This document shows, in pieces, positions 1-64,000 of a stretch of 64,000 nt of DNA. Numbering within the stretch: the stretch's first letter is position 1; every line of letters begins with the position of its first letter. Origin of the DNA: a virus; IMG/VR virus record IMGVR_UViG_3300046660_000367, positions 1 to 64,000 of that record. One strand, 5' to 3'. A program made the translations under genes and the position numbers. The notes beneath the pieces were generated by a model that saw only the letters and a list, made by a program, of their open reading frames with translations, had not been told where the DNA came from and did not search any database.

Positions 1-1
1 G

Positions 2-2029
2 GCCATCGCCTCGCTGGGCAACGCTTCCTTCCCCGCCGCCGCCGTGCAGCTGCCGCCGTTCCCGTCCATCGAGATCAGCCTGCCGCCGCTCGGCAGCGCG
101 CCGGCCGATCCCGGCGACCTGACGGCCGCCATGCCGGCCTTGCCGGGCGAGGTGGCGGTGCGCGACGTGGGGCCGCTGGACCTGCCCGAGGCGCCGGTCA
201 ACAACGCCGTGGCGCCGCTGCTGATCGATATCGATCTGCCCGATCCGATGGACGCCGTGGCGCCGCCCAGCCCCGACCTGCTGACCGTTAGCGTGCCGCT
301 GGAACCGGACTTCGTGCTGCCCGCCGTGCCCGATTTCAACAGCCTGAACCTGCCGCCGGTGCCGCTGCTGGACCTGCCGCTGTTCGATACCGCCGAGCCG
401 CTGGCGCCACTGGCCATTGAAACCAGTTTCGTCTGGTCGGAAGTGGCCTACGCCAGCGCCGACTTGAGCGCGCTGAACACGCGCCTGCTCGATCTGGTGC
501 AAGGCATGAGTACCGGCCTGCCGCCAGAGGTGGAGGTCGCGCTGTGGCACAAGGGCTGTGACGAGGAAGTCATGGCCACCTATCGGACGGTGGACGCGGC
601 CATGGTGGCCTCCGCTGCGCGCGGGTTTAATCTGCCCGATGGCGCGCTGATTCGCGTGGTGCAGCAGGCGGTCGAGGATGGCATCACCCAGGACAGTGAC
701 TTGTCGCGCAAGATCATGACCGACCAGGCCGAGCTGGAGCAAGCCAATTTCCACTTCGCCTTCGGCAACGCCATGCAGCTGGAAGGCCGGCTGATGGACC
801 TGTTCAACCAGACCCGCCAGCGCGCGCTGGACGCCGAACAGTTCCGGGTGGCCTCGCTGATGGAATTGTTCAATGCCCGCGTCTCGCTGTACAAGGCCGA
901 TCTGGCCGCGTTCGGCGTCAAGGCCGATGTCTTCACCACCCGCATCAAGGCCGCGCTGGCCACCCTGGAGGCATACCGCGCGGAGCTGGAAGGCGTGAAA
1001 TTGGTGGGCCGCTTGAACGTGCAGCTGGCCCAGCAGTTCAGTGCGCAAATTTCCGCAGTGCAAGCTACCTCGGAAATCTATAAGGCCCGCGTGGCCGCCG
1101 CCGGGCTGGTGGCCGAGAGCAACAAAAATTTGACCGACAAGTACAAGGCAGAAATTGAAGGCTATACCGCCCTGGCCAAGGCGTCGGCGGGGCAGTCACA
1201 CGGCTATCTGGCCAGCATCCAGGCCGAACAGGCCAAGGCCGATATGCTGTCGGAACAGGTGCAATCCTATTCCTCGCAGGTGGCCGCCTACCAGGCACTG
1301 ACCAGCGCCAAGCTGGCCGAGGCGAATTTCCAGTTCCGCCAATTGCAGGAGTTCCCGACAGCGCTGTACAAGGCCCGGATCGGCGGCTACCAGGCGCAGG
1401 TGTCGGCCGAGGCGGCCCGGCTGTCGGCCAGTGCCGACGTGTTCCGCAACCGCGTGGAAGCCTATGCGGCCGTCGAGCGCACCAGCGCCCAGCGCGCCAG
1501 CGCGAACGCCGATGTGCTGAGCGCCACCACCAAGCTGTACACGTCACGCGCACAAGTGGCGCTGCAGGCGGCCACCGTCAACGCCAATCTGTCCCAGCTC
1601 ACGGCGGAAAACGCGCAGTCGGCCTTGCGCGCGGCCGGCCAGGTGTCCGCGCAGCTGGCCGCCGCCGCCCTGAGCGCCCGCAACGTGTCGGCCTCGCTGA
1701 CCGGCAGCACCAGCAATGCGGCCAATTTCAGCGCGTCGAATCATGAATCGACGGCCTCCAACAGCGGCACCAGCAGCACCTCGCATACCAGCACCAACAA
1801 CACGTCCAACAGCGCGACCAACAACACCGCCACGGCACACGTCACCAATAGCCAGAACATGCAGAACACCGTCAGCCAATCGACTTCCGATGACGAGTCG
1901 TTCAGTGTCAGCACGGACACCTCGACCTCCAACGAGACATCGAGTACGGCGCGCAACAGCCGCAGCAATTCGTTCAACTTCTCGGCGCGCAACTCCAAGA
2001 CCGATATCTACCGCCATCGCGGCAGCTAG
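2..2029 (+). CDS. Virion structural protein, 5'-truncated (Pro-rich N-part, long helical middle, Ser/Thr/Asn-rich tail)
   Basis: Frame is open from the window edge to TAG at 2027-2029; GC3-rich codons; co-oriented with and upstream of ejection-type genes. Confidence 0.6.
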   Translation, partial: AIASLGNASFPAAAVQLPPFPSIEISLPPLGSAPADPGDLTAAMPALPGEVAVRDVGPLDLPEAPVNNAVAPLLIDIDLPDPMDAVAPPSPDLLTVSVPLEPDFVLPAVPDFNSLNLPPVPLLDLPLFDTAEPLAPLAIETSFVWSEVAYASADLSALNTRLLDLVQGMSTGLPPEVEVALWHKGCDEEVMATYRTVDAAMVASAARGFNLPDGALIRVVQQAVEDGITQDSDLSRKIMTDQAELEQANFHFAFGNAMQLEGRLMDLFNQTRQRALDAEQFRVASLMELFNARVSLYKADLAAFGVKADVFTTRIKAALATLEAYRAELEGVKLVGRLNVQLAQQFSAQISAVQATSEIYKARVAAAGLVAESNKNLTDKYKAEIEGYTALAKASAGQSHGYLASIQAEQAKADMLSEQVQSYSSQVAAYQALTSAKLAEANFQFRQLQEFPTALYKARIGGYQAQVSAEAARLSASADVFRNRVEAYAAVERTSAQRASANADVLSATTKLYTSRAQVALQAATVNANLSQLTAENAQSALRAAGQVSAQLAAAALSARNVSASLTGSTSNAANFSASNHESTASNSGTSSTSHTSTNNTSNSATNNTATAHVTNSQNMQNTVSQSTSDDESFSVSTDTSTSNETSSTARNSRSNSFNFSARNSKTDIYRHRGS

Positions 2030-2113
2030 GTCGTATCCAGCAAATTTTAACGAACTGGCGGCGTGCACAGCACGCTGCCTGCACTGCTATTTCTATACCA
2101 AAGGGGGCCGCAA

Positions 2114-5056
2114 ATGGGCAACATGGAAGACGAATATAACCGCCTCAAGGGCGGCACCACGCCAGCGCGCCCGGTCCTCTTGGGCGGCAATGGCGCCCCG
2201 CAACCACCCACCGCGCCAGCCACCCAGCCGAGTAGCGCCTTGACGCGCCCGCCCATTCCTGTGCCGGACCCGCGTGCCAACTTGCCGCAGCCAGGCGCAG
2301 GCGTGGCCGACGCCATGCAGCAGCGCGGCACCGCGCCGGCCACGCCTGCAGCACCATCGAACCTGCGCGCCAGCTTGCCGCAGCCAGCCGCTGGCCTGGC
2401 CGATACGATACACGACCGCGCCATGGCCAGCGCGCAGTTTGATACGCCACACGCGGCGCAGCCAGCCCCCGACCTGCGCACGGCCCTGAACCAGCGCAAC
2501 CCGGTCGGCGAGCTGGCCAACGCGCAGTATGACCGCGCCGCGGCCGGGGCGCGCGCGCCAGCGCCCGCTGCCGCGCCTGTGTCCGCGCCGGACCCGCGTG
2601 CTGCCTTTGGCACCCAGCCAGGTCAGGCACTGTCGGAGGCGAGTGCCGCCCGCAGCGGGCTGCCCGCGCCGGCTGCGCCGCCCACGCCGGCAGCATCGGC
2701 AGTTTCGGACCTGCGTGCCAGCCTGCCCCAGCCAGCCGCTGGCCTGAGCGATGCGATGTACGACCGCGCCATGGCCGGCAAGTACAACCCATCGCCCGCG
2801 CCCGAGCCGGGCCTGTCGCCCACCAGGAACAGCATGCGCGCCGCTGCCGAGGCGGCGGCCAACCCGAACAGCGCGCGTGCCGCCGCCATGGCACCGCCGG
2901 GCGCCGACACCGCCGGCATGGCCAACAAGCTGCGCGGCTCAGTCGGACTGGGCGAGATGGGCGCAGCACCAGCGGGCGCAGCGCCGCCACCGGGGGCACC
3001 TGGCGCCATCCGCAGCGCCGCGCAGACGGCCTTCGGCAACGGCGAGCAATGGTCGCAGTTCGGCCAGAAGGCGCGCGCCGGTATCAACGCCGTCGCCAAC
3101 AATCCGGTGGTCAAGCAAGTCGTCAAGCGGGCGCCGCTGATCGGCGCAGTGGCCGGTGGCGCCGAAGCGGTGCATGGGCTGGCCAACAACGACATGGGCC
3201 AGGCCGGTTTGGGCGCGGCCGACGCTGCTGCCAGCCTCGCGCTGGCCTCGCCGGCAGCACCGGCAGCGGCCGTCTACCTGACCGGGCGCGGCGCCTGGGA
3301 GGGCGGCAAGATGCTGGGCAACGCCTTGCCTGAAACCGCGCGGGATTCCATCGGCAGCGGCATCAACAGCGTAGTGCGCGGCGCCGGCAAGCTGTTTGGC
3401 CAGGATTGGGGCGTTGACGACAGTGCCTTGCAGGCCCAGCGCGGCAGCATCGCCGCAGCAGCTACCGCCGCGAGCAAGCCGCCGGCAGCCAAGCCGACTG
3501 CCAAGCCTGCCGGCCCGGTGATGACCGAGGACCAAGCTGACCAGTACAGCCTGCAACAGCAGGCCCGCCAGTCGGCCAAGCCTGCCGCGCCCGCTGCGGC
3601 TCCGACCGGCCCCGTGCCAGGCGACCAGCGGCAACAGGCCATGCTGGATCGCTATTACGCCTTACACAAGGAATCGCGGGAAAGCCCAATTTCGGGCATC
3701 GATTATGGCGGATCGTACAACGGCACGCACATTTCCTACAAGGATGGCAGCGAGGCCGTCATCCCCCATGGCCAGCCACTGCCGTCCGAAGCGCAGCAAT
3801 ACCTTGACCGCTCCTATGAAGTAAGCAACCTGATGAACGGCAGCTGGCAAGCGCCTGCTCCGGCGCCTGGAACTGCCGCTACGCCAGCTGCCGCCGCGCC
3901 AGCCAATCCGAACTTGAGCGAGAACCAGCGCCGCATCCAGTCGAACGCGCAGGAAATGGGGTACGACCCGGCGCGCGCCATGATGATCAGCTCGATTGAA
4001 ACCGGCGGCAAGTTCAACCACGACGCGCAAAACCCGAACAGCAGCGCTTTTGGCCTGTTCCAGATGACCAAGGAAAACCGCGCCGCCTACCCAATGACGG
4101 CGGCGCAGTGGAAAGACCCGGCTGTGCAGGCGCGCGCTGGCATCGACTTTATGATGAAGACCGACGCCGGCCTGACCTCCAGCCTCGGGCGCGCACCGAC
4201 CCCTGCCGAGTCCTACATGGGCCACCTGCTGGGGGTGAAGGGCGCCACCGCGCTGCTCGGTGCCGACCCGAACGCCCCCATCGAGAAGGTGGTGGCCGGC
4301 TTCTCGCCCAAGAACGCCAAGGCCATCGTCAACAACAACGGCATGTCAGGCATGACCGCCGGCCAGGCCATCGGCAAGTGGACCGGCCTGGCGGCGTCGC
4401 ACATGCCCGGCGGCGGTGGCGCTGGCGGCAGCGCCTCGCCCATCGTCCAGCAGGCCCAGGTGGCGGCAGGCGGCATACCCGGCGGCGTCCCCCCCGAGCT
4501 GCGCGAGCAACCCATCTGGGAAATGCGGGGCATGCACAGCACGATACAGATGCCAGATGGTAGCGTGGTGTCCCCATCCATCTACAACGCGGCCATGGCC
4601 AGCGGCGACTTTTACGGCAAGAACAGCCCGTACACCAAATACCGTGACGCGCAGGTGCAGGGCGAAATCTACGGCGTGAACCCGCTCCAGGCGAAGCTGG
4701 ACGAGCAGGCGCTGCAAAACCAGGGTTCCGCGGCGGTGGCCGCCACCACCGGCCAGTACGGCGTGCAGGGCCATACCATCGCCGGCAAGGCGCATGTGGA
4801 TGCGGCCAAGCTCGCCGCCGAGAGCGGAAAACAGAGCTTCATCAACACCGGCGGCGGGGTCGATCCGACCACCTTTGCGCCGCTGCCGCAGCGCGTGTTC
4901 GACACGCAGACCAAGACCTTCGTCGATCCGCCGGCCAAGCCGAAGCCGTCGCAGGCAGCCGCCACCGCGCAGGCACAGGCGGCGATCAAGGCTGGCGGCA
5001 CCAAGGAAGCGGCAAATGCGATCCTGGCCAACTACGGCTACCCACCGATCAACTAG
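2114..5056 (+). CDS. Virion ejection/internal protein with lytic transglycosylase (SLT/lysozyme-like) domain
   Basis: AAGGGGG RBS before ATG 2114; SSIETGG (catalytic Glu) ... SSAFGLFQM ... LGRAPTPAESYMGHLLG at ~3990-4380; Pro/Ala-rich repeats at the N-terminus. Confidence 0.8.
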   Translation: MGNMEDEYNRLKGGTTPARPVLLGGNGAPQPPTAPATQPSSALTRPPIPVPDPRANLPQPGAGVADAMQQRGTAPATPAAPSNLRASLPQPAAGLADTIHDRAMASAQFDTPHAAQPAPDLRTALNQRNPVGELANAQYDRAAAGARAPAPAAAPVSAPDPRAAFGTQPGQALSEASAARSGLPAPAAPPTPAASAVSDLRASLPQPAAGLSDAMYDRAMAGKYNPSPAPEPGLSPTRNSMRAAAEAAANPNSARAAAMAPPGADTAGMANKLRGSVGLGEMGAAPAGAAPPPGAPGAIRSAAQTAFGNGEQWSQFGQKARAGINAVANNPVVKQVVKRAPLIGAVAGGAEAVHGLANNDMGQAGLGAADAAASLALASPAAPAAAVYLTGRGAWEGGKMLGNALPETARDSIGSGINSVVRGAGKLFGQDWGVDDSALQAQRGSIAAAATAASKPPAAKPTAKPAGPVMTEDQADQYSLQQQARQSAKPAAPAAAPTGPVPGDQRQQAMLDRYYALHKESRESPISGIDYGGSYNGTHISYKDGSEAVIPHGQPLPSEAQQYLDRSYEVSNLMNGSWQAPAPAPGTAATPAAAAPANPNLSENQRRIQSNAQEMGYDPARAMMISSIETGGKFNHDAQNPNSSAFGLFQMTKENRAAYPMTAAQWKDPAVQARAGIDFMMKTDAGLTSSLGRAPTPAESYMGHLLGVKGATALLGADPNAPIEKVVAGFSPKNAKAIVNNNGMSGMTAGQAIGKWTGLAASHMPGGGGAGGSASPIVQQAQVAAGGIPGGVPPELREQPIWEMRGMHSTIQMPDGSVVSPSIYNAAMASGDFYGKNSPYTKYRDAQVQGEIYGVNPLQAKLDEQALQNQGSAAVAATTGQYGVQGHTIAGKAHVDAAKLAAESGKQSFINTGGGVDPTTFAPLPQRVFDTQTKTFVDPPAKPKPSQAAATAQAQAAIKAGGTKEAANAILANYGYPPIN
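2271..2778 (+). repeat. Three intragenic repeats RA(N/S)LPQP(G/A)AG(V/L)(A/S)D plus degenerate copies
   Basis: Near-identical DNA at ~2361-2428 and ~2709-2776 (acctgcgYgccagcYtgccScagccagccgctggcctg...gaccgcgccatggcc); weaker copy from ~2271. Confidence 0.85.
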
Positions 5057-5068
5057 AGAGAGCACCCC

Positions 5069-8000
5069 ATGCCAAAGAACACTGACCTGGGCGACTTCGC
5101 CAGCATTGTGCCGGGCGCTGAACCGGACCTCGGCGAATTCGCCACGATCGTGCCGAAGAACCGGCCGTCCATCATCGGTTCGAGCATCGCAGACCTGGGC
5201 CGCTCGCTGAAAACCGGCGTCGAGCAGTTGCCCGGCATGGTCACCGGCCTGGCCGACATCGTGCCGGCGCTCGCCACCGGCACCCGGCCGTTTACCACGG
5301 CAGCCGACTGGCTCGGCGAGCAGACCGGCTTCCAGCCCGGAAAATGGGCCAAGGAGCAGCAGTTTTCCCCCGCTTACAGGCAGAACCAGCAAGAGATTCA
5401 GGATGCGTGGAAGGGTGTCAACGCGGTCTCCGACGACCCGCACGCGAGCAACGCGGACTACCTGCGCAAGCTGGCCGCCGACGCGCCTGGCATCGCCGCC
5501 GAATATGTGAAGCACCCGATGTATTCGCTCAACCAGGTGACCGAATCGCTGCCGTCGATGATCGCCGGCGGCGCCATCGGGCGCGCTGGGGTGGTCGCCG
5601 GGCGCGCGCTGCCGGTCGCGGCCGACGCGGCACTGGGGACGGCCGCCAAAGCTGCGGTGCCGGGCTATCTGGAACGCGCAGTCGGTAACAAGGTCGCCAG
5701 CGAGATCGCCGGCGGTGTCGGTGAAGGCACGGTGCAGGCCGGACAGGCCATGGACCAGTCGGAAGGCAGCGACCAGCGCAAGAATGCGATTGCGGCGCTC
5801 GGCTCGGGTGCGCTTGATGCGCTCATTGCTGGCGGCGCCGGGCATGTGGCGCACAAGCTCGGCTGGGAAACGGCCAATACCGCGATGGCGCAGGGATTCG
5901 ATCACAAGCTCGCCAGCGGCCTGTCGGCGGCCAAGCGCATCGCCGGCGGCGCCGCCTCGGAAGGACTGCTGCAGGAGGTGCCGCAGTCGATGCAGGAACA
6001 GGCCTGGCAGAACTACGCGGACGGCAAGCCGTTGATGCAGGGCGTGGTCCAGCAGGGCGTCGAAGGCGGGATTGCCGGCGCCGTGATGGGCGCCGGCGCC
6101 AACTTGCGCGGCGGCGAGGCGCCGCCACCACCCGGCGGCAGCACGGCCACGCCGCCGGCCAACAATCCGCCCGGTGGCAGCCAGGGCACCCCGCCAGCGA
6201 CCCCGCCCGGCCCGCTGACGCAAGCGGCCAGCCTGGTCCCCGGCGCGCGCCAGCAGTTCCCGTTCGGCTCCATTGACCTCGCGCAGAAGCAGGCCAACAG
6301 CTTCACCAGCGATTTCGGCATCCCGCATCAGGCGGTGCCGCACCCGAGCGTGCCGGGCAAGTTCGCCGCCGTGCCGGTGACCGTAGACGGCGCTGACGCC
6401 CTGTTCGTCAAGGAAGCCGAGCGGCAGGGGGTCGATCCGGCCGCCGCGCAGCTGGCCACCCATGGCGATGGTGGCGCCAGCCTGATGACCGACCTGCTGG
6501 CCCAGCACCCGGAGCTGACGGCGCAGCAGTGGAGCGACCCGGCCACGCGCGCGCAACTGGCCGCCGCCTACCTCAAACAAGACATCGACGCGCTGGGCGA
6601 GGCGCTGGGGCGTGCACCGACCCCGGCCGAAACCTACATCGGCCGCCAGCTCGGCACCACCACGGCAGCCGAACTGCTGAACGTGCCAGCGTCCGAGCGC
6701 GGCATGCCGGTCTCGTCCATCATCAGCGACCCCGCCGTCGAAGACCGCCTTGGCCTGACCGGCATGCCGGTCGGCTTTGTCATCGACCACTTGACGCAGC
6801 AGGCCGACACCACGCTGGCCACCTTGAAGGGGAACGGCAATGCCAACCTGGGAACCGAAGTACCTGCCGCTGGAGGCGCCACTACTGGATATGATGGTGG
6901 CGCAGCTGTGGGTGACGCAGCAGGAAGTGGAACTGTGGCTGGACGACCTGCTGCCGGAACCGGCGCTGTCGCAGCTGGAACACCGGCTGCACCTGGCGCG
7001 GCTGAAACTGGACCTGACGGTGCCGGTGCAGTAGCGCCGCGCGTGCAAGTCGGCCCGACCGAGGACGGCTTCCAGAATGGCAACGCCCAGCGCCACCGCG
7101 ACACCGCCGACGCGCTGGGCCTGACCGACACCATCGAGCGCCTGTTCGGCGACGGCCTGACGGTCAACCAGGTGGTCGGCCAGATTCAGGACAAGGCGCC
7201 CGGCGTGGTGCCGGCCGACCTGCCGAACCTGGTCAACGGCGTGCGCGGCACGCTCGGCATCCCGGCGCCGATCTCGCCCGAGGGCAAGGGCGCGTTTGAC
7301 GCCTGGCGCGCAGAGTACAAGGCGCGCGGGCAGCAGACCAAACAGCAGGCGGCACAGCAGCAGGACGACCTGTTCCCTGACGTGCCGGACTTCCCGGCCA
7401 CGCCGACCCCGACAGGCACCACCACGTCCGCAGAATCGGCAGCAGCCGATACCCCTGCAACCCCTGATACCCAAGCGCTGCCGGCCTGGCACGATTCGCC
7501 GTTCGCCCCGCGCATCCACGCCATGCTGGATAGCCTGAAAGAAGCCGGCGACACCGATATGGCGCGCTCGATCGAGGCCGGCGTCGAGATGGACGCCAAG
7601 CAGGGCCGCTTGAACGAACAGAACACCGCCTACCGCGAGGAAAAGGCGCGCATCGCCGTCAACACCAAGGCCGGCGAGGGCAAGCCGCCGGTGCCGGTCG
7701 CCATCGCGCCGGAAACCTACGACAGCCTGGCCGGGAAGATCAACACGATTCCCGCCTTGCCACGCGCCATCGGCGAGGCCGCGGTCGCGCGCTGGAACGA
7801 GATCGCGCCCAAGCTGGCCGCGCTCGGCTTCAAGGATGGCGAGGTCGATGCGCGCCACGCGCCCGAGGCACGCGAGCTGCAAAAGCAGCTCAAGGACATC
7901 AGCAGCGCCTTGAATGGCCTGGCGCCGCGCCGCTATCAGGTTGAGCGCGAACACAAGAACGTCAACCCGGATGCCATCGAGCGCGAGGAAAACTTCGCCA

Positions 8001-11000
8001 CCACCGTCCTTGGCATCGATACGCGCGCCCATCCAGGCGTCAATACTGACCACCGCATCACCCTCGGCCAGGGGGTGCAGACACCGACAGGCACCACTAC
8101 GCCCGCGAAAGAGCAAATCGACCTGTCGGACCTGATCGCGCAGTCCACGGCTGCCGGCACCAATGACGCCGGCGAGGCGCTGTTTGAGAACCAGCGCGGG
8201 ACCTTCCGCGTGCGTAAGGACCGCAAGGACCAGCCTGACGGCTACGCCGACTTCGGCGGCGACCTCGCTCCCACCGCCGCAGCACCGGCAGATGCGCGGC
8301 TGGAGTATGCGCGCACTGCCCTGCACGCGCACCTCGGCGCGGCTGGCGAGCTGTACCAGCTCGATGGTGTGCAGCATACCAAAGCGCGCCAGGATGTCAT
8401 GAGTGCGCTGATGGGCACGCCGGTAGAGAAGAAAGAGGCCAGCGTGGACGCGCTGCGCGCGGAACTGTATCGCCGCATCGGTATTGTCAAGGGCAACGCG
8501 CTGGCGAAAGAAATGGTGTTCCAGCAGTGGTACAAGGATGGCGGGCTGGTCAATGTGCCGCAGCAGGGCGGCCACAGCGAGCAGTACGACAACTACCGCA
8601 AGGCCATCGAGGCGGGCCAGGCCAGCCAGGGCATGGCCGAGCAGATCGCCGCCGATGAACGCCTGAATGACGGCGAGGACGGCGAGCTGCAGGACTTGAT
8701 CGAGGCACACGCCAAAGGTAAATCTGACGCCGCGCACGCCGCTGTCGTCAGTGATAACGGGCTGGGCAAACCGGCCAAGATCGATCATGCCCGCTTGACC
8801 TTTGCTGGTGCCAGTTCTGGCTTCACCGTCAGCGATGACCTCAAAGCGCGTGTGCAGCAAGCGTTGCGCGAGCGCCCTGACGCATACAAGACTGGCTTTT
8901 ACAGCCAGAACAATACCCGCTTGAAATTGCCGGCGACTAAACACACTACCAATGAAACGGGCGGTCAGTTCCAGGTGAAGGATGACGGCAGCGTGATGCT
9001 GTTGGGGGATGACGGCTACGGCTGGTATTCCACCATGAGTCAGAAGACCGTCACGCGCACCTTGACCGACTGGCTCAAGAATATGGGTGCGGAGTCGGGC
9101 AAACTCGACAACGGCACCGCGCCGGAACACGCCCGCAACGAGGGCAAGCCGCTTGACCCTAACAACAAGTTCGTGCCGTCTGACAACGGCCCGGTCAATG
9201 AGCTGGCGCCGGTCGATGCAGGCCTGGTGCCGCTGGACATGAGCGTGGACGAGTTTGCCTCGATCACCAACGAGTTCGCCGCGCTGTTCGCTGCGCCGGA
9301 CACCTACGTGCAAACCGAGAAGCGGGTTGACCCCGCCACGGTGCTGCATGCCCCCGAGCCGACACCAGCCGGCGAAGGCAAGTGGACCATGGCGCCGTCC
9401 AAGGCGACCCTGGCCGCGCTCAAGGAGGTCGAGAACGCCCCGGCGCAGCCGCTCATCACCATGGTGGAAGACACCGATGCGCGCAGCACCAAGGAGGGCA
9501 AGCGCCACTTCCGCATCACCGCCAACTACACCAACCGCTATGACGCCGCGCCGATGACTCAGGGCGCCGTGATGGTCGGCGAGCAAGGTGAGGACAATGT
9601 TTCGCGTGACTCGGGCCGGGTCGGCACCAAGCAGGGGCTGGCGGGCGGGGTTGCCGAAATGAAGGCGATGTGGCTGGAGCTGGAATCGGCCATCCTGGAC
9701 CAGGACAAGTGGATCGACCACGCCACCGAGCAGGCCGAAAACAGCAAACTCCGCCAGCAAAACAACCAGAAGATCATCCTGTCGCTGTTCGACTACACCG
9801 GCGAGTGGGGCCAGCCGTGGGCTGACGCCGGCTACAACGTCATTCCCATCGACATTCAGAACGGCATCGACGTGCACGACCTGAACGCCGAGTACCTGTA
9901 CGATGAAATGGGCGTCGAGGGCGACATTCACGGCATGCTCATTGCCGTCCCCTGCACCGACTTCGCGGTGGCCGGCGCCAAGCATTTCGCCGCCAAGGAC
10001 GCCGACGGCCGCACCGAGTCGAGCAAGGAACTGGTCAAGGCGTCCTTGTCGCTGGTCGAGGAATTGCGGCCGAAATTTTGGGCGCTGGAAAACCCGGTCA
10101 GCCGCATCGAAAGCCTGACCGGCCTGCCACCGGCGCGCATGAGTTTTAACCCAAACCACTTCGGCCATGCGTATACCAAGAAGACCATGCTGTGGGGGAA
10201 TTTCCAGACCGATCTGCCGCTCTCGCCGGTCGATCCGGTCCTGGGTAGCAAAATGCACCAGAAGTTCGGCGGCAGCAGCCAGGAAACCAAGAACGCCCGT
10301 TCGGAAACCCCGCGTGGTTTCGCCGCGGCCTTCTTCATGGCCAACAACTACGCCGACCTGACGCCCGAGCAGCGCCTGACCGGCGACTACCCGGAAGCGT
10401 CGGGCGCGATCGCCACCGCCTTGAAAGCCGGCGTACCAGAAGACCGCGTGCGCGAGCTGATGGAGCAGACTTACGAAAACTACGACTCCGAAGCGGCCCG
10501 CAACGCCCTGATCAAGGAAGTGGCCGCGCTGAAAGAGGGCACCGGCGACTATGCCGCTGACGAGGATGCGGACGAGGACGGGCCGAGCGCGCTATCGGCC
10601 AGTGTGCCGGGCACGGTCGATGCCCCGCTCAAGTTCCACAGCGGCATGAGCCGCCCCGGCGACTTCAGCAAGCTGTTTGCCGGGCACCGCAATGTCGGAA
10701 TCGAGGTCGGCGAGCTGTCGAAGGTGTCGGTCCCGAAGATCGCCGCCGCGATGGCCAACACCAATAGCCACCTGTTCGTCGATACCGGCGCCTTCCCGAT
10801 CTACCAGAGCAACAAGCTGGCGTTCCTCGATGCGCTGAAAAAGCAGGACTTCTCCGACTGGAAGAACGAGGAAATGCTGTCGTTTGACCAGATTCTGGAG
10901 CGCTACAAGTCGATCCAGGACGCGATCAACGAGGCCGACGACAGCGGGTTCGCCATCGAGCGCGCCTATTTCGTCATGCCTGACGTGGTCGGCCGCCAGG

Positions 11001-14000
11001 CTGAATCGCTGGCCCTGGTGGGCCAGTACCAGGGCGCCATCAACGGTTTCGGCGACCGCGCGATCCTGCCGCTGCAAGCGGGTGAGCTGACGCTGACCCA
11101 GGCCTACGAGAGCGCAATGATCTCGCTGCGGAAGGACCCGGACCATGATTTCGGCCCGATCGTCGGTATCCCGAGCAACAAGGAGGCCGCGCCCAACGAC
11201 CAGCTGACCGACCTGCTGAAAAAACACGGCGACCGCATCGCCGGTGTGCACGTCCTCGGCCTGTTCGCCGACACGATGCTGGCGCCGCGGCTGGACGCGA
11301 TCCGCGCCGCCGGCTTTGAGGGCCATGTCAGCGCCGACGCCAACCGGCTGCGCTCGCTGATGTACGGCACACGCACGCGCGGCGATGCCATGGATATACT
11401 GCTGGGCCAGTCGGCGCCGGAAAGCGGGGCCAAGAACGGCGGTGCCCCGGCGCCAGCCGACACCAAGCCTGGCCTGAAAAAGATGCAGGACGCCAAGGCC
11501 GAGAAGGACGCGGCCAAGGATGCGCCTGCCGAGGCGGGCCAGCACAGCGGCACCGTCGGCATCGACACGCTAATCGAGCGCGCCGAAGCACGCCTGGCGG
11601 AACAACGCGCGCTGCAAAACGCTGCCGTCGAAGACGGCAATGGCAACGAATGGGTGTACGACAAGAAAATTGCCGCCATCGAGGCCCAACTGGCCGATTA
11701 CCAGCGCGCACGCGCCGAGCTGCTGGCCGAAGACAAGCCGGGCCTGAAAAAGATGCAGGAGGCGAAGGCCGCCAAGGATGCCGCGACACTGCCCGAGACG
11801 GCTGCCGGGCAACAAGGTTATCGTTCGGCGCTGGACGGCTATCGCATGTCCCCACCGAACAACATCAGGACCAACATCGACAAGGCCGAATGGGAAAAGG
11901 GCTGGCTGGCTGGGGAAGCGCGCCGCGATGCCCTCATGGAAGGGGCGGAACCTGTCGTCGTGGGAGGGCGCCTTGCCTCGCCGACCTTGAATTTGCAGCA
12001 TGAACTGGTGTGGCGCGACGAGCGTAGCGGTAAGGATTATGTGTCAATGGATGCGGCCAGGGACGGACTGACCGCCGCCGATAAGCAAGATAAGGATTTT
12101 GAGGCAGCATTGCCAGCCAGCGAAGTCGTCGCCGTGTATCACACCAAAGGCGGCAAGCTGGCGATGCAGATCAAGCGCAGCATGGGCCGCGATGGCCAGC
12201 CGCGCTATGCCTACACCGGGCAATACGGCGCTGGCAGCGGCCATGGCGAAGCGGACATGCGCACCTTCGTCCGGCAGGCCAAGGCGGCGCATCCGGGCAT
12301 GAAACTGGTGTCGGGGCAGGAGTTTGGAGAGGCCGCGGTGCCGGCCGCCATTGACCTTGATGCGCTGCTGGACGACCAACTGAAAGCCGCCCTGTCGGAC
12401 CTGGGCGACGTGCTGGGCGATGTGTTCGGCGGCGTCAAGAAGATGACCGGGCCGCAGCGCACCGCTGGCGATCTGCTGCCGGCGCTGTCAAAGGTGGTCG
12501 AGCTACTGATTCGCAAGGGTCTGCGCTCGTTCCAGCAGGCCATCGGCACGGCCGCGCGCGCCATGCGCGGCAACGACAAGACCGCGCCGTTCGTGGACCA
12601 GATCACCCCGCGCCAGTGGAAGGCGGCCTATAACGCCGTGGCCGAATTGCATGAAGGCACCGACAGCGAGGACAGCGTCAACGCCCTCAGCGCCGACGAG
12701 GTGACGGCATTGACCGGCGTGGCGCCAGCTGCCTCGGCCGAGCGCAACGAACCAGCTGCGCCACCGGCCTCCCGCCGCAAAGCACCGGGACAGGCACGCC
12801 TGCGCCAAGACTATGGTGTCAAGCACATCGACGGCTACACCGCGACCGACGAATTCCCGCACGGCCCGCCGGGCGACATTCCGAGCGGCGGCGTCAAGGA
12901 AGCCTTCCGCAAGGACGCGATGGCGTACCTGAAGGACATCGCTGGCGTCCTGCTCGACCATGGCTTTACCAACTTCACCAACAGCAGCGGCAAGGCCATG
13001 AAGGCCTATTCGTGGAACCCAGGCGGCCCGGCCGTGGCGGGCGACGCCATGCTGTCAATGGTGCACGAAGGCGCCGGCAAGGGCATTTATGTCAACATTG
13101 CCGGCGACAGCATGGTCGGCAAGCCGACGGCGTCGGGCGTGAGCGTGATGATGCGCGTCACGACCAAAGAGAATCCGACCAGCAGCGGCATGAACCTGTG
13201 GCCGGGAGCCGATCTAAGCGGGCAGGAGCTGGCCGACAAGATCATCAAACTGGTCACTGGCGCACCTGCGCGCACCGAAAAGGGTGATAATCAAGACAAC
13301 GCGAAGGACGACAATGGAACTCGACCTGAAATTTCTAACCTGGGTACGCCGGGAATCGGCGAAGCTGGCGGAGAAGTGGCCGCTGGGGGGCGAGCGGGAA
13401 CGCGACCTGCTGGCCCATTGGGCGAGAAACCGGCCGCAGATGATGGCGCGGCTGGAGGCAATGAAGGTGGCGCCGCAGCTGGCCCACGTCCTGCTGGACC
13501 GGGAGTATCAGGCATTCCAGCAGAACCTGCGGGCGGGAATGGGGCCGACGGACGCAACGGAACAGGCGGAACAGGACTGGCTGATGCTGGAACCGGAGTC
13601 GGAGGACCAGCCGTTGGACCTGCCCGAGCCAATTACCACATCGGAGACCCCGAGCAGCTGATCGGCGGCACCCCGAAGGTCCGTTTCGCCAAGAACCGCG
13701 CCGCCATCGAGGCCTACCGCTCGATCACCGAGGAAGGGCGCGCGCCGGTCAAGGAAGACCTTGACGCGATGGCCGCCTACATCGGCTGGGGATCGTTCGG
13801 CCAGGAACTGTTCAAGGGAACCTGGGAGCGTGCGGCGCCGAAAGAGGGCTGGGCCAGCGAAGACGCCTGGCTGCGTGGCCACCTCGGGCAGCAGGAATGG
13901 GAAAGCGCCCAGCGCTCGATCATCAACGCCCACTACACCGACCCCGTCACCGTCAAGACCATGTGGGACATGGTGCGCGCGCTCGGCTTCACTGGCGGGC

Positions 14001-17000
14001 GCGTGCTGGAGCCGTCGATGGGGATTGGCAATTTCTTCGCCATGATGCCGCTCGACCTGGCCGAAAAGAGCGAGCTGACCGGCATCGAAATGGATACCCT
14101 GTCGGGCGGCATGGCCAAGGAGCTGTACCCGAACGCGAATATCCAGATAAAACCTTATCAGGATAGCAAGACGGTCGATGGCTTCTACGATCTGGTGATC
14201 GGCAACTGGCCGTTCGCCAAGGACGGCCCGAGCGACCGTCGCTACATGAAGCTCAATCCGTCCCTGCACGACTTCTTTTTCCTCAAGGCGCTTGACCAGA
14301 CCCGCGCCGGCGGGCTGGTGGTGGGCATCACCAGCGCCGGCACGATGGACAAGAAGGGCCGCGCCACGCGCATGGAAATTGCCAAGAAGGCCGAATTGGT
14401 GGCCGCCTTCCGCCTGCCCGCCGGGGCCTTCGAGAAGTATGCCGGCACCTTTGTGACGACCGACCTGATCGTGCTGCGCAAGCGCGCCGAGCCGGTCGCC
14501 GGCAGCGCATCATGGGTCGAGCTGGGCGAAACCCGCGTCCCGGCCGGCGAAACCATCGAAGTCAACAGCTATTTCCTGCAACACCCCGATCACGTCCTCG
14601 GCACCCTCAATTTTGGCCGTGGCCTGAACGGGCGCCCGGCAATGCTGGTCGAGCGCCCGGCCGACCTGATGGCGCGGCTGGCACAATTGCCCGGCAAGAT
14701 GCCGCCCGACACCTACTCGCCTGCGCAAGGGCGCAAGCAGGTCAGCTACCTGACCAACAACACCGCCGACCGCGAGGGCAGCGTGACACTGGCCGACGGC
14801 AAGCTGTACGTGGTGCGCGGCGAGCGGCTGATGCCGCTGGCCGACGTGACCAGCTACCAGGTCAAGAGCAAGATCGAGACCGCCGCGCGCGAGGCGCAGA
14901 TCGGCAAGCTGATCGCCATGCGCAATGCGTATGGCGCGCTGGTGACGGCCGAGCGCGCCGCCGACAGCAACACCGAGGCGCTGCGCAAGGACCTGCACCG
15001 CCAATACCTGGCGTTCGTCAAAGCCTACGGTTCGTTGGAAGCGTCCGACGGCATGCGCATCCTGCGCAACGTGAAAGACCCGTTCTACTCCGCGCTGGCG
15101 TCGCTGGAAATCGACGGCAAGCCGGCGCGCATCCTGAAAGAGGCGACGCTGCGCGGGCGCAAGAAGCTGGCCAACCCGAGCGTGCGTGACGCCTTCGTGA
15201 TGGCGCGCAACGAAAGCATGGACGTTGACCTGAGCACCATTGCCAAACTATCCAACAAGACCGAAGCGGAAGTGGCGAGCGAGCTGGAAGGGGCCGATGC
15301 GATCTTCAAGACCCCGGCCGGCAACTATGAAGTGGCCGATATCTACCTGTCGGGCAACGTGCGGCGCAAACTGCGCGAAGCGCAGGATGCACAGGCCAAC
15401 GCGCCGGCCGGCCAGGTCAGCGCCGATTTCGCGCGCAACATCGCCGCGCTGGAAAAGGTGCTGCCCAAGACCGTGCCGTACTTCAAGATCGAGGCCAAGC
15501 TGGGTGCGCCGTGGATCAAGGCCGAGCATTACCAGGGCTATGTCGCCCGCCTGCTGGGCCTCACGCGCGACGAGGACAAGGCGGCCGTCGAAGTGCGCAT
15601 GGTCAACGGCTCGTGGAAGGTCAAGTTTACCGACCACAGCCTGAACAACCGGCCGGAAGCGACGACGCAGTGGGGCACCTTCCACATGGCGGCGCGGCTC
15701 GACCGGATGCTGACGGCGGCGATGAACAACCGCAGCATCACCGTCAAGTACAAGGACGACGACGGCAACATGCAGGTGGACGAGGCGGCCACCAAGGAAG
15801 TGAGCGAAAAGCTGGTCAAGCTGCGCGAGGAATTCGGCAATTGGGTGTGGAAGGACGCCGAGCGCCGCGTCTGGCTCGAAGAAAACTACAACGAGGTGAT
15901 GAACGCCATCGCCACGCCCAACTTTGACGGCTCCTTCCTCGACTTCAACGGCATGACCCTGCGCCGGGGCGATGACCCGTTCTCGCTGCGCCAGCACCAG
16001 GTCGATGCCATCTGGCGCGGGCTGGTCAACGGCCGCGGCCTGTACGCCCACGAAGTCGGCACCGGCAAAACCTACACGATGGCCGGCCTGGCGGTCGAGT
16101 CGCGCCGCTACGGGCTGGCGAAAAAGCCGCTGATCTTCGCCCACAACGCCAACAGCGCGTCGGTGGCCAAGGAATTCAACGACATGTACCCGGCAGCGCG
16201 GGTGCTGTACCTCGACAACCTGGCGCCGGCCGACCTCGACGTGCGCATGCGCCAGATCGCCAACGACGATTGGGACGCGGTAGTGGTGCCCCATTCGCTC
16301 ATCAGCCGCTTCGCGCTGACTGCACAGACGCTCAATGAACTGGCCGCCGAAGACATCGCGGCGATGGAGCAGGAGGCGATGGACGCCGCCGAAGACGACA
16401 ACGTCCACTTGACGCTGGCGATGATGGACGACGAAAAGGAGATGAAGAAGGTGCGCAGCGCCACCGCCAAGGACCTGGTCAGGGCGCGCAACAAGATCAT
16501 CAAGAGCATGCAGGACATGGCTCTCAAGTCGTCGAAAGAAGACGCGGTGTCGTTCGAGGACCTGGGCGTGGACATGGTGATCGTGGACGAGGCCCACGAA
16601 TTCAAGAAGCCCCCGGTCGCCACCAAGATGAAGATGCGCGGCCTGAACACCGGCACCTCGAACATGTCGATCGCGCTGCGCTTCCTGACCGATTACGTCA
16701 AGCGCGAGAACAACGGGCGCGGCATCCACCTGTTTACCGGCACGCCGATCACCAATACCCTCACCGAGTTGTACAACATGATGCGCTACGTCATGGATGA
16801 CGTGATGGCGCGCGACGGCATCAAGGACTGGGACAGCTGGTTCAACACCTTCGCCGACTCGACCACCGACGTGGAACTGACGGCGGCCGGTGAGTACGAG
16901 GCGGTCACGCGCCTGGCCAGCTTCGTCAACACGGCCGAACTGCGCCGCATTTCCGGCGAGTTCATGGATATTGTCTTCGCCGACGACATGCCCGAATTCA

Positions 17001-20000
17001 AGCCGCGCCAGACCGCATCGGGCAAGATTTTGACCGACGAGCTGACCGACGTCGAGCGCGAGGAACTGCTGAACGGACGCAGCGAAAACCCGGTCGGCCG
17101 GCCCTACAAGCAAATCATCGTCGATGTGGCGCCGATGGGGCTTGAACAGAAGCAAATGCTGGACAACTTCAAGCGGCTGGCCAAGGAATTCAAGGAGGCC
17201 AGCAAGCAGCGGCGCCGCGAAATCGTGCAGAGCGGCCACCCGGCGAACCCGGTTCTGGTCGAAACCGGCGCGGCCAACGCCGGCATGGACCCGCGCCTGG
17301 TGGATATGAACGCCAAGGACGAGCCAAACAGCAAGGTCAACCGCGTTGCCCGCAATGTCGCCGCGCTGTACCACGAAGACGCGCGTGCCACCCAGGTGGT
17401 GTTCCTCGAACGTGGCTTTACCGACGAAGGCACCAAGACCAAGAGCAACGGCGACGGCACCAAGACCGTTACCAAGGTGCGCAAATTCAACCTGGTCAAG
17501 GACATGGTGGCCAAGATGGTCGCCGCCGGGGTCAAGGAAAGCGAAATCGCCGTGGTTGACGGCTCGGTCAGCAAGGAAAAGCGCAAGGAGATTGCTGACG
17601 CGATGAACAAGTCGCAAATCCGCGTCGTCATCGGTCTGACCAAGACGCTCGGGGTGGGCGTGAACATGCAGGAAAACCTGCGCGCGATGCACCACGTCGA
17701 TGCGCCGTGGATGCCGGGCGAGCTGGAACAGCGCAACGGGCGCGGCTGGCGTCAGGGCAACAAGTGGAACACCGTGCGTGAGTACCGCTACATCACCGAG
17801 CGGCTTGACGGGCGGCGCTGGCAGGTTCTGGCCGTGAAGGACCGTTTCATCAAGCTGTTCCTCAAGGCCGATGAAAACACCCGCATCATCGACGGTGATG
17901 CGGTCGAAATGGAAGAAGGCGATGGCGGCGATCTGGCCGCGACGCTGTCCGAGGCGGCGGGCGACCCGCGCGTGCTGGTGCGCGAAAAGCTCAAGGCCGA
18001 TATCGAGAAGCTGGAAAACCGCGAACGCCAGCATACCTATGCGCTCACTGACGCCGCCGAAATGATGCGCCGCCTGGCGCAGGCAAATGCGGGAATGACG
18101 GAGACGCTGCCGAAGTTGCAAGCCGACTCGGCGCAGTACGAGGCCGGTCGCGGCAACTTCAGCGCGACCATCGGGGGCGAGCAGTACACCGAGCGCGGCG
18201 CTGCCGATGAGGCGATTGACGCCATTATTGAGGGGCTGGACAAGAACGTGGGGCAGCGTCAGATCGGCACCATGCACGGCTTCAAGCTGACGCTCCATCG
18301 CGGCATTGGTGGCTTCTACGTCGATATCCGTGGCCAGCATCAATTTGAGGCATGGACGCCCAGCGTGTCGTCGATCGAGTCGGCGATGCGCAAGCTGGCC
18401 AAGACGGCTGCCGAGTATCAGCAGAAGATCGAAGACAACAAGGCCAGTATCGGGCGCATGGCCGAAATGCAGAAGGAACCGTTCGGGCAGGCGGCGCTGC
18501 TGGAGAAGAAGCGCAAGATGCTGGCCGACCTGATTGCCGACCTGGCGCGCAACCCGGAGCCGGCCCCGGCCTGGCTGCGCCATGGTGCGCCGGCCAATAC
18601 CGCGATCTACGTCAATGGCCAGCAGCGCGTGGTGGAAGGGCACAAGAGCGACAAGGACGGGTATTTCATCGTCACCGAAGAAGGCGACGTGCCTTACCTC
18701 GATGCCACCGACGCGGCTGGCATGCCGATCTATGATCCGGTCGATGGCGATGTGCGCGACGAACGGCCGCCGCTCGATCTGACCGGCACGCCGGCCGAGC
18801 CGGCACGCCTGCAACGGCGCGAAGACGACCGCAAACGGCGCGAAAGCGACCCGCTATTTGCGCGTGCCGAAAATGACGAAGCGGGGGCCGTCGCGCAGAA
18901 CGGCAAAACGCCGATCATCAGCGACACCGATTTCGCCGCCGTCATCGACCGCGTCAAGGCCGCCTTCGCCAAGCGCGCCGGTGGCGCCCTCACCGTCAGC
19001 ATCAAGCCAGTGCGGGGGATGGACGACCTGCCGCCGGCCTTGCAAGAGGCAGCGCGCCGCCAGCAGCTTGACCTTGGCAAAGGCGTGTATTTTGAGAACA
19101 CCGTATATGTGGTGCAGCAGGCCCATAGCACGGCCGAGGAAGTGGAAAAGACGATATTCCATGAATTATACGGCCATGCCGCCACCGCCACCCTGTTTGG
19201 CGACGAGTGGGTGGCCAAGCAGAATGCACTATTGAAAGCCATCGGCGGCGGCGCGGGCCTGTACCGGATCGCAGCCGCCAACCAGATCAACCTGCACGCC
19301 TACGCCGATGGCCTGGCAGCCGACACCACCCTGACCGACGCGCAGCGCAGCGCATCCATGATGGACGAGTTGCTGGCGCACATGGCCGGGAAGAAGACTG
19401 TGCTGCGCCAGAAGATCAACGAGTTCATCGGTGCGGTGCGCGCCTGGCTGCGCGCGCACGGTTTCGCCAAGCTGGCCGAGTACGGCAACACCGACCTGGC
19501 GCACCTGCTGGCGGAGGGGCGCCGGAGCCTGGCCGCGAAAGCCACCGGCAAGGCTGGCCCGGCGATGCCGGTGTTCGCCCGCGACCCCGACCATGCGCCG
19601 GTGTTCTACTCGACGCTGACGCGCCAGATCGACAAGACGGTGACGAAATCGGCCTCGCCGCTGCACTGGGCCGAGACCATCATGGGCACCTCGTTTGCGC
19701 AGCAAGGCGTCAAGCAGGATGAAATCCAGTGGTCCGGCGTGCTGGACTGGCTGGCGATGCAGCAAGAGGCCGGCGTGAAAAAGGTGGACAAGGCGCAGCT
19801 GCTCGACTACCTGGCCGAGAACGGCGTGCGCGTAAGCGAAACCATGCAGGGCGAACCGGCGCCGGCCAGCGAGGAAGGTTTGGCACAGCGCAAGGCCGTG
19901 TTCGACCAGTACCAGCCGCAGATCGACGCGCTGCGCCAGCGCGCCGAGGACTACAAGTCGCCCAGCCGGGAAATGGATGAGGCGCGCGACGAGTGGGCGG

Positions 20001-23000
20001 AATTGATTGACGAGCGCGACCGCGCCGCGAACGACGCCTACACCTTGCCGGCCGACGATACTTCGCCTGGCCAGTACGGTCAATACCAGCTGCCCGGTGG
20101 CGAAAACTACCGCGAGCTGCTGCTGACGCTGCCGCAGAAGGAGATCAGCACCGCCGACTTCCTGACCACGGACGCCAAAGGCGAGCCGTTTGGCGTGCAC
20201 GCAACCGAGGCGGAGGCGCGCAACGCGGCCCGTACCATTGGCGGCACCTACGAGGCTGGCGAGTCCATTTCGCGGGAGGCGGTCAAGTTCCAGTCGGCGC
20301 ACTGGACGGGGGTAGGCAACGTCCTCGCCCATGTGCGCTTCAACGACCGCATTGACGCCGATGGCCAGCGCGTGCTGTTCATCGAGGAGCTGCAGTCCGA
20401 TTGGCAAGCCGCCGGCAAGAGGCAGGGCTTTGGCGTGGCCGATGTGGAGAAGGAACGTGATCGCCTGCACGCGGCCGGCGATCCAGCCTGGGCGACAGTG
20501 TCCATCAGTAACGCCAGCAAGATCGCCCCGGCCCCGTTCGTCGGCAAGACCGAGGCCTGGCTGTCGCTCGCGGTCAAACGCATGATCTCCTACGCCGCGC
20601 AGAACGGCTACGACAAGGTGGCGTTCGTCAATGGCAAGCAGTCGGTGGAGCGCTACGACCTCTCCAAACAAGTTGCGCAGATTCGCTATGTCAAGCGCGC
20701 GGACGGCACGTATGACGTGTGGGCCGCCGACGAAAGCGGCCGCTCGCTGAACGACACCGTTGACAAGCAAGGACTGAAGCCTGAACAGGTCGAGGAATTC
20801 GTCGGCAAGGAAGTGGCCGAGAAGATCATCAACGGTGAGGGCCACAACGAGGATGGCGACATGGTGCTATCCGGCCTCGACCTGAAAGTCGGTGGCGAAG
20901 GCATGAAGACGTTCTACGACCGGATCGTGCCGAACGTGGTCAATGACGTGCTGAAAAAACTTGGCGGCGGCAAGCTGGGCACTGTCAACGTTGGCATCAA
21001 GGACGAGTCGCCCATCCCCCACTGGAAGACGAAGCAACCGGGCTTCGACCATTCGCGCATGATGATGCAGCCGCAGCCAGGCTTCGCCATCAGTGACGCC
21101 CTACGCGAGAAGGCGCAAGGCGGCTTGCCGCTGTTCAAGCGCGGAGAACAGCGTGCGCCGAACGGCAAAGCGTCGAACCTGCCCGCGCACCTGTGGCAGA
21201 AGGTGCGCACGCCGGAATTCAAGGCGTGGTTCGGCGACTGGGAAAAGGAGCCAGGCAAGGCATCGCAGGTGGTGGACGAGAACGGCGAGCCGCGCGTGGT
21301 CTATCACGGCACCAACGCCGACTTCACCGAGTTCGACAAGGCGAAAGTGCGCCTGCAAAGCCTGGGCGGCTTCTGGTTCGCCGAGCGCAACAACTATGTC
21401 GGCAACCTTCGGAGCGACCGGGAAGGCTTCAACCAGATGCCGGTGTTCCTGAATATCCGCCGCCCTGTTGACGGCAGCCGCTACGCGATGTTCCGCAACG
21501 GCGCCACCAGTAACGAGCAAGTGCAGCGGCAGTTCAAAATGAGCGGCAAGGACGGCGTACGCCTTGACAATGGCAGCGATTCGGTCTGGATCGCGCTGCA
21601 CCCCGAACAGATCAAGTCGGCCATCGGCAACAACGGCCAGTTCAACCAGGGCAACCCGAATATCCTGTTCTCGCGCAGCCCGGCCGATATCTCGCGCCAG
21701 GTTGGATCGACCATCAAGGCGCTGACTCTCACCCGCATCAAGAATAAGCTGATCGACTACGGGCGGATAGCATTGCAGTTCCTCGGCCGCCAGCAGCTGG
21801 TCGAAGTGTACGGCAACCTGTTCCCGCAAGGGACCAAGGACAGCCTGATGGTGCAGTACAACAAGCTGGCCATGCAGATGGACGCCGACAAGAACGACAC
21901 CAGCGCGCAGGCCGACACCATCGCCACCGATTGGGGCAAGCTGAAGGACCACCAGGCGCTGGCCGAACTGATGCACGACGCGACCCGCTTGCAGATCGAC
22001 CCGCGCAAGAAGTACGACCTGGGCGACATCAGGACCAACTACACCGATCTGCGCGCCCGCTACGAGGCGCTGTCGCCGGGTGCCAAGGCGATCTTCAACG
22101 AGGCGTCGGCAGCCTACGAGAAGCACTACGCCGCAGTGCGGGCGGCGGTGCACGACCGCATCGGCCGCGCCATGGTCGGCAACCCGAACCGCGCTTCGAT
22201 GCTGGCGCGCATGGATGCCGAGTTCTTCGGCAAGATCAAGGGCATCTACTTCCCGCTGGCGCGCTTCGGCGACTACATGGTGCAGGTGAACTGGCGCGGC
22301 GCCAATCCGAACCCAGCCATGGGACAGGCGCGCGAGGCGATCCACTTCGCCGAAACCATGAGCGAGGCGCAGGCCCTGCGCACCGAGCTGATGAAGGAAT
22401 ACCCGCCGGAAAAGGGCTATCAGGTGGCGCAGGTGACCCTGCGCGCCGAGTACAACGCGGCGCGCGATTCGGTTGGGCGCGGCTTCCTGCAGCAAATGTT
22501 CAACATGTTCAAGACAACCGGCATGGACCCATCCTTGCAGGATGCCATCAACCAGCTGTATCTGACCTCGCTGCCGGACCTGTCCTGGGCCAAGCATGGC
22601 ATCCACCGCAAGGGCACGCCCGGCTTCTCGCAGGATGCGCGCCGCGCCTTCGCCAACCACATGTTCCACGGTGCGCGCTACCTGGCCAAGCTGAACTATG
22701 CCGACCAGCTGGCGCAGGCGCTCGACGACATGCAGCATTACGTCAACGCGCACAACCAGGACGCCGGATACGATGCGGTCAAGGCGCAGCAGGTGGTTGA
22801 CGAAATGATCAAGCGGCACGACATTTACATGAACCCGAAGAACAATAAGCTGTCGAACTTGCTGACCTCGACCGGCTACGTGTTCTACCTGGGCCTGTCG
22901 CCGGCCTCGGCGGCGGTCAACCTGACGCAGACGGCGCTGGTGGCCTACCCGATCCTGGGCGGGCGCTACGGCTTCGGCAAGGCCGCCTCGGCGCTGCTGG

Positions 23001-24328
23001 CCGCCTCGCAGGACGCGGTGCGCGGCCACAACGACATGGGCAAGGTGCTTACCGGCGACGAGCTGCTTGCCTATGAGAACTGGATCAAGTCGGGGCTGGT
23101 CGATGTCACGCTGGCACACGACCTGACCAGCATCGCCGCCGGCAACGACAATGCGCTGCACGGCGCCATGGGCACGGCCATGAAATGGGCCTCGTTCATG
23201 TTCCACCACGCCGAGCGCTTCAACCGCCAGGCCACGGCGCTGGCAAGCTACCGGCTGGCGCGCGAGAAGGGCATGGACCACGACGCCGCCTACGCCGCCT
23301 CGGTGCAGGACACCTACGCGAGCCACTTCGATTACAGCTCAGGTAATCGTGCGCGTGTCATGCAGGGCGACGTGGCGCGCGTTGTGTTGTTGTTTAAACA
23401 GTACGCGCAGAACATGATCTACACCTTCGCCAGCAACGCGCTGCTGGCCATCAAGGGCGACCGCCAGGCCGCCAAGACCATCGCCGGCCTGTTGACGACC
23501 CACGCGCTGGCCGCTGGCGTGCTGGGCCTGCCGGTGGTGGGCATGCTGCTGGCCGCCGCTTCGATGATCGGCGGCTCGGACGACGATCCGTGGGACGCCG
23601 AGATCGCGCTGCGCAACCTGTTTGCCGACGCCTTCGGCGACAAGGCCGGCGAGGTGCTGGCACATGGCCTGTCGCGCCTGACGCCGTGGGACATTTCCGC
23701 GCGTGTCGGACTCAATTCGCTGCTGCTGCCGGACGTGCAGGAAGGGCTGGCCGGCGCACCCCTGGCCGAATCGTACTTGACCGGGTTGCTGGGCGCGGTG
23801 GCCGGCATGGCCGTGAATGCGTCCAAGGGCATCTATACCATTGCCCACAACGGCGACTGGCAGCGCGGGCTGGAGGAAATGATGCCGGCGTTCCTGCGCG
23901 GGCCACTGAAAACCCTGCGCTACGCCCAGGAGGGGATCAAGGACCGCACCGGCATCGAGCTGGTGCCGGAAACCACGTTCGCCGAGGAAGCCGGCCAGTT
24001 CCTCGGCTTCTCGCCGGGCCGCGGCCGTGAGGCGCAGGCGGGGAAAAGCGCGATCTACAAGACCGACAAGGCCTTGCAGCAGCGCCGCCAGCAGCTGATG
24101 AACGAATATGCGCACCACGTCATGCAGCAGGAAGACCCGACCAGCACCTTGCAGGCGATCCAGGCATTCAATGCGCTGCACCCGAGCCGCATGATCGCGC
24201 CGCTGCACTTGCAGCATAGCGTGCGCCTGCGCGTGCAGCATGTGGCGCAGGCCAAGGACGGCATTTTCTTGCCACGGTCGCGCAGCGATGCACGCGCCGC
24301 TGGCGCCTTCGCCGACGAAACCCCGTAA
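5069..24328 (+). CDS. 6419-aa DarB-like large polyvalent virion protein (degenerate SLT, C5-MTase-like, TGT-like, N6-MTase, SNF2 helicase, HExxH metallopeptidase, EExQSD domain, ART, PLxRFG C-terminal region)
   Basis: Motifs: LSLFDYTG/VPCTDF/LENPV (~9770-10350); VDTGAF/MPDVVG/VHVLGL/SADAN (~10630-11365); VLEPSMGIGNF and GNWPF (~14000-14220); HEVGTGKT, DEAH, QRNGRGWRQGN (~16050-17760); FHELYGH (~19160); FIEELQSDW (~20380); VYHGT...QIKSAIGNNG (~21300-21640); YFPLARFG (~22250). Confidence 0.92.
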   Translation: MPKNTDLGDFASIVPGAEPDLGEFATIVPKNRPSIIGSSIADLGRSLKTGVEQLPGMVTGLADIVPALATGTRPFTTAADWLGEQTGFQPGKWAKEQQFSPAYRQNQQEIQDAWKGVNAVSDDPHASNADYLRKLAADAPGIAAEYVKHPMYSLNQVTESLPSMIAGGAIGRAGVVAGRALPVAADAALGTAAKAAVPGYLERAVGNKVASEIAGGVGEGTVQAGQAMDQSEGSDQRKNAIAALGSGALDALIAGGAGHVAHKLGWETANTAMAQGFDHKLASGLSAAKRIAGGAASEGLLQEVPQSMQEQAWQNYADGKPLMQGVVQQGVEGGIAGAVMGAGANLRGGEAPPPPGGSTATPPANNPPGGSQGTPPATPPGPLTQAASLVPGARQQFPFGSIDLAQKQANSFTSDFGIPHQAVPHPSVPGKFAAVPVTVDGADALFVKEAERQGVDPAAAQLATHGDGGASLMTDLLAQHPELTAQQWSDPATRAQLAAAYLKQDIDALGEALGRAPTPAETYIGRQLGTTTAAELLNVPASERGMPVSSIISDPAVEDRLGLTGMPVGFVIDHLTQQADTTLATLKGNGNANLGTEVPAAGGATTGYDGGAAVGDAAGSGTVAGRPAAGTGAVAAGTPAAPGAAETGPDGAGAVAPRVQVGPTEDGFQNGNAQRHRDTADALGLTDTIERLFGDGLTVNQVVGQIQDKAPGVVPADLPNLVNGVRGTLGIPAPISPEGKGAFDAWRAEYKARGQQTKQQAAQQQDDLFPDVPDFPATPTPTGTTTSAESAAADTPATPDTQALPAWHDSPFAPRIHAMLDSLKEAGDTDMARSIEAGVEMDAKQGRLNEQNTAYREEKARIAVNTKAGEGKPPVPVAIAPETYDSLAGKINTIPALPRAIGEAAVARWNEIAPKLAALGFKDGEVDARHAPEARELQKQLKDISSALNGLAPRRYQVEREHKNVNPDAIEREENFATTVLGIDTRAHPGVNTDHRITLGQGVQTPTGTTTPAKEQIDLSDLIAQSTAAGTNDAGEALFENQRGTFRVRKDRKDQPDGYADFGGDLAPTAAAPADARLEYARTALHAHLGAAGELYQLDGVQHTKARQDVMSALMGTPVEKKEASVDALRAELYRRIGIVKGNALAKEMVFQQWYKDGGLVNVPQQGGHSEQYDNYRKAIEAGQASQGMAEQIAADERLNDGEDGELQDLIEAHAKGKSDAAHAAVVSDNGLGKPAKIDHARLTFAGASSGFTVSDDLKARVQQALRERPDAYKTGFYSQNNTRLKLPATKHTTNETGGQFQVKDDGSVMLLGDDGYGWYSTMSQKTVTRTLTDWLKNMGAESGKLDNGTAPEHARNEGKPLDPNNKFVPSDNGPVNELAPVDAGLVPLDMSVDEFASITNEFAALFAAPDTYVQTEKRVDPATVLHAPEPTPAGEGKWTMAPSKATLAALKEVENAPAQPLITMVEDTDARSTKEGKRHFRITANYTNRYDAAPMTQGAVMVGEQGEDNVSRDSGRVGTKQGLAGGVAEMKAMWLELESAILDQDKWIDHATEQAENSKLRQQNNQKIILSLFDYTGEWGQPWADAGYNVIPIDIQNGIDVHDLNAEYLYDEMGVEGDIHGMLIAVPCTDFAVAGAKHFAAKDADGRTESSKELVKASLSLVEELRPKFWALENPVSRIESLTGLPPARMSFNPNHFGHAYTKKTMLWGNFQTDLPLSPVDPVLGSKMHQKFGGSSQETKNARSETPRGFAAAFFMANNYADLTPEQRLTGDYPEASGAIATALKAGVPEDRVRELMEQTYENYDSEAARNALIKEVAALKEGTGDYAADEDADEDGPSALSASVPGTVDAPLKFHSGMSRPGDFSKLFAGHRNVGIEVGELSKVSVPKIAAAMANTNSHLFVDTGAFPIYQSNKLAFLDALKKQDFSDWKNEEMLSFDQILERYKSIQDAINEADDSGFAIERAYFVMPDVVGRQAESLALVGQYQGAINGFGDRAILPLQAGELTLTQAYESAMISLRKDPDHDFGPIVGIPSNKEAAPNDQLTDLLKKHGDRIAGVHVLGLFADTMLAPRLDAIRAAGFEGHVSADANRLRSLMYGTRTRGDAMDILLGQSAPESGAKNGGAPAPADTKPGLKKMQDAKAEKDAAKDAPAEAGQHSGTVGIDTLIERAEARLAEQRALQNAAVEDGNGNEWVYDKKIAAIEAQLADYQRARAELLAEDKPGLKKMQEAKAAKDAATLPETAAGQQGYRSALDGYRMSPPNNIRTNIDKAEWEKGWLAGEARRDALMEGAEPVVVGGRLASPTLNLQHELVWRDERSGKDYVSMDAARDGLTAADKQDKDFEAALPASEVVAVYHTKGGKLAMQIKRSMGRDGQPRYAYTGQYGAGSGHGEADMRTFVRQAKAAHPGMKLVSGQEFGEAAVPAAIDLDALLDDQLKAALSDLGDVLGDVFGGVKKMTGPQRTAGDLLPALSKVVELLIRKGLRSFQQAIGTAARAMRGNDKTAPFVDQITPRQWKAAYNAVAELHEGTDSEDSVNALSADEVTALTGVAPAASAERNEPAAPPASRRKAPGQARLRQDYGVKHIDGYTATDEFPHGPPGDIPSGGVKEAFRKDAMAYLKDIAGVLLDHGFTNFTNSSGKAMKAYSWNPGGPAVAGDAMLSMVHEGAGKGIYVNIAGDSMVGKPTASGVSVMMRVTTKENPTSSGMNLWPGADLSGQELADKIIKLVTGAPARTEKGDNQDNAKDDNGTRPEISNLGTPGIGEAGGEVAAGGRAGTRPAGPLGEKPAADDGAAGGNEGGAAAGPRPAGPGVSGIPAEPAGGNGADGRNGTGGTGLADAGTGVGGPAVGPARANYHIGDPEQLIGGTPKVRFAKNRAAIEAYRSITEEGRAPVKEDLDAMAAYIGWGSFGQELFKGTWERAAPKEGWASEDAWLRGHLGQQEWESAQRSIINAHYTDPVTVKTMWDMVRALGFTGGRVLEPSMGIGNFFAMMPLDLAEKSELTGIEMDTLSGGMAKELYPNANIQIKPYQDSKTVDGFYDLVIGNWPFAKDGPSDRRYMKLNPSLHDFFFLKALDQTRAGGLVVGITSAGTMDKKGRATRMEIAKKAELVAAFRLPAGAFEKYAGTFVTTDLIVLRKRAEPVAGSASWVELGETRVPAGETIEVNSYFLQHPDHVLGTLNFGRGLNGRPAMLVERPADLMARLAQLPGKMPPDTYSPAQGRKQVSYLTNNTADREGSVTLADGKLYVVRGERLMPLADVTSYQVKSKIETAAREAQIGKLIAMRNAYGALVTAERAADSNTEALRKDLHRQYLAFVKAYGSLEASDGMRILRNVKDPFYSALASLEIDGKPARILKEATLRGRKKLANPSVRDAFVMARNESMDVDLSTIAKLSNKTEAEVASELEGADAIFKTPAGNYEVADIYLSGNVRRKLREAQDAQANAPAGQVSADFARNIAALEKVLPKTVPYFKIEAKLGAPWIKAEHYQGYVARLLGLTRDEDKAAVEVRMVNGSWKVKFTDHSLNNRPEATTQWGTFHMAARLDRMLTAAMNNRSITVKYKDDDGNMQVDEAATKEVSEKLVKLREEFGNWVWKDAERRVWLEENYNEVMNAIATPNFDGSFLDFNGMTLRRGDDPFSLRQHQVDAIWRGLVNGRGLYAHEVGTGKTYTMAGLAVESRRYGLAKKPLIFAHNANSASVAKEFNDMYPAARVLYLDNLAPADLDVRMRQIANDDWDAVVVPHSLISRFALTAQTLNELAAEDIAAMEQEAMDAAEDDNVHLTLAMMDDEKEMKKVRSATAKDLVRARNKIIKSMQDMALKSSKEDAVSFEDLGVDMVIVDEAHEFKKPPVATKMKMRGLNTGTSNMSIALRFLTDYVKRENNGRGIHLFTGTPITNTLTELYNMMRYVMDDVMARDGIKDWDSWFNTFADSTTDVELTAAGEYEAVTRLASFVNTAELRRISGEFMDIVFADDMPEFKPRQTASGKILTDELTDVEREELLNGRSENPVGRPYKQIIVDVAPMGLEQKQMLDNFKRLAKEFKEASKQRRREIVQSGHPANPVLVETGAANAGMDPRLVDMNAKDEPNSKVNRVARNVAALYHEDARATQVVFLERGFTDEGTKTKSNGDGTKTVTKVRKFNLVKDMVAKMVAAGVKESEIAVVDGSVSKEKRKEIADAMNKSQIRVVIGLTKTLGVGVNMQENLRAMHHVDAPWMPGELEQRNGRGWRQGNKWNTVREYRYITERLDGRRWQVLAVKDRFIKLFLKADENTRIIDGDAVEMEEGDGGDLAATLSEAAGDPRVLVREKLKADIEKLENRERQHTYALTDAAEMMRRLAQANAGMTETLPKLQADSAQYEAGRGNFSATIGGEQYTERGAADEAIDAIIEGLDKNVGQRQIGTMHGFKLTLHRGIGGFYVDIRGQHQFEAWTPSVSSIESAMRKLAKTAAEYQQKIEDNKASIGRMAEMQKEPFGQAALLEKKRKMLADLIADLARNPEPAPAWLRHGAPANTAIYVNGQQRVVEGHKSDKDGYFIVTEEGDVPYLDATDAAGMPIYDPVDGDVRDERPPLDLTGTPAEPARLQRREDDRKRRESDPLFARAENDEAGAVAQNGKTPIISDTDFAAVIDRVKAAFAKRAGGALTVSIKPVRGMDDLPPALQEAARRQQLDLGKGVYFENTVYVVQQAHSTAEEVEKTIFHELYGHAATATLFGDEWVAKQNALLKAIGGGAGLYRIAAANQINLHAYADGLAADTTLTDAQRSASMMDELLAHMAGKKTVLRQKINEFIGAVRAWLRAHGFAKLAEYGNTDLAHLLAEGRRSLAAKATGKAGPAMPVFARDPDHAPVFYSTLTRQIDKTVTKSASPLHWAETIMGTSFAQQGVKQDEIQWSGVLDWLAMQQEAGVKKVDKAQLLDYLAENGVRVSETMQGEPAPASEEGLAQRKAVFDQYQPQIDALRQRAEDYKSPSREMDEARDEWAELIDERDRAANDAYTLPADDTSPGQYGQYQLPGGENYRELLLTLPQKEISTADFLTTDAKGEPFGVHATEAEARNAARTIGGTYEAGESISREAVKFQSAHWTGVGNVLAHVRFNDRIDADGQRVLFIEELQSDWQAAGKRQGFGVADVEKERDRLHAAGDPAWATVSISNASKIAPAPFVGKTEAWLSLAVKRMISYAAQNGYDKVAFVNGKQSVERYDLSKQVAQIRYVKRADGTYDVWAADESGRSLNDTVDKQGLKPEQVEEFVGKEVAEKIINGEGHNEDGDMVLSGLDLKVGGEGMKTFYDRIVPNVVNDVLKKLGGGKLGTVNVGIKDESPIPHWKTKQPGFDHSRMMMQPQPGFAISDALREKAQGGLPLFKRGEQRAPNGKASNLPAHLWQKVRTPEFKAWFGDWEKEPGKASQVVDENGEPRVVYHGTNADFTEFDKAKVRLQSLGGFWFAERNNYVGNLRSDREGFNQMPVFLNIRRPVDGSRYAMFRNGATSNEQVQRQFKMSGKDGVRLDNGSDSVWIALHPEQIKSAIGNNGQFNQGNPNILFSRSPADISRQVGSTIKALTLTRIKNKLIDYGRIALQFLGRQQLVEVYGNLFPQGTKDSLMVQYNKLAMQMDADKNDTSAQADTIATDWGKLKDHQALAELMHDATRLQIDPRKKYDLGDIRTNYTDLRARYEALSPGAKAIFNEASAAYEKHYAAVRAAVHDRIGRAMVGNPNRASMLARMDAEFFGKIKGIYFPLARFGDYMVQVNWRGANPNPAMGQAREAIHFAETMSEAQALRTELMKEYPPEKGYQVAQVTLRAEYNAARDSVGRGFLQQMFNMFKTTGMDPSLQDAINQLYLTSLPDLSWAKHGIHRKGTPGFSQDARRAFANHMFHGARYLAKLNYADQLAQALDDMQHYVNAHNQDAGYDAVKAQQVVDEMIKRHDIYMNPKNNKLSNLLTSTGYVFYLGLSPASAAVNLTQTALVAYPILGGRYGFGKAASALLAASQDAVRGHNDMGKVLTGDELLAYENWIKSGLVDVTLAHDLTSIAAGNDNALHGAMGTAMKWASFMFHHAERFNRQATALASYRLAREKGMDHDAAYAASVQDTYASHFDYSSGNRARVMQGDVARVVLLFKQYAQNMIYTFASNALLAIKGDRQAAKTIAGLLTTHALAAGVLGLPVVGMLLAAASMIGGSDDDPWDAEIALRNLFADAFGDKAGEVLAHGLSRLTPWDISARVGLNSLLLPDVQEGLAGAPLAESYLTGLLGAVAGMAVNASKGIYTIAHNGDWQRGLEEMMPAFLRGPLKTLRYAQEGIKDRTGIELVPETTFAEEAGQFLGFSPGRGREAQAGKSAIYKTDKALQQRRQQLMNEYAHHVMQQEDPTSTLQAIQAFNALHPSRMIAPLHLQHSVRLRVQHVAQAKDGIFLPRSRSDARAAGAFADETP
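6840..7034 (+). CDS. Nested +1-frame gene (64 aa) overprinted inside the giant ORF
   Basis: GAAGGGGA RBS at 6826-6833; the nested frame uses CTG/CCG/GCG/CAG codons while the host frame shifts to A/T-ending codons (GGA, ACT, GCT, CCT) and a G/A/T-rich linker over this interval. Confidence 0.72.
   Translation: MPTWEPKYLPLEAPLLDMMVAQLWVTQQEVELWLDDLLPEPALSQLEHRLHLARLKLDLTVPVQ
13314..13661 (+). CDS. Nested +1-frame gene (115 aa, TnpV-like helical protein) overprinted immediately before the N6-MTase domain
   Basis: AAGGA RBS at 13304-13308; GC3-rich codons in the nested frame while the host frame is a G/A/P-rich linker; HWARNRPQMMARLE...AEQDWLMLEPE resembles TnpV-like proteins. Confidence 0.8.
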   Translation: MELDLKFLTWVRRESAKLAEKWPLGGERERDLLAHWARNRPQMMARLEAMKVAPQLAHVLLDREYQAFQQNLRAGMGPTDATEQAEQDWLMLEPESEDQPLDLPEPITTSETPSS

Positions 24329-24351
24329 CCGGCTAACGCCGGTGTATCCCC

Positions 24352-24379
24352 GCCCCCGGTGATACGGGGGCTTTTTTTT
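24352..24379 (+). terminator. Rho-independent terminator after the giant gene
   Basis: GCCCCCG-gtgata-CGGGGGC followed by T8. Confidence 0.9.
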
Positions 24380-24398
24380 GCCCCAAGGAGGATCGTCA

Positions 24399-24710
24399 AT
24401 GCCCCATTCACCACAACAAGACCAACTTATCGACAGCGACCAGCGCATGGGCGTGCCGTTGCACTGGCTGCTGTCGTCGGCCGGCACGATCCTGGTGAGC
24501 TTGGCGGCAACGCTGTGGAACGTCGCCGGCCAGAGCAACAAACTCGACCAGCTCATTATCAGCAACGCCAAGCTGGAAAAGCGCCTGGACGACCGCGACG
24601 CCCGCATCGACGCGCTGCGCGACAAGCTGTTCAGCTACGAGCGCAGCATCGACAGCGTGCAGATGCGCCTGGATATGCTGGAACGTATGCGCACGGAACA
24701 ACGTAAATAA
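24399..24710 (+). CDS. Lysis-cassette membrane protein (1 TM plus coiled coil; holin/antiholin- or spanin-like)
   Basis: AAGGAGG RBS; hydrophobic LLSSAGTILVSLAATLW then a heptad-rich tail. Confidence 0.6.
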   Translation: MPHSPQQDQLIDSDQRMGVPLHWLLSSAGTILVSLAATLWNVAGQSNKLDQLIISNAKLEKRLDDRDARIDALRDKLFSYERSIDSVQMRLDMLERMRTEQRK

Positions 24711-24723
24711 CCGGAGAAATAGC

Positions 24724-25209
24724 ATGTTCCTAACCCTGTTAATGAGCTTGGGCGGAGGCCTGATGCGCCTGCTGCCGGAAGTGGTGGCCTTCTTCAACAA
24801 GAAGGCCGATAATTCGCACGAGCTGGCGATGCTGGACAAGCAGGCCGAACTGGAGAAGACCCGCTCGGCCATGCGCCAGCAGGAAATCGCCACGCAGGGC
24901 CAGGCCGACATGAACGTGGCCGAGCTGGCCGCGCTGTCGGAAGCGCTCAAGGGCCAGATGCAGGTCACCGGCAACAAGCTGGTTGACACGCTCAACTTCC
25001 TGGTGCGCCCGGCAACGACCTATTTCCTGCTGACCCTGTACGCGCTGTCGAAGGTGGCCATGTTCGTGCTGGCGGTGCAACATGGCGTGTCCGGCTGGGA
25101 CGCGATCGTCAAGGTGTATGACGAGGAAGACCGCGCGCTGCTGTCGGGCATCATCAGCTTCTGGTTCGTCGGCCGCACGCTGGACCGCCAGAACGGGCAT
25201 ATCAAGTGA
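24724..25209 (+). CDS. Holin-like protein (3TM GTA-holin-like)
   Basis: VRPATTY and FWFVGRT motifs, hydrophobic segments, GTGA overlap with the endolysin. Confidence 0.65.
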   Translation: MFLTLLMSLGGGLMRLLPEVVAFFNKKADNSHELAMLDKQAELEKTRSAMRQQEIATQGQADMNVAELAALSEALKGQMQVTGNKLVDTLNFLVRPATTYFLLTLYALSKVAMFVLAVQHGVSGWDAIVKVYDEEDRALLSGIISFWFVGRTLDRQNGHIK

Positions 25210-25643
25210 GCCTGGCGTTGGAACTGGCGCTGCGCCTGATTCGCACGTTCGAGGGCTGCCGGCTCAAGGCCTACCGCGACATGGTCGGTATTTGGACCAT
25301 CTGCTTCGGTTCGACCAAGGGGGTCACGGCTGGCATGGTCAAGACGCAGTCGCAATGCGACCTGCTGCTGGCGAGCGAGGCCGGTGGCTTCATGCTGCGC
25401 GTGCTGCAGCTGTGCCCCGAGCTGGCTCCGTACCCGCACCGGCTGGCGGCCGTCACGTCATTTGCATACAACTTGGGGCTGGGCGCCTTTACGGCCTCGA
25501 CCCTGCGTCGCAAGTGCCGCGCCAAACAGTGGCGCGCGGCCGGCGCGGAGTTCGCCAAGTGGAAGTTCGCCGGCGGGCGCGAGGTGCGCGGGCTGGTGAT
25601 CCGGCGCGCGCTGGAGCGTAAGGCGTTCGAGGGCGGCGGCTGA
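25206..25643 (+). CDS. Endolysin, GH24 phage lysozyme
   Basis: FEGCRLKAYRDMVGIWTICFGST (E-x8-D-x5-T triad), SFAYNLG, GLVIRRALE. Confidence 0.93.
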   Translation: MSLALELALRLIRTFEGCRLKAYRDMVGIWTICFGSTKGVTAGMVKTQSQCDLLLASEAGGFMLRVLQLCPELAPYPHRLAAVTSFAYNLGLGAFTASTLRRKCRAKQWRAAGAEFAKWKFAGGREVRGLVIRRALERKAFEGGG

Positions 25644-25663
25644 CGGCTGGGGTCGCCCAGCCG
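25644..25663. terminator. GC hairpin at the convergence of the late and leftward accessory transcripts
   Basis: CGGCTGGG-gtcg-CCCAGCCG perfect 8-bp stem; no clear U-tract. Confidence 0.5.
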
Positions 25664-25800
25664 GCCTATAATCACTCTATAATCGCTCTATAGTCTCCTA
25701 TAAAGTCCCGAGCAAGCATCTTAGGGCGGCTTCCGGCAGATGGCCGATGATGGCGCAGCGCCGCGCGCTGGAGCGCAAGACCTTCGAGGCCGAAGGGTGA

Positions 25801-26079
25801 TCAGAAGCTGGAAGGTTTCACCACAGCGCGCTTGAGCCACATCAGGCCGGTTTGCAGGTTGCGCTTGGCCTCGCTGACCGCTTCGCAGGCGGCGTAGGCG
25901 GTGTCCAGCTCTGGCGTGGTGCTGGCGTTAAAGCCGCCCAGCGCCTGGTAGTTGTCGTTGCATTCGGCGTCGATCTTGTCGTGCAGCGCGCGCAGCGTTT
26001 CGCCCACGGCATCGATCTCGGCAAAGATATTGGTTTTGGTGTGGTTGTTGTTCGGGTTTGCCTGGTGCTGGTTTTCCAT
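25801..26079 (-). CDS. Acb2/Tad1-like nucleotide-sponge homolog (divergent)
   Basis: N-terminal MENQH and C-terminal KRNLQTGLMWLKRAVVKPSSF match the Acb2 pattern (QTGxMxxxRAxxxPxSF). Confidence 0.7.
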   Translation of the reverse strand: MENQHQANPNNNHTKTNIFAEIDAVGETLRALHDKIDAECNDNYQALGGFNASTTPELDTAYAACEAVSEAKRNLQTGLMWLKRAVVKPSSF

Positions 26080-26139
26080 TGCTCTCTCCTGGTGGTGCCG
26101 CGCAGCTCCCGGCGCGGCGGCGGGTTGCTTACGTCACGC

Positions 26140-26505
26140 TCACAGCAGCGCGTGCTTAACGCTGCCGGTGTAGCGCAGGATTTCGCGCTCGACCTGTGGA
26201 TCGAGCAGCTTGGCCGGGCGCCGGCCGTGCGGGCAGGGCAGCTTTTCTACCGTGCCGAACAGGCGGCACACCAGCGGGCGTTCCTCGTACACCATGCAGC
26301 CGGTCGGCCCCTTGTGCGGGCAGGACAGGCCAGCGGCCGTGTAGCAGGCGGCGCGCGTGGCCTGGTCCAGCTTGGGCAGGCGTTTCAGTTCCCACTCGCT
26401 GGCCGGCACCGGGCCGCAGCAGTCAGTACACCCCGGCACGCACTCGAATGTCGGGATCGCGGTGCGGAACATGCGCACGATCTGGCCCTGTTTGGGCTTA
26501 CTCAC
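26140..26505 (-). CDS. YkgJ-family cysteine-cluster (Zn/Fe-S) protein
   Basis: FECVPGCTDCCG, CMVYEERPLVCRLFG. Confidence 0.85.
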   Translation of the reverse strand: MSKPKQGQIVRMFRTAIPTFECVPGCTDCCGPVPASEWELKRLPKLDQATRAACYTAAGLSCPHKGPTGCMVYEERPLVCRLFGTVEKLPCPHGRRPAKLLDPQVEREILRYTGSVKHALL

Positions 26506-26732
26506 GGCATCCTCCAGGCTTGTTCAATACCGCTATCCGACCCGGTAATAAGAGACTGCTGCTTGCCCTTGGTGACACACAACGCCATCATGATCTTGCC
26601 CGCCTCCAAAGGTAAGACGCCGACGAACTCCCACCGGCCACCACTGTTGTCCTTGAAGCTGACGACACCTTTCAGTGTCCCTTTGGGTGGGGTGCCCGGC
26701 TCGATAGATGCTTTGAATCTTTTCGCTCTCAT
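26502..26732 (-). CDS. Hypothetical protein
   Basis: Start/stop overlaps with both neighbours. Confidence 0.5.
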   Translation of the reverse strand: MRAKRFKASIEPGTPPKGTLKGVVSFKDNSGGRWEFVGVLPLEAGKIMMALCVTKGKQQSLITGSDSGIEQAWRMP

Positions 26733-27085
26733 GGCTGTCCTTCCGGGGATGGGGCGGCGGCTGGCACGCTGTCGCCAAATTCGTTTATGGTGTATCCATA
26801 AGGCGCATGGACATACGGTTCACCCGGCGCTGCGCACTGTGCCTGCTGCAGGCGCACCAGCTCCTGGTAAGCCGGAATCCGATCGACCGGCAGGTCCGGC
26901 CTCTCCCGCAGCAGCGCGCAGCGCGCCACCTGGTCGGCATGGTTAGCTTTCCAGTGGCGGGCGTTGGCCTCTGCCTGGCGCGCAGCCAACTTGGCCTCAT
27001 CGCGTTCGCGGCGCAGGATGGTCAGTTCTTCGTCGTAGGCGGCGATGATCAACATCACGACCTCGGCCACACTTTTGTCGTTCAT
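26729..27085 (-). CDS. Hypothetical coiled-coil protein
   Basis: AGGAGG RBS; ATGA overlap with the upstream gene. Confidence 0.6.
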   Translation of the reverse strand: MNDKSVAEVVMLIIAAYDEELTILRRERDEAKLAARQAEANARHWKANHADQVARCALLRERPDLPVDRIPAYQELVRLQQAQCAAPGEPYVHAPYGYTINEFGDSVPAAAPSPEGQP

Positions 27086-27441
27086 CTTGCCCATCCTCCT
27101 GTTTTCCATACCGGCACCTTGGCCGCTTCGGCTTTCGCCACCATGTCGGCCGTCCCGGTGCCGCCGGGGAAGGCGACCACCGCCTCGGGCCGGCCCTCGG
27201 ACAGCATCTGGCCATTGCGCAGCTTGCCGGCGATGGCCTGGCCATACTTGGCCCACTGCGCCTCAAACGTGCACAGCAGGACATTGTTGCGCTTGGCCCA
27301 GCTGCGCGCCAGCCGGTCGGCGCCGCGCGCACCGCCCTCGATCAACATCGTGATGCCATGCTTGCGGTGCACCGCGTCCAGCGCGTTGTCCACCGCGTCC
27401 TGGTCGGCGTAGTCGCGCCCGCCCGTCACCAGTATCCGCAT
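27082..27441 (-). CDS. YspA/DUF2493 SLOG-family protein
   Basis: MRILVTGGRDY, IEGGARGADRLA, RNGQML, AFPGGTGT. Confidence 0.9.
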   Translation of the reverse strand: MRILVTGGRDYADQDAVDNALDAVHRKHGITMLIEGGARGADRLARSWAKRNNVLLCTFEAQWAKYGQAIAGKLRNGQMLSEGRPEAVVAFPGGTGTADMVAKAEAAKVPVWKTGGWAR

Positions 27442-27728
27442 CAGGCGGCGCTCCTGGCCACGCCCATATCGCAATGGGTGGGGTCGGTGCGCAGCACCCG
27501 ACACAGGCACTGGTCTGACGAACAAAAGTCCTTCGAGGCCGCATACTCGCGCTCGACCCGCTCGATATCGCGCTGCACCTGCTTGCTGGCGTGACTGTCC
27601 GAGGGCGACATCGAGAACGTCACCTTGCGCCCGGAATGATGCAGCAGGACGTGGTGCTTGCTGTTCGGCGCCAGGGTCCAGCCGCGCGTGCAGGCGGCGC
27701 GCACCACGCGCTTGGTCTCCTTGTCCAT
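27441..27728 (-). CDS. HicA-like (dsRBD-fold) protein
   Basis: GWTL..NSKHHVLLHHSGRKVTFSMSPSD pattern. Confidence 0.6.
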   Translation of the reverse strand: MDKETKRVVRAACTRGWTLAPNSKHHVLLHHSGRKVTFSMSPSDSHASKQVQRDIERVEREYAASKDFCSSDQCLCRVLRTDPTHCDMGVARSAA

Positions 27729-27730
27729 GG

Positions 27731-28105
27731 CTATGCCTGCGCAAGGGTTGTGCTGTCGTTCGACGCTTGCGCCGGCCCGAACAGCGCTTCGACCAGGTAG
27801 TCGCGCCGGGCGTGGCCGGTTTGGTAGTAGGCAAAACTGCGCTGCACTGGCAAAGCGTCGGGCGTGATTTGCTCGTCATCGAGCCGTGCCTGGTCGGGAC
27901 CGGGCGCCCATAGCTGGGTCCCGTCGGGCCGGTGCGCACGGCAGTCGGCGCGCAGGCGGTACAGGTACACCAATGCCGACTTCGGTGTGACAGCAAGCAG
28001 CACGGCGATATCTTCGTGGCTGGTGGCGCCGTGCTGAATCAGGTACTCGGCGACCAGGTTCAAGCGCCTGATCCCCTCTGGCTTGGAAAATCGCGTGCCG
28101 GCCAT
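27731..28105 (-). CDS. Putative winged-HTH protein
   Basis: TSHEDIAVLLAVTPKSALVYLYRL; C-terminal RRDYLVEALFG motif. Confidence 0.6.
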   Translation of the reverse strand: MAGTRFSKPEGIRRLNLVAEYLIQHGATSHEDIAVLLAVTPKSALVYLYRLRADCRAHRPDGTQLWAPGPDQARLDDEQITPDALPVQRSFAYYQTGHARRDYLVEALFGPAQASNDSTTLAQA

Positions 28106-28124
28106 CTGCTGGTCTCCGTATCGT

Positions 28125-28478
28125 TCATGCCGCCGGGTCAAGTGCCCCGGTCTGGTCGTTCGCCGCACTGCTGTCGCGCGCCGCCGGCCGATCGCTGCGC
28201 CGGCGCCGTGCCAGCGGCATATCGGCCGGCGACAACGACTGCAGCACCAGGTCGATGCCGAGCGCACGCAAGGTGCCGTACAGGCGGCCAACGTGCATGG
28301 CGTCGGGGTCGCTTTCCAGCACCGATATCTGCGATTGGCTCAGCCCCACCTTGGCGCCGAGCTGACGCTGTGACCAGCGGCGCGCACGCCGCGCACGAAT
28401 GATGGTGCCCGCCATCAGCTGGCACCACTGGTGGCTTTCTTCTTCCAGTGTCAGAGTCAATGGTTTACGCGCTGTCAT
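28125..28478 (-). CDS. XRE-family HTH protein, HipB-like
   Basis: RARRARRWSQRQLGAKVGLSQSQISVLESDPD...TLRALGIDLVL. Confidence 0.75.
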   Translation of the reverse strand: MTARKPLTLTLEEESHQWCQLMAGTIIRARRARRWSQRQLGAKVGLSQSQISVLESDPDAMHVGRLYGTLRALGIDLVLQSLSPADMPLARRRRSDRPAARDSSAANDQTGALDPAA

Positions 28479-28522
28479 CCAGTCTCCTTTTCCCCCAGCA
28501 CGCGGCACGCCCGCGTCGCGTC

Positions 28523-29140
28523 CTACGCTTTCCTGCCGGTCCTCGGCACGAAAAACTCCCTGATATCCGCATACTTCATCGTTAGCGCCCCACCGAACGC
28601 CTTCACGAACGCCGTGTCGTAGCTGGCCGCATTGAGGTTCGGCGAACGTATCTTCACGCCCGGCACGATCTCGCACAGCAGGTTGTCGGCATCGACCGAC
28701 ACATGCACCCGGCAGGCATACGGCCGCTGCGCATAGATGCTGCACCCCTGCTCGGTCAGAAAAGTGCACGCCACGCCCTCGTACTTCTCTTGCAACTCGC
28801 CGCCGAACTGGTTGAAACGCGCCGGCATCGTCAGCTTCGCGCCGGTCTCGCGCGCGATCACCTCGGCCTCCTGCACCGACACCAGCGTGGCCATCTTGCA
28901 GCAATGGTTGCAGCCCTTTTTGCATGGGGCAATGCCGCTTGAGGCCTTGACCACGCCGTCAGCCAGTTGGCGCAGCAGCACCACCTTGGCCTGCTTGCTG
29001 TTGGCCGCCTTGGCCAGCTCGGCCAGCTTTTGCCCCGCCACCGTGTCGATGCGCGCATAGATCGCATCGGAGCGTTTCTGCGCCTCGACCAGCATGTCCG
29101 GGTCGGCGCCGCGTGCGCGGATTGCTTCCATGTCAGCCAC
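28523..29140 (-). CDS. Second YkgJ-family cysteine-cluster protein
   Basis: CKKGCNHCC, ACTFL...CSIYAQRPYACR. Confidence 0.88.
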   Translation of the reverse strand: MADMEAIRARGADPDMLVEAQKRSDAIYARIDTVAGQKLAELAKAANSKQAKVVLLRQLADGVVKASSGIAPCKKGCNHCCKMATLVSVQEAEVIARETGAKLTMPARFNQFGGELQEKYEGVACTFLTEQGCSIYAQRPYACRVHVSVDADNLLCEIVPGVKIRSPNLNAASYDTAFVKAFGGALTMKYADIREFFVPRTGRKA

Positions 29141-29282
29141 GGCGACCGTACTCCTTCAGTGAGATAAACATGCCGGCAGTGCGGTGATGTTTACGTTTCC
29201 CATAAGGCGGGGCAGTGCCTGGCCGCCAGCACCCGGCGTACTCGCCCTCGCGCTGGTTGCGACTATGGATCAAATCAGTCAT
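29133..29282 (-). CDS. Small hypothetical protein (SRNQREGEY motif)
   Basis: Fills the gap between co-oriented genes and shares a motif with two neighbours. Confidence 0.45.
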   Translation of the reverse strand: MTDLIHSRNQREGEYAGCWRPGTAPPYGKRKHHRTAGMFISLKEYGRRG

Positions 29283-29604
29283 TGCGCTGCCCCTTGGCGA
29301 TATAGCGCGGGTGGCGCAATGGTTGCGGTTCGCCGGCGCGGTGCGAGGCCACGCTCCAGGCGACATCGGCAGCCGGCGCACCGAACCAGTAACGCAGTTG
29401 CTTGGCCGTGCGCAGGTGGCGCCCACGGAACTTGCCGATATAGCGCCCCTCGCGGGCGTTGCGGCTATCACGCCGTTGCAGTGCCCACGCCAGCGCATTC
29501 TCCACCAGCTCGTCCATGGTCTGGCCCACGTCCACGGCGAATTGCGCCAGGTTGCGCGCCAACTCGTCGGGCAGCCGAAGCTCGATCTCGATCTTGTCGT
29601 CCAT
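29275..29604 (-). CDS. Ribbon-helix-helix-like protein with SRNAREGRY tail
   Basis: IEIELRLPDELARNLAQFAVDVGQTMDELVENAL. Confidence 0.6.
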   Translation of the reverse strand: MDDKIEIELRLPDELARNLAQFAVDVGQTMDELVENALAWALQRRDSRNAREGRYIGKFRGRHLRTAKQLRYWFGAPAADVAWSVASHRAGEPQPLRHPRYIAKGQRND

Positions 29605-29786
29605 CACTGGCCCCTTTGGCGGGCCGGGTAGTCCGCCCCGATCTGGATGAAGTCGGAACAGCGTGACACGCCTGGCGGCGGGCAGAACACGCTGTAGGAC
29701 TGCCAGGAACTGGCGGTGGCCATATAGCGGTAGCACATGCTGCGGTCAGGGCAGGTCGGGGTGGCGCACATGGAAATGTCAGCCAT
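29604..29786 (-). CDS. Small Cys-rich phage protein
   Basis: DISMC...CP...CYRY...QSY pattern. Confidence 0.65.
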   Translation of the reverse strand: MADISMCATPTCPDRSMCYRYMATASSWQSYSVFCPPPGVSRCSDFIQIGADYPARQRGQ

Positions 29787-30441
29787 GATCGCCTCCCCAC
29801 ACCGCGATGAAATCCCGGCTGCCGTTGTGCGCGCGCGAGTACAGCCAGTCCGGGTAGATGATCCGGTGCGGCCGGTTCCAGATCGACTTGTGCCGGTGCA
29901 CCTGCTCGTTGCCGATGAAAATGTAGCTCTCGCAGGCGTCCAGCAGCGCTTCCTCGTCCACGCCGAACATATTGCCGCCCGCCTCGGGCCGATCTTCGCG
30001 CCACTTGTGTGTCACCCAGCAGGCCACCACCACCTGCGGCTTGTAGTAGTCGATGGCCTCGTCGGCGGCCATCTTGAACACGTTGGGGCCGTAGCTGATG
30101 ACCTTTTGGTGGGTTGCCGCGTACGCTGCCGCGATGGCCGGGTCCTGCTGCATCCAGTTATCGGTGGCGGCAATGCCCAGCGCGCCGGCCAGGGCGCCGT
30201 GCCCTGCGCCGATCTCGATCGCGCTGCGCCCGCCAATCTCGTTGCTGACCCACGCCACCAGCTCGGTCGTGGGCAAGCCGTACAGCGCGTTGCGGGCACC
30301 CAGCAAGGCGCGTTCCTCGACACTGGTGGCGCGGTAGTAGTCGGCCGGCATGATGCGCGGCCGGCCTGGCGTGCTGTCGTCCATCACCTCGTCGCTACGG
30401 TCGCGCACGTTGCGGATATCGATGATTTTCATGCCGTCCAT
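29779..30441 (-). CDS. Class I SAM-dependent methyltransferase-like protein
   Basis: AIEIGAGHGALA motif I; YIFIGN. Confidence 0.55.
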   Translation of the reverse strand: MDGMKIIDIRNVRDRSDEVMDDSTPGRPRIMPADYYRATSVEERALLGARNALYGLPTTELVAWVSNEIGGRSAIEIGAGHGALAGALGIAATDNWMQQDPAIAAAYAATHQKVISYGPNVFKMAADEAIDYYKPQVVVACWVTHKWREDRPEAGGNMFGVDEEALLDACESYIFIGNEQVHRHKSIWNRPHRIIYPDWLYSRAHNGSRDFIAVWGGDHG

Positions 30442-30806
30442 CAGTGGAATCCCTTGTCGATACCGTCGATGTAGGCTTCGGCTTCTGCCATGTTGTCAAC
30501 CTGCATGGCGACCAGCTTGATGTTGTGCGCCCTGGCCAGTATGGCGGCGATGCGCCGGTCGGCTTCCTGCTGATCGGGTTCCTTGCCGGTTTCCTTGGCA
30601 GTCAGGACGGCGGCCAGCTGGCCGATGGCGCGACAGGCCATCGCGGCGGAGAACACCACGTCTTCCCACTCCAGCACGTTGTCGTCAGCGTTGACGGCTG
30701 CGACCATTTGCTGGGTCAGGTAGGCGGCGAACGAGGCCACATGGTTCCCGCGCTCGGCGGTCATGGTGGTGGCGTTGTCGTCGGTCGGTTGTTGGTCGTT
30801 TTCCAT
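30441..30806 (-). CDS. Hypothetical protein
   Basis: Good codon usage; abuts the downstream gene. Confidence 0.65.
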   Translation of the reverse strand: MENDQQPTDDNATTMTAERGNHVASFAAYLTQQMVAAVNADDNVLEWEDVVFSAAMACRAIGQLAAVLTAKETGKEPDQQEADRRIAAILARAHNIKLVAMQVDNMAEAEAYIDGIDKGFH

Positions 30807-30818
30807 GGTTCGCTTTCG

Positions 30819-31067
30819 TTATGGGGTGGGTGGCGACAGGCCAAGCGCGGCCCGCCATGCGGTGGTGGCCGAGCGCGGGCCGCAGACCATGTTCACGCCC
30901 AGGCGCTGCGACAGCAGGCCATCGACGACCCACTCGTCGCCGTCTTCCTGGCTTTCGTCGGCCCAGGAGCGCATCAGCGTGACCATGTCGGTGAGCGGCA
31001 TCCAGCCCCGGATGACGCGGCAGTCGCGGGTGTGGGTGATGGTGTAGCTGCGTTCTCGTTCGGTCAC
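30819..31067 (-). CDS. Hypothetical protein
   Basis: GTGA overlap with the upstream gene. Confidence 0.5.
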   Translation of the reverse strand: MTERERSYTITHTRDCRVIRGWMPLTDMVTLMRSWADESQEDGDEWVVDGLLSQRLGVNMVCGPRSATTAWRAALGLSPPTP

Positions 31068-31291
31068 GCGAAAGCTCCGGTCAGGATGGCGAAATAGCGC
31101 AGGTCGGGCGGATACAGCTGGCCGACCGCCCACTTGGCGGCGGCGTCAGCAGCGCCAAAATCCGGCCAGGGCGTGGCATGGCGCACGTTGGGCACCGTGT
31201 ACACCTTGGTGATCTTGCGGCCGGCGCCATCCGGGTAGTGTTCGACGACGAGGAAACCACCGTAGACGGCGATGTAATAGGGCGCGCTCAC
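31064..31291 (-). CDS. Hypothetical protein
   Basis: GGAGG RBS, GTG start, overlaps on both sides. Confidence 0.55.
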   Translation of the reverse strand: MSAPYYIAVYGGFLVVEHYPDGAGRKITKVYTVPNVRHATPWPDFGAADAAAKWAVGQLYPPDLRYFAILTGAFA

Positions 31292-31515
31292 AGCCACACC
31301 TCCACAATACAAGGGGCGTCTTGTTCCTGGCGATCTAGGCGATACAGGTCGGGCGGCAGCCGCAGCCGCACAGCATCGAGCGTCGGCGCGAGCAGGTAGG
31401 AGGCGGTCGCCTGGTGGGTCATGCCGTCCCATAGCCGTGCGACAAAATGGTCAGGGAAGTCGTCGGGTCGGGCGGAGATCACCCATATCGGCAGGCGGAT
31501 AGTCGTCATTCTCAT
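31288..31515 (-). CDS. Conserved small phage protein
   Basis: WVISARPDDFPDHFVAR...DAPCIVEVWL. Confidence 0.65.
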   Translation of the reverse strand: MRMTTIRLPIWVISARPDDFPDHFVARLWDGMTHQATASYLLAPTLDAVRLRLPPDLYRLDRQEQDAPCIVEVWL

Positions 31516-31976
31516 GCTGTTCCTGGAACACGGGTGCGCCAATGCCGGCCGCCATGCTTGAAGCCGTAGCGGCCCTCGCGGGCGTTGCGGCTGGTCCGCG
31601 GCACCGTCAGCAGGGCGCGCAGCGTATCCAATGTCAGCTGGTGGGCGTCAGCGTACTCGCGTTCGAGCATCGAGCGGATGCGCTCGTGGCCGGCCTGCGC
31701 CTCGGCCCAGGTGCGATAGCGCTCCATGGCGCCATAGTCACCGTCAGTAAAGAACACCATGGTCTCGAACAGGATCGGGTCGTCTTGCCGGAAGTGGTTG
31801 TGGTCGAGCGCGAGGAACACGGTGCTGACCCGGTAATGTTCGGTGCGGTCGTCACCGATCCGGCAAGCGGCCAAATTGTTGGCGTGCCACGTTCCCCACT
31901 CGATCACGTCGAAGCAGGGGACCGGCACGCGGTCGGCGCCGATCGTATAGAAGCCAGCCCAGCCGTCCAAGCTCAT
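31512..31976 (-). CDS. Hypothetical protein (VSTVFLALDH..FETMVF..RY.TW.EA.AGH family) with SRNAREGRY tail
   Basis: Recognisable phage motif; ATGA overlap with the LuxR gene. Confidence 0.7.
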   Translation of the reverse strand: MSLDGWAGFYTIGADRVPVPCFDVIEWGTWHANNLAACRIGDDRTEHYRVSTVFLALDHNHFRQDDPILFETMVFFTDGDYGAMERYRTWAEAQAGHERIRSMLEREYADAHQLTLDTLRALLTVPRTSRNAREGRYGFKHGGRHWRTRVPGTA

Positions 31977-32701
31977 AGCGGCGCCACCGGCCGCGTCAGC
32001 AGTCCGAGTGTCAGCGCCTTTACCACGCAGTCGGTGATGTTGCTGCAACCGAGCTTGACGACCGCATGGCCGCGCACGTAATCCACCCGCCGCAGCGAAA
32101 TGCCCATCCGGCGCGAGGTCTGCTTGGACGTGTAGCCATCGGCCGTCCATGCCAGCACTTCCCTTTCTTCGCGCGTCAGCGTGACGGTGTCGTTCACCAG
32201 CAGGGTAGGGGAGACCAGCTTGCGCACCGCCTCGTCCATCACATCGGTCAAAACGGTCCAGCGCGGCAGCTCGTTCTCGTATTCCTGCTGGCCGAACGGT
32301 CCGCTGGTGCGCAACGCGGTGAAGCGGCCGATGGCATGGTTGCGATCGGCGGCGGCCAGGGTCCAGCCGGCGCGTACGCCGAGCCGGCGCATGTCCATCC
32401 AGAACAGGTCGGGCGGCCTTCCCTCGATCGGCCACAGCATCAGTTTGGCCGAGTTGCGCGCGTGCAGTGCCGTGGGCAAGGCCGCCTGCGCGCGGTGCGC
32501 CTCGACTTTGGCCAGCAATTCGCCGTCCAGGTTGGCGAGGAATAGGGAGCGGGGGGCACTCACCGGCAAGATCGTCTCCAGGGTATAACCACAATATTCA
32601 AAGCCCAGCATGCTGGCCAGCGCGACGGCGCCTTGCAGGGCGCCGTCAAGGGTCTGGTTAGGGACCAGCAATGTGCTGGCACAACGCTCGTACCAGTGCA
32701 T
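31973..32701 (-). CDS. LuxR-family regulator (autoinducer-binding fold plus HTH), solo
   Basis: LGFEYCGY...FWMDMRRLGVRAGWT...LTREEREVLAWTADGYTSKQTSRRMGIS; no luxI in the window. Confidence 0.9.
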   Translation of the reverse strand: MHWYERCASTLLVPNQTLDGALQGAVALASMLGFEYCGYTLETILPVSAPRSLFLANLDGELLAKVEAHRAQAALPTALHARNSAKLMLWPIEGRPPDLFWMDMRRLGVRAGWTLAAADRNHAIGRFTALRTSGPFGQQEYENELPRWTVLTDVMDEAVRKLVSPTLLVNDTVTLTREEREVLAWTADGYTSKQTSRRMGISLRRVDYVRGHAVVKLGCSNITDCVVKALTLGLLTRPVAPL

Positions 32702-34086
32702 CAGCCAACTGCAGCCACGCTGGCCTCTTTCGCTGAATCGGTCAACCAGCCGCCAATCACCCGGTACATGTCCGTCACGCTGCCGTTGATCGGAACGTAG
32801 CGCTCGCCGGCTGCGCGGCGGGCATGCTTGGCCAGCTCATGCGACACGAACTTGATCAGCACGATCACCTTGTCGCAGTTGCGCACGCTGTCGATCTTCT
32901 TGCTGCTTTCGATGCACTCGAATTCAACGGACTGGAAACGCCGCTCAAGGTCGTCGGCGTAGGTGCTGCGATTGCCGACAATGCCGACGCGCATGACCTT
33001 GCGTGCCGGCACCGCGGGCGCGAGGGACAAGTGCGCTGGCGGCGTTGGCCGCGGCGGCGCAGCTTTTGCCAGGCCTTCGAGCAGCGCTGGCAGCAGCTGG
33101 GAGCCGATCTCGCGCACCAGCAGATCGACGAAGGGCTTGAAGGCGGTTTCCCAAGGGTTCGGCTCGGCAGCGACCGCGGCGGCGCGTGCCAGCAGCTCGC
33201 TATGCGCCTGCTGTGCCACCGCCATCTTTTGCTGGCCTTCCTCGACCTGCATGGCACGCACCGTCTTGAACGCCTCGATCAGCGGCCCGCGCAACATCGA
33301 CATGGCGACCTGTTTCAGGTTTTTGCGGCGGCGCTCGTCGGGCAGCACGATCTGCGCGCTGTACACGTCGGCCGCGTTCAGGGCGCCCAGGTTATTGCGT
33401 TCGGGGTACTTGGCATGCGGGTACTGGCGGTGCAGCTCGGCGGCGATCTTGACCCATTCGGTCTTGGTCCAGAATATCTTGCAGCTGGGTGCGTGGGGGG
33501 CGGTTTGGGTGATGACCGGGTGCAGCTTGGCCGGGGCGGCGGGTTTGGCTGCTGCCTCTGGCGGGCGCACGCCGGTGAACATCGGGTCGCCTAAACGCCT
33601 GGCTTCGGCGTAGATCACCCGCAGACGCACGATCGGGGAGCCAAGGGCGTTGAAGGTGCGCTGCCTGTCAGGCGCCATCATGCCGCCGGCCTTGTTCAGG
33701 TGACCGAGCCGGAGCTGGGCCAGGTCGGGCGAGTTGAACAGGTCCAATTGCGGGAACAGCGTCATCAGCGACAGCGCATAGAGCCGCCATTCTTCCGGGG
33801 ACCAGCGCACGAGCGCGTTGGGCGGTTTCTGGCGTTGACGGGGTGGGGATGGGACGCCGCCGCCAGCCTGGATCAGCTTGGCCGTCAGCTTCTTGACCAT
33901 GCCCTGCGTGAGCGCCCGCTGTCGATCCCGCGGGAAGGTGGCGTGCATGACCACGACAACTTCGTGGGCGGTGAAAACGAACTGCTTCGGCGTCACGGCC
34001 TGGGCTGCGGCCCGATCGGGGAATTGCTGCCGCAAGGCCTGCGCCAGTGCGTTAAATTCCTGCTCGGTCCAGTGAATTTTGGTCAT
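32701..34086 (-). CDS. Protein with three W(T/S)xxE repeats and a C-terminal DUF2325-like domain
   Basis: IHWTEQEF, VRWSPEEW, IFWTKTEW; VGIVGN...DKVIVLIKFVSH. Confidence 0.7.
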   Translation of the reverse strand: MTKIHWTEQEFNALAQALRQQFPDRAAAQAVTPKQFVFTAHEVVVVMHATFPRDRQRALTQGMVKKLTAKLIQAGGGVPSPPRQRQKPPNALVRWSPEEWRLYALSLMTLFPQLDLFNSPDLAQLRLGHLNKAGGMMAPDRQRTFNALGSPIVRLRVIYAEARRLGDPMFTGVRPPEAAAKPAAPAKLHPVITQTAPHAPSCKIFWTKTEWVKIAAELHRQYPHAKYPERNNLGALNAADVYSAQIVLPDERRRKNLKQVAMSMLRGPLIEAFKTVRAMQVEEGQQKMAVAQQAHSELLARAAAVAAEPNPWETAFKPFVDLLVREIGSQLLPALLEGLAKAAPPRPTPPAHLSLAPAVPARKVMRVGIVGNRSTYADDLERRFQSVEFECIESSKKIDSVRNCDKVIVLIKFVSHELAKHARRAAGERYVPINGSVTDMYRVIGGWLTDSAKEASVAAVG

Positions 34087-34413
34087 GGTGCCCCACTTGT
34101 ACGTGAAAAGTTGTTCGTTGACATAAAGCAAACCATACACACAAAATTGAATGAAAGACACTGCGGAAAATACCAATTCCGGTATTAAAATTACAATACT
34201 CACGGGACAGGAATGATGCAGCCAAGCAAAACGCCCGGTATTGTACAGGGCATTGTGATTTTGTGTCGTAGTTGCCTAGTTGCTATTTGGTGACAAAAGT
34301 CGGCCGACCGTGCGCCGCCAGCGCCCGCGCGCGTTGCGCCTGCGCGAAGTTGCAAAAAAGACAACATCAGTAACCCAAGGAACCCCATTGCCAAAGCAAC
34401 AGCACAAGAAGAC

Positions 34414-35060
34414 TGCACCCCTACGGGGCGCACAAGGTAGCGGGCCTACGGCCCTATAGACTCAACACCGAAACGCTGCCGCCAAGGGCTAGAGCAGGGC
34501 GATTTACCCTCCGGGCTAAATCGTCGGCCATCCCGCCGACTCGGCGCAGGGACGCGCCTCCCTGCCGTGCCGATTGCCCCCTGCTCGGAAACGCAACGGG
34601 GCCTCGAACTCAGCAGAGTCTACAGGTGGAAAGCGCAATTCCTGTGCCAGTGGCCGGGGCGAACCGGGGTTTCTGTTCTCGTAAGAGAACGGCCTCTAAA
34701 AACGCAGGCGTGGCGGTTTTGCGCAGCAAAATCGGGGCGCAACAACGCGAGAGCGTTGGGGGTTATTGTTGCCAGTGAACAAGTCTCCTGGACCGGGTTT
34801 AAAGTAAGTATGAACTCACACAGGTAGCGGCTTGGCTAGGGCATAAGACAATACGTAAGAAGGGACGCGATAAAATAATGAATGTAATCAATTAGTTGCA
34901 CGATTTCAAATTGCAGGAACTGAAACTAAACTTTCAGTTCCTGCAATTACTCTTTCAGTTTATGGTCTGTTTTTGATTGAAGTTCTTTCAAACGGTGAAA
35001 GAGCAGGCATCAAAAATTCATCCAAATTGATTGAACTCTTTGATGGATTATCTTTCATCA
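34414..35060. other. Candidate plasmid replication origin: hairpin cluster, 17-bp inverted repeat and CTTTCA/TGAAAG iteron-like repeats
   Basis: Many GC hairpins at 34414-34760; perfect IR AATTGCAGGAACTGAAA-N6-TTTCAGTTCCTGCAATT at 34909-34948; AT-rich 34860-35120; directly upstream of the Rep gene. Confidence 0.7.
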
Positions 35061-35124
35061 CGTGAGAAATGTTACATCAAAAAACCTATCGTTATGATTG
35101 ACACTGCTGATGTGATGTTGTTTA

Positions 35125-35760
35125 ATGCAAAGGTTTCCAAAATTCAAACGTGCCATGAAACCTATCCTGCCATCCACGCCCCCTGTTCTCAAGACGCGAC
35201 GCGGTGATATCGTGTACGAGTCTAATCCCTTTCTGAAGGGGGCTGTGGCCAACACCAATCGAGGGGTTAAGCGCATCACCAGCCAAGACAGCGAACGTAT
35301 GCTTGTCGTTAGCGAAAAGAGCGGCGAGGTGCTGGGCGGGGCTGGGTTCTGGCAAACCAAGCAAGTCGATAAGACCCAATTCATCAAGCTATACGTCAAC
35401 GGCGTCAAGGGCCTGGCCGACTTGACCAGCGCTGGCACCAAGTTGTTCGGCGTCCTTTACATGGAAATGCAGAAGCAGATGGGTGAGGATCAAATCTTCC
35501 TTAGCCACACGCATCTGGACAAGGCGATCTTTCCCGATTTGAGTCCGGCAACCTTTTCGCGCGGCGTGCGCGAATTGAAGGACAAGAATTTCATTGCGCC
35601 CATGATGACGCAGGGCTGGTTTTTTGTGAACCCCGATTTCATCTGGAACGGCGACCGCCTGGCGTTCGTGCAGGAGTACCGCCTGCGCGACCAGGACCGG
35701 ACGCCTGCCCCCGGCCCTGTTGAGGCTGTCACTCACACCGACACGGACGAAGAAGAATGA
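35125..35760 (+). CDS. RepL-family (wHTH) plasmid replication initiator
   Basis: VDKTQFIKLY, LSPATFSRGVRELKDKNFI, GWFFVNPDFIWNGDR; start codon uncertain. Confidence 0.82.
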   Translation: MQRFPKFKRAMKPILPSTPPVLKTRRGDIVYESNPFLKGAVANTNRGVKRITSQDSERMLVVSEKSGEVLGGAGFWQTKQVDKTQFIKLYVNGVKGLADLTSAGTKLFGVLYMEMQKQMGEDQIFLSHTHLDKAIFPDLSPATFSRGVRELKDKNFIAPMMTQGWFFVNPDFIWNGDRLAFVQEYRLRDQDRTPAPGPVEAVTHTDTDEEE

Positions 35761-36287
35761 GAGTCAACGCGCATAAGCGAAGTGCGCTCCTGGCGTCGAA
35801 GATGATCATCGGCGCCTCGCCGACGCCCGAGACCGAGCAGCAGCTGCGCAGCGAGCAAGGCTATCCGCCTGATGCGGAAGTGACCATGTCAGTGTTCGAG
35901 GTCGAGATCGACAACACCATCCGCTACTGCTGCTGGTCTGGCGGCGCGCTGATCCCTGACCCCGACGGCTCGGGCCACCCCGTTCCGCACCTGACGCCTG
36001 CCGGCGTCGGCGCGTGCGAAGCGCTGCTGCGTCTGCCGTACCTGTACGGCCCCGACGGTGAATTTCTGCACACCTTGGTCTTTCACGGCATCGCCGTAGG
36101 TAAGACGCCGCTGCGCGACAAGGTCATATCCGCGTTTCGTATGACGGCCGATGTCAACGCGGTGATCTGTTTCGTCGGCGACCTGGCCAAAGAGCTGAAC
36201 GGCAAGATGGGCGTTACCTTCAACGTCTGTGACGCCGTGCCGATCGGCGAGATCGCCGGCATGCGCCGGCCTGGCGAGTCCCGTTAG
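35757..36287 (+). CDS. Hypothetical protein coupled to rep
   Basis: ATGA overlap; good codon usage. Confidence 0.7.
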   Translation: MRVNAHKRSALLASKMIIGASPTPETEQQLRSEQGYPPDAEVTMSVFEVEIDNTIRYCCWSGGALIPDPDGSGHPVPHLTPAGVGACEALLRLPYLYGPDGEFLHTLVFHGIAVGKTPLRDKVISAFRMTADVNAVICFVGDLAKELNGKMGVTFNVCDAVPIGEIAGMRRPGESR

Positions 36288-36301
36288 CGCAGCTGGCCGA
36301 G

Positions 36302-36646
36302 TCAGCTGCCAGTTGTAGCCGCGACTTCGGGGAACAGCCAGCCGGGCAAGTGGTTCTGTTCATACACCATCGCCACGTCAACCAGCGCATCGAGCAGCGC
36401 TTCCTCGGCTGGCGTGAGCGCAGCTTCGGGCAGGTCCATCAGCTCACTGATCTCGCCCATGATGACGTCGTACAGCGGTGGCAGCGGCAGCGCATTGGCG
36501 TCATCTGGTCGGCGCAGGCTGCGCGCACGCCGGGCCGCCGGCGCCTTCGCGGCCGTCAGCTCGGCGATTTTGCTCTCGGCCGCCTGCAGCGCGGCCAGCG
36601 CCTCGATGTGGGATAGCTCGCACAGTGGCTTCGGCGTATTAGTCAA
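36302..36646 (-). CDS. Protein containing a HigA antitoxin N-terminal-like segment, no HTH
   Basis: YDVIMGEISELMD...TPAEEALLDALVDVAMVYEQNH. Confidence 0.5.
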   Translation of the reverse strand: MTNTPKPLCELSHIEALAALQAAESKIAELTAAKAPAARRARSLRRPDDANALPLPPLYDVIMGEISELMDLPEAALTPAEEALLDALVDVAMVYEQNHLPGWLFPEVAATTGS

Positions 36647-36951
36647 GGCGCCGTTCTCCTAATTAGGAACTGCGTGCGGTCCTGGTCCTTCAGCCAGATC
36701 GGCGGGGCGCCCTGGCCGGTCCAGGTCTTGCCGGTGAGCGGGTCAGCGTACAGTGCTTCCTTTTTCGGCCGAATACGCACCGGCGGTTTCAGCACCAGGC
36801 CGAGGTCGGTGGCGCCGATGCTGTAGTCGGCCATCATGGTCTTGATCTGCGCGATGGCGTCACCGCGCCCCTCCATAATGAGCAGGGCGGCGCGCGCTTG
36901 CAGGTCGGCGATCTGTTTCTGAATTTGTTGTACTTCGCTCACGGTACTCAT
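36643..36951 (-). CDS. H-NS family nucleoid protein
   Basis: N-terminal coiled coil and YADPLTGKTWTGQGAPPIWL DNA-binding motif. Confidence 0.92.
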   Translation of the reverse strand: MSTVSEVQQIQKQIADLQARAALLIMEGRGDAIAQIKTMMADYSIGATDLGLVLKPPVRIRPKKEALYADPLTGKTWTGQGAPPIWLKDQDRTQFLIRRTAP

Positions 36952-37190
36952 GGTGCGCTTTCATCCCTATTCGCTAAGGCGACAGGCACGCCGCCGCGTG
37001 TTTTCGTCCCCCACGGCGCGCGCGGCTTCGCTTCAAGGTCGGCCATGGTCATGCCGGCGTCCTGCATCAGGGCCAGTATCTGCTGGGTGGCCTGGGTGCG
37101 CGCCATCCGTTGGGCGTCCAGCGCTTCTTCCTCCAGCCGGCTGATCTCGGCGCGCAGTTTGCGGTAGTGGGCAAGGTAATCGATTTCCAT
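36948..37190 (-). CDS. Truncated H-NS-like protein (oligomerisation region only)
   Basis: YRKLRAEISRLEEEA...QILALMQDAGMTMADL; no TWTGxG motif. Confidence 0.7.
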   Translation of the reverse strand: MEIDYLAHYRKLRAEISRLEEEALDAQRMARTQATQQILALMQDAGMTMADLEAKPRAPWGTKTRGGVPVALANRDESAP

Positions 37191-37281
37191 TTTTGTTTCC
37201 TTCGGTTAGTGTGGTTTGTGTAGATGCTGCGTCGCCCCGTAGCAGTTTGACGCGCGCCATGGGGTCAGAATAGTGACTCAT

Positions 37282-37530
37282 TTAGTGTTTGGCGGCGTGC
37301 CGTTGCCGCAGCTTATCGAGCTTGCCCGAGGACACCTCGAATCCGTCGCCGAAGGCGCTCAGGTATTGTTGGAACGTCGCCTCATCGGGTAGGTTATTGT
37401 GCACAATCTGGCTGATGGCCAGCCCGCCAGCGATGTAGCCGAATACATGCATCGAATCTAGCGGGGGCAGCTCCAAGTGTTTCGCCAGTTCGGCAATCGC
37501 GCGCAGGAAGGCCGCTTGTTTCTCGTTCAT
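37282..37530 (-). CDS. Hypothetical protein
   Basis: ATGA overlap; plausible helical protein. Confidence 0.6.
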   Translation of the reverse strand: MNEKQAAFLRAIAELAKHLELPPLDSMHVFGYIAGGLAISQIVHNNLPDEATFQQYLSAFGDGFEVSSGKLDKLRQRHAAKH

Positions 37531-37859
37531 GGCAGCGTCCTTTGTATGGTTTCCCACAGCGCACACGCGGCTTGCGCGGCCTGGCGCCGGGACATGCCGG
37601 GCGGGTCTTCTTCGGTGCCGCCGAAGCAGCTGCAGCGCCGCAGCTGGTGGCCAACTGAACCGATCACGCCGCGCATGCGGCACTCGTAATGGGTCACCTG
37701 GTCGGCACCATCGATGGTGCCGATGTCGCCCTCGGCGATCGCTTCCCCGCACAGCAGGCAGGCCTGCCCAATCGGCGGTGCGACCTGGCGTTCGTAGTCC
37801 TTCATCATGTGGGCCGGGCCGAAGAAGCCGATGGCGAAAGGGAAATCGTCGTCGCTCAT
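37527..37859 (-). CDS. Zn-binding hypothetical protein
   Basis: CLLC...HYEC...HQLRRCSC. Confidence 0.65.
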   Translation of the reverse strand: MSDDDFPFAIGFFGPAHMMKDYERQVAPPIGQACLLCGEAIAEGDIGTIDGADQVTHYECRMRGVIGSVGHQLRRCSCFGGTEEDPPGMSRRQAAQAACALWETIQRTLP

Positions 37860-38089
37860 GGGAATTTCCTGGTGAAGGTGGCGCTGCGGCGGTAGCACTT
37901 GGCGCTGCTGTCGTACTCCATGTTGGCTGGCGCCGCCTGTTGATAATGGCTGATATCGTAGCTGGCCTGCGGCGTCGAAATGCCGTAGAAGTCCTCGATG
38001 ACGACGCGGTTGAGGGTGCCGTAGTAGTCGAGGACCATGTCGATGAAGCGCAGGCGCGCAAGCTGCGCCGCGTTGTTCGGGCCGGTCAT
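37856..38089 (-). CDS. Stand-alone CapW/BrxR-type winged-helix domain (no WYL domain)
   Basis: RLRFIDMVLDYYGTLNR..I..FYGISTPQASYDI..Y...AP.NMEYD.SAK.Y. Confidence 0.8.
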   Translation of the reverse strand: MTGPNNAAQLARLRFIDMVLDYYGTLNRVVIEDFYGISTPQASYDISHYQQAAPANMEYDSSAKCYRRSATFTRKFP

Positions 38090-38262
38090 GGCGACTCCTT
38101 ACGTCGGGCGGTCAACGCCCACGCCCACGCGCACACGCCAGCGCAGCCAAGCGAGAACGCGCCGAACAGGTACGACCACCAGCCGGCCGGCTTGCACAGG
38201 TCGTGGACGGCGCAGGCCAGGTTGAGGACAACACCGACAATGGATAGGCGCTTCACGTTCAT
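38086..38262 (-). CDS. Small 2-TM membrane protein
   Basis: 58 aa, ATGA overlaps on both sides, hydrophobic. Confidence 0.55.
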   Translation of the reverse strand: MNVKRLSIVGVVLNLACAVHDLCKPAGWWSYLFGAFSLGCAGVCAWAWALTARRKESP

Positions 38263-38525
38263 GGCAGCTTTCCCCGCGCCGGCACGTACCGCCGTATCTG
38301 CGCCAAGCTGATGCCGCAGTGTTCGATCATGGCCAGCTGTACGGTTGCGCCAAGATGGAGGTGGCCGTTGCGGATTTTACTGAGTCCCGGCCGGGAAATG
38401 CGCAGGGTCGCCGCCAGCATCGCATCGTTCTGCGCGCAGGTTTGCACGATGACAAAATCGAGCAGGGCGTTGTTCGCTATGCGCTGGTGATCGGTGACGA
38501 TGGCGGCTTCGTTCATGCTGCTCAT
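38259..38525 (-). CDS. Small HTH protein (NDAxLA family), paralog of 45516-45749
   Basis: LLD...NDAMLAATLRISRPGLSKIRNG. Confidence 0.75.
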   Translation of the reverse strand: MSSMNEAAIVTDHQRIANNALLDFVIVQTCAQNDAMLAATLRISRPGLSKIRNGHLHLGATVQLAMIEHCGISLAQIRRYVPARGKLP

Positions 38526-38914
38526 ACAAGCGTCCCCAGGTCGGCGATGCCGACCATCAGCGACGGCGGGCGCGGCAGCTCGATGCCGACCGGGCGCCAC
38601 ATGTGCAGGCAATAGGTATGATTTGATATCCAATCAGCGCGGGGAGGGTGGTACTGCACTACGCAGTCGTCATCATCCCAAAACAGGTCCTTGATTTCGC
38701 ACAGTTCCGCCCACAGCGGGCAGCGGTCGGTGCGCGACACGGAAACGTGTTCCCAGCGCGATCCGCCCTGGTCGGCGCCGTCGCTGGCGATCACTTTCAG
38801 GCGCGTGCCGTTTTTCAGCGTGACCAGGAAGGCGCCGTTGTTCCCGTCCTTGGCGCTGGTGGCGTAGGCGCTGCCGCGCACGATGCGGAATTTCTCGGGG
38901 ACGCGGAACGTCAT
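38522..38914 (-). CDS. Conserved phage protein (WEHVSVS family)
   Basis: WEHVSVS..RCP.W.E.C.IKDLFW....VVQYHP...H.YCLHMWR. Confidence 0.85.
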   Translation of the reverse strand: MTFRVPEKFRIVRGSAYATSAKDGNNGAFLVTLKNGTRLKVIASDGADQGGSRWEHVSVSRTDRCPLWAELCEIKDLFWDDDDCVVQYHPPRADWISNHTYCLHMWRPVGIELPRPPSLMVGIADLGTLV

Positions 38915-39264
38915 GGGCGCCAACCGGCCATGGTGTCCTTGGCAATGGCGGCGTTGAGGACCATGCCGGTGTCGCTCGACTTGAAACCGGGGAAGCCCTT
39001 CTGGTATTCAGCATCAAGCCGGTCGGCCGCACCCAGCAGGGCCGCGTCGTATTCCTCGTCGGTGAATACCTTCTTCTCGATCAGCAGGAAGGTCACGGCG
39101 CTTAACTCGGCGCGCAACATGATGGTCGCCTCGCGGTGGTCGCGCACGGCCTGGCACTCCGGGTCTTCCTTGGTGCGGGTGCCGAGCTGCCAGCTGGCGA
39201 ACACGCTGCGCCATTTTGTCAGGCGGTTGAGGGAGGTGGTCAGCGCCTTTTGCAGTGGAGTCAT
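38911..39264 (-). CDS. Hypothetical protein
   Basis: Good codon usage, ATGA overlaps. Confidence 0.75.
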   Translation of the reverse strand: MTPLQKALTTSLNRLTKWRSVFASWQLGTRTKEDPECQAVRDHREATIMLRAELSAVTFLLIEKKVFTDEEYDAALLGAADRLDAEYQKGFPGFKSSDTGMVLNAAIAKDTMAGWRP

Positions 39265-39476
39265 GCCTGTTCTTTCGGGTTGGGTTGTGGGGTCACGTCA
39301 GCGTCGGCCCGGACGTGCACCACGGTGCCGTCAGGTGCGGTGCAGTAGGAGAACATGCCGTCAATGTTGCCCAGCCAGTAGACCGTGTCGCAGTCAACCG
39401 GCGGGGCACCTGGCGGCACTTGCAGGCCCCCGTCGATGGTGAAGTAGCTGCAATTGGGCAGGTTCCATAATTTCAT
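39261..39476 (-). CDS. Small conserved phage protein
   Basis: NIDGMFSYC motif. Confidence 0.65.
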   Translation of the reverse strand: MKLWNLPNCSYFTIDGGLQVPPGAPPVDCDTVYWLGNIDGMFSYCTAPDGTVVHVRADADVTPQPNPKEQA

Positions 39477-40066
39477 CAGCTTTGCTCCTTGAAAGGGCGT
39501 GGGGTGTTGGCACGCTCGGCGCGCAGCGCGTTGCGGTCGGCGTTGGCTGACTCGTAGCGCTGCCAGCCCTGGTCGGCACGCAGCGTCTCAGCGGCCAGCT
39601 GGCGGTGCAGGCGGGCGTTTTCGGCGACAATGGCGTCGTAGTCGGTGGCACCGGCCAGATGCAGCGCGAGGTCGCGCGGGTAGCCACTCCTGAGCAGGTT
39701 CACATGCAGCTTGGCCGGGTCATGCCAGACCGCTTCCAGCTCGGCGATGCGGCTGCGGGCCGCCTCGGCCTTGGCGGGCAGGTCGGACCAGTCGTGCAAA
39801 GTCAGCGGCGGCGGCGGGCCTTTCAGGCCGGCGGCCACGCCGGTCAGCAGGGCGGCAAGTCGGTCGCGCAGGGCGTCGTCGTCCTGGATTTCCTCGGCCA
39901 GCTGCTCGACCGACTCGAAGAACCGTTCGATCGCCGCGCGCGATCCGGCCAGGTGCGCCACCTCGATCATGGCCGTGCCGGGCCTCACCATCACACTTTC
40001 GAGTGATGCCCTTGCTGCGGCGATGCGTGTCTTCCAGAGGCCGGATATGGTGTCGCTGTCAGTCAT
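39476..40066 (-). CDS. Hypothetical coiled-coil protein
   Basis: LKGPPPPLTLHDWSDLP; RADQGWQRYE. Confidence 0.7.
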   Translation of the reverse strand: MTDSDTISGLWKTRIAAARASLESVMVRPGTAMIEVAHLAGSRAAIERFFESVEQLAEEIQDDDALRDRLAALLTGVAAGLKGPPPPLTLHDWSDLPAKAEAARSRIAELEAVWHDPAKLHVNLLRSGYPRDLALHLAGATDYDAIVAENARLHRQLAAETLRADQGWQRYESANADRNALRAERANTPRPFKEQS

Positions 40067-40322
40067 CTTCGTTTTCTCCTTGTGAACGTATCCATTCCGC
40101 GCGCCCGCCGGTCGGTTCCATTTCTTCCCAGGTGGCGCGGTAGTAGGCCTGGCCGCCGCGCTCGCCGTTCTCGCCCAGCGCCTGCACGTAGCCCTGCGCG
40201 CCCCATGGCTTCGGCTCGGTGACGACGAACATGCAGGCGCAGAACATGGCGTTGCGCGTCACGTCCGGGTCGGGGTTGAGCTGCATGATGTCGCCAACAG
40301 CCAGGTCGGGGACCGGCGTCAT
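40059..40322 (-). CDS. Small SH3-like hypothetical protein
   Basis: GDIMQL...VVTEPKPWGAQGYV...AYYR. Confidence 0.65.
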   Translation of the reverse strand: MTPVPDLAVGDIMQLNPDPDVTRNAMFCACMFVVTEPKPWGAQGYVQALGENGERGGQAYYRATWEEMEPTGGRAEWIRSQGENEDD

Positions 40323-40816
40323 TGGCACTCCTTGGTGGCCAGCGCGTGCAGCTGCGCGGCCAGGTCGGTGACTTCGGCGAACACGTAGTCGATGATGCAA
40401 TAGCGTTGGGGCTGGTTGAACAGCTCGATACCGTCAAAATTGGAAATGCCAAGCTCCTTTATGTGCGCCGCCATGCCCGGCGAGAAATCCCAGCTGTGGC
40501 CGCAATCAAAACCCAGCCACCACAACGGTGTGCTGTCGTTCAGCGGCGGGTCAAGGCGCAGCGAGGCCAAGGAAAATTCGTTGGCAAAGTTGATGTCGCC
40601 ATGGGCGTGCAGCGCGATGTTTCTATACTCCTTGCCGTGCAGCGGATGCCCCGGCAAGAGGCCCACATAGCCGCACAGGTGGCCGAAGTCCGCGCGCGCG
40701 ATCATGCACTGCAAGCCGGTCTGCGGATCGACCCACAGCAGCATATCCGGCTCGCTCTGCCACGGGCCGTCGCCCCAGGTGCTTTTATCGTCGAGGCGGT
40801 ATTCAATTTTCTGCAT
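40319..40816 (-). CDS. Conserved phage protein (GFDCxH family)
   Basis: GHLCGYVG..PGHP...HGDINF...WWLGFDCGH. Confidence 0.85.
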   Translation of the reverse strand: MQKIEYRLDDKSTWGDGPWQSEPDMLLWVDPQTGLQCMIARADFGHLCGYVGLLPGHPLHGKEYRNIALHAHGDINFANEFSLASLRLDPPLNDSTPLWWLGFDCGHSWDFSPGMAAHIKELGISNFDGIELFNQPQRYCIIDYVFAEVTDLAAQLHALATKECQ

Positions 40817-40833
40817 GGTCTCGTTCAGTCGGT

Positions 40834-41040
40834 TCAGATCACCATGTAAGTATTCATGCGGCCATCAGGTTTCTTGACCATGAACACGCTGCCTGACTCC
40901 ACTTCCTGGATCATCGTTTCGTACAGGCGCAGTGCGTTGGCGATGACTTCGGCGTGCGTGCCTTCCGTGATCTTGCACAGCGCGTCTAAGCGCTCGCTGG
41001 CTTCGTGCGGCATGGTCACTGTGTATTCTTTATCACGCAT
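40834..41040 (-). CDS. CopG/RHH-like DNA-binding protein
   Basis: YTVTMPHEASERLDAL...AEVIANALRLYE; GGAG RBS. Confidence 0.7.
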   Translation of the reverse strand: MRDKEYTVTMPHEASERLDALCKITEGTHAEVIANALRLYETMIQEVESGSVFMVKKPDGRMNTYMVI

Positions 41041-41136
41041 GTGTACTCCGTTCGTTAAACTGAGGGTTGTTGGCCTATTCACAATGTTATCAATTTGACA
41101 TAATGTTGATTATGCGAAACACTTGTTGTGCAAAGA

Positions 41137-41325
41137 CTAATCATCGCCGGGGACCTTGGGTACAACCTGGGCTGCCGTTACGGCGACCAAGCACAGACAC
41201 AGCAACGCCAGTAGCGGTTTCCCTTCGTTGAACATCACCAGCGTGCCGTATGCGGCATACACGCCTGTTGCGTGCTGCACCACCAAGGCGAAGCGGGCAA
41301 ACAGGCGTAGCAGGTTAAGGCTCAT
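41137..41325 (-). CDS. Small membrane protein
   Basis: Two hydrophobic segments. Confidence 0.5.
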   Translation of the reverse strand: MSLNLLRLFARFALVVQHATGVYAAYGTLVMFNEGKPLLALLCLCLVAVTAAQVVPKVPGDD

Positions 41326-41564
41326 GGGCATGACTCCGTGGGCTTGGCCAGCACGAACTGCACGCGCACCTGGTAGCCGAGCGCGGCGGCGATGGCGTTG
41401 ATGGTCAGCACCGTCAGCGTCTGGTTGCCGCGCTCGATGTTGGTGATGCTGGTGCGCTCGACTCCTGCCAGCTCGGCCAGCTGGGCCTGGGTCATGCCGC
41501 GCAGCTTGCGCAGCGCCTTGATGGTCTGGCCCAGCCCGTTGTTCTTGTCCATGTGCGCAGTCAC
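41322..41564 (-). CDS. XRE-family HTH regulator
   Basis: RKLRGMTQAQLAELAGVERTSITNIERG. Confidence 0.9.
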   Translation of the reverse strand: MTAHMDKNNGLGQTIKALRKLRGMTQAQLAELAGVERTSITNIERGNQTLTVLTINAIAAALGYQVRVQFVLAKPTESCP

Positions 41565-41571
41565 CTGGCCA

Positions 41572-42423
41572 TCACGCCTCGGGCATCCCGGCCAGAAAGC
41601 CAGCGACCAACTGCAGGCGCAGGTCGGTGGTCTCGAACTGGCCGTTCTTGATCATCAGGCTGCGCAAAATGTCGAGCCGCCCGCGCTTGGTGCCATCGTA
41701 TTTGACCAGGGTTTCCGGGTTGACGCCCCTGGCATCGAGGATCGCACGCACGTTGGCCAGCGTCGTTGCGAGCTGGGCCTTGTCGGCAGGGCTGGCCAGG
41801 AAGTGGGTGAAGCGGCCGTGTTCCTGGCCGGCCAGCTCGTGCGCGTACTGCACGTCGCCGCAGCGCCGGTCGAGGCCAGCGCCGGTGATCGGCGCCTTCC
41901 CCTGCCAGTATTGGTCGGCCGTTTCAACTGTCAGCAGCAGGATTTCCTGCTGGCCCGGCATGTTGGCGATGCGCCCGCCGTACTGCGCCCGCAGCGCCGC
42001 CATTTTCGCCGGCGTGTTCACCGGCTGTGCCCACGCCTCTGACAGCAGGATGACCACGTCGGCATCCATTTCGTCGGCCAGCAGCCGGGTTTCCTGCGCC
42101 ATCAAGTCGCGGTCTTCCGGGTCGCCCATGCGCATTGTCGGCTGCGACACCAGCCCCTTGGCGGTGTTCATCACGACAATCTCAGGCGCCACTTCCCTGC
42201 CCTGGCAGATGGTGGTGCGCGCCGTCAGTGCTATGTTCTCGGCGATGGCCATGAGGTGGGGCGGGATCGGCACCTGGCTGTCGTCGTGGAAGCGCATGCA
42301 GTTGCCACAATAGCGCTGGCTCACGTCGTCAATGTTGTGGCTGACCAGGCTGCAGAAGTGGCACTTGATCGCCGTGCCGTCGTCAAGGATGGTGTAGCGC
42401 AGCTTGGTGTAGGTGTCGGTCAT
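41572..42423 (-). CDS. Hypothetical protein with N-terminal Zn finger
   Basis: CHFC.LVSHN..D...RYCGNC. Confidence 0.75.
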   Translation of the reverse strand: MTDTYTKLRYTILDDGTAIKCHFCSLVSHNIDDVSQRYCGNCMRFHDDSQVPIPPHLMAIAENIALTARTTICQGREVAPEIVVMNTAKGLVSQPTMRMGDPEDRDLMAQETRLLADEMDADVVILLSEAWAQPVNTPAKMAALRAQYGGRIANMPGQQEILLLTVETADQYWQGKAPITGAGLDRRCGDVQYAHELAGQEHGRFTHFLASPADKAQLATTLANVRAILDARGVNPETLVKYDGTKRGRLDILRSLMIKNGQFETTDLRLQLVAGFLAGMPEA

Positions 42424-42668
42424 GGCGTGTGCTTCCGCGGCGTGATGGTGGCCATGTTCTCGCGCACCGCGAAGCGCGCCAGCGTCAGCGTCCGGCCAGT
42501 TCCGTCGGCGACCTGCTGTGCCAGCTTGCGCAGGGTTTCGACGCGGGCGGCGTCGGCCCCAACCAGGGGCATCATCATGCCGTTCAGCTGGATCGCCGGT
42601 ATCCCCTCCCCCAGGTCCTCGGTGGCAATAAAGGCGTACAGCTCAGTGATGATGTGTGGGTCGGGCAT
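42420..42668 (-). CDS. Hypothetical protein
   Basis: LYAFIA...GEGI...MPLVGAD...LARF. Confidence 0.7.
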   Translation of the reverse strand: MPDPHIITELYAFIATEDLGEGIPAIQLNGMMMPLVGADAARVETLRKLAQQVADGTGRTLTLARFAVRENMATITPRKHTP

Positions 42669-42730
42669 AGAGCAACTTGTAGTTTAAAAAACAGCAGGCA
42701 TATTAGGTAGCATTGACGCTTTATGCAACT

Positions 42731-43183
42731 TTATTTCTTTTCAGAAGGTTTGTAGTGTTCGGCCAGCAACTTATCGATGAAGTCGAACAGGCACGCTTCC
42801 ACCAACTTCTGGTGTGATTTCATGCGCGGCACGTTGTCCACGATCCACTTCATCTTGGCGTGGGTGACGCCGTCGAACTTGAGGTTGACGTGCTTGGCGA
42901 CCTTGCGGTCGGCGTGCTGCCACGGCGGCACGTGCGGCTTCTCCTTGGCCGCTGGCGCGACCTCGGCCGCCTGCGGTGTGGCTGGCTTTGCCGCCTTCTT
43001 GCGTGCCGCTGGCTTGGCCGGCATCGCAGCTGGCGTCTCCGGGGGGGCGACGGGGGCTGCTGGCGGCAACTCGGCGGCTGCGATGAACTGGTCTTCGGCA
43101 GCCTGGCGCGCAGCGGTCGTACCGGCGATCGGCAGCGGCTGGCGAAACTTCTTCACGGCCACGGTCTTTGCCGGCGCGGTCAT
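42731..43183 (-). CDS. Centromere-binding partner of ParA (C-terminal ribbon-helix-helix, ParG-like)
   Basis: ATGA-coupled to parA; disordered Pro/Ala N-terminus then KHVNLKFDGVTHAKMKWI...SHQKLVEACL. Confidence 0.7.
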   Translation of the reverse strand: MTAPAKTVAVKKFRQPLPIAGTTAARQAAEDQFIAAAELPPAAPVAPPETPAAMPAKPAARKKAAKPATPQAAEVAPAAKEKPHVPPWQHADRKVAKHVNLKFDGVTHAKMKWIVDNVPRMKSHQKLVEACLFDFIDKLLAEHYKPSEKK

Positions 43184-43848
43184 GATGCCACCCGCTCGTC
43201 TACCCACACTTCGGCTGCCAGCGCCGCCATTTCTGCCACGGCCTTGTCGTCGGTTTCGGCGCGCGGGTACTCGCTGGTGGCGCGGCCGTCGCGGGCGCAG
43301 CGGCGGTAGGCCTTGCGCGAATGGACTTCGGTGGCCAGGATCGTGTAGTTCTGCATGTCGGCCAGCGCTTCACGCATTTCCGCCACGTCCTGCTGCTGGG
43401 CGTTGGTGGGGGCGCAGTTGACCAGCAACACGGCGGCGAGGCCTTCGTTGATGGTGCGCACCTCGCCCACCAGCCTATCCATGGTGAAGGTCGAGAAGAT
43501 ATCGAACTGCGACGGTTCGCAGGGCGTGACGATCAGGTCCGCTACCATCATCGCGGCGCGCAGCTCGATCGAGTCCTGGCCACCGGCGTCGATGACGATG
43601 TGGTCGTATTTGTCCTTGAGGGCGCGCACTTCCTCCTTGAGCGACTTGCCGCGCAGGCCGATGCAGGTGATCGCCGGCAGAATGCCTTCCTCGCGCCGCG
43701 CTGCCGCCCATTGCTGCGCCGATCCCTGCTTGTCGGTGTCGATCAGCAGCACGTCCTTGCCCTGAGCCGCGCACGATACCACCAGGTTGACCGCGATCGT
43801 GCTTTTGCCGACCCCGCCCTTTTCCGCTCCTACCACGACGATTGCCAT
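43180..43848 (-). CDS. parA: Type Ib ParA partition ATPase
   Basis: Deviant Walker A EKGGVGKST, LIDTDKQGS, IVIDAGG; no N-terminal HTH; AGGGGG RBS. Confidence 0.95.
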   Translation of the reverse strand: MAIVVVGAEKGGVGKSTIAVNLVVSCAAQGKDVLLIDTDKQGSAQQWAAARREEGILPAITCIGLRGKSLKEEVRALKDKYDHIVIDAGGQDSIELRAAMMVADLIVTPCEPSQFDIFSTFTMDRLVGEVRTINEGLAAVLLVNCAPTNAQQQDVAEMREALADMQNYTILATEVHSRKAYRRCARDGRATSEYPRAETDDKAVAEMAALAAEVWVDERVAS

Positions 43849-43849
43849 A

Positions 43850-44345
43850 CCGCCCCCTTGTTTAATGTGATGACAAAAAGGAAGTATCTCATACGAATAT
43901 GTGCAATGCAATGCTAATCATACAAATGTCGATCTGTATTGATAGGCATTAATCCACATAAGATAGGTTAAATTAGATTAATAGCAATTAAGTTAATGCT
44001 GAATACAATAAGTCACAGTTAATCGGCATTAATCTCATTAATGCCGATGAATATCATTTTAAATAAATTGGACCGATATAAGACAACATAATTTTAATTA
44101 GCATTGCATTTATTGCATTAGTTTAATGTAAGTCTAATTTAATTGGTGCTGATCTATAGTAAACAACATAAGCTAACATTATGCACTCCAACATAAATGT
44201 AATTGGTGTTGATAAGCACTAATTAGATTAAATTTAATTTGTGCAAATTTGATCAAAGTTAATCAGTGCTGATTACAATTGCACAAACTTATACTTGTAT
44301 GTGCAACTTTGTGCTATTTTGTGCAAAAAGTTGCACTAATGCCAT
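43850..44345. repeat. AT-rich array with ~10-bp periodicity upstream of parA (candidate centromere/operator)
   Basis: Phased TTAAT/ATAAG/TGAT units; TAATTGGTGYTGAT twice 60 bp apart; 12-bp IR at 44022-44048; repeated TGTGC/TGCAC at 44240-44336. Confidence 0.7.
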
Positions 44346-44818
44346 TATGTGTTTGCCACGGTGAGCAGGCGGCGCAGGGCGCTGTAGTTGGCAATTGACA
44401 GCCCGTTGGCCGGGTCGGTGAGTATCCAGCGCGGGCCGTGCATGTCGTCTATATCGAGGATATCGTCCACGATGGCATAGGTGATGACCTCCGGGTGGGC
44501 GGCCAGCCAGGCGGCGATCTCCATGGCGCGGGTGCCGGTGACGTTGATCGGCGTCACGTCCATGATCGGCAGGTCGAAGGCGTTGGCGGCCTCGTGCGCG
44601 GTGCAGGTGTAGCGCCAGTCCGACGACAGGACGACCGAGCAGCCGGTCTCGCGGCACAGGCGCCGCACCAGGCCGATGGCGACATGGTCGAACTTGGCCA
44701 TGTCGCCGGGCCGGAACGAGTGCGGAAAGCCACCGAACGCCATCTGGCTGCGGCCGCTGTTCAGGACGCCGTCGATATCGAGGAATAGGACCTTGAGGCC
44801 GGGTTTAGCTGTTGACAT
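44345..44818 (-). CDS. HAD-superfamily phosphatase (Swiss-army-knife RNA-repair type)
   Basis: FLDIDGVLN, VVLSSDWR, EIAAWL..HP....YAIVDD. Confidence 0.88.
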   Translation of the reverse strand: MSTAKPGLKVLFLDIDGVLNSGRSQMAFGGFPHSFRPGDMAKFDHVAIGLVRRLCRETGCSVVLSSDWRYTCTAHEAANAFDLPIMDVTPINVTGTRAMEIAAWLAAHPEVITYAIVDDILDIDDMHGPRWILTDPANGLSIANYSALRRLLTVANT

Positions 44819-45503
44819 AGATGGTGGTGAGCGCTTCTTTGAGTTTGTCCATGCCGCCCATGACGAGCATGGGTTCCTGTCCGATCGACTTGAGCAGCTC
44901 GACGTGTTTGTGGCTGACGAATTTCGTCATGACCACGACCTTGTGGCAAGCGCGCAAGCCATGCAGTTTGGCAATGCAGTCGGCATCATATATCGTCAGC
45001 TTCAGTTCGTTGCCGAATTCGCGGACGATATGCTCATGGTGGATATTGAACAGGCCGATGACAGCGACATGCTTGCGGTACGCCGACGGCGTCTTGACGG
45101 CGGGGCGGTCCTCCGCATCCTTGCGCTGTTGCGTAACGCGGGCCGCTTCCAGTGCGTCACGGATTGCCGTTCTGTCCTTGGGCTTCGGTCCAGGCTTGGC
45201 ACGCACCGGCGCGGGCGGGGTCACCTCGGCGCTTGGCGCCGGCTGGGCCTCCAGCGGCAGGGCAGACTGCACCGGGGGCAGCACCCGCTGCGTTTCCTCC
45301 CATCCTGCGCGCCCGCCGATGCGCCAGTCCTCCCATGTCAGCAACAGCTCGGCTGGGTCAGGGGGCAGCACGCGCCCCGGTTCGGTGAGGAAGGTGGCGA
45401 TGCGCTGACCGACCACGCCCAGGTGGTCGGCGAACTGCGCGTCGGCCCGGTTGCGGAAGATGCGGCCATCGTCGGACAGATAGGCGGTGATTTCCTGTGT
45501 CAA
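44805..45503 (-). CDS. Protein with C-terminal DUF2325-like domain
   Basis: VAVIGL...KVVVMTKFVSH...GGMDKLKEAL; GGAGG RBS with TTG start. Confidence 0.7.
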   Translation of the reverse strand: MTQEITAYLSDDGRIFRNRADAQFADHLGVVGQRIATFLTEPGRVLPPDPAELLLTWEDWRIGGRAGWEETQRVLPPVQSALPLEAQPAPSAEVTPPAPVRAKPGPKPKDRTAIRDALEAARVTQQRKDAEDRPAVKTPSAYRKHVAVIGLFNIHHEHIVREFGNELKLTIYDADCIAKLHGLRACHKVVVMTKFVSHKHVELLKSIGQEPMLVMGGMDKLKEALTTIYVNS

Positions 45504-45515
45504 GGCCGCCTCCGC

Positions 45516-45749
45516 TTAGTAGTTCGGGTAGTACAGCAGCGTGCGCAGATCGGCGATCGACATGCCGGTGTAGTCGTGCAGCTTAATGAGCAGCGCTGCC
45601 GTGACGGGCAGGCGGTCATGGCGCACCTTGGACAGTGCCGGTGGCGACACCCCGACAGCACGCGCCAGGGCCGCGTCGTTCTTCAGGTTTTTGATTTCCA
45701 GCACGCTGTCCAGGAAATGGTTCGGGTTTTGCGGTGCTTTATTGGGCAT
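45516..45749 (-). CDS. Small HTH protein (NDAALA family)
   Basis: PNHFLD...LKNDAALARAVGVSPPALSKVRH.RLPV. Confidence 0.8.
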   Translation of the reverse strand: MPNKAPQNPNHFLDSVLEIKNLKNDAALARAVGVSPPALSKVRHDRLPVTAALLIKLHDYTGMSIADLRTLLYYPNY

Positions 45750-45772
45750 GGTGCATCCTTTATGGTGGGGAA

Positions 45773-46165
45773 TTAATCGAATTGCACGCCCAGCTCCTGG
45801 GCGGCGTAGGCTTCTACCTGCTGCATGAACTGGCTGAATTCTTCGACGTTCAAGTCGGTCGAGGACATCGCCCGCACGCCACCGCCGGGCAGGTCGATGA
45901 CGCCGACAAACCGGCGCTTAAATAGCTCGTGCCAGCTCTCCTTGTCGTACTGGCGCCCATCCACCCACGCCTGCTCGGTGATCGCGCCCAGCACGGCCGG
46001 CCCGAAATAGCGCCGGTTCTGGTCCAGCGAACGCTTGGACTTGTAGAAGCTGACCGTCACGGCCAGGAACTTGCCCTCGCGGGCGAACACCTGCCAGTTG
46101 GCCGTCAGGAAGGCGACCAGGCCGGCAAGGTGCTGCGCCTCGCGTAGGACAAAAAGGCGCTGCAT
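45773..46165 (-). CDS. ninB: NinB/Orf-family recombination accessory protein
   Basis: KRSLDQNRRY, E.WHELFK, SSTDLNVEEFSQFMQQVEAYAA..LGV.F. Confidence 0.85.
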   Translation of the reverse strand: MQRLFVLREAQHLAGLVAFLTANWQVFAREGKFLAVTVSFYKSKRSLDQNRRYFGPAVLGAITEQAWVDGRQYDKESWHELFKRRFVGVIDLPGGGVRAMSSTDLNVEEFSQFMQQVEAYAAQELGVQFD

Positions 46166-46503
46166 CAGTGGTGGTGCTTGTTCGGCGCTGGCGTTATGGC
46201 CACTGGAGCAGCAGGGGCGTCGGTCGCCAAGGCGATCACTTCGCGGATGCGCGCCGTGAAGATGTCCACGCCAGTAACGGGGTCAGCCGCGAATTCCACA
46301 AACAGCGTGCCCATGCAGTCGGCGATCTGCGTCAGCGCCAAGTTCAGGGCGTGCTGCTTTGCGGCGGTCGTGTCAAAGTCATTGGCCGCATCCAGTATGG
46401 AATCGACGAAGCAGGCGAAGCACGGCATTTGGACATCGGGGCCGTAGTGGGGCAGGTCCATTTCGTCGTCGGCGGCGTCGGTCAGGTCGGTGAAGTCGGT
46501 CAT
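46165..46503 (-). CDS. Hypothetical acidic protein
   Basis: Overlapping start/stop with neighbours. Confidence 0.6.
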   Translation of the reverse strand: MTDFTDLTDAADDEMDLPHYGPDVQMPCFACFVDSILDAANDFDTTAAKQHALNLALTQIADCMGTLFVEFAADPVTGVDIFTARIREVIALATDAPAAPVAITPAPNKHHH

Positions 46504-46994
46504 GGGCAGTCTTTCAATGGCAGTTGCAGCGTTGGTGTGGCCGAGCTGCGCAGCACGTCATCAACTTGCGTGCGCACTTCCTGTGATGGAAAGGATTTGA
46601 AGGTCTCGTACTCGCTGATCTGCGAGTTGTTGATGACGCCACCCGTCCGCTCGGCCAGCTCGGTCTGTTTCAGCTCCCTGCTCAAGCGCAGGAAGCGCGC
46701 TTCGGATGCCCAAAGCTCATCTGCGGTAAAGAAGGTGGACATGCCCTTGCTGGCAGCTGCGGCCGCCGCAGCCAGTGCCGCCTCCTTGGTGGCTGCGCGA
46801 AACGCGGTGCAGTAGCCAAACCAGAGGCTGGAAAAGGCGTCGCTAAAGTCACTCGCGCTGGCAATGCGACCGCCGATATCGCGCAGCAGGTCCATCAGGT
46901 CCTTGGCGAAAGCAGCGTGTGCCTCGTCTACCGTGTCGGTTTCCAGAAGGAATACGCCGAACCGCTTGTCGAGTAGGGTCTTGGTGTCGATCAT
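46500..46994 (-). CDS. Protein with C-terminal XRE HTH
   Basis: RLSRELKQTELAERTGGVINNSQISEYE...FPS. Confidence 0.7.
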   Translation of the reverse strand: MIDTKTLLDKRFGVFLLETDTVDEAHAAFAKDLMDLLRDIGGRIASASDFSDAFSSLWFGYCTAFRAATKEAALAAAAAAASKGMSTFFTADELWASEARFLRLSRELKQTELAERTGGVINNSQISEYETFKSFPSQEVRTQVDDVLRSSATPTLQLPLKDCP

Positions 46995-47542
46995 CAGAAT
47001 TCCCCCTGATTGACCATGGCCAGTGCCAGGCCGCGGCCGTGGCGCGCGCGCAGCTGGGCCTTGGAATGGCCAGCGGTGTCGTTGAGGATGGTCAGGTCCC
47101 GCAGGAATGGGATATCGTCCATCGGGAAGTCGGCGTTGCGGGCTGGCGCGCGTTCCGGCGGTGGTGCCTGGCGCTGCGGCGCTGGTGCGCTCTGGCCGCC
47201 ACCCTCGGGGCGCCCGCCCAGCATCTGCATGGACTCGGCCACGATGTCGGTGGCGTACTTTTCGACGCCGTCCTTGTCGGTGTACTTGCGCGTTTGCAGG
47301 CGCCCCTCGACGTAGACCGACGATCCCTTTTTCAGGTACTGGCCGACGATCTCGGCCAGCTTGCCGAAGAAGCTGATGCGGTGCCATTCGGTCGATTCCT
47401 TGACCTCGCCGGTATTCTTGTCCTTGTTCTTGTACGAGGTGGCGACGGCGATGTTGGCGATCGCATCGCCCGATGGCATGTAGCGCATTTCGGGATCGCG
47501 CCCGAGGTTACCGACAATGATGACTTTGTTGACAGATGCCAT
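46994..47542 (-). CDS. ssb: Single-stranded DNA-binding protein with an extension after the DDIPF tip
   Basis: [18 protein letters not shown]...TEWHR...[11 protein letters not shown]...DDIPF plus 36 aa. Confidence 0.97.
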
Positions 47543-47557
47543 GGGATTCCTTGGTGG

Positions 47558-48289
47558 TTAGAGTGGGTGTTCCGCGTGGATGCGCTCGATGTAGGCGGCG
47601 ATGTACTGGCGTGCCGCGATCACCTTGCGCATGATTTTTTGTTCCAGCGCGCGGTCGCGCTGGTAGTGCACGACGGTTACCCGCAGGTGTTCGGGCAGCG
47701 CGTCAACTTCGTGCAGCTCGCGCTGCTCGTAGCGAATCAGTTCTTCAGGCGTGTCCACCAGGCAGTAGGCCACTTCCGCCGCCTCGGCGTCCCACAGCCA
47801 CATGTAGCCGCGCATCTGCCACTCGTAGTCGCGGTCCTCGCCTTCCTCGGCCGTCATCGGGAACGTAGCGCGCGACCAGCTGGACTTGGTATCGACGATC
47901 TTCTTGCCGGTCCAGATATCGCACTCACCGGTGATGTAGTCGTTCTGGCGTCGTTCGGTGTTCTTGACGTAATTGGTGAAGAAGCGCGAGTTGTAGAGGG
48001 CGATGGCGTCGTTCTCGACGATCACGCCCTTGTCCAGGTACTTGCTGGTGACGACCTCGTGGAAGTCGAGCATGAATTCGCGCGCCCACTTCTTCAGGTA
48101 GGTCTTGGCGCCGGCCGACAAGCTGTAGTCGAACAGCTCGGCCAGCTGCGCCTGTTCCTCGTCGCTCTTGACCTTCTTCTTGGCGATGACGGCCGTGTCC
48201 TCATCGAGCAGGGCCGGGTCGATCGCCTTCGGATCGGTCATCAACTGGCCCAGGCTGGAGCAGCGCATGCGGAATTCGGGAACGATCAC
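47558..48289 (-). CDS. YqaJ/lambda-exonuclease-like PD-(D/E)xK nuclease
   Basis: RCSSLG..MT, GECDI....VDTKSSW, YEWQMRGYMWL. Confidence 0.85.
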   Translation of the reverse strand: MIVPEFRMRCSSLGQLMTDPKAIDPALLDEDTAVIAKKKVKSDEEQAQLAELFDYSLSAGAKTYLKKWAREFMLDFHEVVTSKYLDKGVIVENDAIALYNSRFFTNYVKNTERRQNDYITGECDIWTGKKIVDTKSSWSRATFPMTAEEGEDRDYEWQMRGYMWLWDAEAAEVAYCLVDTPEELIRYEQRELHEVDALPEHLRVTVVHYQRDRALEQKIMRKVIAARQYIAAYIERIHAEHPL

Positions 48290-48792
48290 GCGGCCGGCTC
48301 CGCTTCGACGGCGGCCAGCTCGGCCTCCTGGGCCAGTGACAGGGCAAACTTGTCGCGCAGGGTGGCCGCCGCGAAGGTGCCTGCCTTGATGCCGGCCAGC
48401 GCCTTGCTGAAGCGGGCGGCAGCCAGCGGCTCCTTCTCCAGGGGCGGAATTTTCGCGCGGATGCGCAGGCACTCGACCATGTCGGAGCCGAGCTTGGTGG
48501 TGGAAGCGTACAGCGTCACGCGCTGGTTCGCCCAGTCCTCGATGTAGGGGCCGTACAGCTTTTCCAGCGTCTTCTGGTTGGTGACGTTCAGGATCATCGG
48601 CTTGTGCCCAGCCAGGTACATCAGGCTGTGGTCTTCCTTCTTCCCGCCCATCATCGTGACCGTTTCCTTCTGCACGTAGTTGATGGTGACGGTCATGTCG
48701 GCGCCGTTGGGCAGCGCGTAGGCGCCGATGAAGCGCGGATCGGTCAGCTGCTTCCAGTGGGTCTTGCTCAGTAGCGCGGCGACCTGGCTCAT
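48286..48792 (-). CDS. Putative OB-fold ssDNA-binding/annealing protein partnering the exonuclease
   Basis: THWK...KPMILNVTN...IEDW...CLRIR; lies between ssb/exonuclease and the start of the pL operon. Confidence 0.6.
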   Translation of the reverse strand: MSQVAALLSKTHWKQLTDPRFIGAYALPNGADMTVTINYVQKETVTMMGGKKEDHSLMYLAGHKPMILNVTNQKTLEKLYGPYIEDWANQRVTLYASTTKLGSDMVECLRIRAKIPPLEKEPLAAARFSKALAGIKAGTFAAATLRDKFALSLAQEAELAAVEAEPAA

Positions 48793-49211
48793 GCGCGGCC
48801 CTCCAGTTCGGTGTCGATCCAGGCATCGACAAAGGCGTCGGCGCGGTTTTCGCGCATCTGCTTGAGCAGGGCCAGCTCCATGGCGATCAGGCCGCGGTCG
48901 GTGAAGTAGGGGCGCAGGTCGCTGCCGGCCGCCAGCGTGACCAGCACGCCGCGCTCGGCGTCGGCGAAGTGCAGCGGCTGCGCTGACTTGATGCGCAGAA
49001 TATCCAGGCACTCCTGTTCGCCCGGCTCGTCGCTGGGGTCGCCATTGGGCAGGTACATCGCCGCCAGGCGCGGCGCGGTGTAGTCGTAATCGACCAGCAG
49101 CTGGGCCGGGGCGGTGAGAACCGGCAGCGCCGCCGGCTCGTTGCGTTCGCCGCGCAGGTCGGCGGCGCACACCCCGAGGGCGAGATAGGGGAAGGTGTAA
49201 GAGGTTTTCAA
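48789..49211 (-). CDS. Hypothetical protein, first gene of the leftward early operon
   Basis: AGGAG RBS with TTG start. Confidence 0.55.
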   Translation of the reverse strand: MKTSYTFPYLALGVCAADLRGERNEPAALPVLTAPAQLLVDYDYTAPRLAAMYLPNGDPSDEPGEQECLDILRIKSAQPLHFADAERGVLVTLAAGSDLRPYFTDRGLIAMELALLKQMRENRADAFVDAWIDTELEGRA

Positions 49212-49252
49212 CCGCACTCCTGTTTTCGTTGAGGCAACGGAAAACAGTGTAC

Positions 49253-49306
49253 GTAAGGTAAACTTACTTCTGCAAGACAATATTGCTAAATGCAAGTTTA
49301 GCTTGC
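49253..49306. promoter_or_regulatory. OL: three 15-bp operators (GCAAG-N5-CTTGC consensus)
   Basis: GTAAGgtaaaCTTAC 49253, GCAAGacaatATTGC 49272, GCAAGtttagCTTGC 49292. Confidence 0.85.
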
Positions 49307-49439
49307 GGTGTTGTGGCTAAAGTAACTGTTGCTTGCTTACCAATAATCGACGGCGATCAATCGTTCTCAATCGTTTTCACTGTTCTGGTGCTTGTCCGAT
49401 GGCGTCCGATGGCGTCCATCGGCACCTGGCGCGGGACGC

Positions 49440-49465
49440 AAAAAAGCCCCGCACGCGGCGGGGCT
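49440..49465 (-). terminator. Rho-independent terminator after the repressor gene
   Basis: AGCCCCGC-N5-GCGGGGCT with an A6 run on + (U-tract on -). Confidence 0.85.
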
Positions 49466-49487
49466 GGTTGGCGGGGATGGGGCCAGG

Positions 49488-50132
49488 TCAGGCGAAGGTA
49501 CTCTGCGCCACGATCACCCGGCCGAGGACCGGCGGCAGCTGGTCCGGCTGGTAGGTTTCGGGCGCTGTCGCCGGCTGGTCGGTGCGCAACTCGATGCTGC
49601 CGTCGGCGCGCATGAACACGCGCCGCACCAGCAGGCCGTGGGCCGTTTGGAACACGTAGATTTTTGACGACACCAGCGTCTTGTCGGCGGCATGGACGAG
49701 CAGCTGGTTTCCCAAGGACATGCTGCTGTCATTGGAGATAACGACCACGCAGTCGCTTGCGCGAGCGCCCAGGTCGGTCAGCAAATCCTTGCGATACGCA
49801 TACGTATCCTTGCCGTCAAGGTGATCGACGACCTCATCATGGTAGTTCACGGTGGGACCCTTTTTGAACGCCTCTGCATACCGGGGTATGAAGGCATATT
49901 TATCGTTGGGGTCCACGTTAGCACTAATTCCAAGGGTCAAGTATTCGACCGTCGTTTTTAATGCGTCGGCGACTTTTTTTGTGAGGTGGCGGCGTGGCGC
50001 TGTGCCTTTTTGGTCTTCCGGCAGCTCCCACAGCAGCACCGTTTGACGCGAGACACCGACCGTGTCGGCCAACTCCTGGGGCGACAGCTTGAGTTCCAAG
50101 CGGCGCTCTTTAATTCTCGAATGTATGTCCAT
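49488..50132 (-). CDS. CI-like repressor (XRE HTH plus S24-like domain)
   Basis: RIKERRLELKLSPQELADTVGVSRQTVLLWE; C-terminal DSSM...VRRV...VLGRVI; flanked by operator triplets. Confidence 0.9.
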   Translation of the reverse strand: MDIHSRIKERRLELKLSPQELADTVGVSRQTVLLWELPEDQKGTAPRRHLTKKVADALKTTVEYLTLGISANVDPNDKYAFIPRYAEAFKKGPTVNYHDEVVDHLDGKDTYAYRKDLLTDLGARASDCVVVISNDSSMSLGNQLLVHAADKTLVSSKIYVFQTAHGLLVRRVFMRADGSIELRTDQPATAPETYQPDQLPPVLGRVIVAQSTFA

Positions 50133-50148
50133 GAGACAGCATGGTACT

Positions 50149-50202
50149 ACAAGTCTGTCTTGCGGTTTGAAATAATATCTTGCAAGTGCAATGTTATCTT
50201 GT
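50149..50202. promoter_or_regulatory. OR: three 15-bp operators between the repressor and cro
   Basis: ACAAGtctgtCTTGC 50149, GAAATaatatCTTGC 50169, GCAATgttatCTTGT 50188. Confidence 0.85.
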
Positions 50203-50216
50203 CAAAATCAGTCCCT

Positions 50217-50804
50217 ATGATAAAGATATCCAAGCGCATCCAAGACATCATCCGCTCCCGCGAGTGGGTCGCACTGGACACCGTCGCCAAGCACGCTGGG
50301 TCGAAATCGGCCCTCGGCGACCTGTTTGGTGTGAGCTACCAGGCGGTGCAGAGTTGGTACAGGAACCGCGTGCCGTTGCAGCACTGCCCGATCATGGAGA
50401 CCATGACACGCGGCGCAGTGCAGTGCGAACAGCTGCGCGCCGATTACAGCAAGCTGTACGAGCGGCCATACCGCAAGGCGCACAACATTTACCGCGCCGG
50501 CGATCCGCCACGCATCTACATCGCCGGCCCGATGACAGGCTACCCGGAGCTGAACCATCCCGCCTTCCACGCCGAGGCGGCCCGCCTGCGCGCCGCCGGC
50601 CTGAACGTGGTCTGCCCAGCCGAGGTCACGCTGGACGGCAATCCCACCTGGTTCGACTACATGCGCGCCGATCTGCGTCTGATGATGCAGTGCAGCACCA
50701 TCTGCCTGCTGCCAGGCTGGCGCCGCTCGAAAGGCGCACGCATTGAATACTTCATCGCCAAGTGCCTCGGCTTCGAGGTGATGGTCGCCGGGGAATTGGC
50801 ATGA
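50217..50804 (+). CDS. Cro/YdaS-like HTH fused to a DUF4406 (nucleoside deoxyribosyltransferase-like) domain
   Basis: AGSKSALGDLFGVSYQAVQSW..RVP..C...E..T.G.V....LR.D then IYIAGPMTG...LPGW..SKGA..E; start uncertain. Confidence 0.8.
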   Translation: MIKISKRIQDIIRSREWVALDTVAKHAGSKSALGDLFGVSYQAVQSWYRNRVPLQHCPIMETMTRGAVQCEQLRADYSKLYERPYRKAHNIYRAGDPPRIYIAGPMTGYPELNHPAFHAEAARLRAAGLNVVCPAEVTLDGNPTWFDYMRADLRLMMQCSTICLLPGWRRSKGARIEYFIAKCLGFEVMVAGELA

Positions 50805-51232
50805 AGCGCAGCGGCCCGCTCAAGCGCAGCACCCCGATGCAGCGTAGCCCGATGGCCCCGCCGAAAACGGGTGCGCCGGCCAAAGGCGCCAAGCCGAAGC
50901 GGGCCAAGAAACTGACCTCACACGAGCGCCCGGTCAGCGCCGCCGAGAAGGCGCTGTGGGACCGTATGGCCAGCGAGATCGGCTGCATCGCCTGCCGCGT
51001 GGCCGGCCGCGCCACCAGCGAGTACGTGTCGATCCACCACATTGACGGGCGCACCCGTCCTGGTTGCCACCTGCTGGTGCTGCCGCTGTGTGCTGGTTGC
51101 CACCAGCAGGGCACCGGCAACGACAAGAGCCTGGTCGCGGTGCACCCGAACAAAGCCCGCTTTGAAAAGCTGTACGGCAGTCAGCTCGAACTGCTCGACA
51201 TGATCCACGCTATCCTCGGAATGCAGCCATGA
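50801..51232 (+). CDS. Ref/DUF968-like HNH nuclease
   Basis: GCIACR...IHHIDG...LPLCAGCHQ. Confidence 0.85.
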   Translation: MKRSGPLKRSTPMQRSPMAPPKTGAPAKGAKPKRAKKLTSHERPVSAAEKALWDRMASEIGCIACRVAGRATSEYVSIHHIDGRTRPGCHLLVLPLCAGCHQQGTGNDKSLVAVHPNKARFEKLYGSQLELLDMIHAILGMQP

Positions 51233-52197
51233 CCGACAACGATTTGCTCGACCCGAACGTCCCACTGCACTGCCTGCGCCTCGATGGCGGCACGCAGTCG
51301 CGCGCTGCCATGGATGACGCCGCGATCGCCGAATACAGCGAGGCGATCCGCCAGGGCGCCACGCTGCCGCCGCTGATCGTGTACTACGACAGTGTCGATT
51401 TCTGGCTGGCCGACGGTTTCCACCGCTACCACGCCTACCGCGCCGCCGGCGTGGAACAGGTGATGACCGATGTGCGCACCGGCTCCAAGCGCGACGCAGT
51501 GCTGTTTTCGGTCGGCGCCAACGCCGCGCACGGCCTGCGCCGCACCAACGAGGACAAGCGCCGCGCGGTTGAAACGTTGCTGGCCGATGCCGAGTGGGCG
51601 GCGTGGACTGACGTTGCCATCGCCAAGGCATGCGGTGTTTCGTCGAACTTTGTGGGTGATGTACGCCGTCACATTAATCCGATTAATGTGACGACATCAG
51701 CCGAGCGCACTTACACCACCAAGCACGGCACCACGGCCACGATGAAAACGGCCAACATCGGCAAGGCCAAGCCGGCAGAGCCGCCCGCTACCGAAGCATC
51801 GGACCCCGCCACGGATGCGCCGCCCGATCCGGTCCTGGCCAAGGCTCGTCCTGTAGAAATCCCAGGGCGCTTGGCCGCCGCCGAACCGGACGGCCCGGCC
51901 CCTGCCGAACTGGACGCGCTGCGCGCCGAAAACGCTGCCCTGCTCGCGGAGCTGGACGACCTGAAGGCCGATCTCGCCGAAACGCTGGCCGACAACGAAA
52001 TGATGGGGCGCGTGTTCGACGCCGACGACAAGGTCAAGGCCTCGATGGATGAAGCGCGCCGCCAGAAGGCGCTGGCCGACAACGCCGAGCGCACGTTGGC
52101 AGCTCGCTCGCAGGAGTTCAACGAGCGCGCGCGCAATGTTGTGTACTGGAAGAAGCGCGCCGAGAAAGCCGAGCGCGAGCTGGAAAAGGCGGCCTGA
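51229..52197 (+). CDS. ParB/Srx N-terminal domain protein with HTH and coiled coil
   Basis: TQSRA...LPPLIVY...WLADGFHR; WTDVAIAKACGVS. Confidence 0.8.
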   Translation: MTDNDLLDPNVPLHCLRLDGGTQSRAAMDDAAIAEYSEAIRQGATLPPLIVYYDSVDFWLADGFHRYHAYRAAGVEQVMTDVRTGSKRDAVLFSVGANAAHGLRRTNEDKRRAVETLLADAEWAAWTDVAIAKACGVSSNFVGDVRRHINPINVTTSAERTYTTKHGTTATMKTANIGKAKPAEPPATEASDPATDAPPDPVLAKARPVEIPGRLAAAEPDGPAPAELDALRAENAALLAELDDLKADLAETLADNEMMGRVFDADDKVKASMDEARRQKALADNAERTLAARSQEFNERARNVVYWKKRAEKAERELEKAA

Positions 52198-52198
52198 C

Positions 52199-53698
52199 AT
52201 GCAGCCCGCCGCCTACGTCAACCACAAATTCCCTGAGCCACGCCCGTTCCAGCAGTCGGCGCGGGCACTACTGCGCGAGGCGTTCGCCGCCGGCCACCGC
52301 TGCCAGATGGTGATGAGTCCGACCGGCTCGGGCAAGACCATCTTGGCGATGTTCCTGATTAACGAGTCGCTGGCGCGCGGCAAGCGGGTGATCTTTGTGG
52401 CCGACCGCCGCACCCTGATTAACCAGACTTCCGAGGTGGCCGATTCGCTGGGCCTGTCGCATGGCGTGCTGATGGCCGACAGCCTGCGCTTCGACCCGGA
52501 TGCGCCGTTCCAGATCGCCAGCGCGCAGACCCTGGCCATGCGCGACTGGCCGGATGCCGACCTTATCATCATCGACGAGGCGCATACCCAGCTCAAGGTG
52601 TGGACCGAGCATATCCAGACCTGCCGCGCCGCCGTCATCGGTCTGTCGGCGACGCCGTTCTCGGCTGGCCTGGGCAAGCTGTTCTCGAACCTGATCAACG
52701 CCACCACTATGGCCGAATTGACCGCGTCCGGCGTGCTGGTGCCGATGCGCGTGCTGTCGTGCACCAAGGTCAATATGAAGGGCGCGGCCACGGCCGGCGG
52801 CGAGTGGACGGTCGAGGCGGCCGGCGCGCGCGGCATGCAGATCATCGGCGACGTGGTGCAGGAATGGCTGCGCCACGCCGACGGGCGCAAGACCATCGTG
52901 TTCGGCGCTACCATCGCCCACTGCGAGGCGCTGTGCGCGGAGTTCACCGCTGCTGGCGTGCTGGCGGCCTGCTTCACCGCCGAGACCACCGACAGCACAC
53001 GCGCCGACCTGCTGGCCAGCTTCCGTGGCCCTGACGCGCTGCTGCGCGTGCTGATCTCCGTCGAGGCACTGGCCAAGGGCTTCGACGTGCCGGACGTGGC
53101 CTGCGTGTGCGACGTGCGCCCGCTGCGCAAATCGCTGTCCACCGCGATCCAAATGTGGGGCCGCGGCCTGCGCGCCTCGCCCGACACCGGCAAGACCGAA
53201 CTGCTGCTGCTTGACTTCTCGGGCAACATCGTGCGCTTTGCCGAGGACTTCGAGGCGCTGTTTCATGACGGGCTGGGATCGCTCGACAGCGGCGAAAAAC
53301 TCGACAAGGCGGTGCGCAAGGACCGCGACGATGACCACGAGCCAACCGGCTGCCCGAAGTGCCACTACAAGCCGTTCGGCAAGTGCTGCATGTCCTGCGG
53401 CTTCGAGATCATCAAGCAGAACCTGATCGAACACGAAGCCGGCAAGATGGTCGAGTTCACTGTCGGCAAGAACAAGGTTGGCGACAAGGCCAGCGTGTGG
53501 GCGCAGTGCGTGACCCTGATGCGCACCACCGGCGCCCCGGCCACCGCGCCGCAACGCGCCGCCTACCTCTACAAGAGCATCACCGGCGCCTTCCCGCGCA
53601 GCCTGCCCGACTTCCACGCCGTCGCTGCCGTCAGCGTCACGCGCGGCGTGATGAACAAGCACAAGGCCAACAAGATCGCCTACCGGAGGGCGGTATGA
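52199..53698 (+). CDS. SF2 DEAD/DEAH helicase with Zn ribbon
   Basis: SPTGSGKT, IIDEAH, LSATP, GFDVPD, QMWGRGLR, CPKC..CMSC. Confidence 0.95.
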   Translation: MQPAAYVNHKFPEPRPFQQSARALLREAFAAGHRCQMVMSPTGSGKTILAMFLINESLARGKRVIFVADRRTLINQTSEVADSLGLSHGVLMADSLRFDPDAPFQIASAQTLAMRDWPDADLIIIDEAHTQLKVWTEHIQTCRAAVIGLSATPFSAGLGKLFSNLINATTMAELTASGVLVPMRVLSCTKVNMKGAATAGGEWTVEAAGARGMQIIGDVVQEWLRHADGRKTIVFGATIAHCEALCAEFTAAGVLAACFTAETTDSTRADLLASFRGPDALLRVLISVEALAKGFDVPDVACVCDVRPLRKSLSTAIQMWGRGLRASPDTGKTELLLLDFSGNIVRFAEDFEALFHDGLGSLDSGEKLDKAVRKDRDDDHEPTGCPKCHYKPFGKCCMSCGFEIIKQNLIEHEAGKMVEFTVGKNKVGDKASVWAQCVTLMRTTGAPATAPQRAAYLYKSITGAFPRSLPDFHAVAAVSVTRGVMNKHKANKIAYRRAV

Positions 53699-54546
53699 CG
53701 TTCACCCAATTCGCCAGCCTGTACGGCCTGATCCTGCCCGACCTGTACCCCAGCGAGCGGGTGCGCCGCTGCCCGACCGAACAGCATCCGCGTACCAAGG
53801 ACGGCGCCTATTTTTGGGACGGCCGCCGTGGCTGGGTGTCGGACTGGTCGAATGGCGCCGAAATCCACTGGTACGACAACCCGGACGCCAAGGGCTTCAC
53901 CGACGCTGACAAGAAGGCCTGGGCCGAGCGCAAGCGCGCGCAGGAGCGCCGCCAGGCCGAGGTGCACCGTCAGGCCGAGCGCACCGCCGCCGCCATGCTG
54001 GCCGCCTGCAAGCCGGACGAACACATGTATTTGCGTAGCAAGCAGCTGCCTGACGTGCGCGGCCTGGTCAATGACGAGCGCGAGCTGATCGTGCCGATGC
54101 GCACGCTGGAGTCGAACCAGCTGGTTGGCGCCCAGGTCATCAAGTGGCTGATGGACGAGCGCGAGTGGCAGAAAAAGATGATCTACGGGACCCGCGCCAA
54201 GGGCGCCGTGTTCCGGCTGGGGAACCCGCGCGCACCCGAAACCTGGCTGGTCGAGGGCTACGCCACCGGCCTGACCTTGGCCATGGCGATCCGCCAGCTG
54301 AACCAGCAGGCGCAGGTGCTGATCTGTTTTTCGGCCAGCAACCTGACCCATGTGGCGGCGCAGGTGAAGGGCCGCAAGTTCGCCTTCGCCGACCACGACA
54401 AGAGCGGCACTGGCCAGCGCGCCGCCGAACAGGCGCAACTGGCGTACTGCATGAGTCCGGTCGAGGGCGAGGATGCCAACGACCTGTACGTGCGCGCCGG
54501 CCTGATGGCGGTGAGCAAACTGATGATGGAGGCGCGCACGCGCTGA
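53695..54546 (+). CDS. TOPRIM-domain primase
   Basis: LIVPM, LVEGYATG, FADHD..G.G, GEDAND. Confidence 0.9.
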   Translation: MTFTQFASLYGLILPDLYPSERVRRCPTEQHPRTKDGAYFWDGRRGWVSDWSNGAEIHWYDNPDAKGFTDADKKAWAERKRAQERRQAEVHRQAERTAAAMLAACKPDEHMYLRSKQLPDVRGLVNDERELIVPMRTLESNQLVGAQVIKWLMDEREWQKKMIYGTRAKGAVFRLGNPRAPETWLVEGYATGLTLAMAIRQLNQQAQVLICFSASNLTHVAAQVKGRKFAFADHDKSGTGQRAAEQAQLAYCMSPVEGEDANDLYVRAGLMAVSKLMMEARTR

Positions 54547-54863
54547 CGGGACCACAGGTGGCGCGGACGACACCTTAAAAAACGTGCATGGGCTTGCATC
54601 GGCCCCCACCGCGCAAAGACTGGCCCTGCTTAACCTTGCAGGCGTGCCAACGCAGCGTAGCTGAAGCGACTGCAAGCAAGGCGGCGGGGGCAAATGGTGA
54701 GACAACCCGGTGCCGAGTGAATTCAGCCTCCAGGAGGGCGTGGTGTCCGGCTGTATGGACATGGCGCGGGATGAGAGCCTGCCACCACGGCACCCCTCTC
54801 ACCTTTGGAGGGCCGTGGGCCACTGGTTTTCGATTTTCAACCACAACGACAGAATGGGCAATC

Positions 54864-55532
54864 ATGAAAACAGAAATCATCGCCATCCAGGACCGCAGCG
54901 GCTCGATGGCGCCGCTGCACCGTGACGTGGTTGGCGGCTACAACAGCTTCCTGGCCGAGCAGCGCGCCGTGCCGGGTGAGGCGCGCATCACCTGCGTGCA
55001 GTTCAACGACGAGGTGCGCACCCTGTACCAGGCGGTGCCGCTGGACTGTCTCAAGGACATGAGCGTCGCCGACTATCTCCCGACGGGCGGCACGGCGCTG
55101 CTTGACGCGATCGGCACCACGCTGGAAGCACAGGGCAAGCGCATCGCCGACGAGGGCTGGGCCGAGCTGGTGATTGTGCACATCAACACCGACGGCGAGG
55201 AAAACGTCAGCCGCAAGTACACGCTCGATCAGATCAAAACCATGATCTCGCAGAAGCAGGAGAAGGGCGGCTGGAAGTTCCTGTTCCAGGCGGCCAACCA
55301 GGACGCTTTCGCCGCCGGCAGCAAGTACGGCATCAGCGCGGCGACCACCAGCAACTTCACCGCCAGCGCGGCCGGGCTGCGCGAGGCCTACGGCTCGACC
55401 AGCATGTCGGTCACCAACTTGCGCACGGCGAGCGCGCAGCCGCCGGCCGATGCGATCGCCAGCGTGCCGCTGCCGCAGTCGCAGCCGTCCGGCGTGCTGC
55501 CTGACGCGATTGCCGGCCTGCAGCAGCCGTAA
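54864..55532 (+). CDS. von Willebrand factor A domain protein
   Basis: MIDAS motif DRSGSM, GGTALLDAIG, TDGEENVS. Confidence 0.92.
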   Translation: MKTEIIAIQDRSGSMAPLHRDVVGGYNSFLAEQRAVPGEARITCVQFNDEVRTLYQAVPLDCLKDMSVADYLPTGGTALLDAIGTTLEAQGKRIADEGWAELVIVHINTDGEENVSRKYTLDQIKTMISQKQEKGGWKFLFQAANQDAFAAGSKYGISAATTSNFTASAAGLREAYGSTSMSVTNLRTASAQPPADAIASVPLPQSQPSGVLPDAIAGLQQP

Positions 55533-55828
55533 TGGCCCGCCCGCACGCTGTCAGCCGTCGCCCGAAGATTTGGGTGACGAAGGAATTCGCGTGCGACTTC
55601 CGCTATGTCGTGTGGTTTTACGACATGACGGAGGCCGAGGCCGAGGAATGGCGCGAGCTGGTGCGCGTCAGCCCCGGCCCGATGATGGACTACATCGCCA
55701 CGCTGGCGATGGCACTGCGCAATGGCTACACCCAAACCGCCAAGAACAACTACGTGCGCCTCAATACGTGGCTGCTGGATACCTGGCGCCAACCGATCAC
55801 CAAGTACAGCGAAGGAGAACAGCCTTGA
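55532..55828 (+). CDS. Hypothetical protein
   Basis: TAATG coupling to the vWA gene. Confidence 0.65.
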   Translation: MARPHAVSRRPKIWVTKEFACDFRYVVWFYDMTEAEAEEWRELVRVSPGPMMDYIATLAMALRNGYTQTAKNNYVRLNTWLLDTWRQPITKYSEGEQP

Positions 55829-56211
55829 AACTGCCGCCGAAGACCTCGCGCGCCATGGCCATCGTGCAGGCGCTGCGCCAGTGCGGGCCGGTGACCTTGA
55901 GGGAGGGGATCGAGCTGCACGGCTCGTTCAACAACAAGATGACGCTGGCCCGCATGGGCGATCTGTACGAGGAACTGGTGTCGGTCGGCTGCCTGGAACG
56001 GGTCGGGACGCGCTACTGCGTCACCGAGGCGGTGCTGTCCCACTACGACCCGCGCCCGAAGGTGGCCGCGCCGCTGGTGCCGCCGCGCGAGGTGAACCGT
56101 TTCACGCCGCCGCTGGATCGCCGCTACTTCCTGTCCGCGCGCGGCACCCGCGAGGGCAGCAACGATCTGCGCGACGTGCCGAGTAAGTACGCCGAGCTGG
56201 AAAAAGAGTAG
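55825..56211 (+). CDS. Hypothetical wHTH-like protein
   Basis: AAGGAG RBS with TTG start; R.GS.D....PS tail. Confidence 0.6.
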   Translation: MKLPPKTSRAMAIVQALRQCGPVTLREGIELHGSFNNKMTLARMGDLYEELVSVGCLERVGTRYCVTEAVLSHYDPRPKVAAPLVPPREVNRFTPPLDRRYFLSARGTREGSNDLRDVPSKYAELEKE

Positions 56212-56238
56212 GTCCGAGTCACTTCAACGGGAGAAAGC

Positions 56239-56706
56239 ATGTTCGGATGGCTGAAAAAATGGGGACCGGCGGCACGCAATGCGCGCGACGAGCGGGAAAT
56301 CGAGGCAGCGATCGAGCGCACGGCGGCGATGGCGGCGGCGATCAACGCGCGCCGCGCCCGCGAGAAGGCGGCCCAGGACGCGGCGCGCGCCGCGGTGACG
56401 GCCCGCTGGGAGGCGGCACGTGCACAGCAAAATGAGCGCACGGCATTCGAGCGCAATGTGATACGCGACATGCAACGCGAGCGGGAGGCCAAGCTGGCGC
56501 CGCGACCGCCTGCGCAACCGAAGCGTGACAGCGAATCGACCCCGGCACCGGACACCATGCCGCTCGATATGGGCACGCCGGTGTATCTGGTGCCGATCCA
56601 CCATCTGCCTTCGACCAGCGACTGGTGCGCCTCGTCCGGCAGCGATGCGTCCAGCTCGGACAGCGGTAGCAGTGACAGCGGCGGCAGCTGCGGGGGTGGC
56701 GATTGA
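56239..56706 (+). CDS. Hypothetical protein with Ser/Gly-rich tail
   Basis: GGAG RBS; ends SSSDSGSSDSGGSCGGGD. Confidence 0.65.
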   Translation: MFGWLKKWGPAARNARDEREIEAAIERTAAMAAAINARRAREKAAQDAARAAVTARWEAARAQQNERTAFERNVIRDMQREREAKLAPRPPAQPKRDSESTPAPDTMPLDMGTPVYLVPIHHLPSTSDWCASSGSDASSSDSGSSDSGGSCGGGD

Positions 56707-57065
56707 AGCGCCCCGGTTCCCTGCCCAAGCGCCCGAAGTACGGCAACAAGAAGGTCGAGATCGACGGCCAGCACTTCGATTCGCAGGCCGAGGCGGCGCG
56801 CTGGATCGAGCTGAACCGCCTGCAGCAGCGCGGCAAGATCACCGACCTGCGCCGCCAGGTGACATTCGAGCTGGTGCCGTCGGTGCGCTTCTTTGGTTCA
56901 ACGCGGGCCACGCCGGCACTGCGCTACGTCGCCGACTTCAGCTACACGCTGGCGGCCACCGGCAAGCCGGTCATCGAGGACACCAAGGGCGTACTCACGC
57001 GCGTCTACAAGATTAAGAGGCACCTGATGAAGGCGCTGTTCAACATCGACATTCTGGAAACTTAG
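56703..57065 (+). CDS. DUF1064-family PD-(D/E)xK endonuclease
   Basis: KYGNKK...FDS..EA.R...YVADFSY...IEDTKG. Confidence 0.9.
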   Translation: MKRPGSLPKRPKYGNKKVEIDGQHFDSQAEAARWIELNRLQQRGKITDLRRQVTFELVPSVRFFGSTRATPALRYVADFSYTLAATGKPVIEDTKGVLTRVYKIKRHLMKALFNIDILET

Positions 57066-57076
57066 GAGCTGACGGC

Positions 57077-57613
57077 ATGGCACAACTGGCACAGCGTTAC
57101 GTGCGCGCGGTCGGGTCGGGCAATCTGCGCTCCGACGAACTCCACTTCGACACCGATGTGCTGGCGGCGATGGCGCTGTCGTCCACCTATGGCGGGTTGC
57201 TGTTCCGCGCGAAGTATTTCAACGACCCGGCCAGCTACCGGCGCCTGCTCAACCAGTGGACGTGGATTGTGTCCACCAAGGCGGAGCGGCGCGGCTGGCC
57301 GGTGCATATCCCGGTTGACAAGGTGGCCCGTATCTCCTTGCGTATATGGGCCAATGACGTGTGCCCGGCGTGCACAGGGCGCAAGATGGTGACGATTTTC
57401 AACACACCCAGTCTGTCGGATAAGGCTTGCCCGTTGTGCAATGGCACCGGCAAGACCGAGCTGCGCTGTGACCAAAGTTTGCGTGATTACGTGCTGGACA
57501 TGATCGAGGAATTGACCGCCGACGAGCGCAAGGCCGGGGCGCGCGGCGCCAGGAAACTTGGCAAACAGAACAGCGACATCAGCGATTTCATGCCGGCGCA
57601 AAAAAATGCTTGA
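57077..57613 (+). CDS. Q-like late antiterminator
   Basis: CPACTG and CPLCNGTG Zn finger; last delayed-early gene before a promoter/terminator gap. Confidence 0.7.
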   Translation: MAQLAQRYVRAVGSGNLRSDELHFDTDVLAAMALSSTYGGLLFRAKYFNDPASYRRLLNQWTWIVSTKAERRGWPVHIPVDKVARISLRIWANDVCPACTGRKMVTIFNTPSLSDKACPLCNGTGKTELRCDQSLRDYVLDMIEELTADERKAGARGARKLGKQNSDISDFMPAQKNA

Positions 57614-57810
57614 GTTTACGGCAAGGCACCTTTATGCTTGGCGCACTGCTGAGTTGATCGGGTTGTACTGCCCACTTTGGACCCCTTTGCTTGGCATAAT
57701 TCGGGCAAAACCCGTCTTTTTTTACGGGTGGCGCAAGCAGCCGGTTGGTAAAGGACGGCGACCCTTGATGCCCTTGTTCGCCCGTACCACAGCATTTCCC
57801 TTTTCGCAAC

Positions 57811-57842
57811 AAGCCCGCTCCCTCACCAGGCGCGGGCTTTTT
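57811..57842 (+). terminator. Late-leader (tR'-like) terminator
   Basis: AAGCCCGC-N13-GCGGGCTTTTT about 200 nt after the Q-like gene. Confidence 0.75.
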
Positions 57843-57925
57843 GCATTGGTTTACAGCTTTCGGGGCGCAAGACGCAAGACCACACCCCTATACCCGCCCG
57901 ATCGGGCCTCTATAGGAGCATCACC

Positions 57926-58171
57926 ATGACGATTTCATCCGTGCGCGCCAAGATGGTTTGCAACAGCACGTCGCAGCCGACCCCCAGCGGCGCGGTCACG
58001 CGGGTTGACCTGGGCTGCGTCTACTCGAACGACAAGAGCGAGAACGCCGACTTCACCCGCTACACCCCATGGGGCAGCTGCCAGATGGGGATCGACGCCG
58101 AAGCGGCTGCCGCGATGTTCTTCGAGCCGGGCAAAAAGTATTACGTGACCTTCACCGAAGCGCCCGACTAA
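57926..58171 (+). CDS. Conserved small phage protein
   Basis: AGGAG RBS; VRAKM.C...EN..F...TP.G...F.PGK.YYV.F. Confidence 0.8.
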   Translation: MTISSVRAKMVCNSTSQPTPSGAVTRVDLGCVYSNDKSENADFTRYTPWGSCQMGIDAEAAAAMFFEPGKKYYVTFTEAPD

Positions 58172-58181
58172 GCACGCTTGA

Positions 58182-58233
58182 TTAGCTGATCTGGCCTTAT
58201 TAGCTGCACAGCTAATCAGGCCGTTTCAGCTAA
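58182..58233. repeat. 52-bp near-perfect palindrome with four TTAGCTG half-sites
   Basis: TTAGCTGA..GGCCT.ATTAGCTG-CA-CAGCTAAT.AGGCC..TCAGCTAA symmetric about 58207/58208. Confidence 0.85.
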
Positions 58234-58254
58234 ACCAACCCGCAGGAGGTTGCC

Positions 58255-58410
58255 ATGCCGACCGTGACCGCGCCGTCAAAAGAGGCTGTCCGACTATACC
58301 TGCAGGAGCGCGCCAACGCGCCCACGCCACCGGGCACGCCTGCGGAAATTCGCCGCCAGCTCGGCTGGTGGCTGCTCCCGCACAACAATCTCCCGCCAGG
58401 CTCACGCTGA
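58255..58410 (+). CDS. Small protein (51 aa, PSKE.VR...EIRRQLGW family), absent from the ORF track
   Basis: AGGAGG RBS; MPTVTAPSKEAVRLYLQER...PAEIRRQLGWWL. Confidence 0.7.
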   Translation: MPTVTAPSKEAVRLYLQERANAPTPPGTPAEIRRQLGWWLLPHNNLPPGSR

Positions 58411-58437
58411 GACTGACGCCGACGTTCGCCTAGTTTA

Positions 58438-58462
58438 GCCCGCCTTGCGCGGGTTTTTTTTT
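58438..58462 (+). terminator. Rho-independent terminator
   Basis: GCCCGC-cttgc-GCGGGT followed by a T-run. Confidence 0.8.
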
Positions 58463-58473
58463 GGAGTTCCGCC

Positions 58474-58893
58474 ATGGCTCTCGATACCCAATTGTCTAAC
58501 GCTGCCGTCAACGCCGAAGGCGACGCCATGGCGACGCTGCTCAACAACGGCTATCTGCGCCTCTATAGCGGCAGCAAGCCGGCCACCGCCGACACGGCGC
58601 TGTCGGGCAACACGCTGCTGGCCGAACTGCGCTTTGGCGCCACCGCGTTCGGCGCGACCGCTGCCGGCGTGATGACCGCCAACGCCATCACCGCCGACTC
58701 GTCGGCCGACAATTCCGGCACGGCGACCTGGTTTCGCGCGCTGAAGTCGGACGGCACCACCGCCATCCTGGATGGCACGGTGGGCACCTCCGGCGCCAAC
58801 CTGAATATCGCCACCACCACCATCACGGCGGCGCAAACGGTGTCCTGCTCGGCGTTTACGCACACGCTCAACAAAGCCACTTCGGGCCTGTAA
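58474..58893 (+). CDS. Virion structural protein (Ig-like/decoration)
   Basis: LRLYSGSKPATAD...GTATWFR...DGTVG; Ala/Thr-rich beta protein. Confidence 0.7.
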   Translation: MALDTQLSNAAVNAEGDAMATLLNNGYLRLYSGSKPATADTALSGNTLLAELRFGATAFGATAAGVMTANAITADSSADNSGTATWFRALKSDGTTAILDGTVGTSGANLNIATTTITAAQTVSCSAFTHTLNKATSGL

Positions 58894-58923
58894 GCGGGCG
58901 CGGGCAGACGGTAGGGGCGCGGC

Positions 58924-61632
58924 ATGGCGACTTTCTACATGGACCTGGTGGGCGGTAACGATTCCAACAACGGCACCTCGTTTGCGAATCGCTGGAAGTC
59001 CTTTGCCTCCGGCGCGACCGCCGCGCGCACCGCGCCGGGTGACACGATCCGCGTCATGTCCTCCCCCGATCCCACGCTGGTAGGCAACGCCACCTGGACT
59101 CAAAACAGCAAGACCATCACGCTGGCGTCTGCCGTCACCCTGAACATCACCGATTGCGAGACTGCCTGGACGGCCAGCGCGAACGTCACCAGCACCGCCG
59201 ACACCGCGCAGTTCAAGGAGAACACCAGGTCGGCCAAGCATGTGATCGCGGGAGCGTTCACCACCGGCTTGTGCGCCTATCTCGCCCCGCTCAACATATC
59301 CGGTGTGTCGATCAGCAACCGCGCGTCCAACATCGTCGGCGCAGCCTCACTGACCTTGGCCGTGAATGCCAACGCGGACGAAGGTCTGCAAACCATCACA
59401 TTGCCGTTCAGCGTGCTATACAACGGAGTTTATTACAGCACGGTAACGGTATCGTCAAATAGCTGGATGGCATTCGGCAGCACCTCGACCAACGCATATT
59501 CCGGCCTGTCAGCGTCAAACCCGCCGCTGCCGACCATCCTGATCGGCGCCAGCGACGGAAGCTGGCAGCGCGTGTATTACGGCACCGAGGGCAGTACCTT
59601 CCGTATCCGGGTCGAAGGCACGAATGCTACTTCCGGCACTGTAGGATCACCGACGTGGGTGTGGGAGATCACCTTTGACTCGACTGCCCCAGGCACCATC
59701 AAGATCGATATGGCGAGCAACAGCTACCGTGCCACGCCGGTATCGGGCCTGTCGGATGGGCTTGGCAACTACATCGCCACCTTTGCCAGTGGAGTGTCGA
59801 ACACCGGCTACACACTAACTCAAACAGCCACGCCCCTGACCTTAGACTTGTCGGGCTACCAGCAGGTCAGTTTTTGGGTGTACGCCAACGCCGCCATCAC
59901 CGCCAACACCTTGTCGCTGCGCCTGTGCACCGACACCGCTGGCGCGACCTCAGTCCACACGATCCCTATCCCGTCGAACAACCAGGCTTCGCTGTGGTGG
60001 CCGGTAACGGTGGACCTGGGTACGAACATGAATTCCGCCATCAAGTCGGTCGCGCTGTACCAGGACGTGGATATCGCGGCAGTCACGGTGCAGATCGATA
60101 ACATCATCGCCTGCAAGGCGGTCAGCAGCGCCAATTCGCTCTCGCTGACCTCGCTGATCGGCAAGGTGTGGAACTTGAACTGGGCGGCATCAACCACCTA
60201 TGCCGCCAACGATATTCGTAAGCCGACACCACAGAACCGCAATGGCTTTCGCTACAAGGTGACAGCAGGCGGCGGCGGTAATTCTGGCAGCACAGAACCG
60301 ACTTGGCCGCTGGAGATCGGCGCGACCATCACTGATGGCGCGCTGACCTGGGCCTGCGACGATCTGGAGGACACTTGGTACGGCATCCAGTCGATCAACG
60401 GCACCACTGTCAAACTCGATAATGGCCCGCAGACGCTGGGTAACGCGGGGCGTGGCTATGCAGGCACTACTGAGACGGTGGCCACCTACAAGCGCGAAAC
60501 CATCAAGCAGGCGATGGTTGGTACGTTTACCGCATTTAATGTTGTACAAGAGGCCGGCACGGTAGGTAGCCCGATCACCTACAGCGGTGGCTGGAACAGT
60601 ACGGACATGGCCACGCAGACCGGGGAAACCTGGATCGATGGACAGCATGGCAGCTACAACTACGGCTACCACCTGAACAACGTCTCGTACCTCACGTTCG
60701 ACAACCTGAACACCGTGCGCTGTTATCAAGCCCTGGTGGGGTTGTCCACCATGGCCGGCCTACTCATTAAGAACTGCCACACCAACAACAACCTCGACAC
60801 CGCGATATCGTTTGGTAACAACGGCCTCAACGCGCCATCCTCTGTAATTGGCTGCGTGGCCGACAACAATGGCTATGCAGGGCTTAGCCTCGCCAATCCC
60901 ATGGTGGGGGTCCGCCGCGCGTCCATGAACAGTAACAACCAATATGGCGTGATAGTTACTGGCGGAACTAATCAAAACCCCTTCCAGGACATCGCTGCCA
61001 AAAATAACAGCCAGGTCGGCTTTATGCTATCGGGGGCAGCCTTTCCGATAAAAGTGGCGCGGCTGGTAACTGCATCGAACGCCAGTGCAGGGGTGTCTAT
61101 CGGTGCGGGGGTAATTCTGCTCAACAGCTCCATTACCGACACCACCAAGTTCAGTGGATTTAACGTTGGCAGCAATCTCAGCGTGTATTCGCAAAAAGAC
61201 GGCGGGGTGGCCGATACGCACGTTATCACGACGTATGGCGGTACGATCATTTCCACCACCGACCAGCGCCATACTGTACCGGGGATTGCCTGGAAATTCC
61301 GCCCCACCGACACCTACCGGATTGCATCCTACCCGCTCGCCTTGTCGGTGGCCAAGATCGCCTGCGCGGCGAACGCGGCTGTTTCCGTGTCGATCTGGAC
61401 CCGCCGTGACAACACCAACATCAAGGGCCAGTTGATCCTGCGCGGCGGGCAGATCGCCGGTGTCCCCAGCGACATCGCCGTGAGCTGCACACCGTCCATC
61501 AACACCTGGACCCAATCTGGCAACCTCACCTTCACGCCGACCGAGGCGGGCGTGGTGGAGCTTTTCTTTGAGGTGTGGGACGGCGTGGGCACCAGCAATG
61601 CGTTCTGGGTCGATGACGAGTTGATCAGCTAA
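58924..61632 (+). CDS. Tail spike/fibre protein with carbohydrate-binding modules and a parallel beta-helix
   Basis: FYMD..GGNDSNNG.S....WK...PGDTI; Asn-rich NN..G beta-helix repeats; mosaic GC content. Confidence 0.7.
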   Translation: MATFYMDLVGGNDSNNGTSFANRWKSFASGATAARTAPGDTIRVMSSPDPTLVGNATWTQNSKTITLASAVTLNITDCETAWTASANVTSTADTAQFKENTRSAKHVIAGAFTTGLCAYLAPLNISGVSISNRASNIVGAASLTLAVNANADEGLQTITLPFSVLYNGVYYSTVTVSSNSWMAFGSTSTNAYSGLSASNPPLPTILIGASDGSWQRVYYGTEGSTFRIRVEGTNATSGTVGSPTWVWEITFDSTAPGTIKIDMASNSYRATPVSGLSDGLGNYIATFASGVSNTGYTLTQTATPLTLDLSGYQQVSFWVYANAAITANTLSLRLCTDTAGATSVHTIPIPSNNQASLWWPVTVDLGTNMNSAIKSVALYQDVDIAAVTVQIDNIIACKAVSSANSLSLTSLIGKVWNLNWAASTTYAANDIRKPTPQNRNGFRYKVTAGGGGNSGSTEPTWPLEIGATITDGALTWACDDLEDTWYGIQSINGTTVKLDNGPQTLGNAGRGYAGTTETVATYKRETIKQAMVGTFTAFNVVQEAGTVGSPITYSGGWNSTDMATQTGETWIDGQHGSYNYGYHLNNVSYLTFDNLNTVRCYQALVGLSTMAGLLIKNCHTNNNLDTAISFGNNGLNAPSSVIGCVADNNGYAGLSLANPMVGVRRASMNSNNQYGVIVTGGTNQNPFQDIAAKNNSQVGFMLSGAAFPIKVARLVTASNASAGVSIGAGVILLNSSITDTTKFSGFNVGSNLSVYSQKDGGVADTHVITTYGGTIISTTDQRHTVPGIAWKFRPTDTYRIASYPLALSVAKIACAANAAVSVSIWTRRDNTNIKGQLILRGGQIAGVPSDIAVSCTPSINTWTQSGNLTFTPTEAGVVELFFEVWDGVGTSNAFWVDDELIS

Positions 61633-61643
61633 GGAGGGCGGCC

Positions 61644-63803
61644 ATGGCGAACCCTCCCGATCCATCCAACGTTAAACTGCTGTGTCACTTCAACGGCAGC
61701 GACGGCCAGACAACGACTACCGATTCGTCGCTGAATGCACGTACCTTAACTGCAAACTCCACCTACGGCGGCGTGCTATCGACTGCACAAAGCAAATTCG
61801 GAGGCGCATCACTCGCATTAGGCGGGGTTAATGGGTCAGCCGTGCCGTATTCGGGCTTTTTTGCGGCCGACAGCGATGATTTTGCTTTTGGTGCCGGTCA
61901 ATTCACGATTGAATCGTGGGCCTACTTTGCCGCAGCCCCCGGTGGCTCCGTACTTTCCATCATGCAGCAATGGGGGAGCGCGCCTAATCTAGGCTTCTTC
62001 TTCGGCATGGTCAGCGGAGCTTTGGCGTTCTACTACTCCACTACGGGGTCAGACAACCCGAACGTCGGCGCGGCGTGGACCCCAACACTGAATACGTGGT
62101 ATCACATCGCCGTTGACCGCGATGCCTCTAACGTGCTTCGCGTCTACGTGGATGGCGCGGTACTGGCCAGCGCGACCGTAGCGTCAACGTTATTTAATAG
62201 TAACCTTGCCGTGGTTGCTGGCGGGCTTTCCTCATCTTGGCCCGGCATCAATGGCTATGTCGATGATCTGCGCGTGGTCAAGGGGGAGGCGGTCTACGGT
62301 GGCGCGTTCACCCGGCCTGCCGCCGCGCTGCCGGACCCGGTGTTGACCATGGCACAGCGCATCGCCGGTATGGACTGGGCTTTTGCTGGCCAGCCGTTCG
62401 TGCAGGTTGCCAAATCCGGCATCGACACCAGCACCCTGGACGTGGCGCAGGACGGCCAGCCCTTCTCGGCCTCCTATGTACTGGCCAGCAGCGGCTCGGC
62501 CGCCAGCGGCAGCACCCGCCAGGCGCAAACCGTGACGGCCACCGGATCAACCGGCGTGAATGCCACGGTGGCCACCAGCCAGGGGCAGCGCGCCACTGCC
62601 ACGGCGGCACTGGCTGCCAACGCCACGGCTGCCACAGCCCAGGCGCAGACTGTTGGTGCCACGGCCACGCTGGGCGCGGACACGACCGCCAGCACCGGCC
62701 AGGCCCAGTCTGTGGCCGGGGCACTGGCCAGTAGCGAAGGGGCGACACAAGCGTTCACCGCACAGGCGCAGAGCGTGGCAGCGCTGGGCGAGGTGCGCAG
62801 CGACATGACAGCGGCCACCAGCCAGGCGCAATCCGTCGCCGCGGTTGCGGCAGTGGGCGTGGGCGCCACGGCCAGCACGGCCCAAGCGCAGAGCATCACA
62901 GCGACAGCGGTTGTCGCTGCGGCTGTGAGCGTGGCAACAAGACAAGGCCAGAGCGCAAGCGCAACCGGCCAGATCGCGGTGGACGCGGTGATCACCACCA
63001 GCCAGGCACAGTCCACGACCGCCAGCACCGCGCAAGAATTAGTCTGCAGCGTGGCCACCGGCCAGGCGCAGGGCAGTATCGCTGCTGCCAGCGTGGCCGT
63101 GGCGGCATTGGCCGGCACCGCGCAGGCCGGACAGGCAGCGCAGGCGCAGGGCCAGGTTAGTACCGATGCGCTGGCGGCGACCGCACAAGGCCAGTCGGCC
63201 AGCGCTGCCGCCGCGTTGTCAGCTTCGGCCAGCGTGGCGACTGCGCAGGCGCAGCGCGTGGCGGCCACCGGCCAGAGCGGCAGCGACAGCCAGAGCAGCA
63301 GCAGCCAGGCCCAAAGCAGCAGGGGCGATTTACTCGCCATCAGCGACGGGCAGGGCGTACAGACCTATCAGGCAGGTCAGACGGTGCAGGCCAGCGGCGA
63401 GCTGTCGGTGGCGTTCGCGGTCGAGACGCAGCAGGGGCAAGTAACCATTGCCAGCCTCGGCGTGGCCATGGACAGCAGCGCGACCACGGCGCAGGCGCAA
63501 GGCACGCATGGCGTGATTGTCGCGGGCGTGGACGGCATCGCCAGCACCGGCCAGGCCGGGCAGTCGGTCCATGGCAGCATCATCGAGTTTGTGCAGCAAG
63601 TGGGCGCCATCGCGGTGGGCCAGATCAGTGTGCGCCAGGCGGTCAGCGGGCAATTCGGGATGGCGCTGGCGGTGCAAGTCCATAGTTGCCTCCGACAGCG
63701 CCAGGCAGTCAACGGGCGGGTCGGGATGACGGCATCGGTGCAAGCCCATAGCCGCATCCGGCCAGTCCTGGCTGCTTACACCAATTTGAGGCCCGCACAA
63801 TGA
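61644..63803 (+). CDS. Fibre protein: LamG/ConA lectin domain plus ~18 x 20-aa TxQAQ repeats
   Basis: LLCHFNG, FTIESW, WYHIAV, GYVDDLRVVKG; repeats at ~62512-63570. Confidence 0.8.
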   Translation: MANPPDPSNVKLLCHFNGSDGQTTTTDSSLNARTLTANSTYGGVLSTAQSKFGGASLALGGVNGSAVPYSGFFAADSDDFAFGAGQFTIESWAYFAAAPGGSVLSIMQQWGSAPNLGFFFGMVSGALAFYYSTTGSDNPNVGAAWTPTLNTWYHIAVDRDASNVLRVYVDGAVLASATVASTLFNSNLAVVAGGLSSSWPGINGYVDDLRVVKGEAVYGGAFTRPAAALPDPVLTMAQRIAGMDWAFAGQPFVQVAKSGIDTSTLDVAQDGQPFSASYVLASSGSAASGSTRQAQTVTATGSTGVNATVATSQGQRATATAALAANATAATAQAQTVGATATLGADTTASTGQAQSVAGALASSEGATQAFTAQAQSVAALGEVRSDMTAATSQAQSVAAVAAVGVGATASTAQAQSITATAVVAAAVSVATRQGQSASATGQIAVDAVITTSQAQSTTASTAQELVCSVATGQAQGSIAAASVAVAALAGTAQAGQAAQAQGQVSTDALAATAQGQSASAAAALSASASVATAQAQRVAATGQSGSDSQSSSSQAQSSRGDLLAISDGQGVQTYQAGQTVQASGELSVAFAVETQQGQVTIASLGVAMDSSATTAQAQGTHGVIVAGVDGIASTGQAGQSVHGSIIEFVQQVGAIAVGQISVRQAVSGQFGMALAVQVHSCLRQRQAVNGRVGMTASVQAHSRIRPVLAAYTNLRPAQ

Positions 63804-64000
63804 CCACGATCACCTTACTGTATATCGGCAACGACAATATCCTGGAAGTGTGCCATGTGCGCCAGGAACTGACCGGCGACTTTCTTAACAGCGCCACGGT
63901 GTCGGTGACGCTGTTTGACGAGGACGGCACGGAAGTGACAGGCGACACCTGGCCCAAGCCCATGCCCTATGTGGACAGCAGCAAGGGCGTGTACCGCGCC
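63800..64000 (+). CDS. Structural protein, 3'-truncated (not in the ORF track)
   Basis: ATGA overlap; MTTITLLYIGNDNILEV...SKGVYRA open to the window end. Confidence 0.7.
   Translation, partial: MTTITLLYIGNDNILEVCHVRQELTGDFLNSATVSVTLFDEDGTEVTGDTWPKPMPYVDSSKGVYRA

Follow-up and report, generated by a model that had tools for sequence, protein, structure and literature searches.

CBASS, BREX and many defence islands are under the control of CapW/BrxR-type WYL repressors, which release these loci upon the appearance of single-stranded DNA (ssDNA). The repressors act as homodimers on a palindrome of ~20 bp and are encoded beside the defence operon that they repress, with the operator lying over the promoter. 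In CapW, ssDNA binds to the WYL domain and the signal travels via the linker, upon which the two winged helices spread and the DNA is released (PMC11662680). Mutants of the WYL domain of CapW are constitutive repressors (PMC9122588). The dimers of CapW and BrxR are domain-swapped, each winged helix-turn-helix (wHTH) packing on the WYL domain and linker of its partner (PMC9122588, PMC11662680, PMC9122589).

The residues that contact the operator are also described. In the CapW of Stenotrophomonas maltophilia (SmCapW), R32A and S42A/Q45A/S47A abolish operator binding (PMC9122588), and base contacts in the BrxR-DNA crystal structure are made by the SRQQ motif and a Lys of the wing (PMC9122589). 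With respect to their role in immunity, CapW-driven expression of CBASS contributes to blocking lambda prophage induction (PMC11662680) and BrxR de-repression primes immunity (bioRxiv 10.1101/2025.11.13.688357). In full-text literature searches and in term searches within the CapW and BrxR papers, no description of phage-encoded CapW/BrxR proteins consisting of the winged helix only was found.

A stand-alone gene for such a winged helix is located in the window, that is, the whole stretch of DNA that was analysed, which covers positions 1 to 64,000 of an IMG/VR virus record of 98,275 bp (table 1). The earlier note had described it as a complete 77-aa ORF with coupled start and stop, and this description holds. 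Its ATG (38089-38087) shares an ATGA overlap with the TGA of the 58-aa ORF with two predicted transmembrane helices, its TGA (37858-37856) shares another one with the ATG of the Cys-rich ORF, and AAGGAG, a consensus Shine-Dalgarno sequence, precedes the start codon by 5 nt.

Table 1. Location in the window of the wHTH gene, its ribosome-binding site and its neighbors
Feature	Position	Strand	Basis or remark
Stand-alone CapW/BrxR-type wHTH gene, 77 aa + stop	37856..38089	-	ORF list, phmmer, AlphaFold2 model, Foldseek, PF26109 assignment
Shine-Dalgarno sequence AAGGAG, ahead of the ATG at 38089	38095..38100	-	Read directly off the sequence
58-aa ORF upstream of the wHTH gene, two predicted membrane helices	38086..38262	-	Synteny kept in L002 and L003
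Cys-rich ORF (CxxC...H..C...CxC) downstream of the wHTH gene	37527..37859	-	Family recurs near wHTH-only genes (6 loci)
80-aa paralogue, H-NS N-terminal (oligomerisation) region only	36948..37190	-	PF22470 E=8.8e-5 (below curated cut-off); phrog_10171 E=5e-8
102-aa H-NS-like protein with C-terminal DNA-binding domain	36643..36951	-	H-NS-like genes also lie next to wHTH-only genes in L109 and L113
cI-like repressor, HTH_3 + Peptidase_S24	49488..50132	-	Context only; head of the leftward early region containing the wHTH gene

The match of the gene product to the N-terminal wHTH of CapW/BrxR, proposed from the letters alone, is far above chance and was confirmed at the levels of sequence, modelled structure and domain assignment. 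In detail, phmmer against the PDB sequences aligned residues 9-77 with residues 24-92 (of 299) of Pseudomonas aeruginosa CapW (7TB5, E=1.7e-14), and the further matches were likewise to CapW or BrxR only, among them the CapW entries 7TB6 of S. maltophilia (8.6e-10) and 9C5G of Rhizobium leguminosarum (2.3e-8) and the more distant BrxR entries 7QFZ (1.3e-4) and 7T8K (0.02). A profile of the family of short proteins described below matched 7TB5 at 2e-22.

The AlphaFold2 model, computed from an alignment of 56 sequences (pLDDT 93.9), consists of three helices and a two-stranded wing. The predicted helices span residues 7-23 (H1), 28-35 (H2) and 39-52 (H3, the recognition helix), and the strands of the wing span residues 57-60 and 65-68. 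When Foldseek was run with this model, ranks 1-14 were all CapW or BrxR chains, and every other winged helix had E>0.01. The model superposes on 7TB6 with an rmsd of 0.5 Å over 69 columns (40% identity) and on 7TB5 with 0.6 Å. Overall, the three CapW structures share the fold at 0.5-0.6 Å and 40-47% identity over ~70 residues, and the BrxR structures (7QFZ, 7T8K/7T8L) share it with a TM of ~0.89 and 28-30% identity.

The domain PF26109 (WHD_BrxR) is assigned to the protein by a large protein database and by the ESM Atlas. There were no matches in scans of Pfam, PHROGs, NCBIfam and PADLOC, but the copy of Pfam that was scanned does not hold PF26109, and its null result is therefore not evidence against homology.

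The likeness extends to the residues that bind DNA. The phage protein and CapW share the recognition helix S-x-P-Q-A-S-x-D and the DNA-binding Arg (PMC9122588). SmCapW residues R32, S42, Q45 and S47 align to R28, S38, Q41 and S43 of the 77-aa protein, whose conservation among the short proteins is 0.98, 0.90, 0.78 and 0.72, respectively (with Thr adding 0.22 at S43). The positions of the base contacts of BrxR align with the recognition helix and wing of the phage protein. Since the residues essential in CapW are conserved and the equivalent stretch of BrxR contacts bases, DNA binding by the short protein is very probably retained. The key specificity residue R38 of BrxR corresponds to T39, a variable position.

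Beyond this domain the likeness ends. CapW carries linker helices, a WYL sensor and a WCX domain, whereas the phage protein has none of the three and hence no ssDNA sensing and no known dimer contacts. All the domains of BrxR beyond the wHTH are similarly missing. CapW lies beside a defence operon; the phage protein is encoded in an early operon, has other fixed residues in helix 1 and falls on the opposite side of a strongly supported split in the phylogenetic tree of the domain (see below).

The gene is neither a fragment nor one half of a split gene. The record has a terminal overlap of 127 bp, indicating a circular assembly, and is rated as 100% complete by CheckV. In this complete genome, no match to the WYL domain (PF13280) was found in any of the six frames; as a control, the same domain was found in 9 of 14 reference genomes. 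A full-length CapW relative of 304 aa (P0033) matched the genome with its residues 21-94 only, and its residues 95-304 had no counterpart. No WYL domain was found either in five further viral records that carry the short form, of which four reach a completeness of at least 90%. The split-gene and decayed-gene readings were rejected on this basis.

The short proteins form a sizable family. When 1.84 billion representatives were searched exhaustively with a profile, 1734 matches at E<=1e-3 were obtained, of which the 152 top representatives were analysed. Fifty-six of these stop at the boundary of the wHTH and 41 are full-length. The short group, whose members have a typical length of ~75 residues, is delimited by a length of ~65-85 residues with the domain reaching the C-terminus, and 46 out of the 56 stop at exactly one shared profile column, after the motif F-x-R-x-(W/F/Y)-P. 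The 77-aa protein fits this group in length and ends at the same column (FTRKFP, with F72-x-R74-x-F76-P77 as its tail). In the ESM Atlas there are at least 16 clusters, of at least 50 members each, of 69-82-aa proteins with WHD_BrxR only, several of which are mostly viral. In the large protein database the individual clusters are tiny, unnamed and metagenomic.

Some results of the searches were set aside. A preceding word-index search showed no longer relatives, and the exhaustive profile search revealed a limit of sensitivity as the cause. A top-ranked repeat protein of 6161 aa (P0004) had no matched stretches and was discarded as an artefact of composition, and an unannotated match from Burkholderia (H18) proved to be a full-length gene of 332 aa.

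The maximum likelihood tree of the domain separates 50 of the 56 short proteins, including the 77-aa protein, from all 41 full-length ones (support 100/99); this tree is rooted at its midpoint only and its sample consists of the best ~150 matches to a profile made from short proteins. The remaining six proteins that stop at the wHTH boundary are placed among full-length relatives and may be true fragments.

Fixed residues on or just after helix 1, and one in the tail, distinguish the two groups. For instance, Trp22 is present in 100% of the full-length proteins and is replaced by His, Gln or Tyr in the short group. Similarly, Trp7 (88% of the full-length) gives way to Tyr or Ala, Glu14 to Arg, Arg19 (83%) to Leu, Glu23 to Tyr, Asp30 (83%) to Ala or Val and, in the tail, Pro74 (83%) to Arg (84% of the short group). 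The signature of the short group is R14, a hydrophobic residue at 19, no Trp at 22, an aromatic residue at 23 and R74, and the 77-aa protein carries R14, V19, Y22, Y23 and R74. In the tree, the short proteins form one old group and not repeated or recent captures of host regulators. The systematic changes on the surface mark where full-length proteins probably touch their linker and sensor.

The short and full-length forms are distributed differently. In two scans of IMG/VR, the short form accounted for 8 out of 9 loci and for 48 out of 52 loci, and 42 of the 48 viral short copies end at the conserved column. Their carriers range from contigs of a few kb to jumbo contigs of 310-315 kb, and include contigs of 41-66 kb, phage-plasmids of ~100 kb and proviruses. 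One member from a cultured phage was found, gp088 of Stenotrophomonas phage Sonora, annotated as hypothetical. On the contrary, among the 80 matches kept from bacterial contigs (one genome per species), none was short and all 80 were full-length CapW genes, mostly from Alphaproteobacteria. The 301 sampled genomes from the order containing Xanthomonas had 21 places with a match and no short form (19 frames of 297-364 aa, one of 163 and one of 253 aa), and in 293 plasmid records almost all of the matches listed are annotated WYL proteins. This comparison of bacteria and viruses is based on pattern-seeded scans and sampled genomes, and absence means not found in those searched. Within this frame, the short group is mainly phage-borne, diverse and widespread.

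With a large phage-borne family, a fixed C-terminus, no WYL partner and no decayed remainder in the genome, the possibility raised in the earlier note that the gene is a one-off pseudogene fragment is excluded. The 77-aa protein belongs to a stand-alone WHD_BrxR group which domain databases detect and to which they have so far assigned no functional role. It should not be filed as CapW or BrxR, because the WYL domain, the dimer scaffold of linker and WCX and the position beside a defence operon are all missing.

Upstream of the wHTH gene and in the same direction, genes for a cI-like repressor (HTH_3 + Peptidase_S24), SSB, NinB, ParA and an XRE regulator are encountered, and by this arrangement the wHTH gene belongs to a leftward early region resembling that of lambda, in a temperate phage. 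The carrier is probably a phage-plasmid. ParA and an RHH-like partner lie 5 kb upstream of the wHTH gene, and the H-NS paralogue restricted to the N-terminal region lies 0.7 kb downstream, both in the same operon; any functional link between the H-NS-type neighbor and the wHTH gene is putative. The phage also encodes a polyvalent protein of 6419 aa with SNF2, ART-PolyVal and LPD39 domains, which points to what would be a heavy investment in counter-defence.

The order of the transmembrane ORF, wHTH gene, Cys-rich ORF and H-NS pair is kept in the related phages L002 and L003. In a clustering of neighbors (ORFs within 3 kb, ~50 loci) no constant partner of the wHTH-only gene emerged. The recurrent ones are the Cys-rich family (6 loci) and H-NS-like genes (5 loci, among them L109 and L113, which are more distant); known anti-defence genes were not encountered as regular neighbors in this set. 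There is no defence operon beside the 77-aa gene, which lies among small ORFs of the early region.

The position within the operon varies among the carriers. Both the window and Sonora have the wHTH gene in the middle of an operon, with 4-nt overlaps at both ends and no promoter region adjoining. In L008 it comes first, directly behind an intergenic region of ~430 bp, and in L006 it is located between the ParA and RHH genes with overlapping codons.

A search for palindromes in the 98-kb genome showed no clear enrichment and none that resembles an operator near the wHTH gene. The only recurrent palindrome, CATTAAT-N3-ATTAATG, has two sites, at 44027 and 51672, neither of them near the gene, and it is not conserved in the stretches fetched for L002, L003, L004, L006, L007, L008 and L091. 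No convincing operator was found in the intergenic regions adjoining the wHTH gene in L004, L007 and L008. That of L004 contains a terminator-like hairpin.

Among the genes shared with L002 and L003, the wHTH gene is the least conserved (64-65% identity, against 74-100% for the others). In the comparison of the window with L003 (the same contig as L108), it has a dN of 0.29 and a dN/dS of 0.69, the highest of the 11 syntenic genes scored, the Cys-rich gene being left out of these; the margin in dN/dS is modest, as neighbors reach 0.61-0.62. Between L107 and L108, the dN/dS of the wHTH gene is 0.22. L002 carries two diverged copies in tandem, ~51% identical to the 77-aa query. The recognition-helix positions 39, 44, 47 and 48 vary between close phages. 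As for the host, gp088 of Sonora is no closer to the CapW of S. maltophilia, its host species, than to that of P. aeruginosa, and a reading of host-matched mimicry was rejected on this basis.

Two other groups of small regulators from mobile elements resemble the phage wHTH in part. Truncated H-NS antagonists of the H-NST type keep the oligomerisation domain and have lost DNA binding. They likewise represent a single domain of a host regulator on a mobile element, but the phage wHTH keeps the opposite half, that is, DNA binding. Aca autoregulators are small HTH proteins of phage anti-defence operons, located beside the promoter/operator and anti-CRISPR genes. The phage wHTH resembles them as a small phage protein with putative DNA binding among accessory early genes; it differs in its position in mid-operon, the lack of a constant neighbor and a fold that is specifically WHD_BrxR. 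The nearest laboratory analogue of the role proposed below are the sensor-dead mutants of CapW (PMC9122588; S158E/R200A, PMC11662680), which stay on DNA, do not respond to ssDNA and keep the operon off. These mutants are still full-length dimers on their own operator, unlike the phage protein, which is devoid of both the sensor and the dimer scaffold.

The reading put forward here, tentatively and with somewhat less than an even chance of being correct, is that the 77-aa protein is a signal-blind occupant of the operators of host defence repressors. The carrier being a temperate phage or phage-plasmid with an S24-type cI-like repressor, the protein would be produced early, from the leftward operon, and its recognition helix and wing would contact double-stranded DNA in the manner of CapW and BrxR. 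Since the linker, WYL and WCX which release CapW are absent, its binding would be blind to the ssDNA signal. Its most likely use would be to occupy the operators of host WYL-type defence repressors, or similar sites, so that CBASS, BREX and similar operons stay shut while replication or prophage induction yields the ssDNA that would otherwise de-repress them. Keeping defence operons shut would benefit a phage whose repressor is of the S24 type and which presumably responds to DNA damage by induction.

Two observations on divergence favor this reading, namely the tandem diverged copies of L002 and the highest dN and dN/dS among the genes scored, although the excess is small. The adjoining H-NS-like genes fit a theme of silencing, as silencing of immunity loci by H-NS has been reported (bioRxiv 10.64898/2026.09.05.749240). 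It is doubtful, and less likely than operator occupation as such, that the short proteins are a dedicated phage class of transcription-level counter-defence, composed of signal-blind heads of WYL repressors with a dimer surface on helix 1 and sometimes encoded beside H-NS-like silencers.

Several points weigh against signal-blind occupation. A monomer should bind a palindrome poorly, because it lacks the dimer parts of CapW, whose binding even as a dimer reaches only 0.3-1.5 µM (PMC9122588). The changes in helix 1 of the short group (R19 to L, E23 to Y, D30 to A/V and the loss of W7 and W22) may provide a new surface for self-association; that the hydrophobic replacements at 19, 23 and 30 could in this manner rescue binding to palindromes is a guess. 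One small protein is also unlikely to silence many operons, because regulatory crosstalk is reportedly absent between WYL repressors that share a cell (bioRxiv 10.1101/2025.11.13.688357). Moreover, the short proteins form one old group and not recent captures nested among host regulators, Sonora gp088 is not nearer to the CapW of its host species, no operator was found and there is no regular anti-defence neighbor.

Because of the lost dimer contacts, the lack of crosstalk, the old group, the Sonora result and the missing operator, an ordinary phage transcription factor is rated nearly as likely. Such a protein would have only its ancestry in common with CapW/BrxR and would time early, middle or accessory expression from sites in its own genome or in host genes unrelated to defence. 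One old and coherent group with signature residues of its own suggests a function of its own and not mimicry, early regions of phages often encode small DNA-binding proteins, and the variation at recognition-helix positions 39, 44, 47 and 48 among close phages is as in regulators of the immunity type. The L008 copy, first after its intergenic region, also speaks for such a regulator; the genes of the window and of Sonora, embedded in mid-operon between 4-nt overlaps with no promoter region adjoining, speak against it. Nor does an ordinary regulator agree well with unrelated carriers (41-66 kb, phage-plasmids of ~100 kb, jumbo contigs of 310-315 kb) in which the gene takes varied positions with no constant neighbor, or with a sole recurrent palindrome whose two sites are away from the gene and are not conserved in the loci scanned.

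The other explanations are far less probable. A decoy at the protein level, in which the free wHTH docks on the WYL/linker surface of the host regulator and disturbs it or its ssDNA sensing, is improbable. The domain-swapped packing of the wHTH on the opposite WYL documented for CapW and BrxR would permit it, as would the close modelled superposition (0.5-0.6 Å) on the wHTH of CapW; however, W22, W7, R19 and D30 of the full-length proteins (100%, 88%, 83% and 83%), which presumably face the linker or WYL, are exactly those replaced in the short group, and the DNA-contact residues, by contrast, are kept. In addition, displacing the DNA-binding head of a repressor would de-repress the defence and thus harm the phage. 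Still less credible is an accessory of partition or replication of the phage-plasmid, with the wHTH on a centromere-like or origin site. It draws on the gene of L006 between ParA and RHH, on ParA and its partner upstream in the operon of the window phage and on the segregation proteins of the TubR type, which are winged helices (a weak Foldseek match, TM 0.57). ParA, however, is not among the neighbor families listed for at least 4 of the ~50 loci, and the family also occurs in Sonora, in a fetched stretch of 9 kb with no annotated partition gene, and in the jumbo contigs. At the bottom of the scale, with hardly any probability, is a non-functional remnant, either a captured capW/brxR decayed to a truncated pseudogene or one half of a split gene with its WYL part located elsewhere. 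The six short proteins placed among full-length relatives show that remnants may occur in the sample, but neither WYL nor a match to CapW residues 95-304 exists in the complete genome and no WYL in the five other carriers, the Shine-Dalgarno sequence is strong, start and stop are coupled, 42 of the 48 viral short copies keep the stop column, the protein is placed within the short group with its strong support, synteny is kept and the dN/dS between L107 and L108 is 0.22.

Phage counter-defences known so far mostly hit the defence proteins or their signals. If signal-blind occupation is true, a phage protein which holds a defence operon off would represent a different layer of the arms race. As a candidate the family is concrete, small in size and easy to express, and gp088 makes the idea directly testable, as Sonora infects S. 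maltophilia, for which the structure of CapW has been determined. Should the proposed role against defence prove wrong, the family still shows that the DNA-binding head of a regulator can persist for long as a separate phage protein.

With respect to the relatives of the phage itself, the closest match to its helicase is from an Acidovorax phage (58% identity).

Winged helices that lack the WYL sensor are in places found in pairs. In a related phage of 101 kb (locus L002, on the same contig as L107), two such genes are arranged in tandem with a common start/stop junction, and their products show 51% and 64% identity to the window protein. This tandem could be a heterodimer or could provide two DNA specificities. 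A natural metagenomic protein of 206 aa (P0117, a match of the profile search) contains, in a single chain and again with no WYL domain, a tandem of two CapW/BrxR-type winged helices that have diverged from each other. It hints that forms without WYL may have paired winged helices as their functional unit.

Full-length CapW-like genes, with frames of about 300 aa that include WYL, replace the short form on a few IMG/VR contigs (L010 / L139, L142, and L146). Among these genes, one sequence type is present, almost unchanged, in many genomes of Alphaproteobacteria, and this recurrence suggests a mobile element.

The neighbors of the wHTH-only genes are partly shared between phages (coordinates are collected in the table below). 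Directly downstream of the window gene lies a Cys-rich protein (CxxC...HYxC...CSCxG), which had no matches in Pfam and PHROG, and on three viral contigs that are more distant (L110, L129, and L132), relatives of it are encoded close to wHTH-only genes. The window also includes a pair of adjoining H-NS-related genes. The longer product retains the H-NS C-terminal DNA-binding domain; its paralogue consists of the N-terminal coiled-coil part only, resembling a truncated H-NS antagonist. H-NS-like genes adjoin the wHTH-only gene in two other viral loci as well, as one copy in L109 and as two copies in L113. Inside the minus-strand operon of the window, two plus-strand ORFs are placed in an island of 54% GC (the low-GC stretch at 34–36 kb), and neither was matched by Pfam.

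Coordinates of the features in the window and in other viral loci
Feature	Locus	Position	Strand	Product
Polyvalent protein, one ORF	window	5069-24328	+	6419 aa
Two ORFs	window	35125-36287	+	211 and 176 aa
H-NS-related pair	window	36643-37190	-	102 and 80 aa
Cys-rich protein	window	37527-37859	-	
Palindrome, copy 1	window	44027-44043		
HAD_SAK_2 protein	window	44345-44818	-	157 aa
Ref-like nuclease	window	50762-51232	+	
Palindrome, copy 2	window	51672-51688		
Tandem wHTH-only genes	L002	9786-10231		
H-NS-like gene	L109	5603-5956		
Two H-NS-like genes	L113	5054-6004		

Two perfect copies of an AT-rich palindrome, CATTAAT-N3-ATTAATG, are present in this genome of about 64% GC, one upstream of parA and the second near 51.7 kb. 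Scans of the stretches fetched for L002, L003, L004, L006, L007, L008, and L091 did not find the motif, and it is probably an operator or a centromere-like site for another regulator.

Elsewhere in the window, the large "polyvalent protein" shows SNF2/Helicase_C/ResIII helicase motifs in its middle third and ART-PolyVal (ADP-ribosyltransferase) and LPD39 domains in its last third, with no Pfam match over the first 2310 residues. The rightward region starts with a gene for a Ref-like, RecA-dependent nuclease (PF16786, E=2e-24). Another protein contains HAD_SAK_2 (E=2.5e-25), a domain of the "Swiss Army Knife" RNA-repair proteins. As a separate observation, made by eye alone, the gene upstream of the wHTH on the jumbo contig L004 appears RNA ligase-like.
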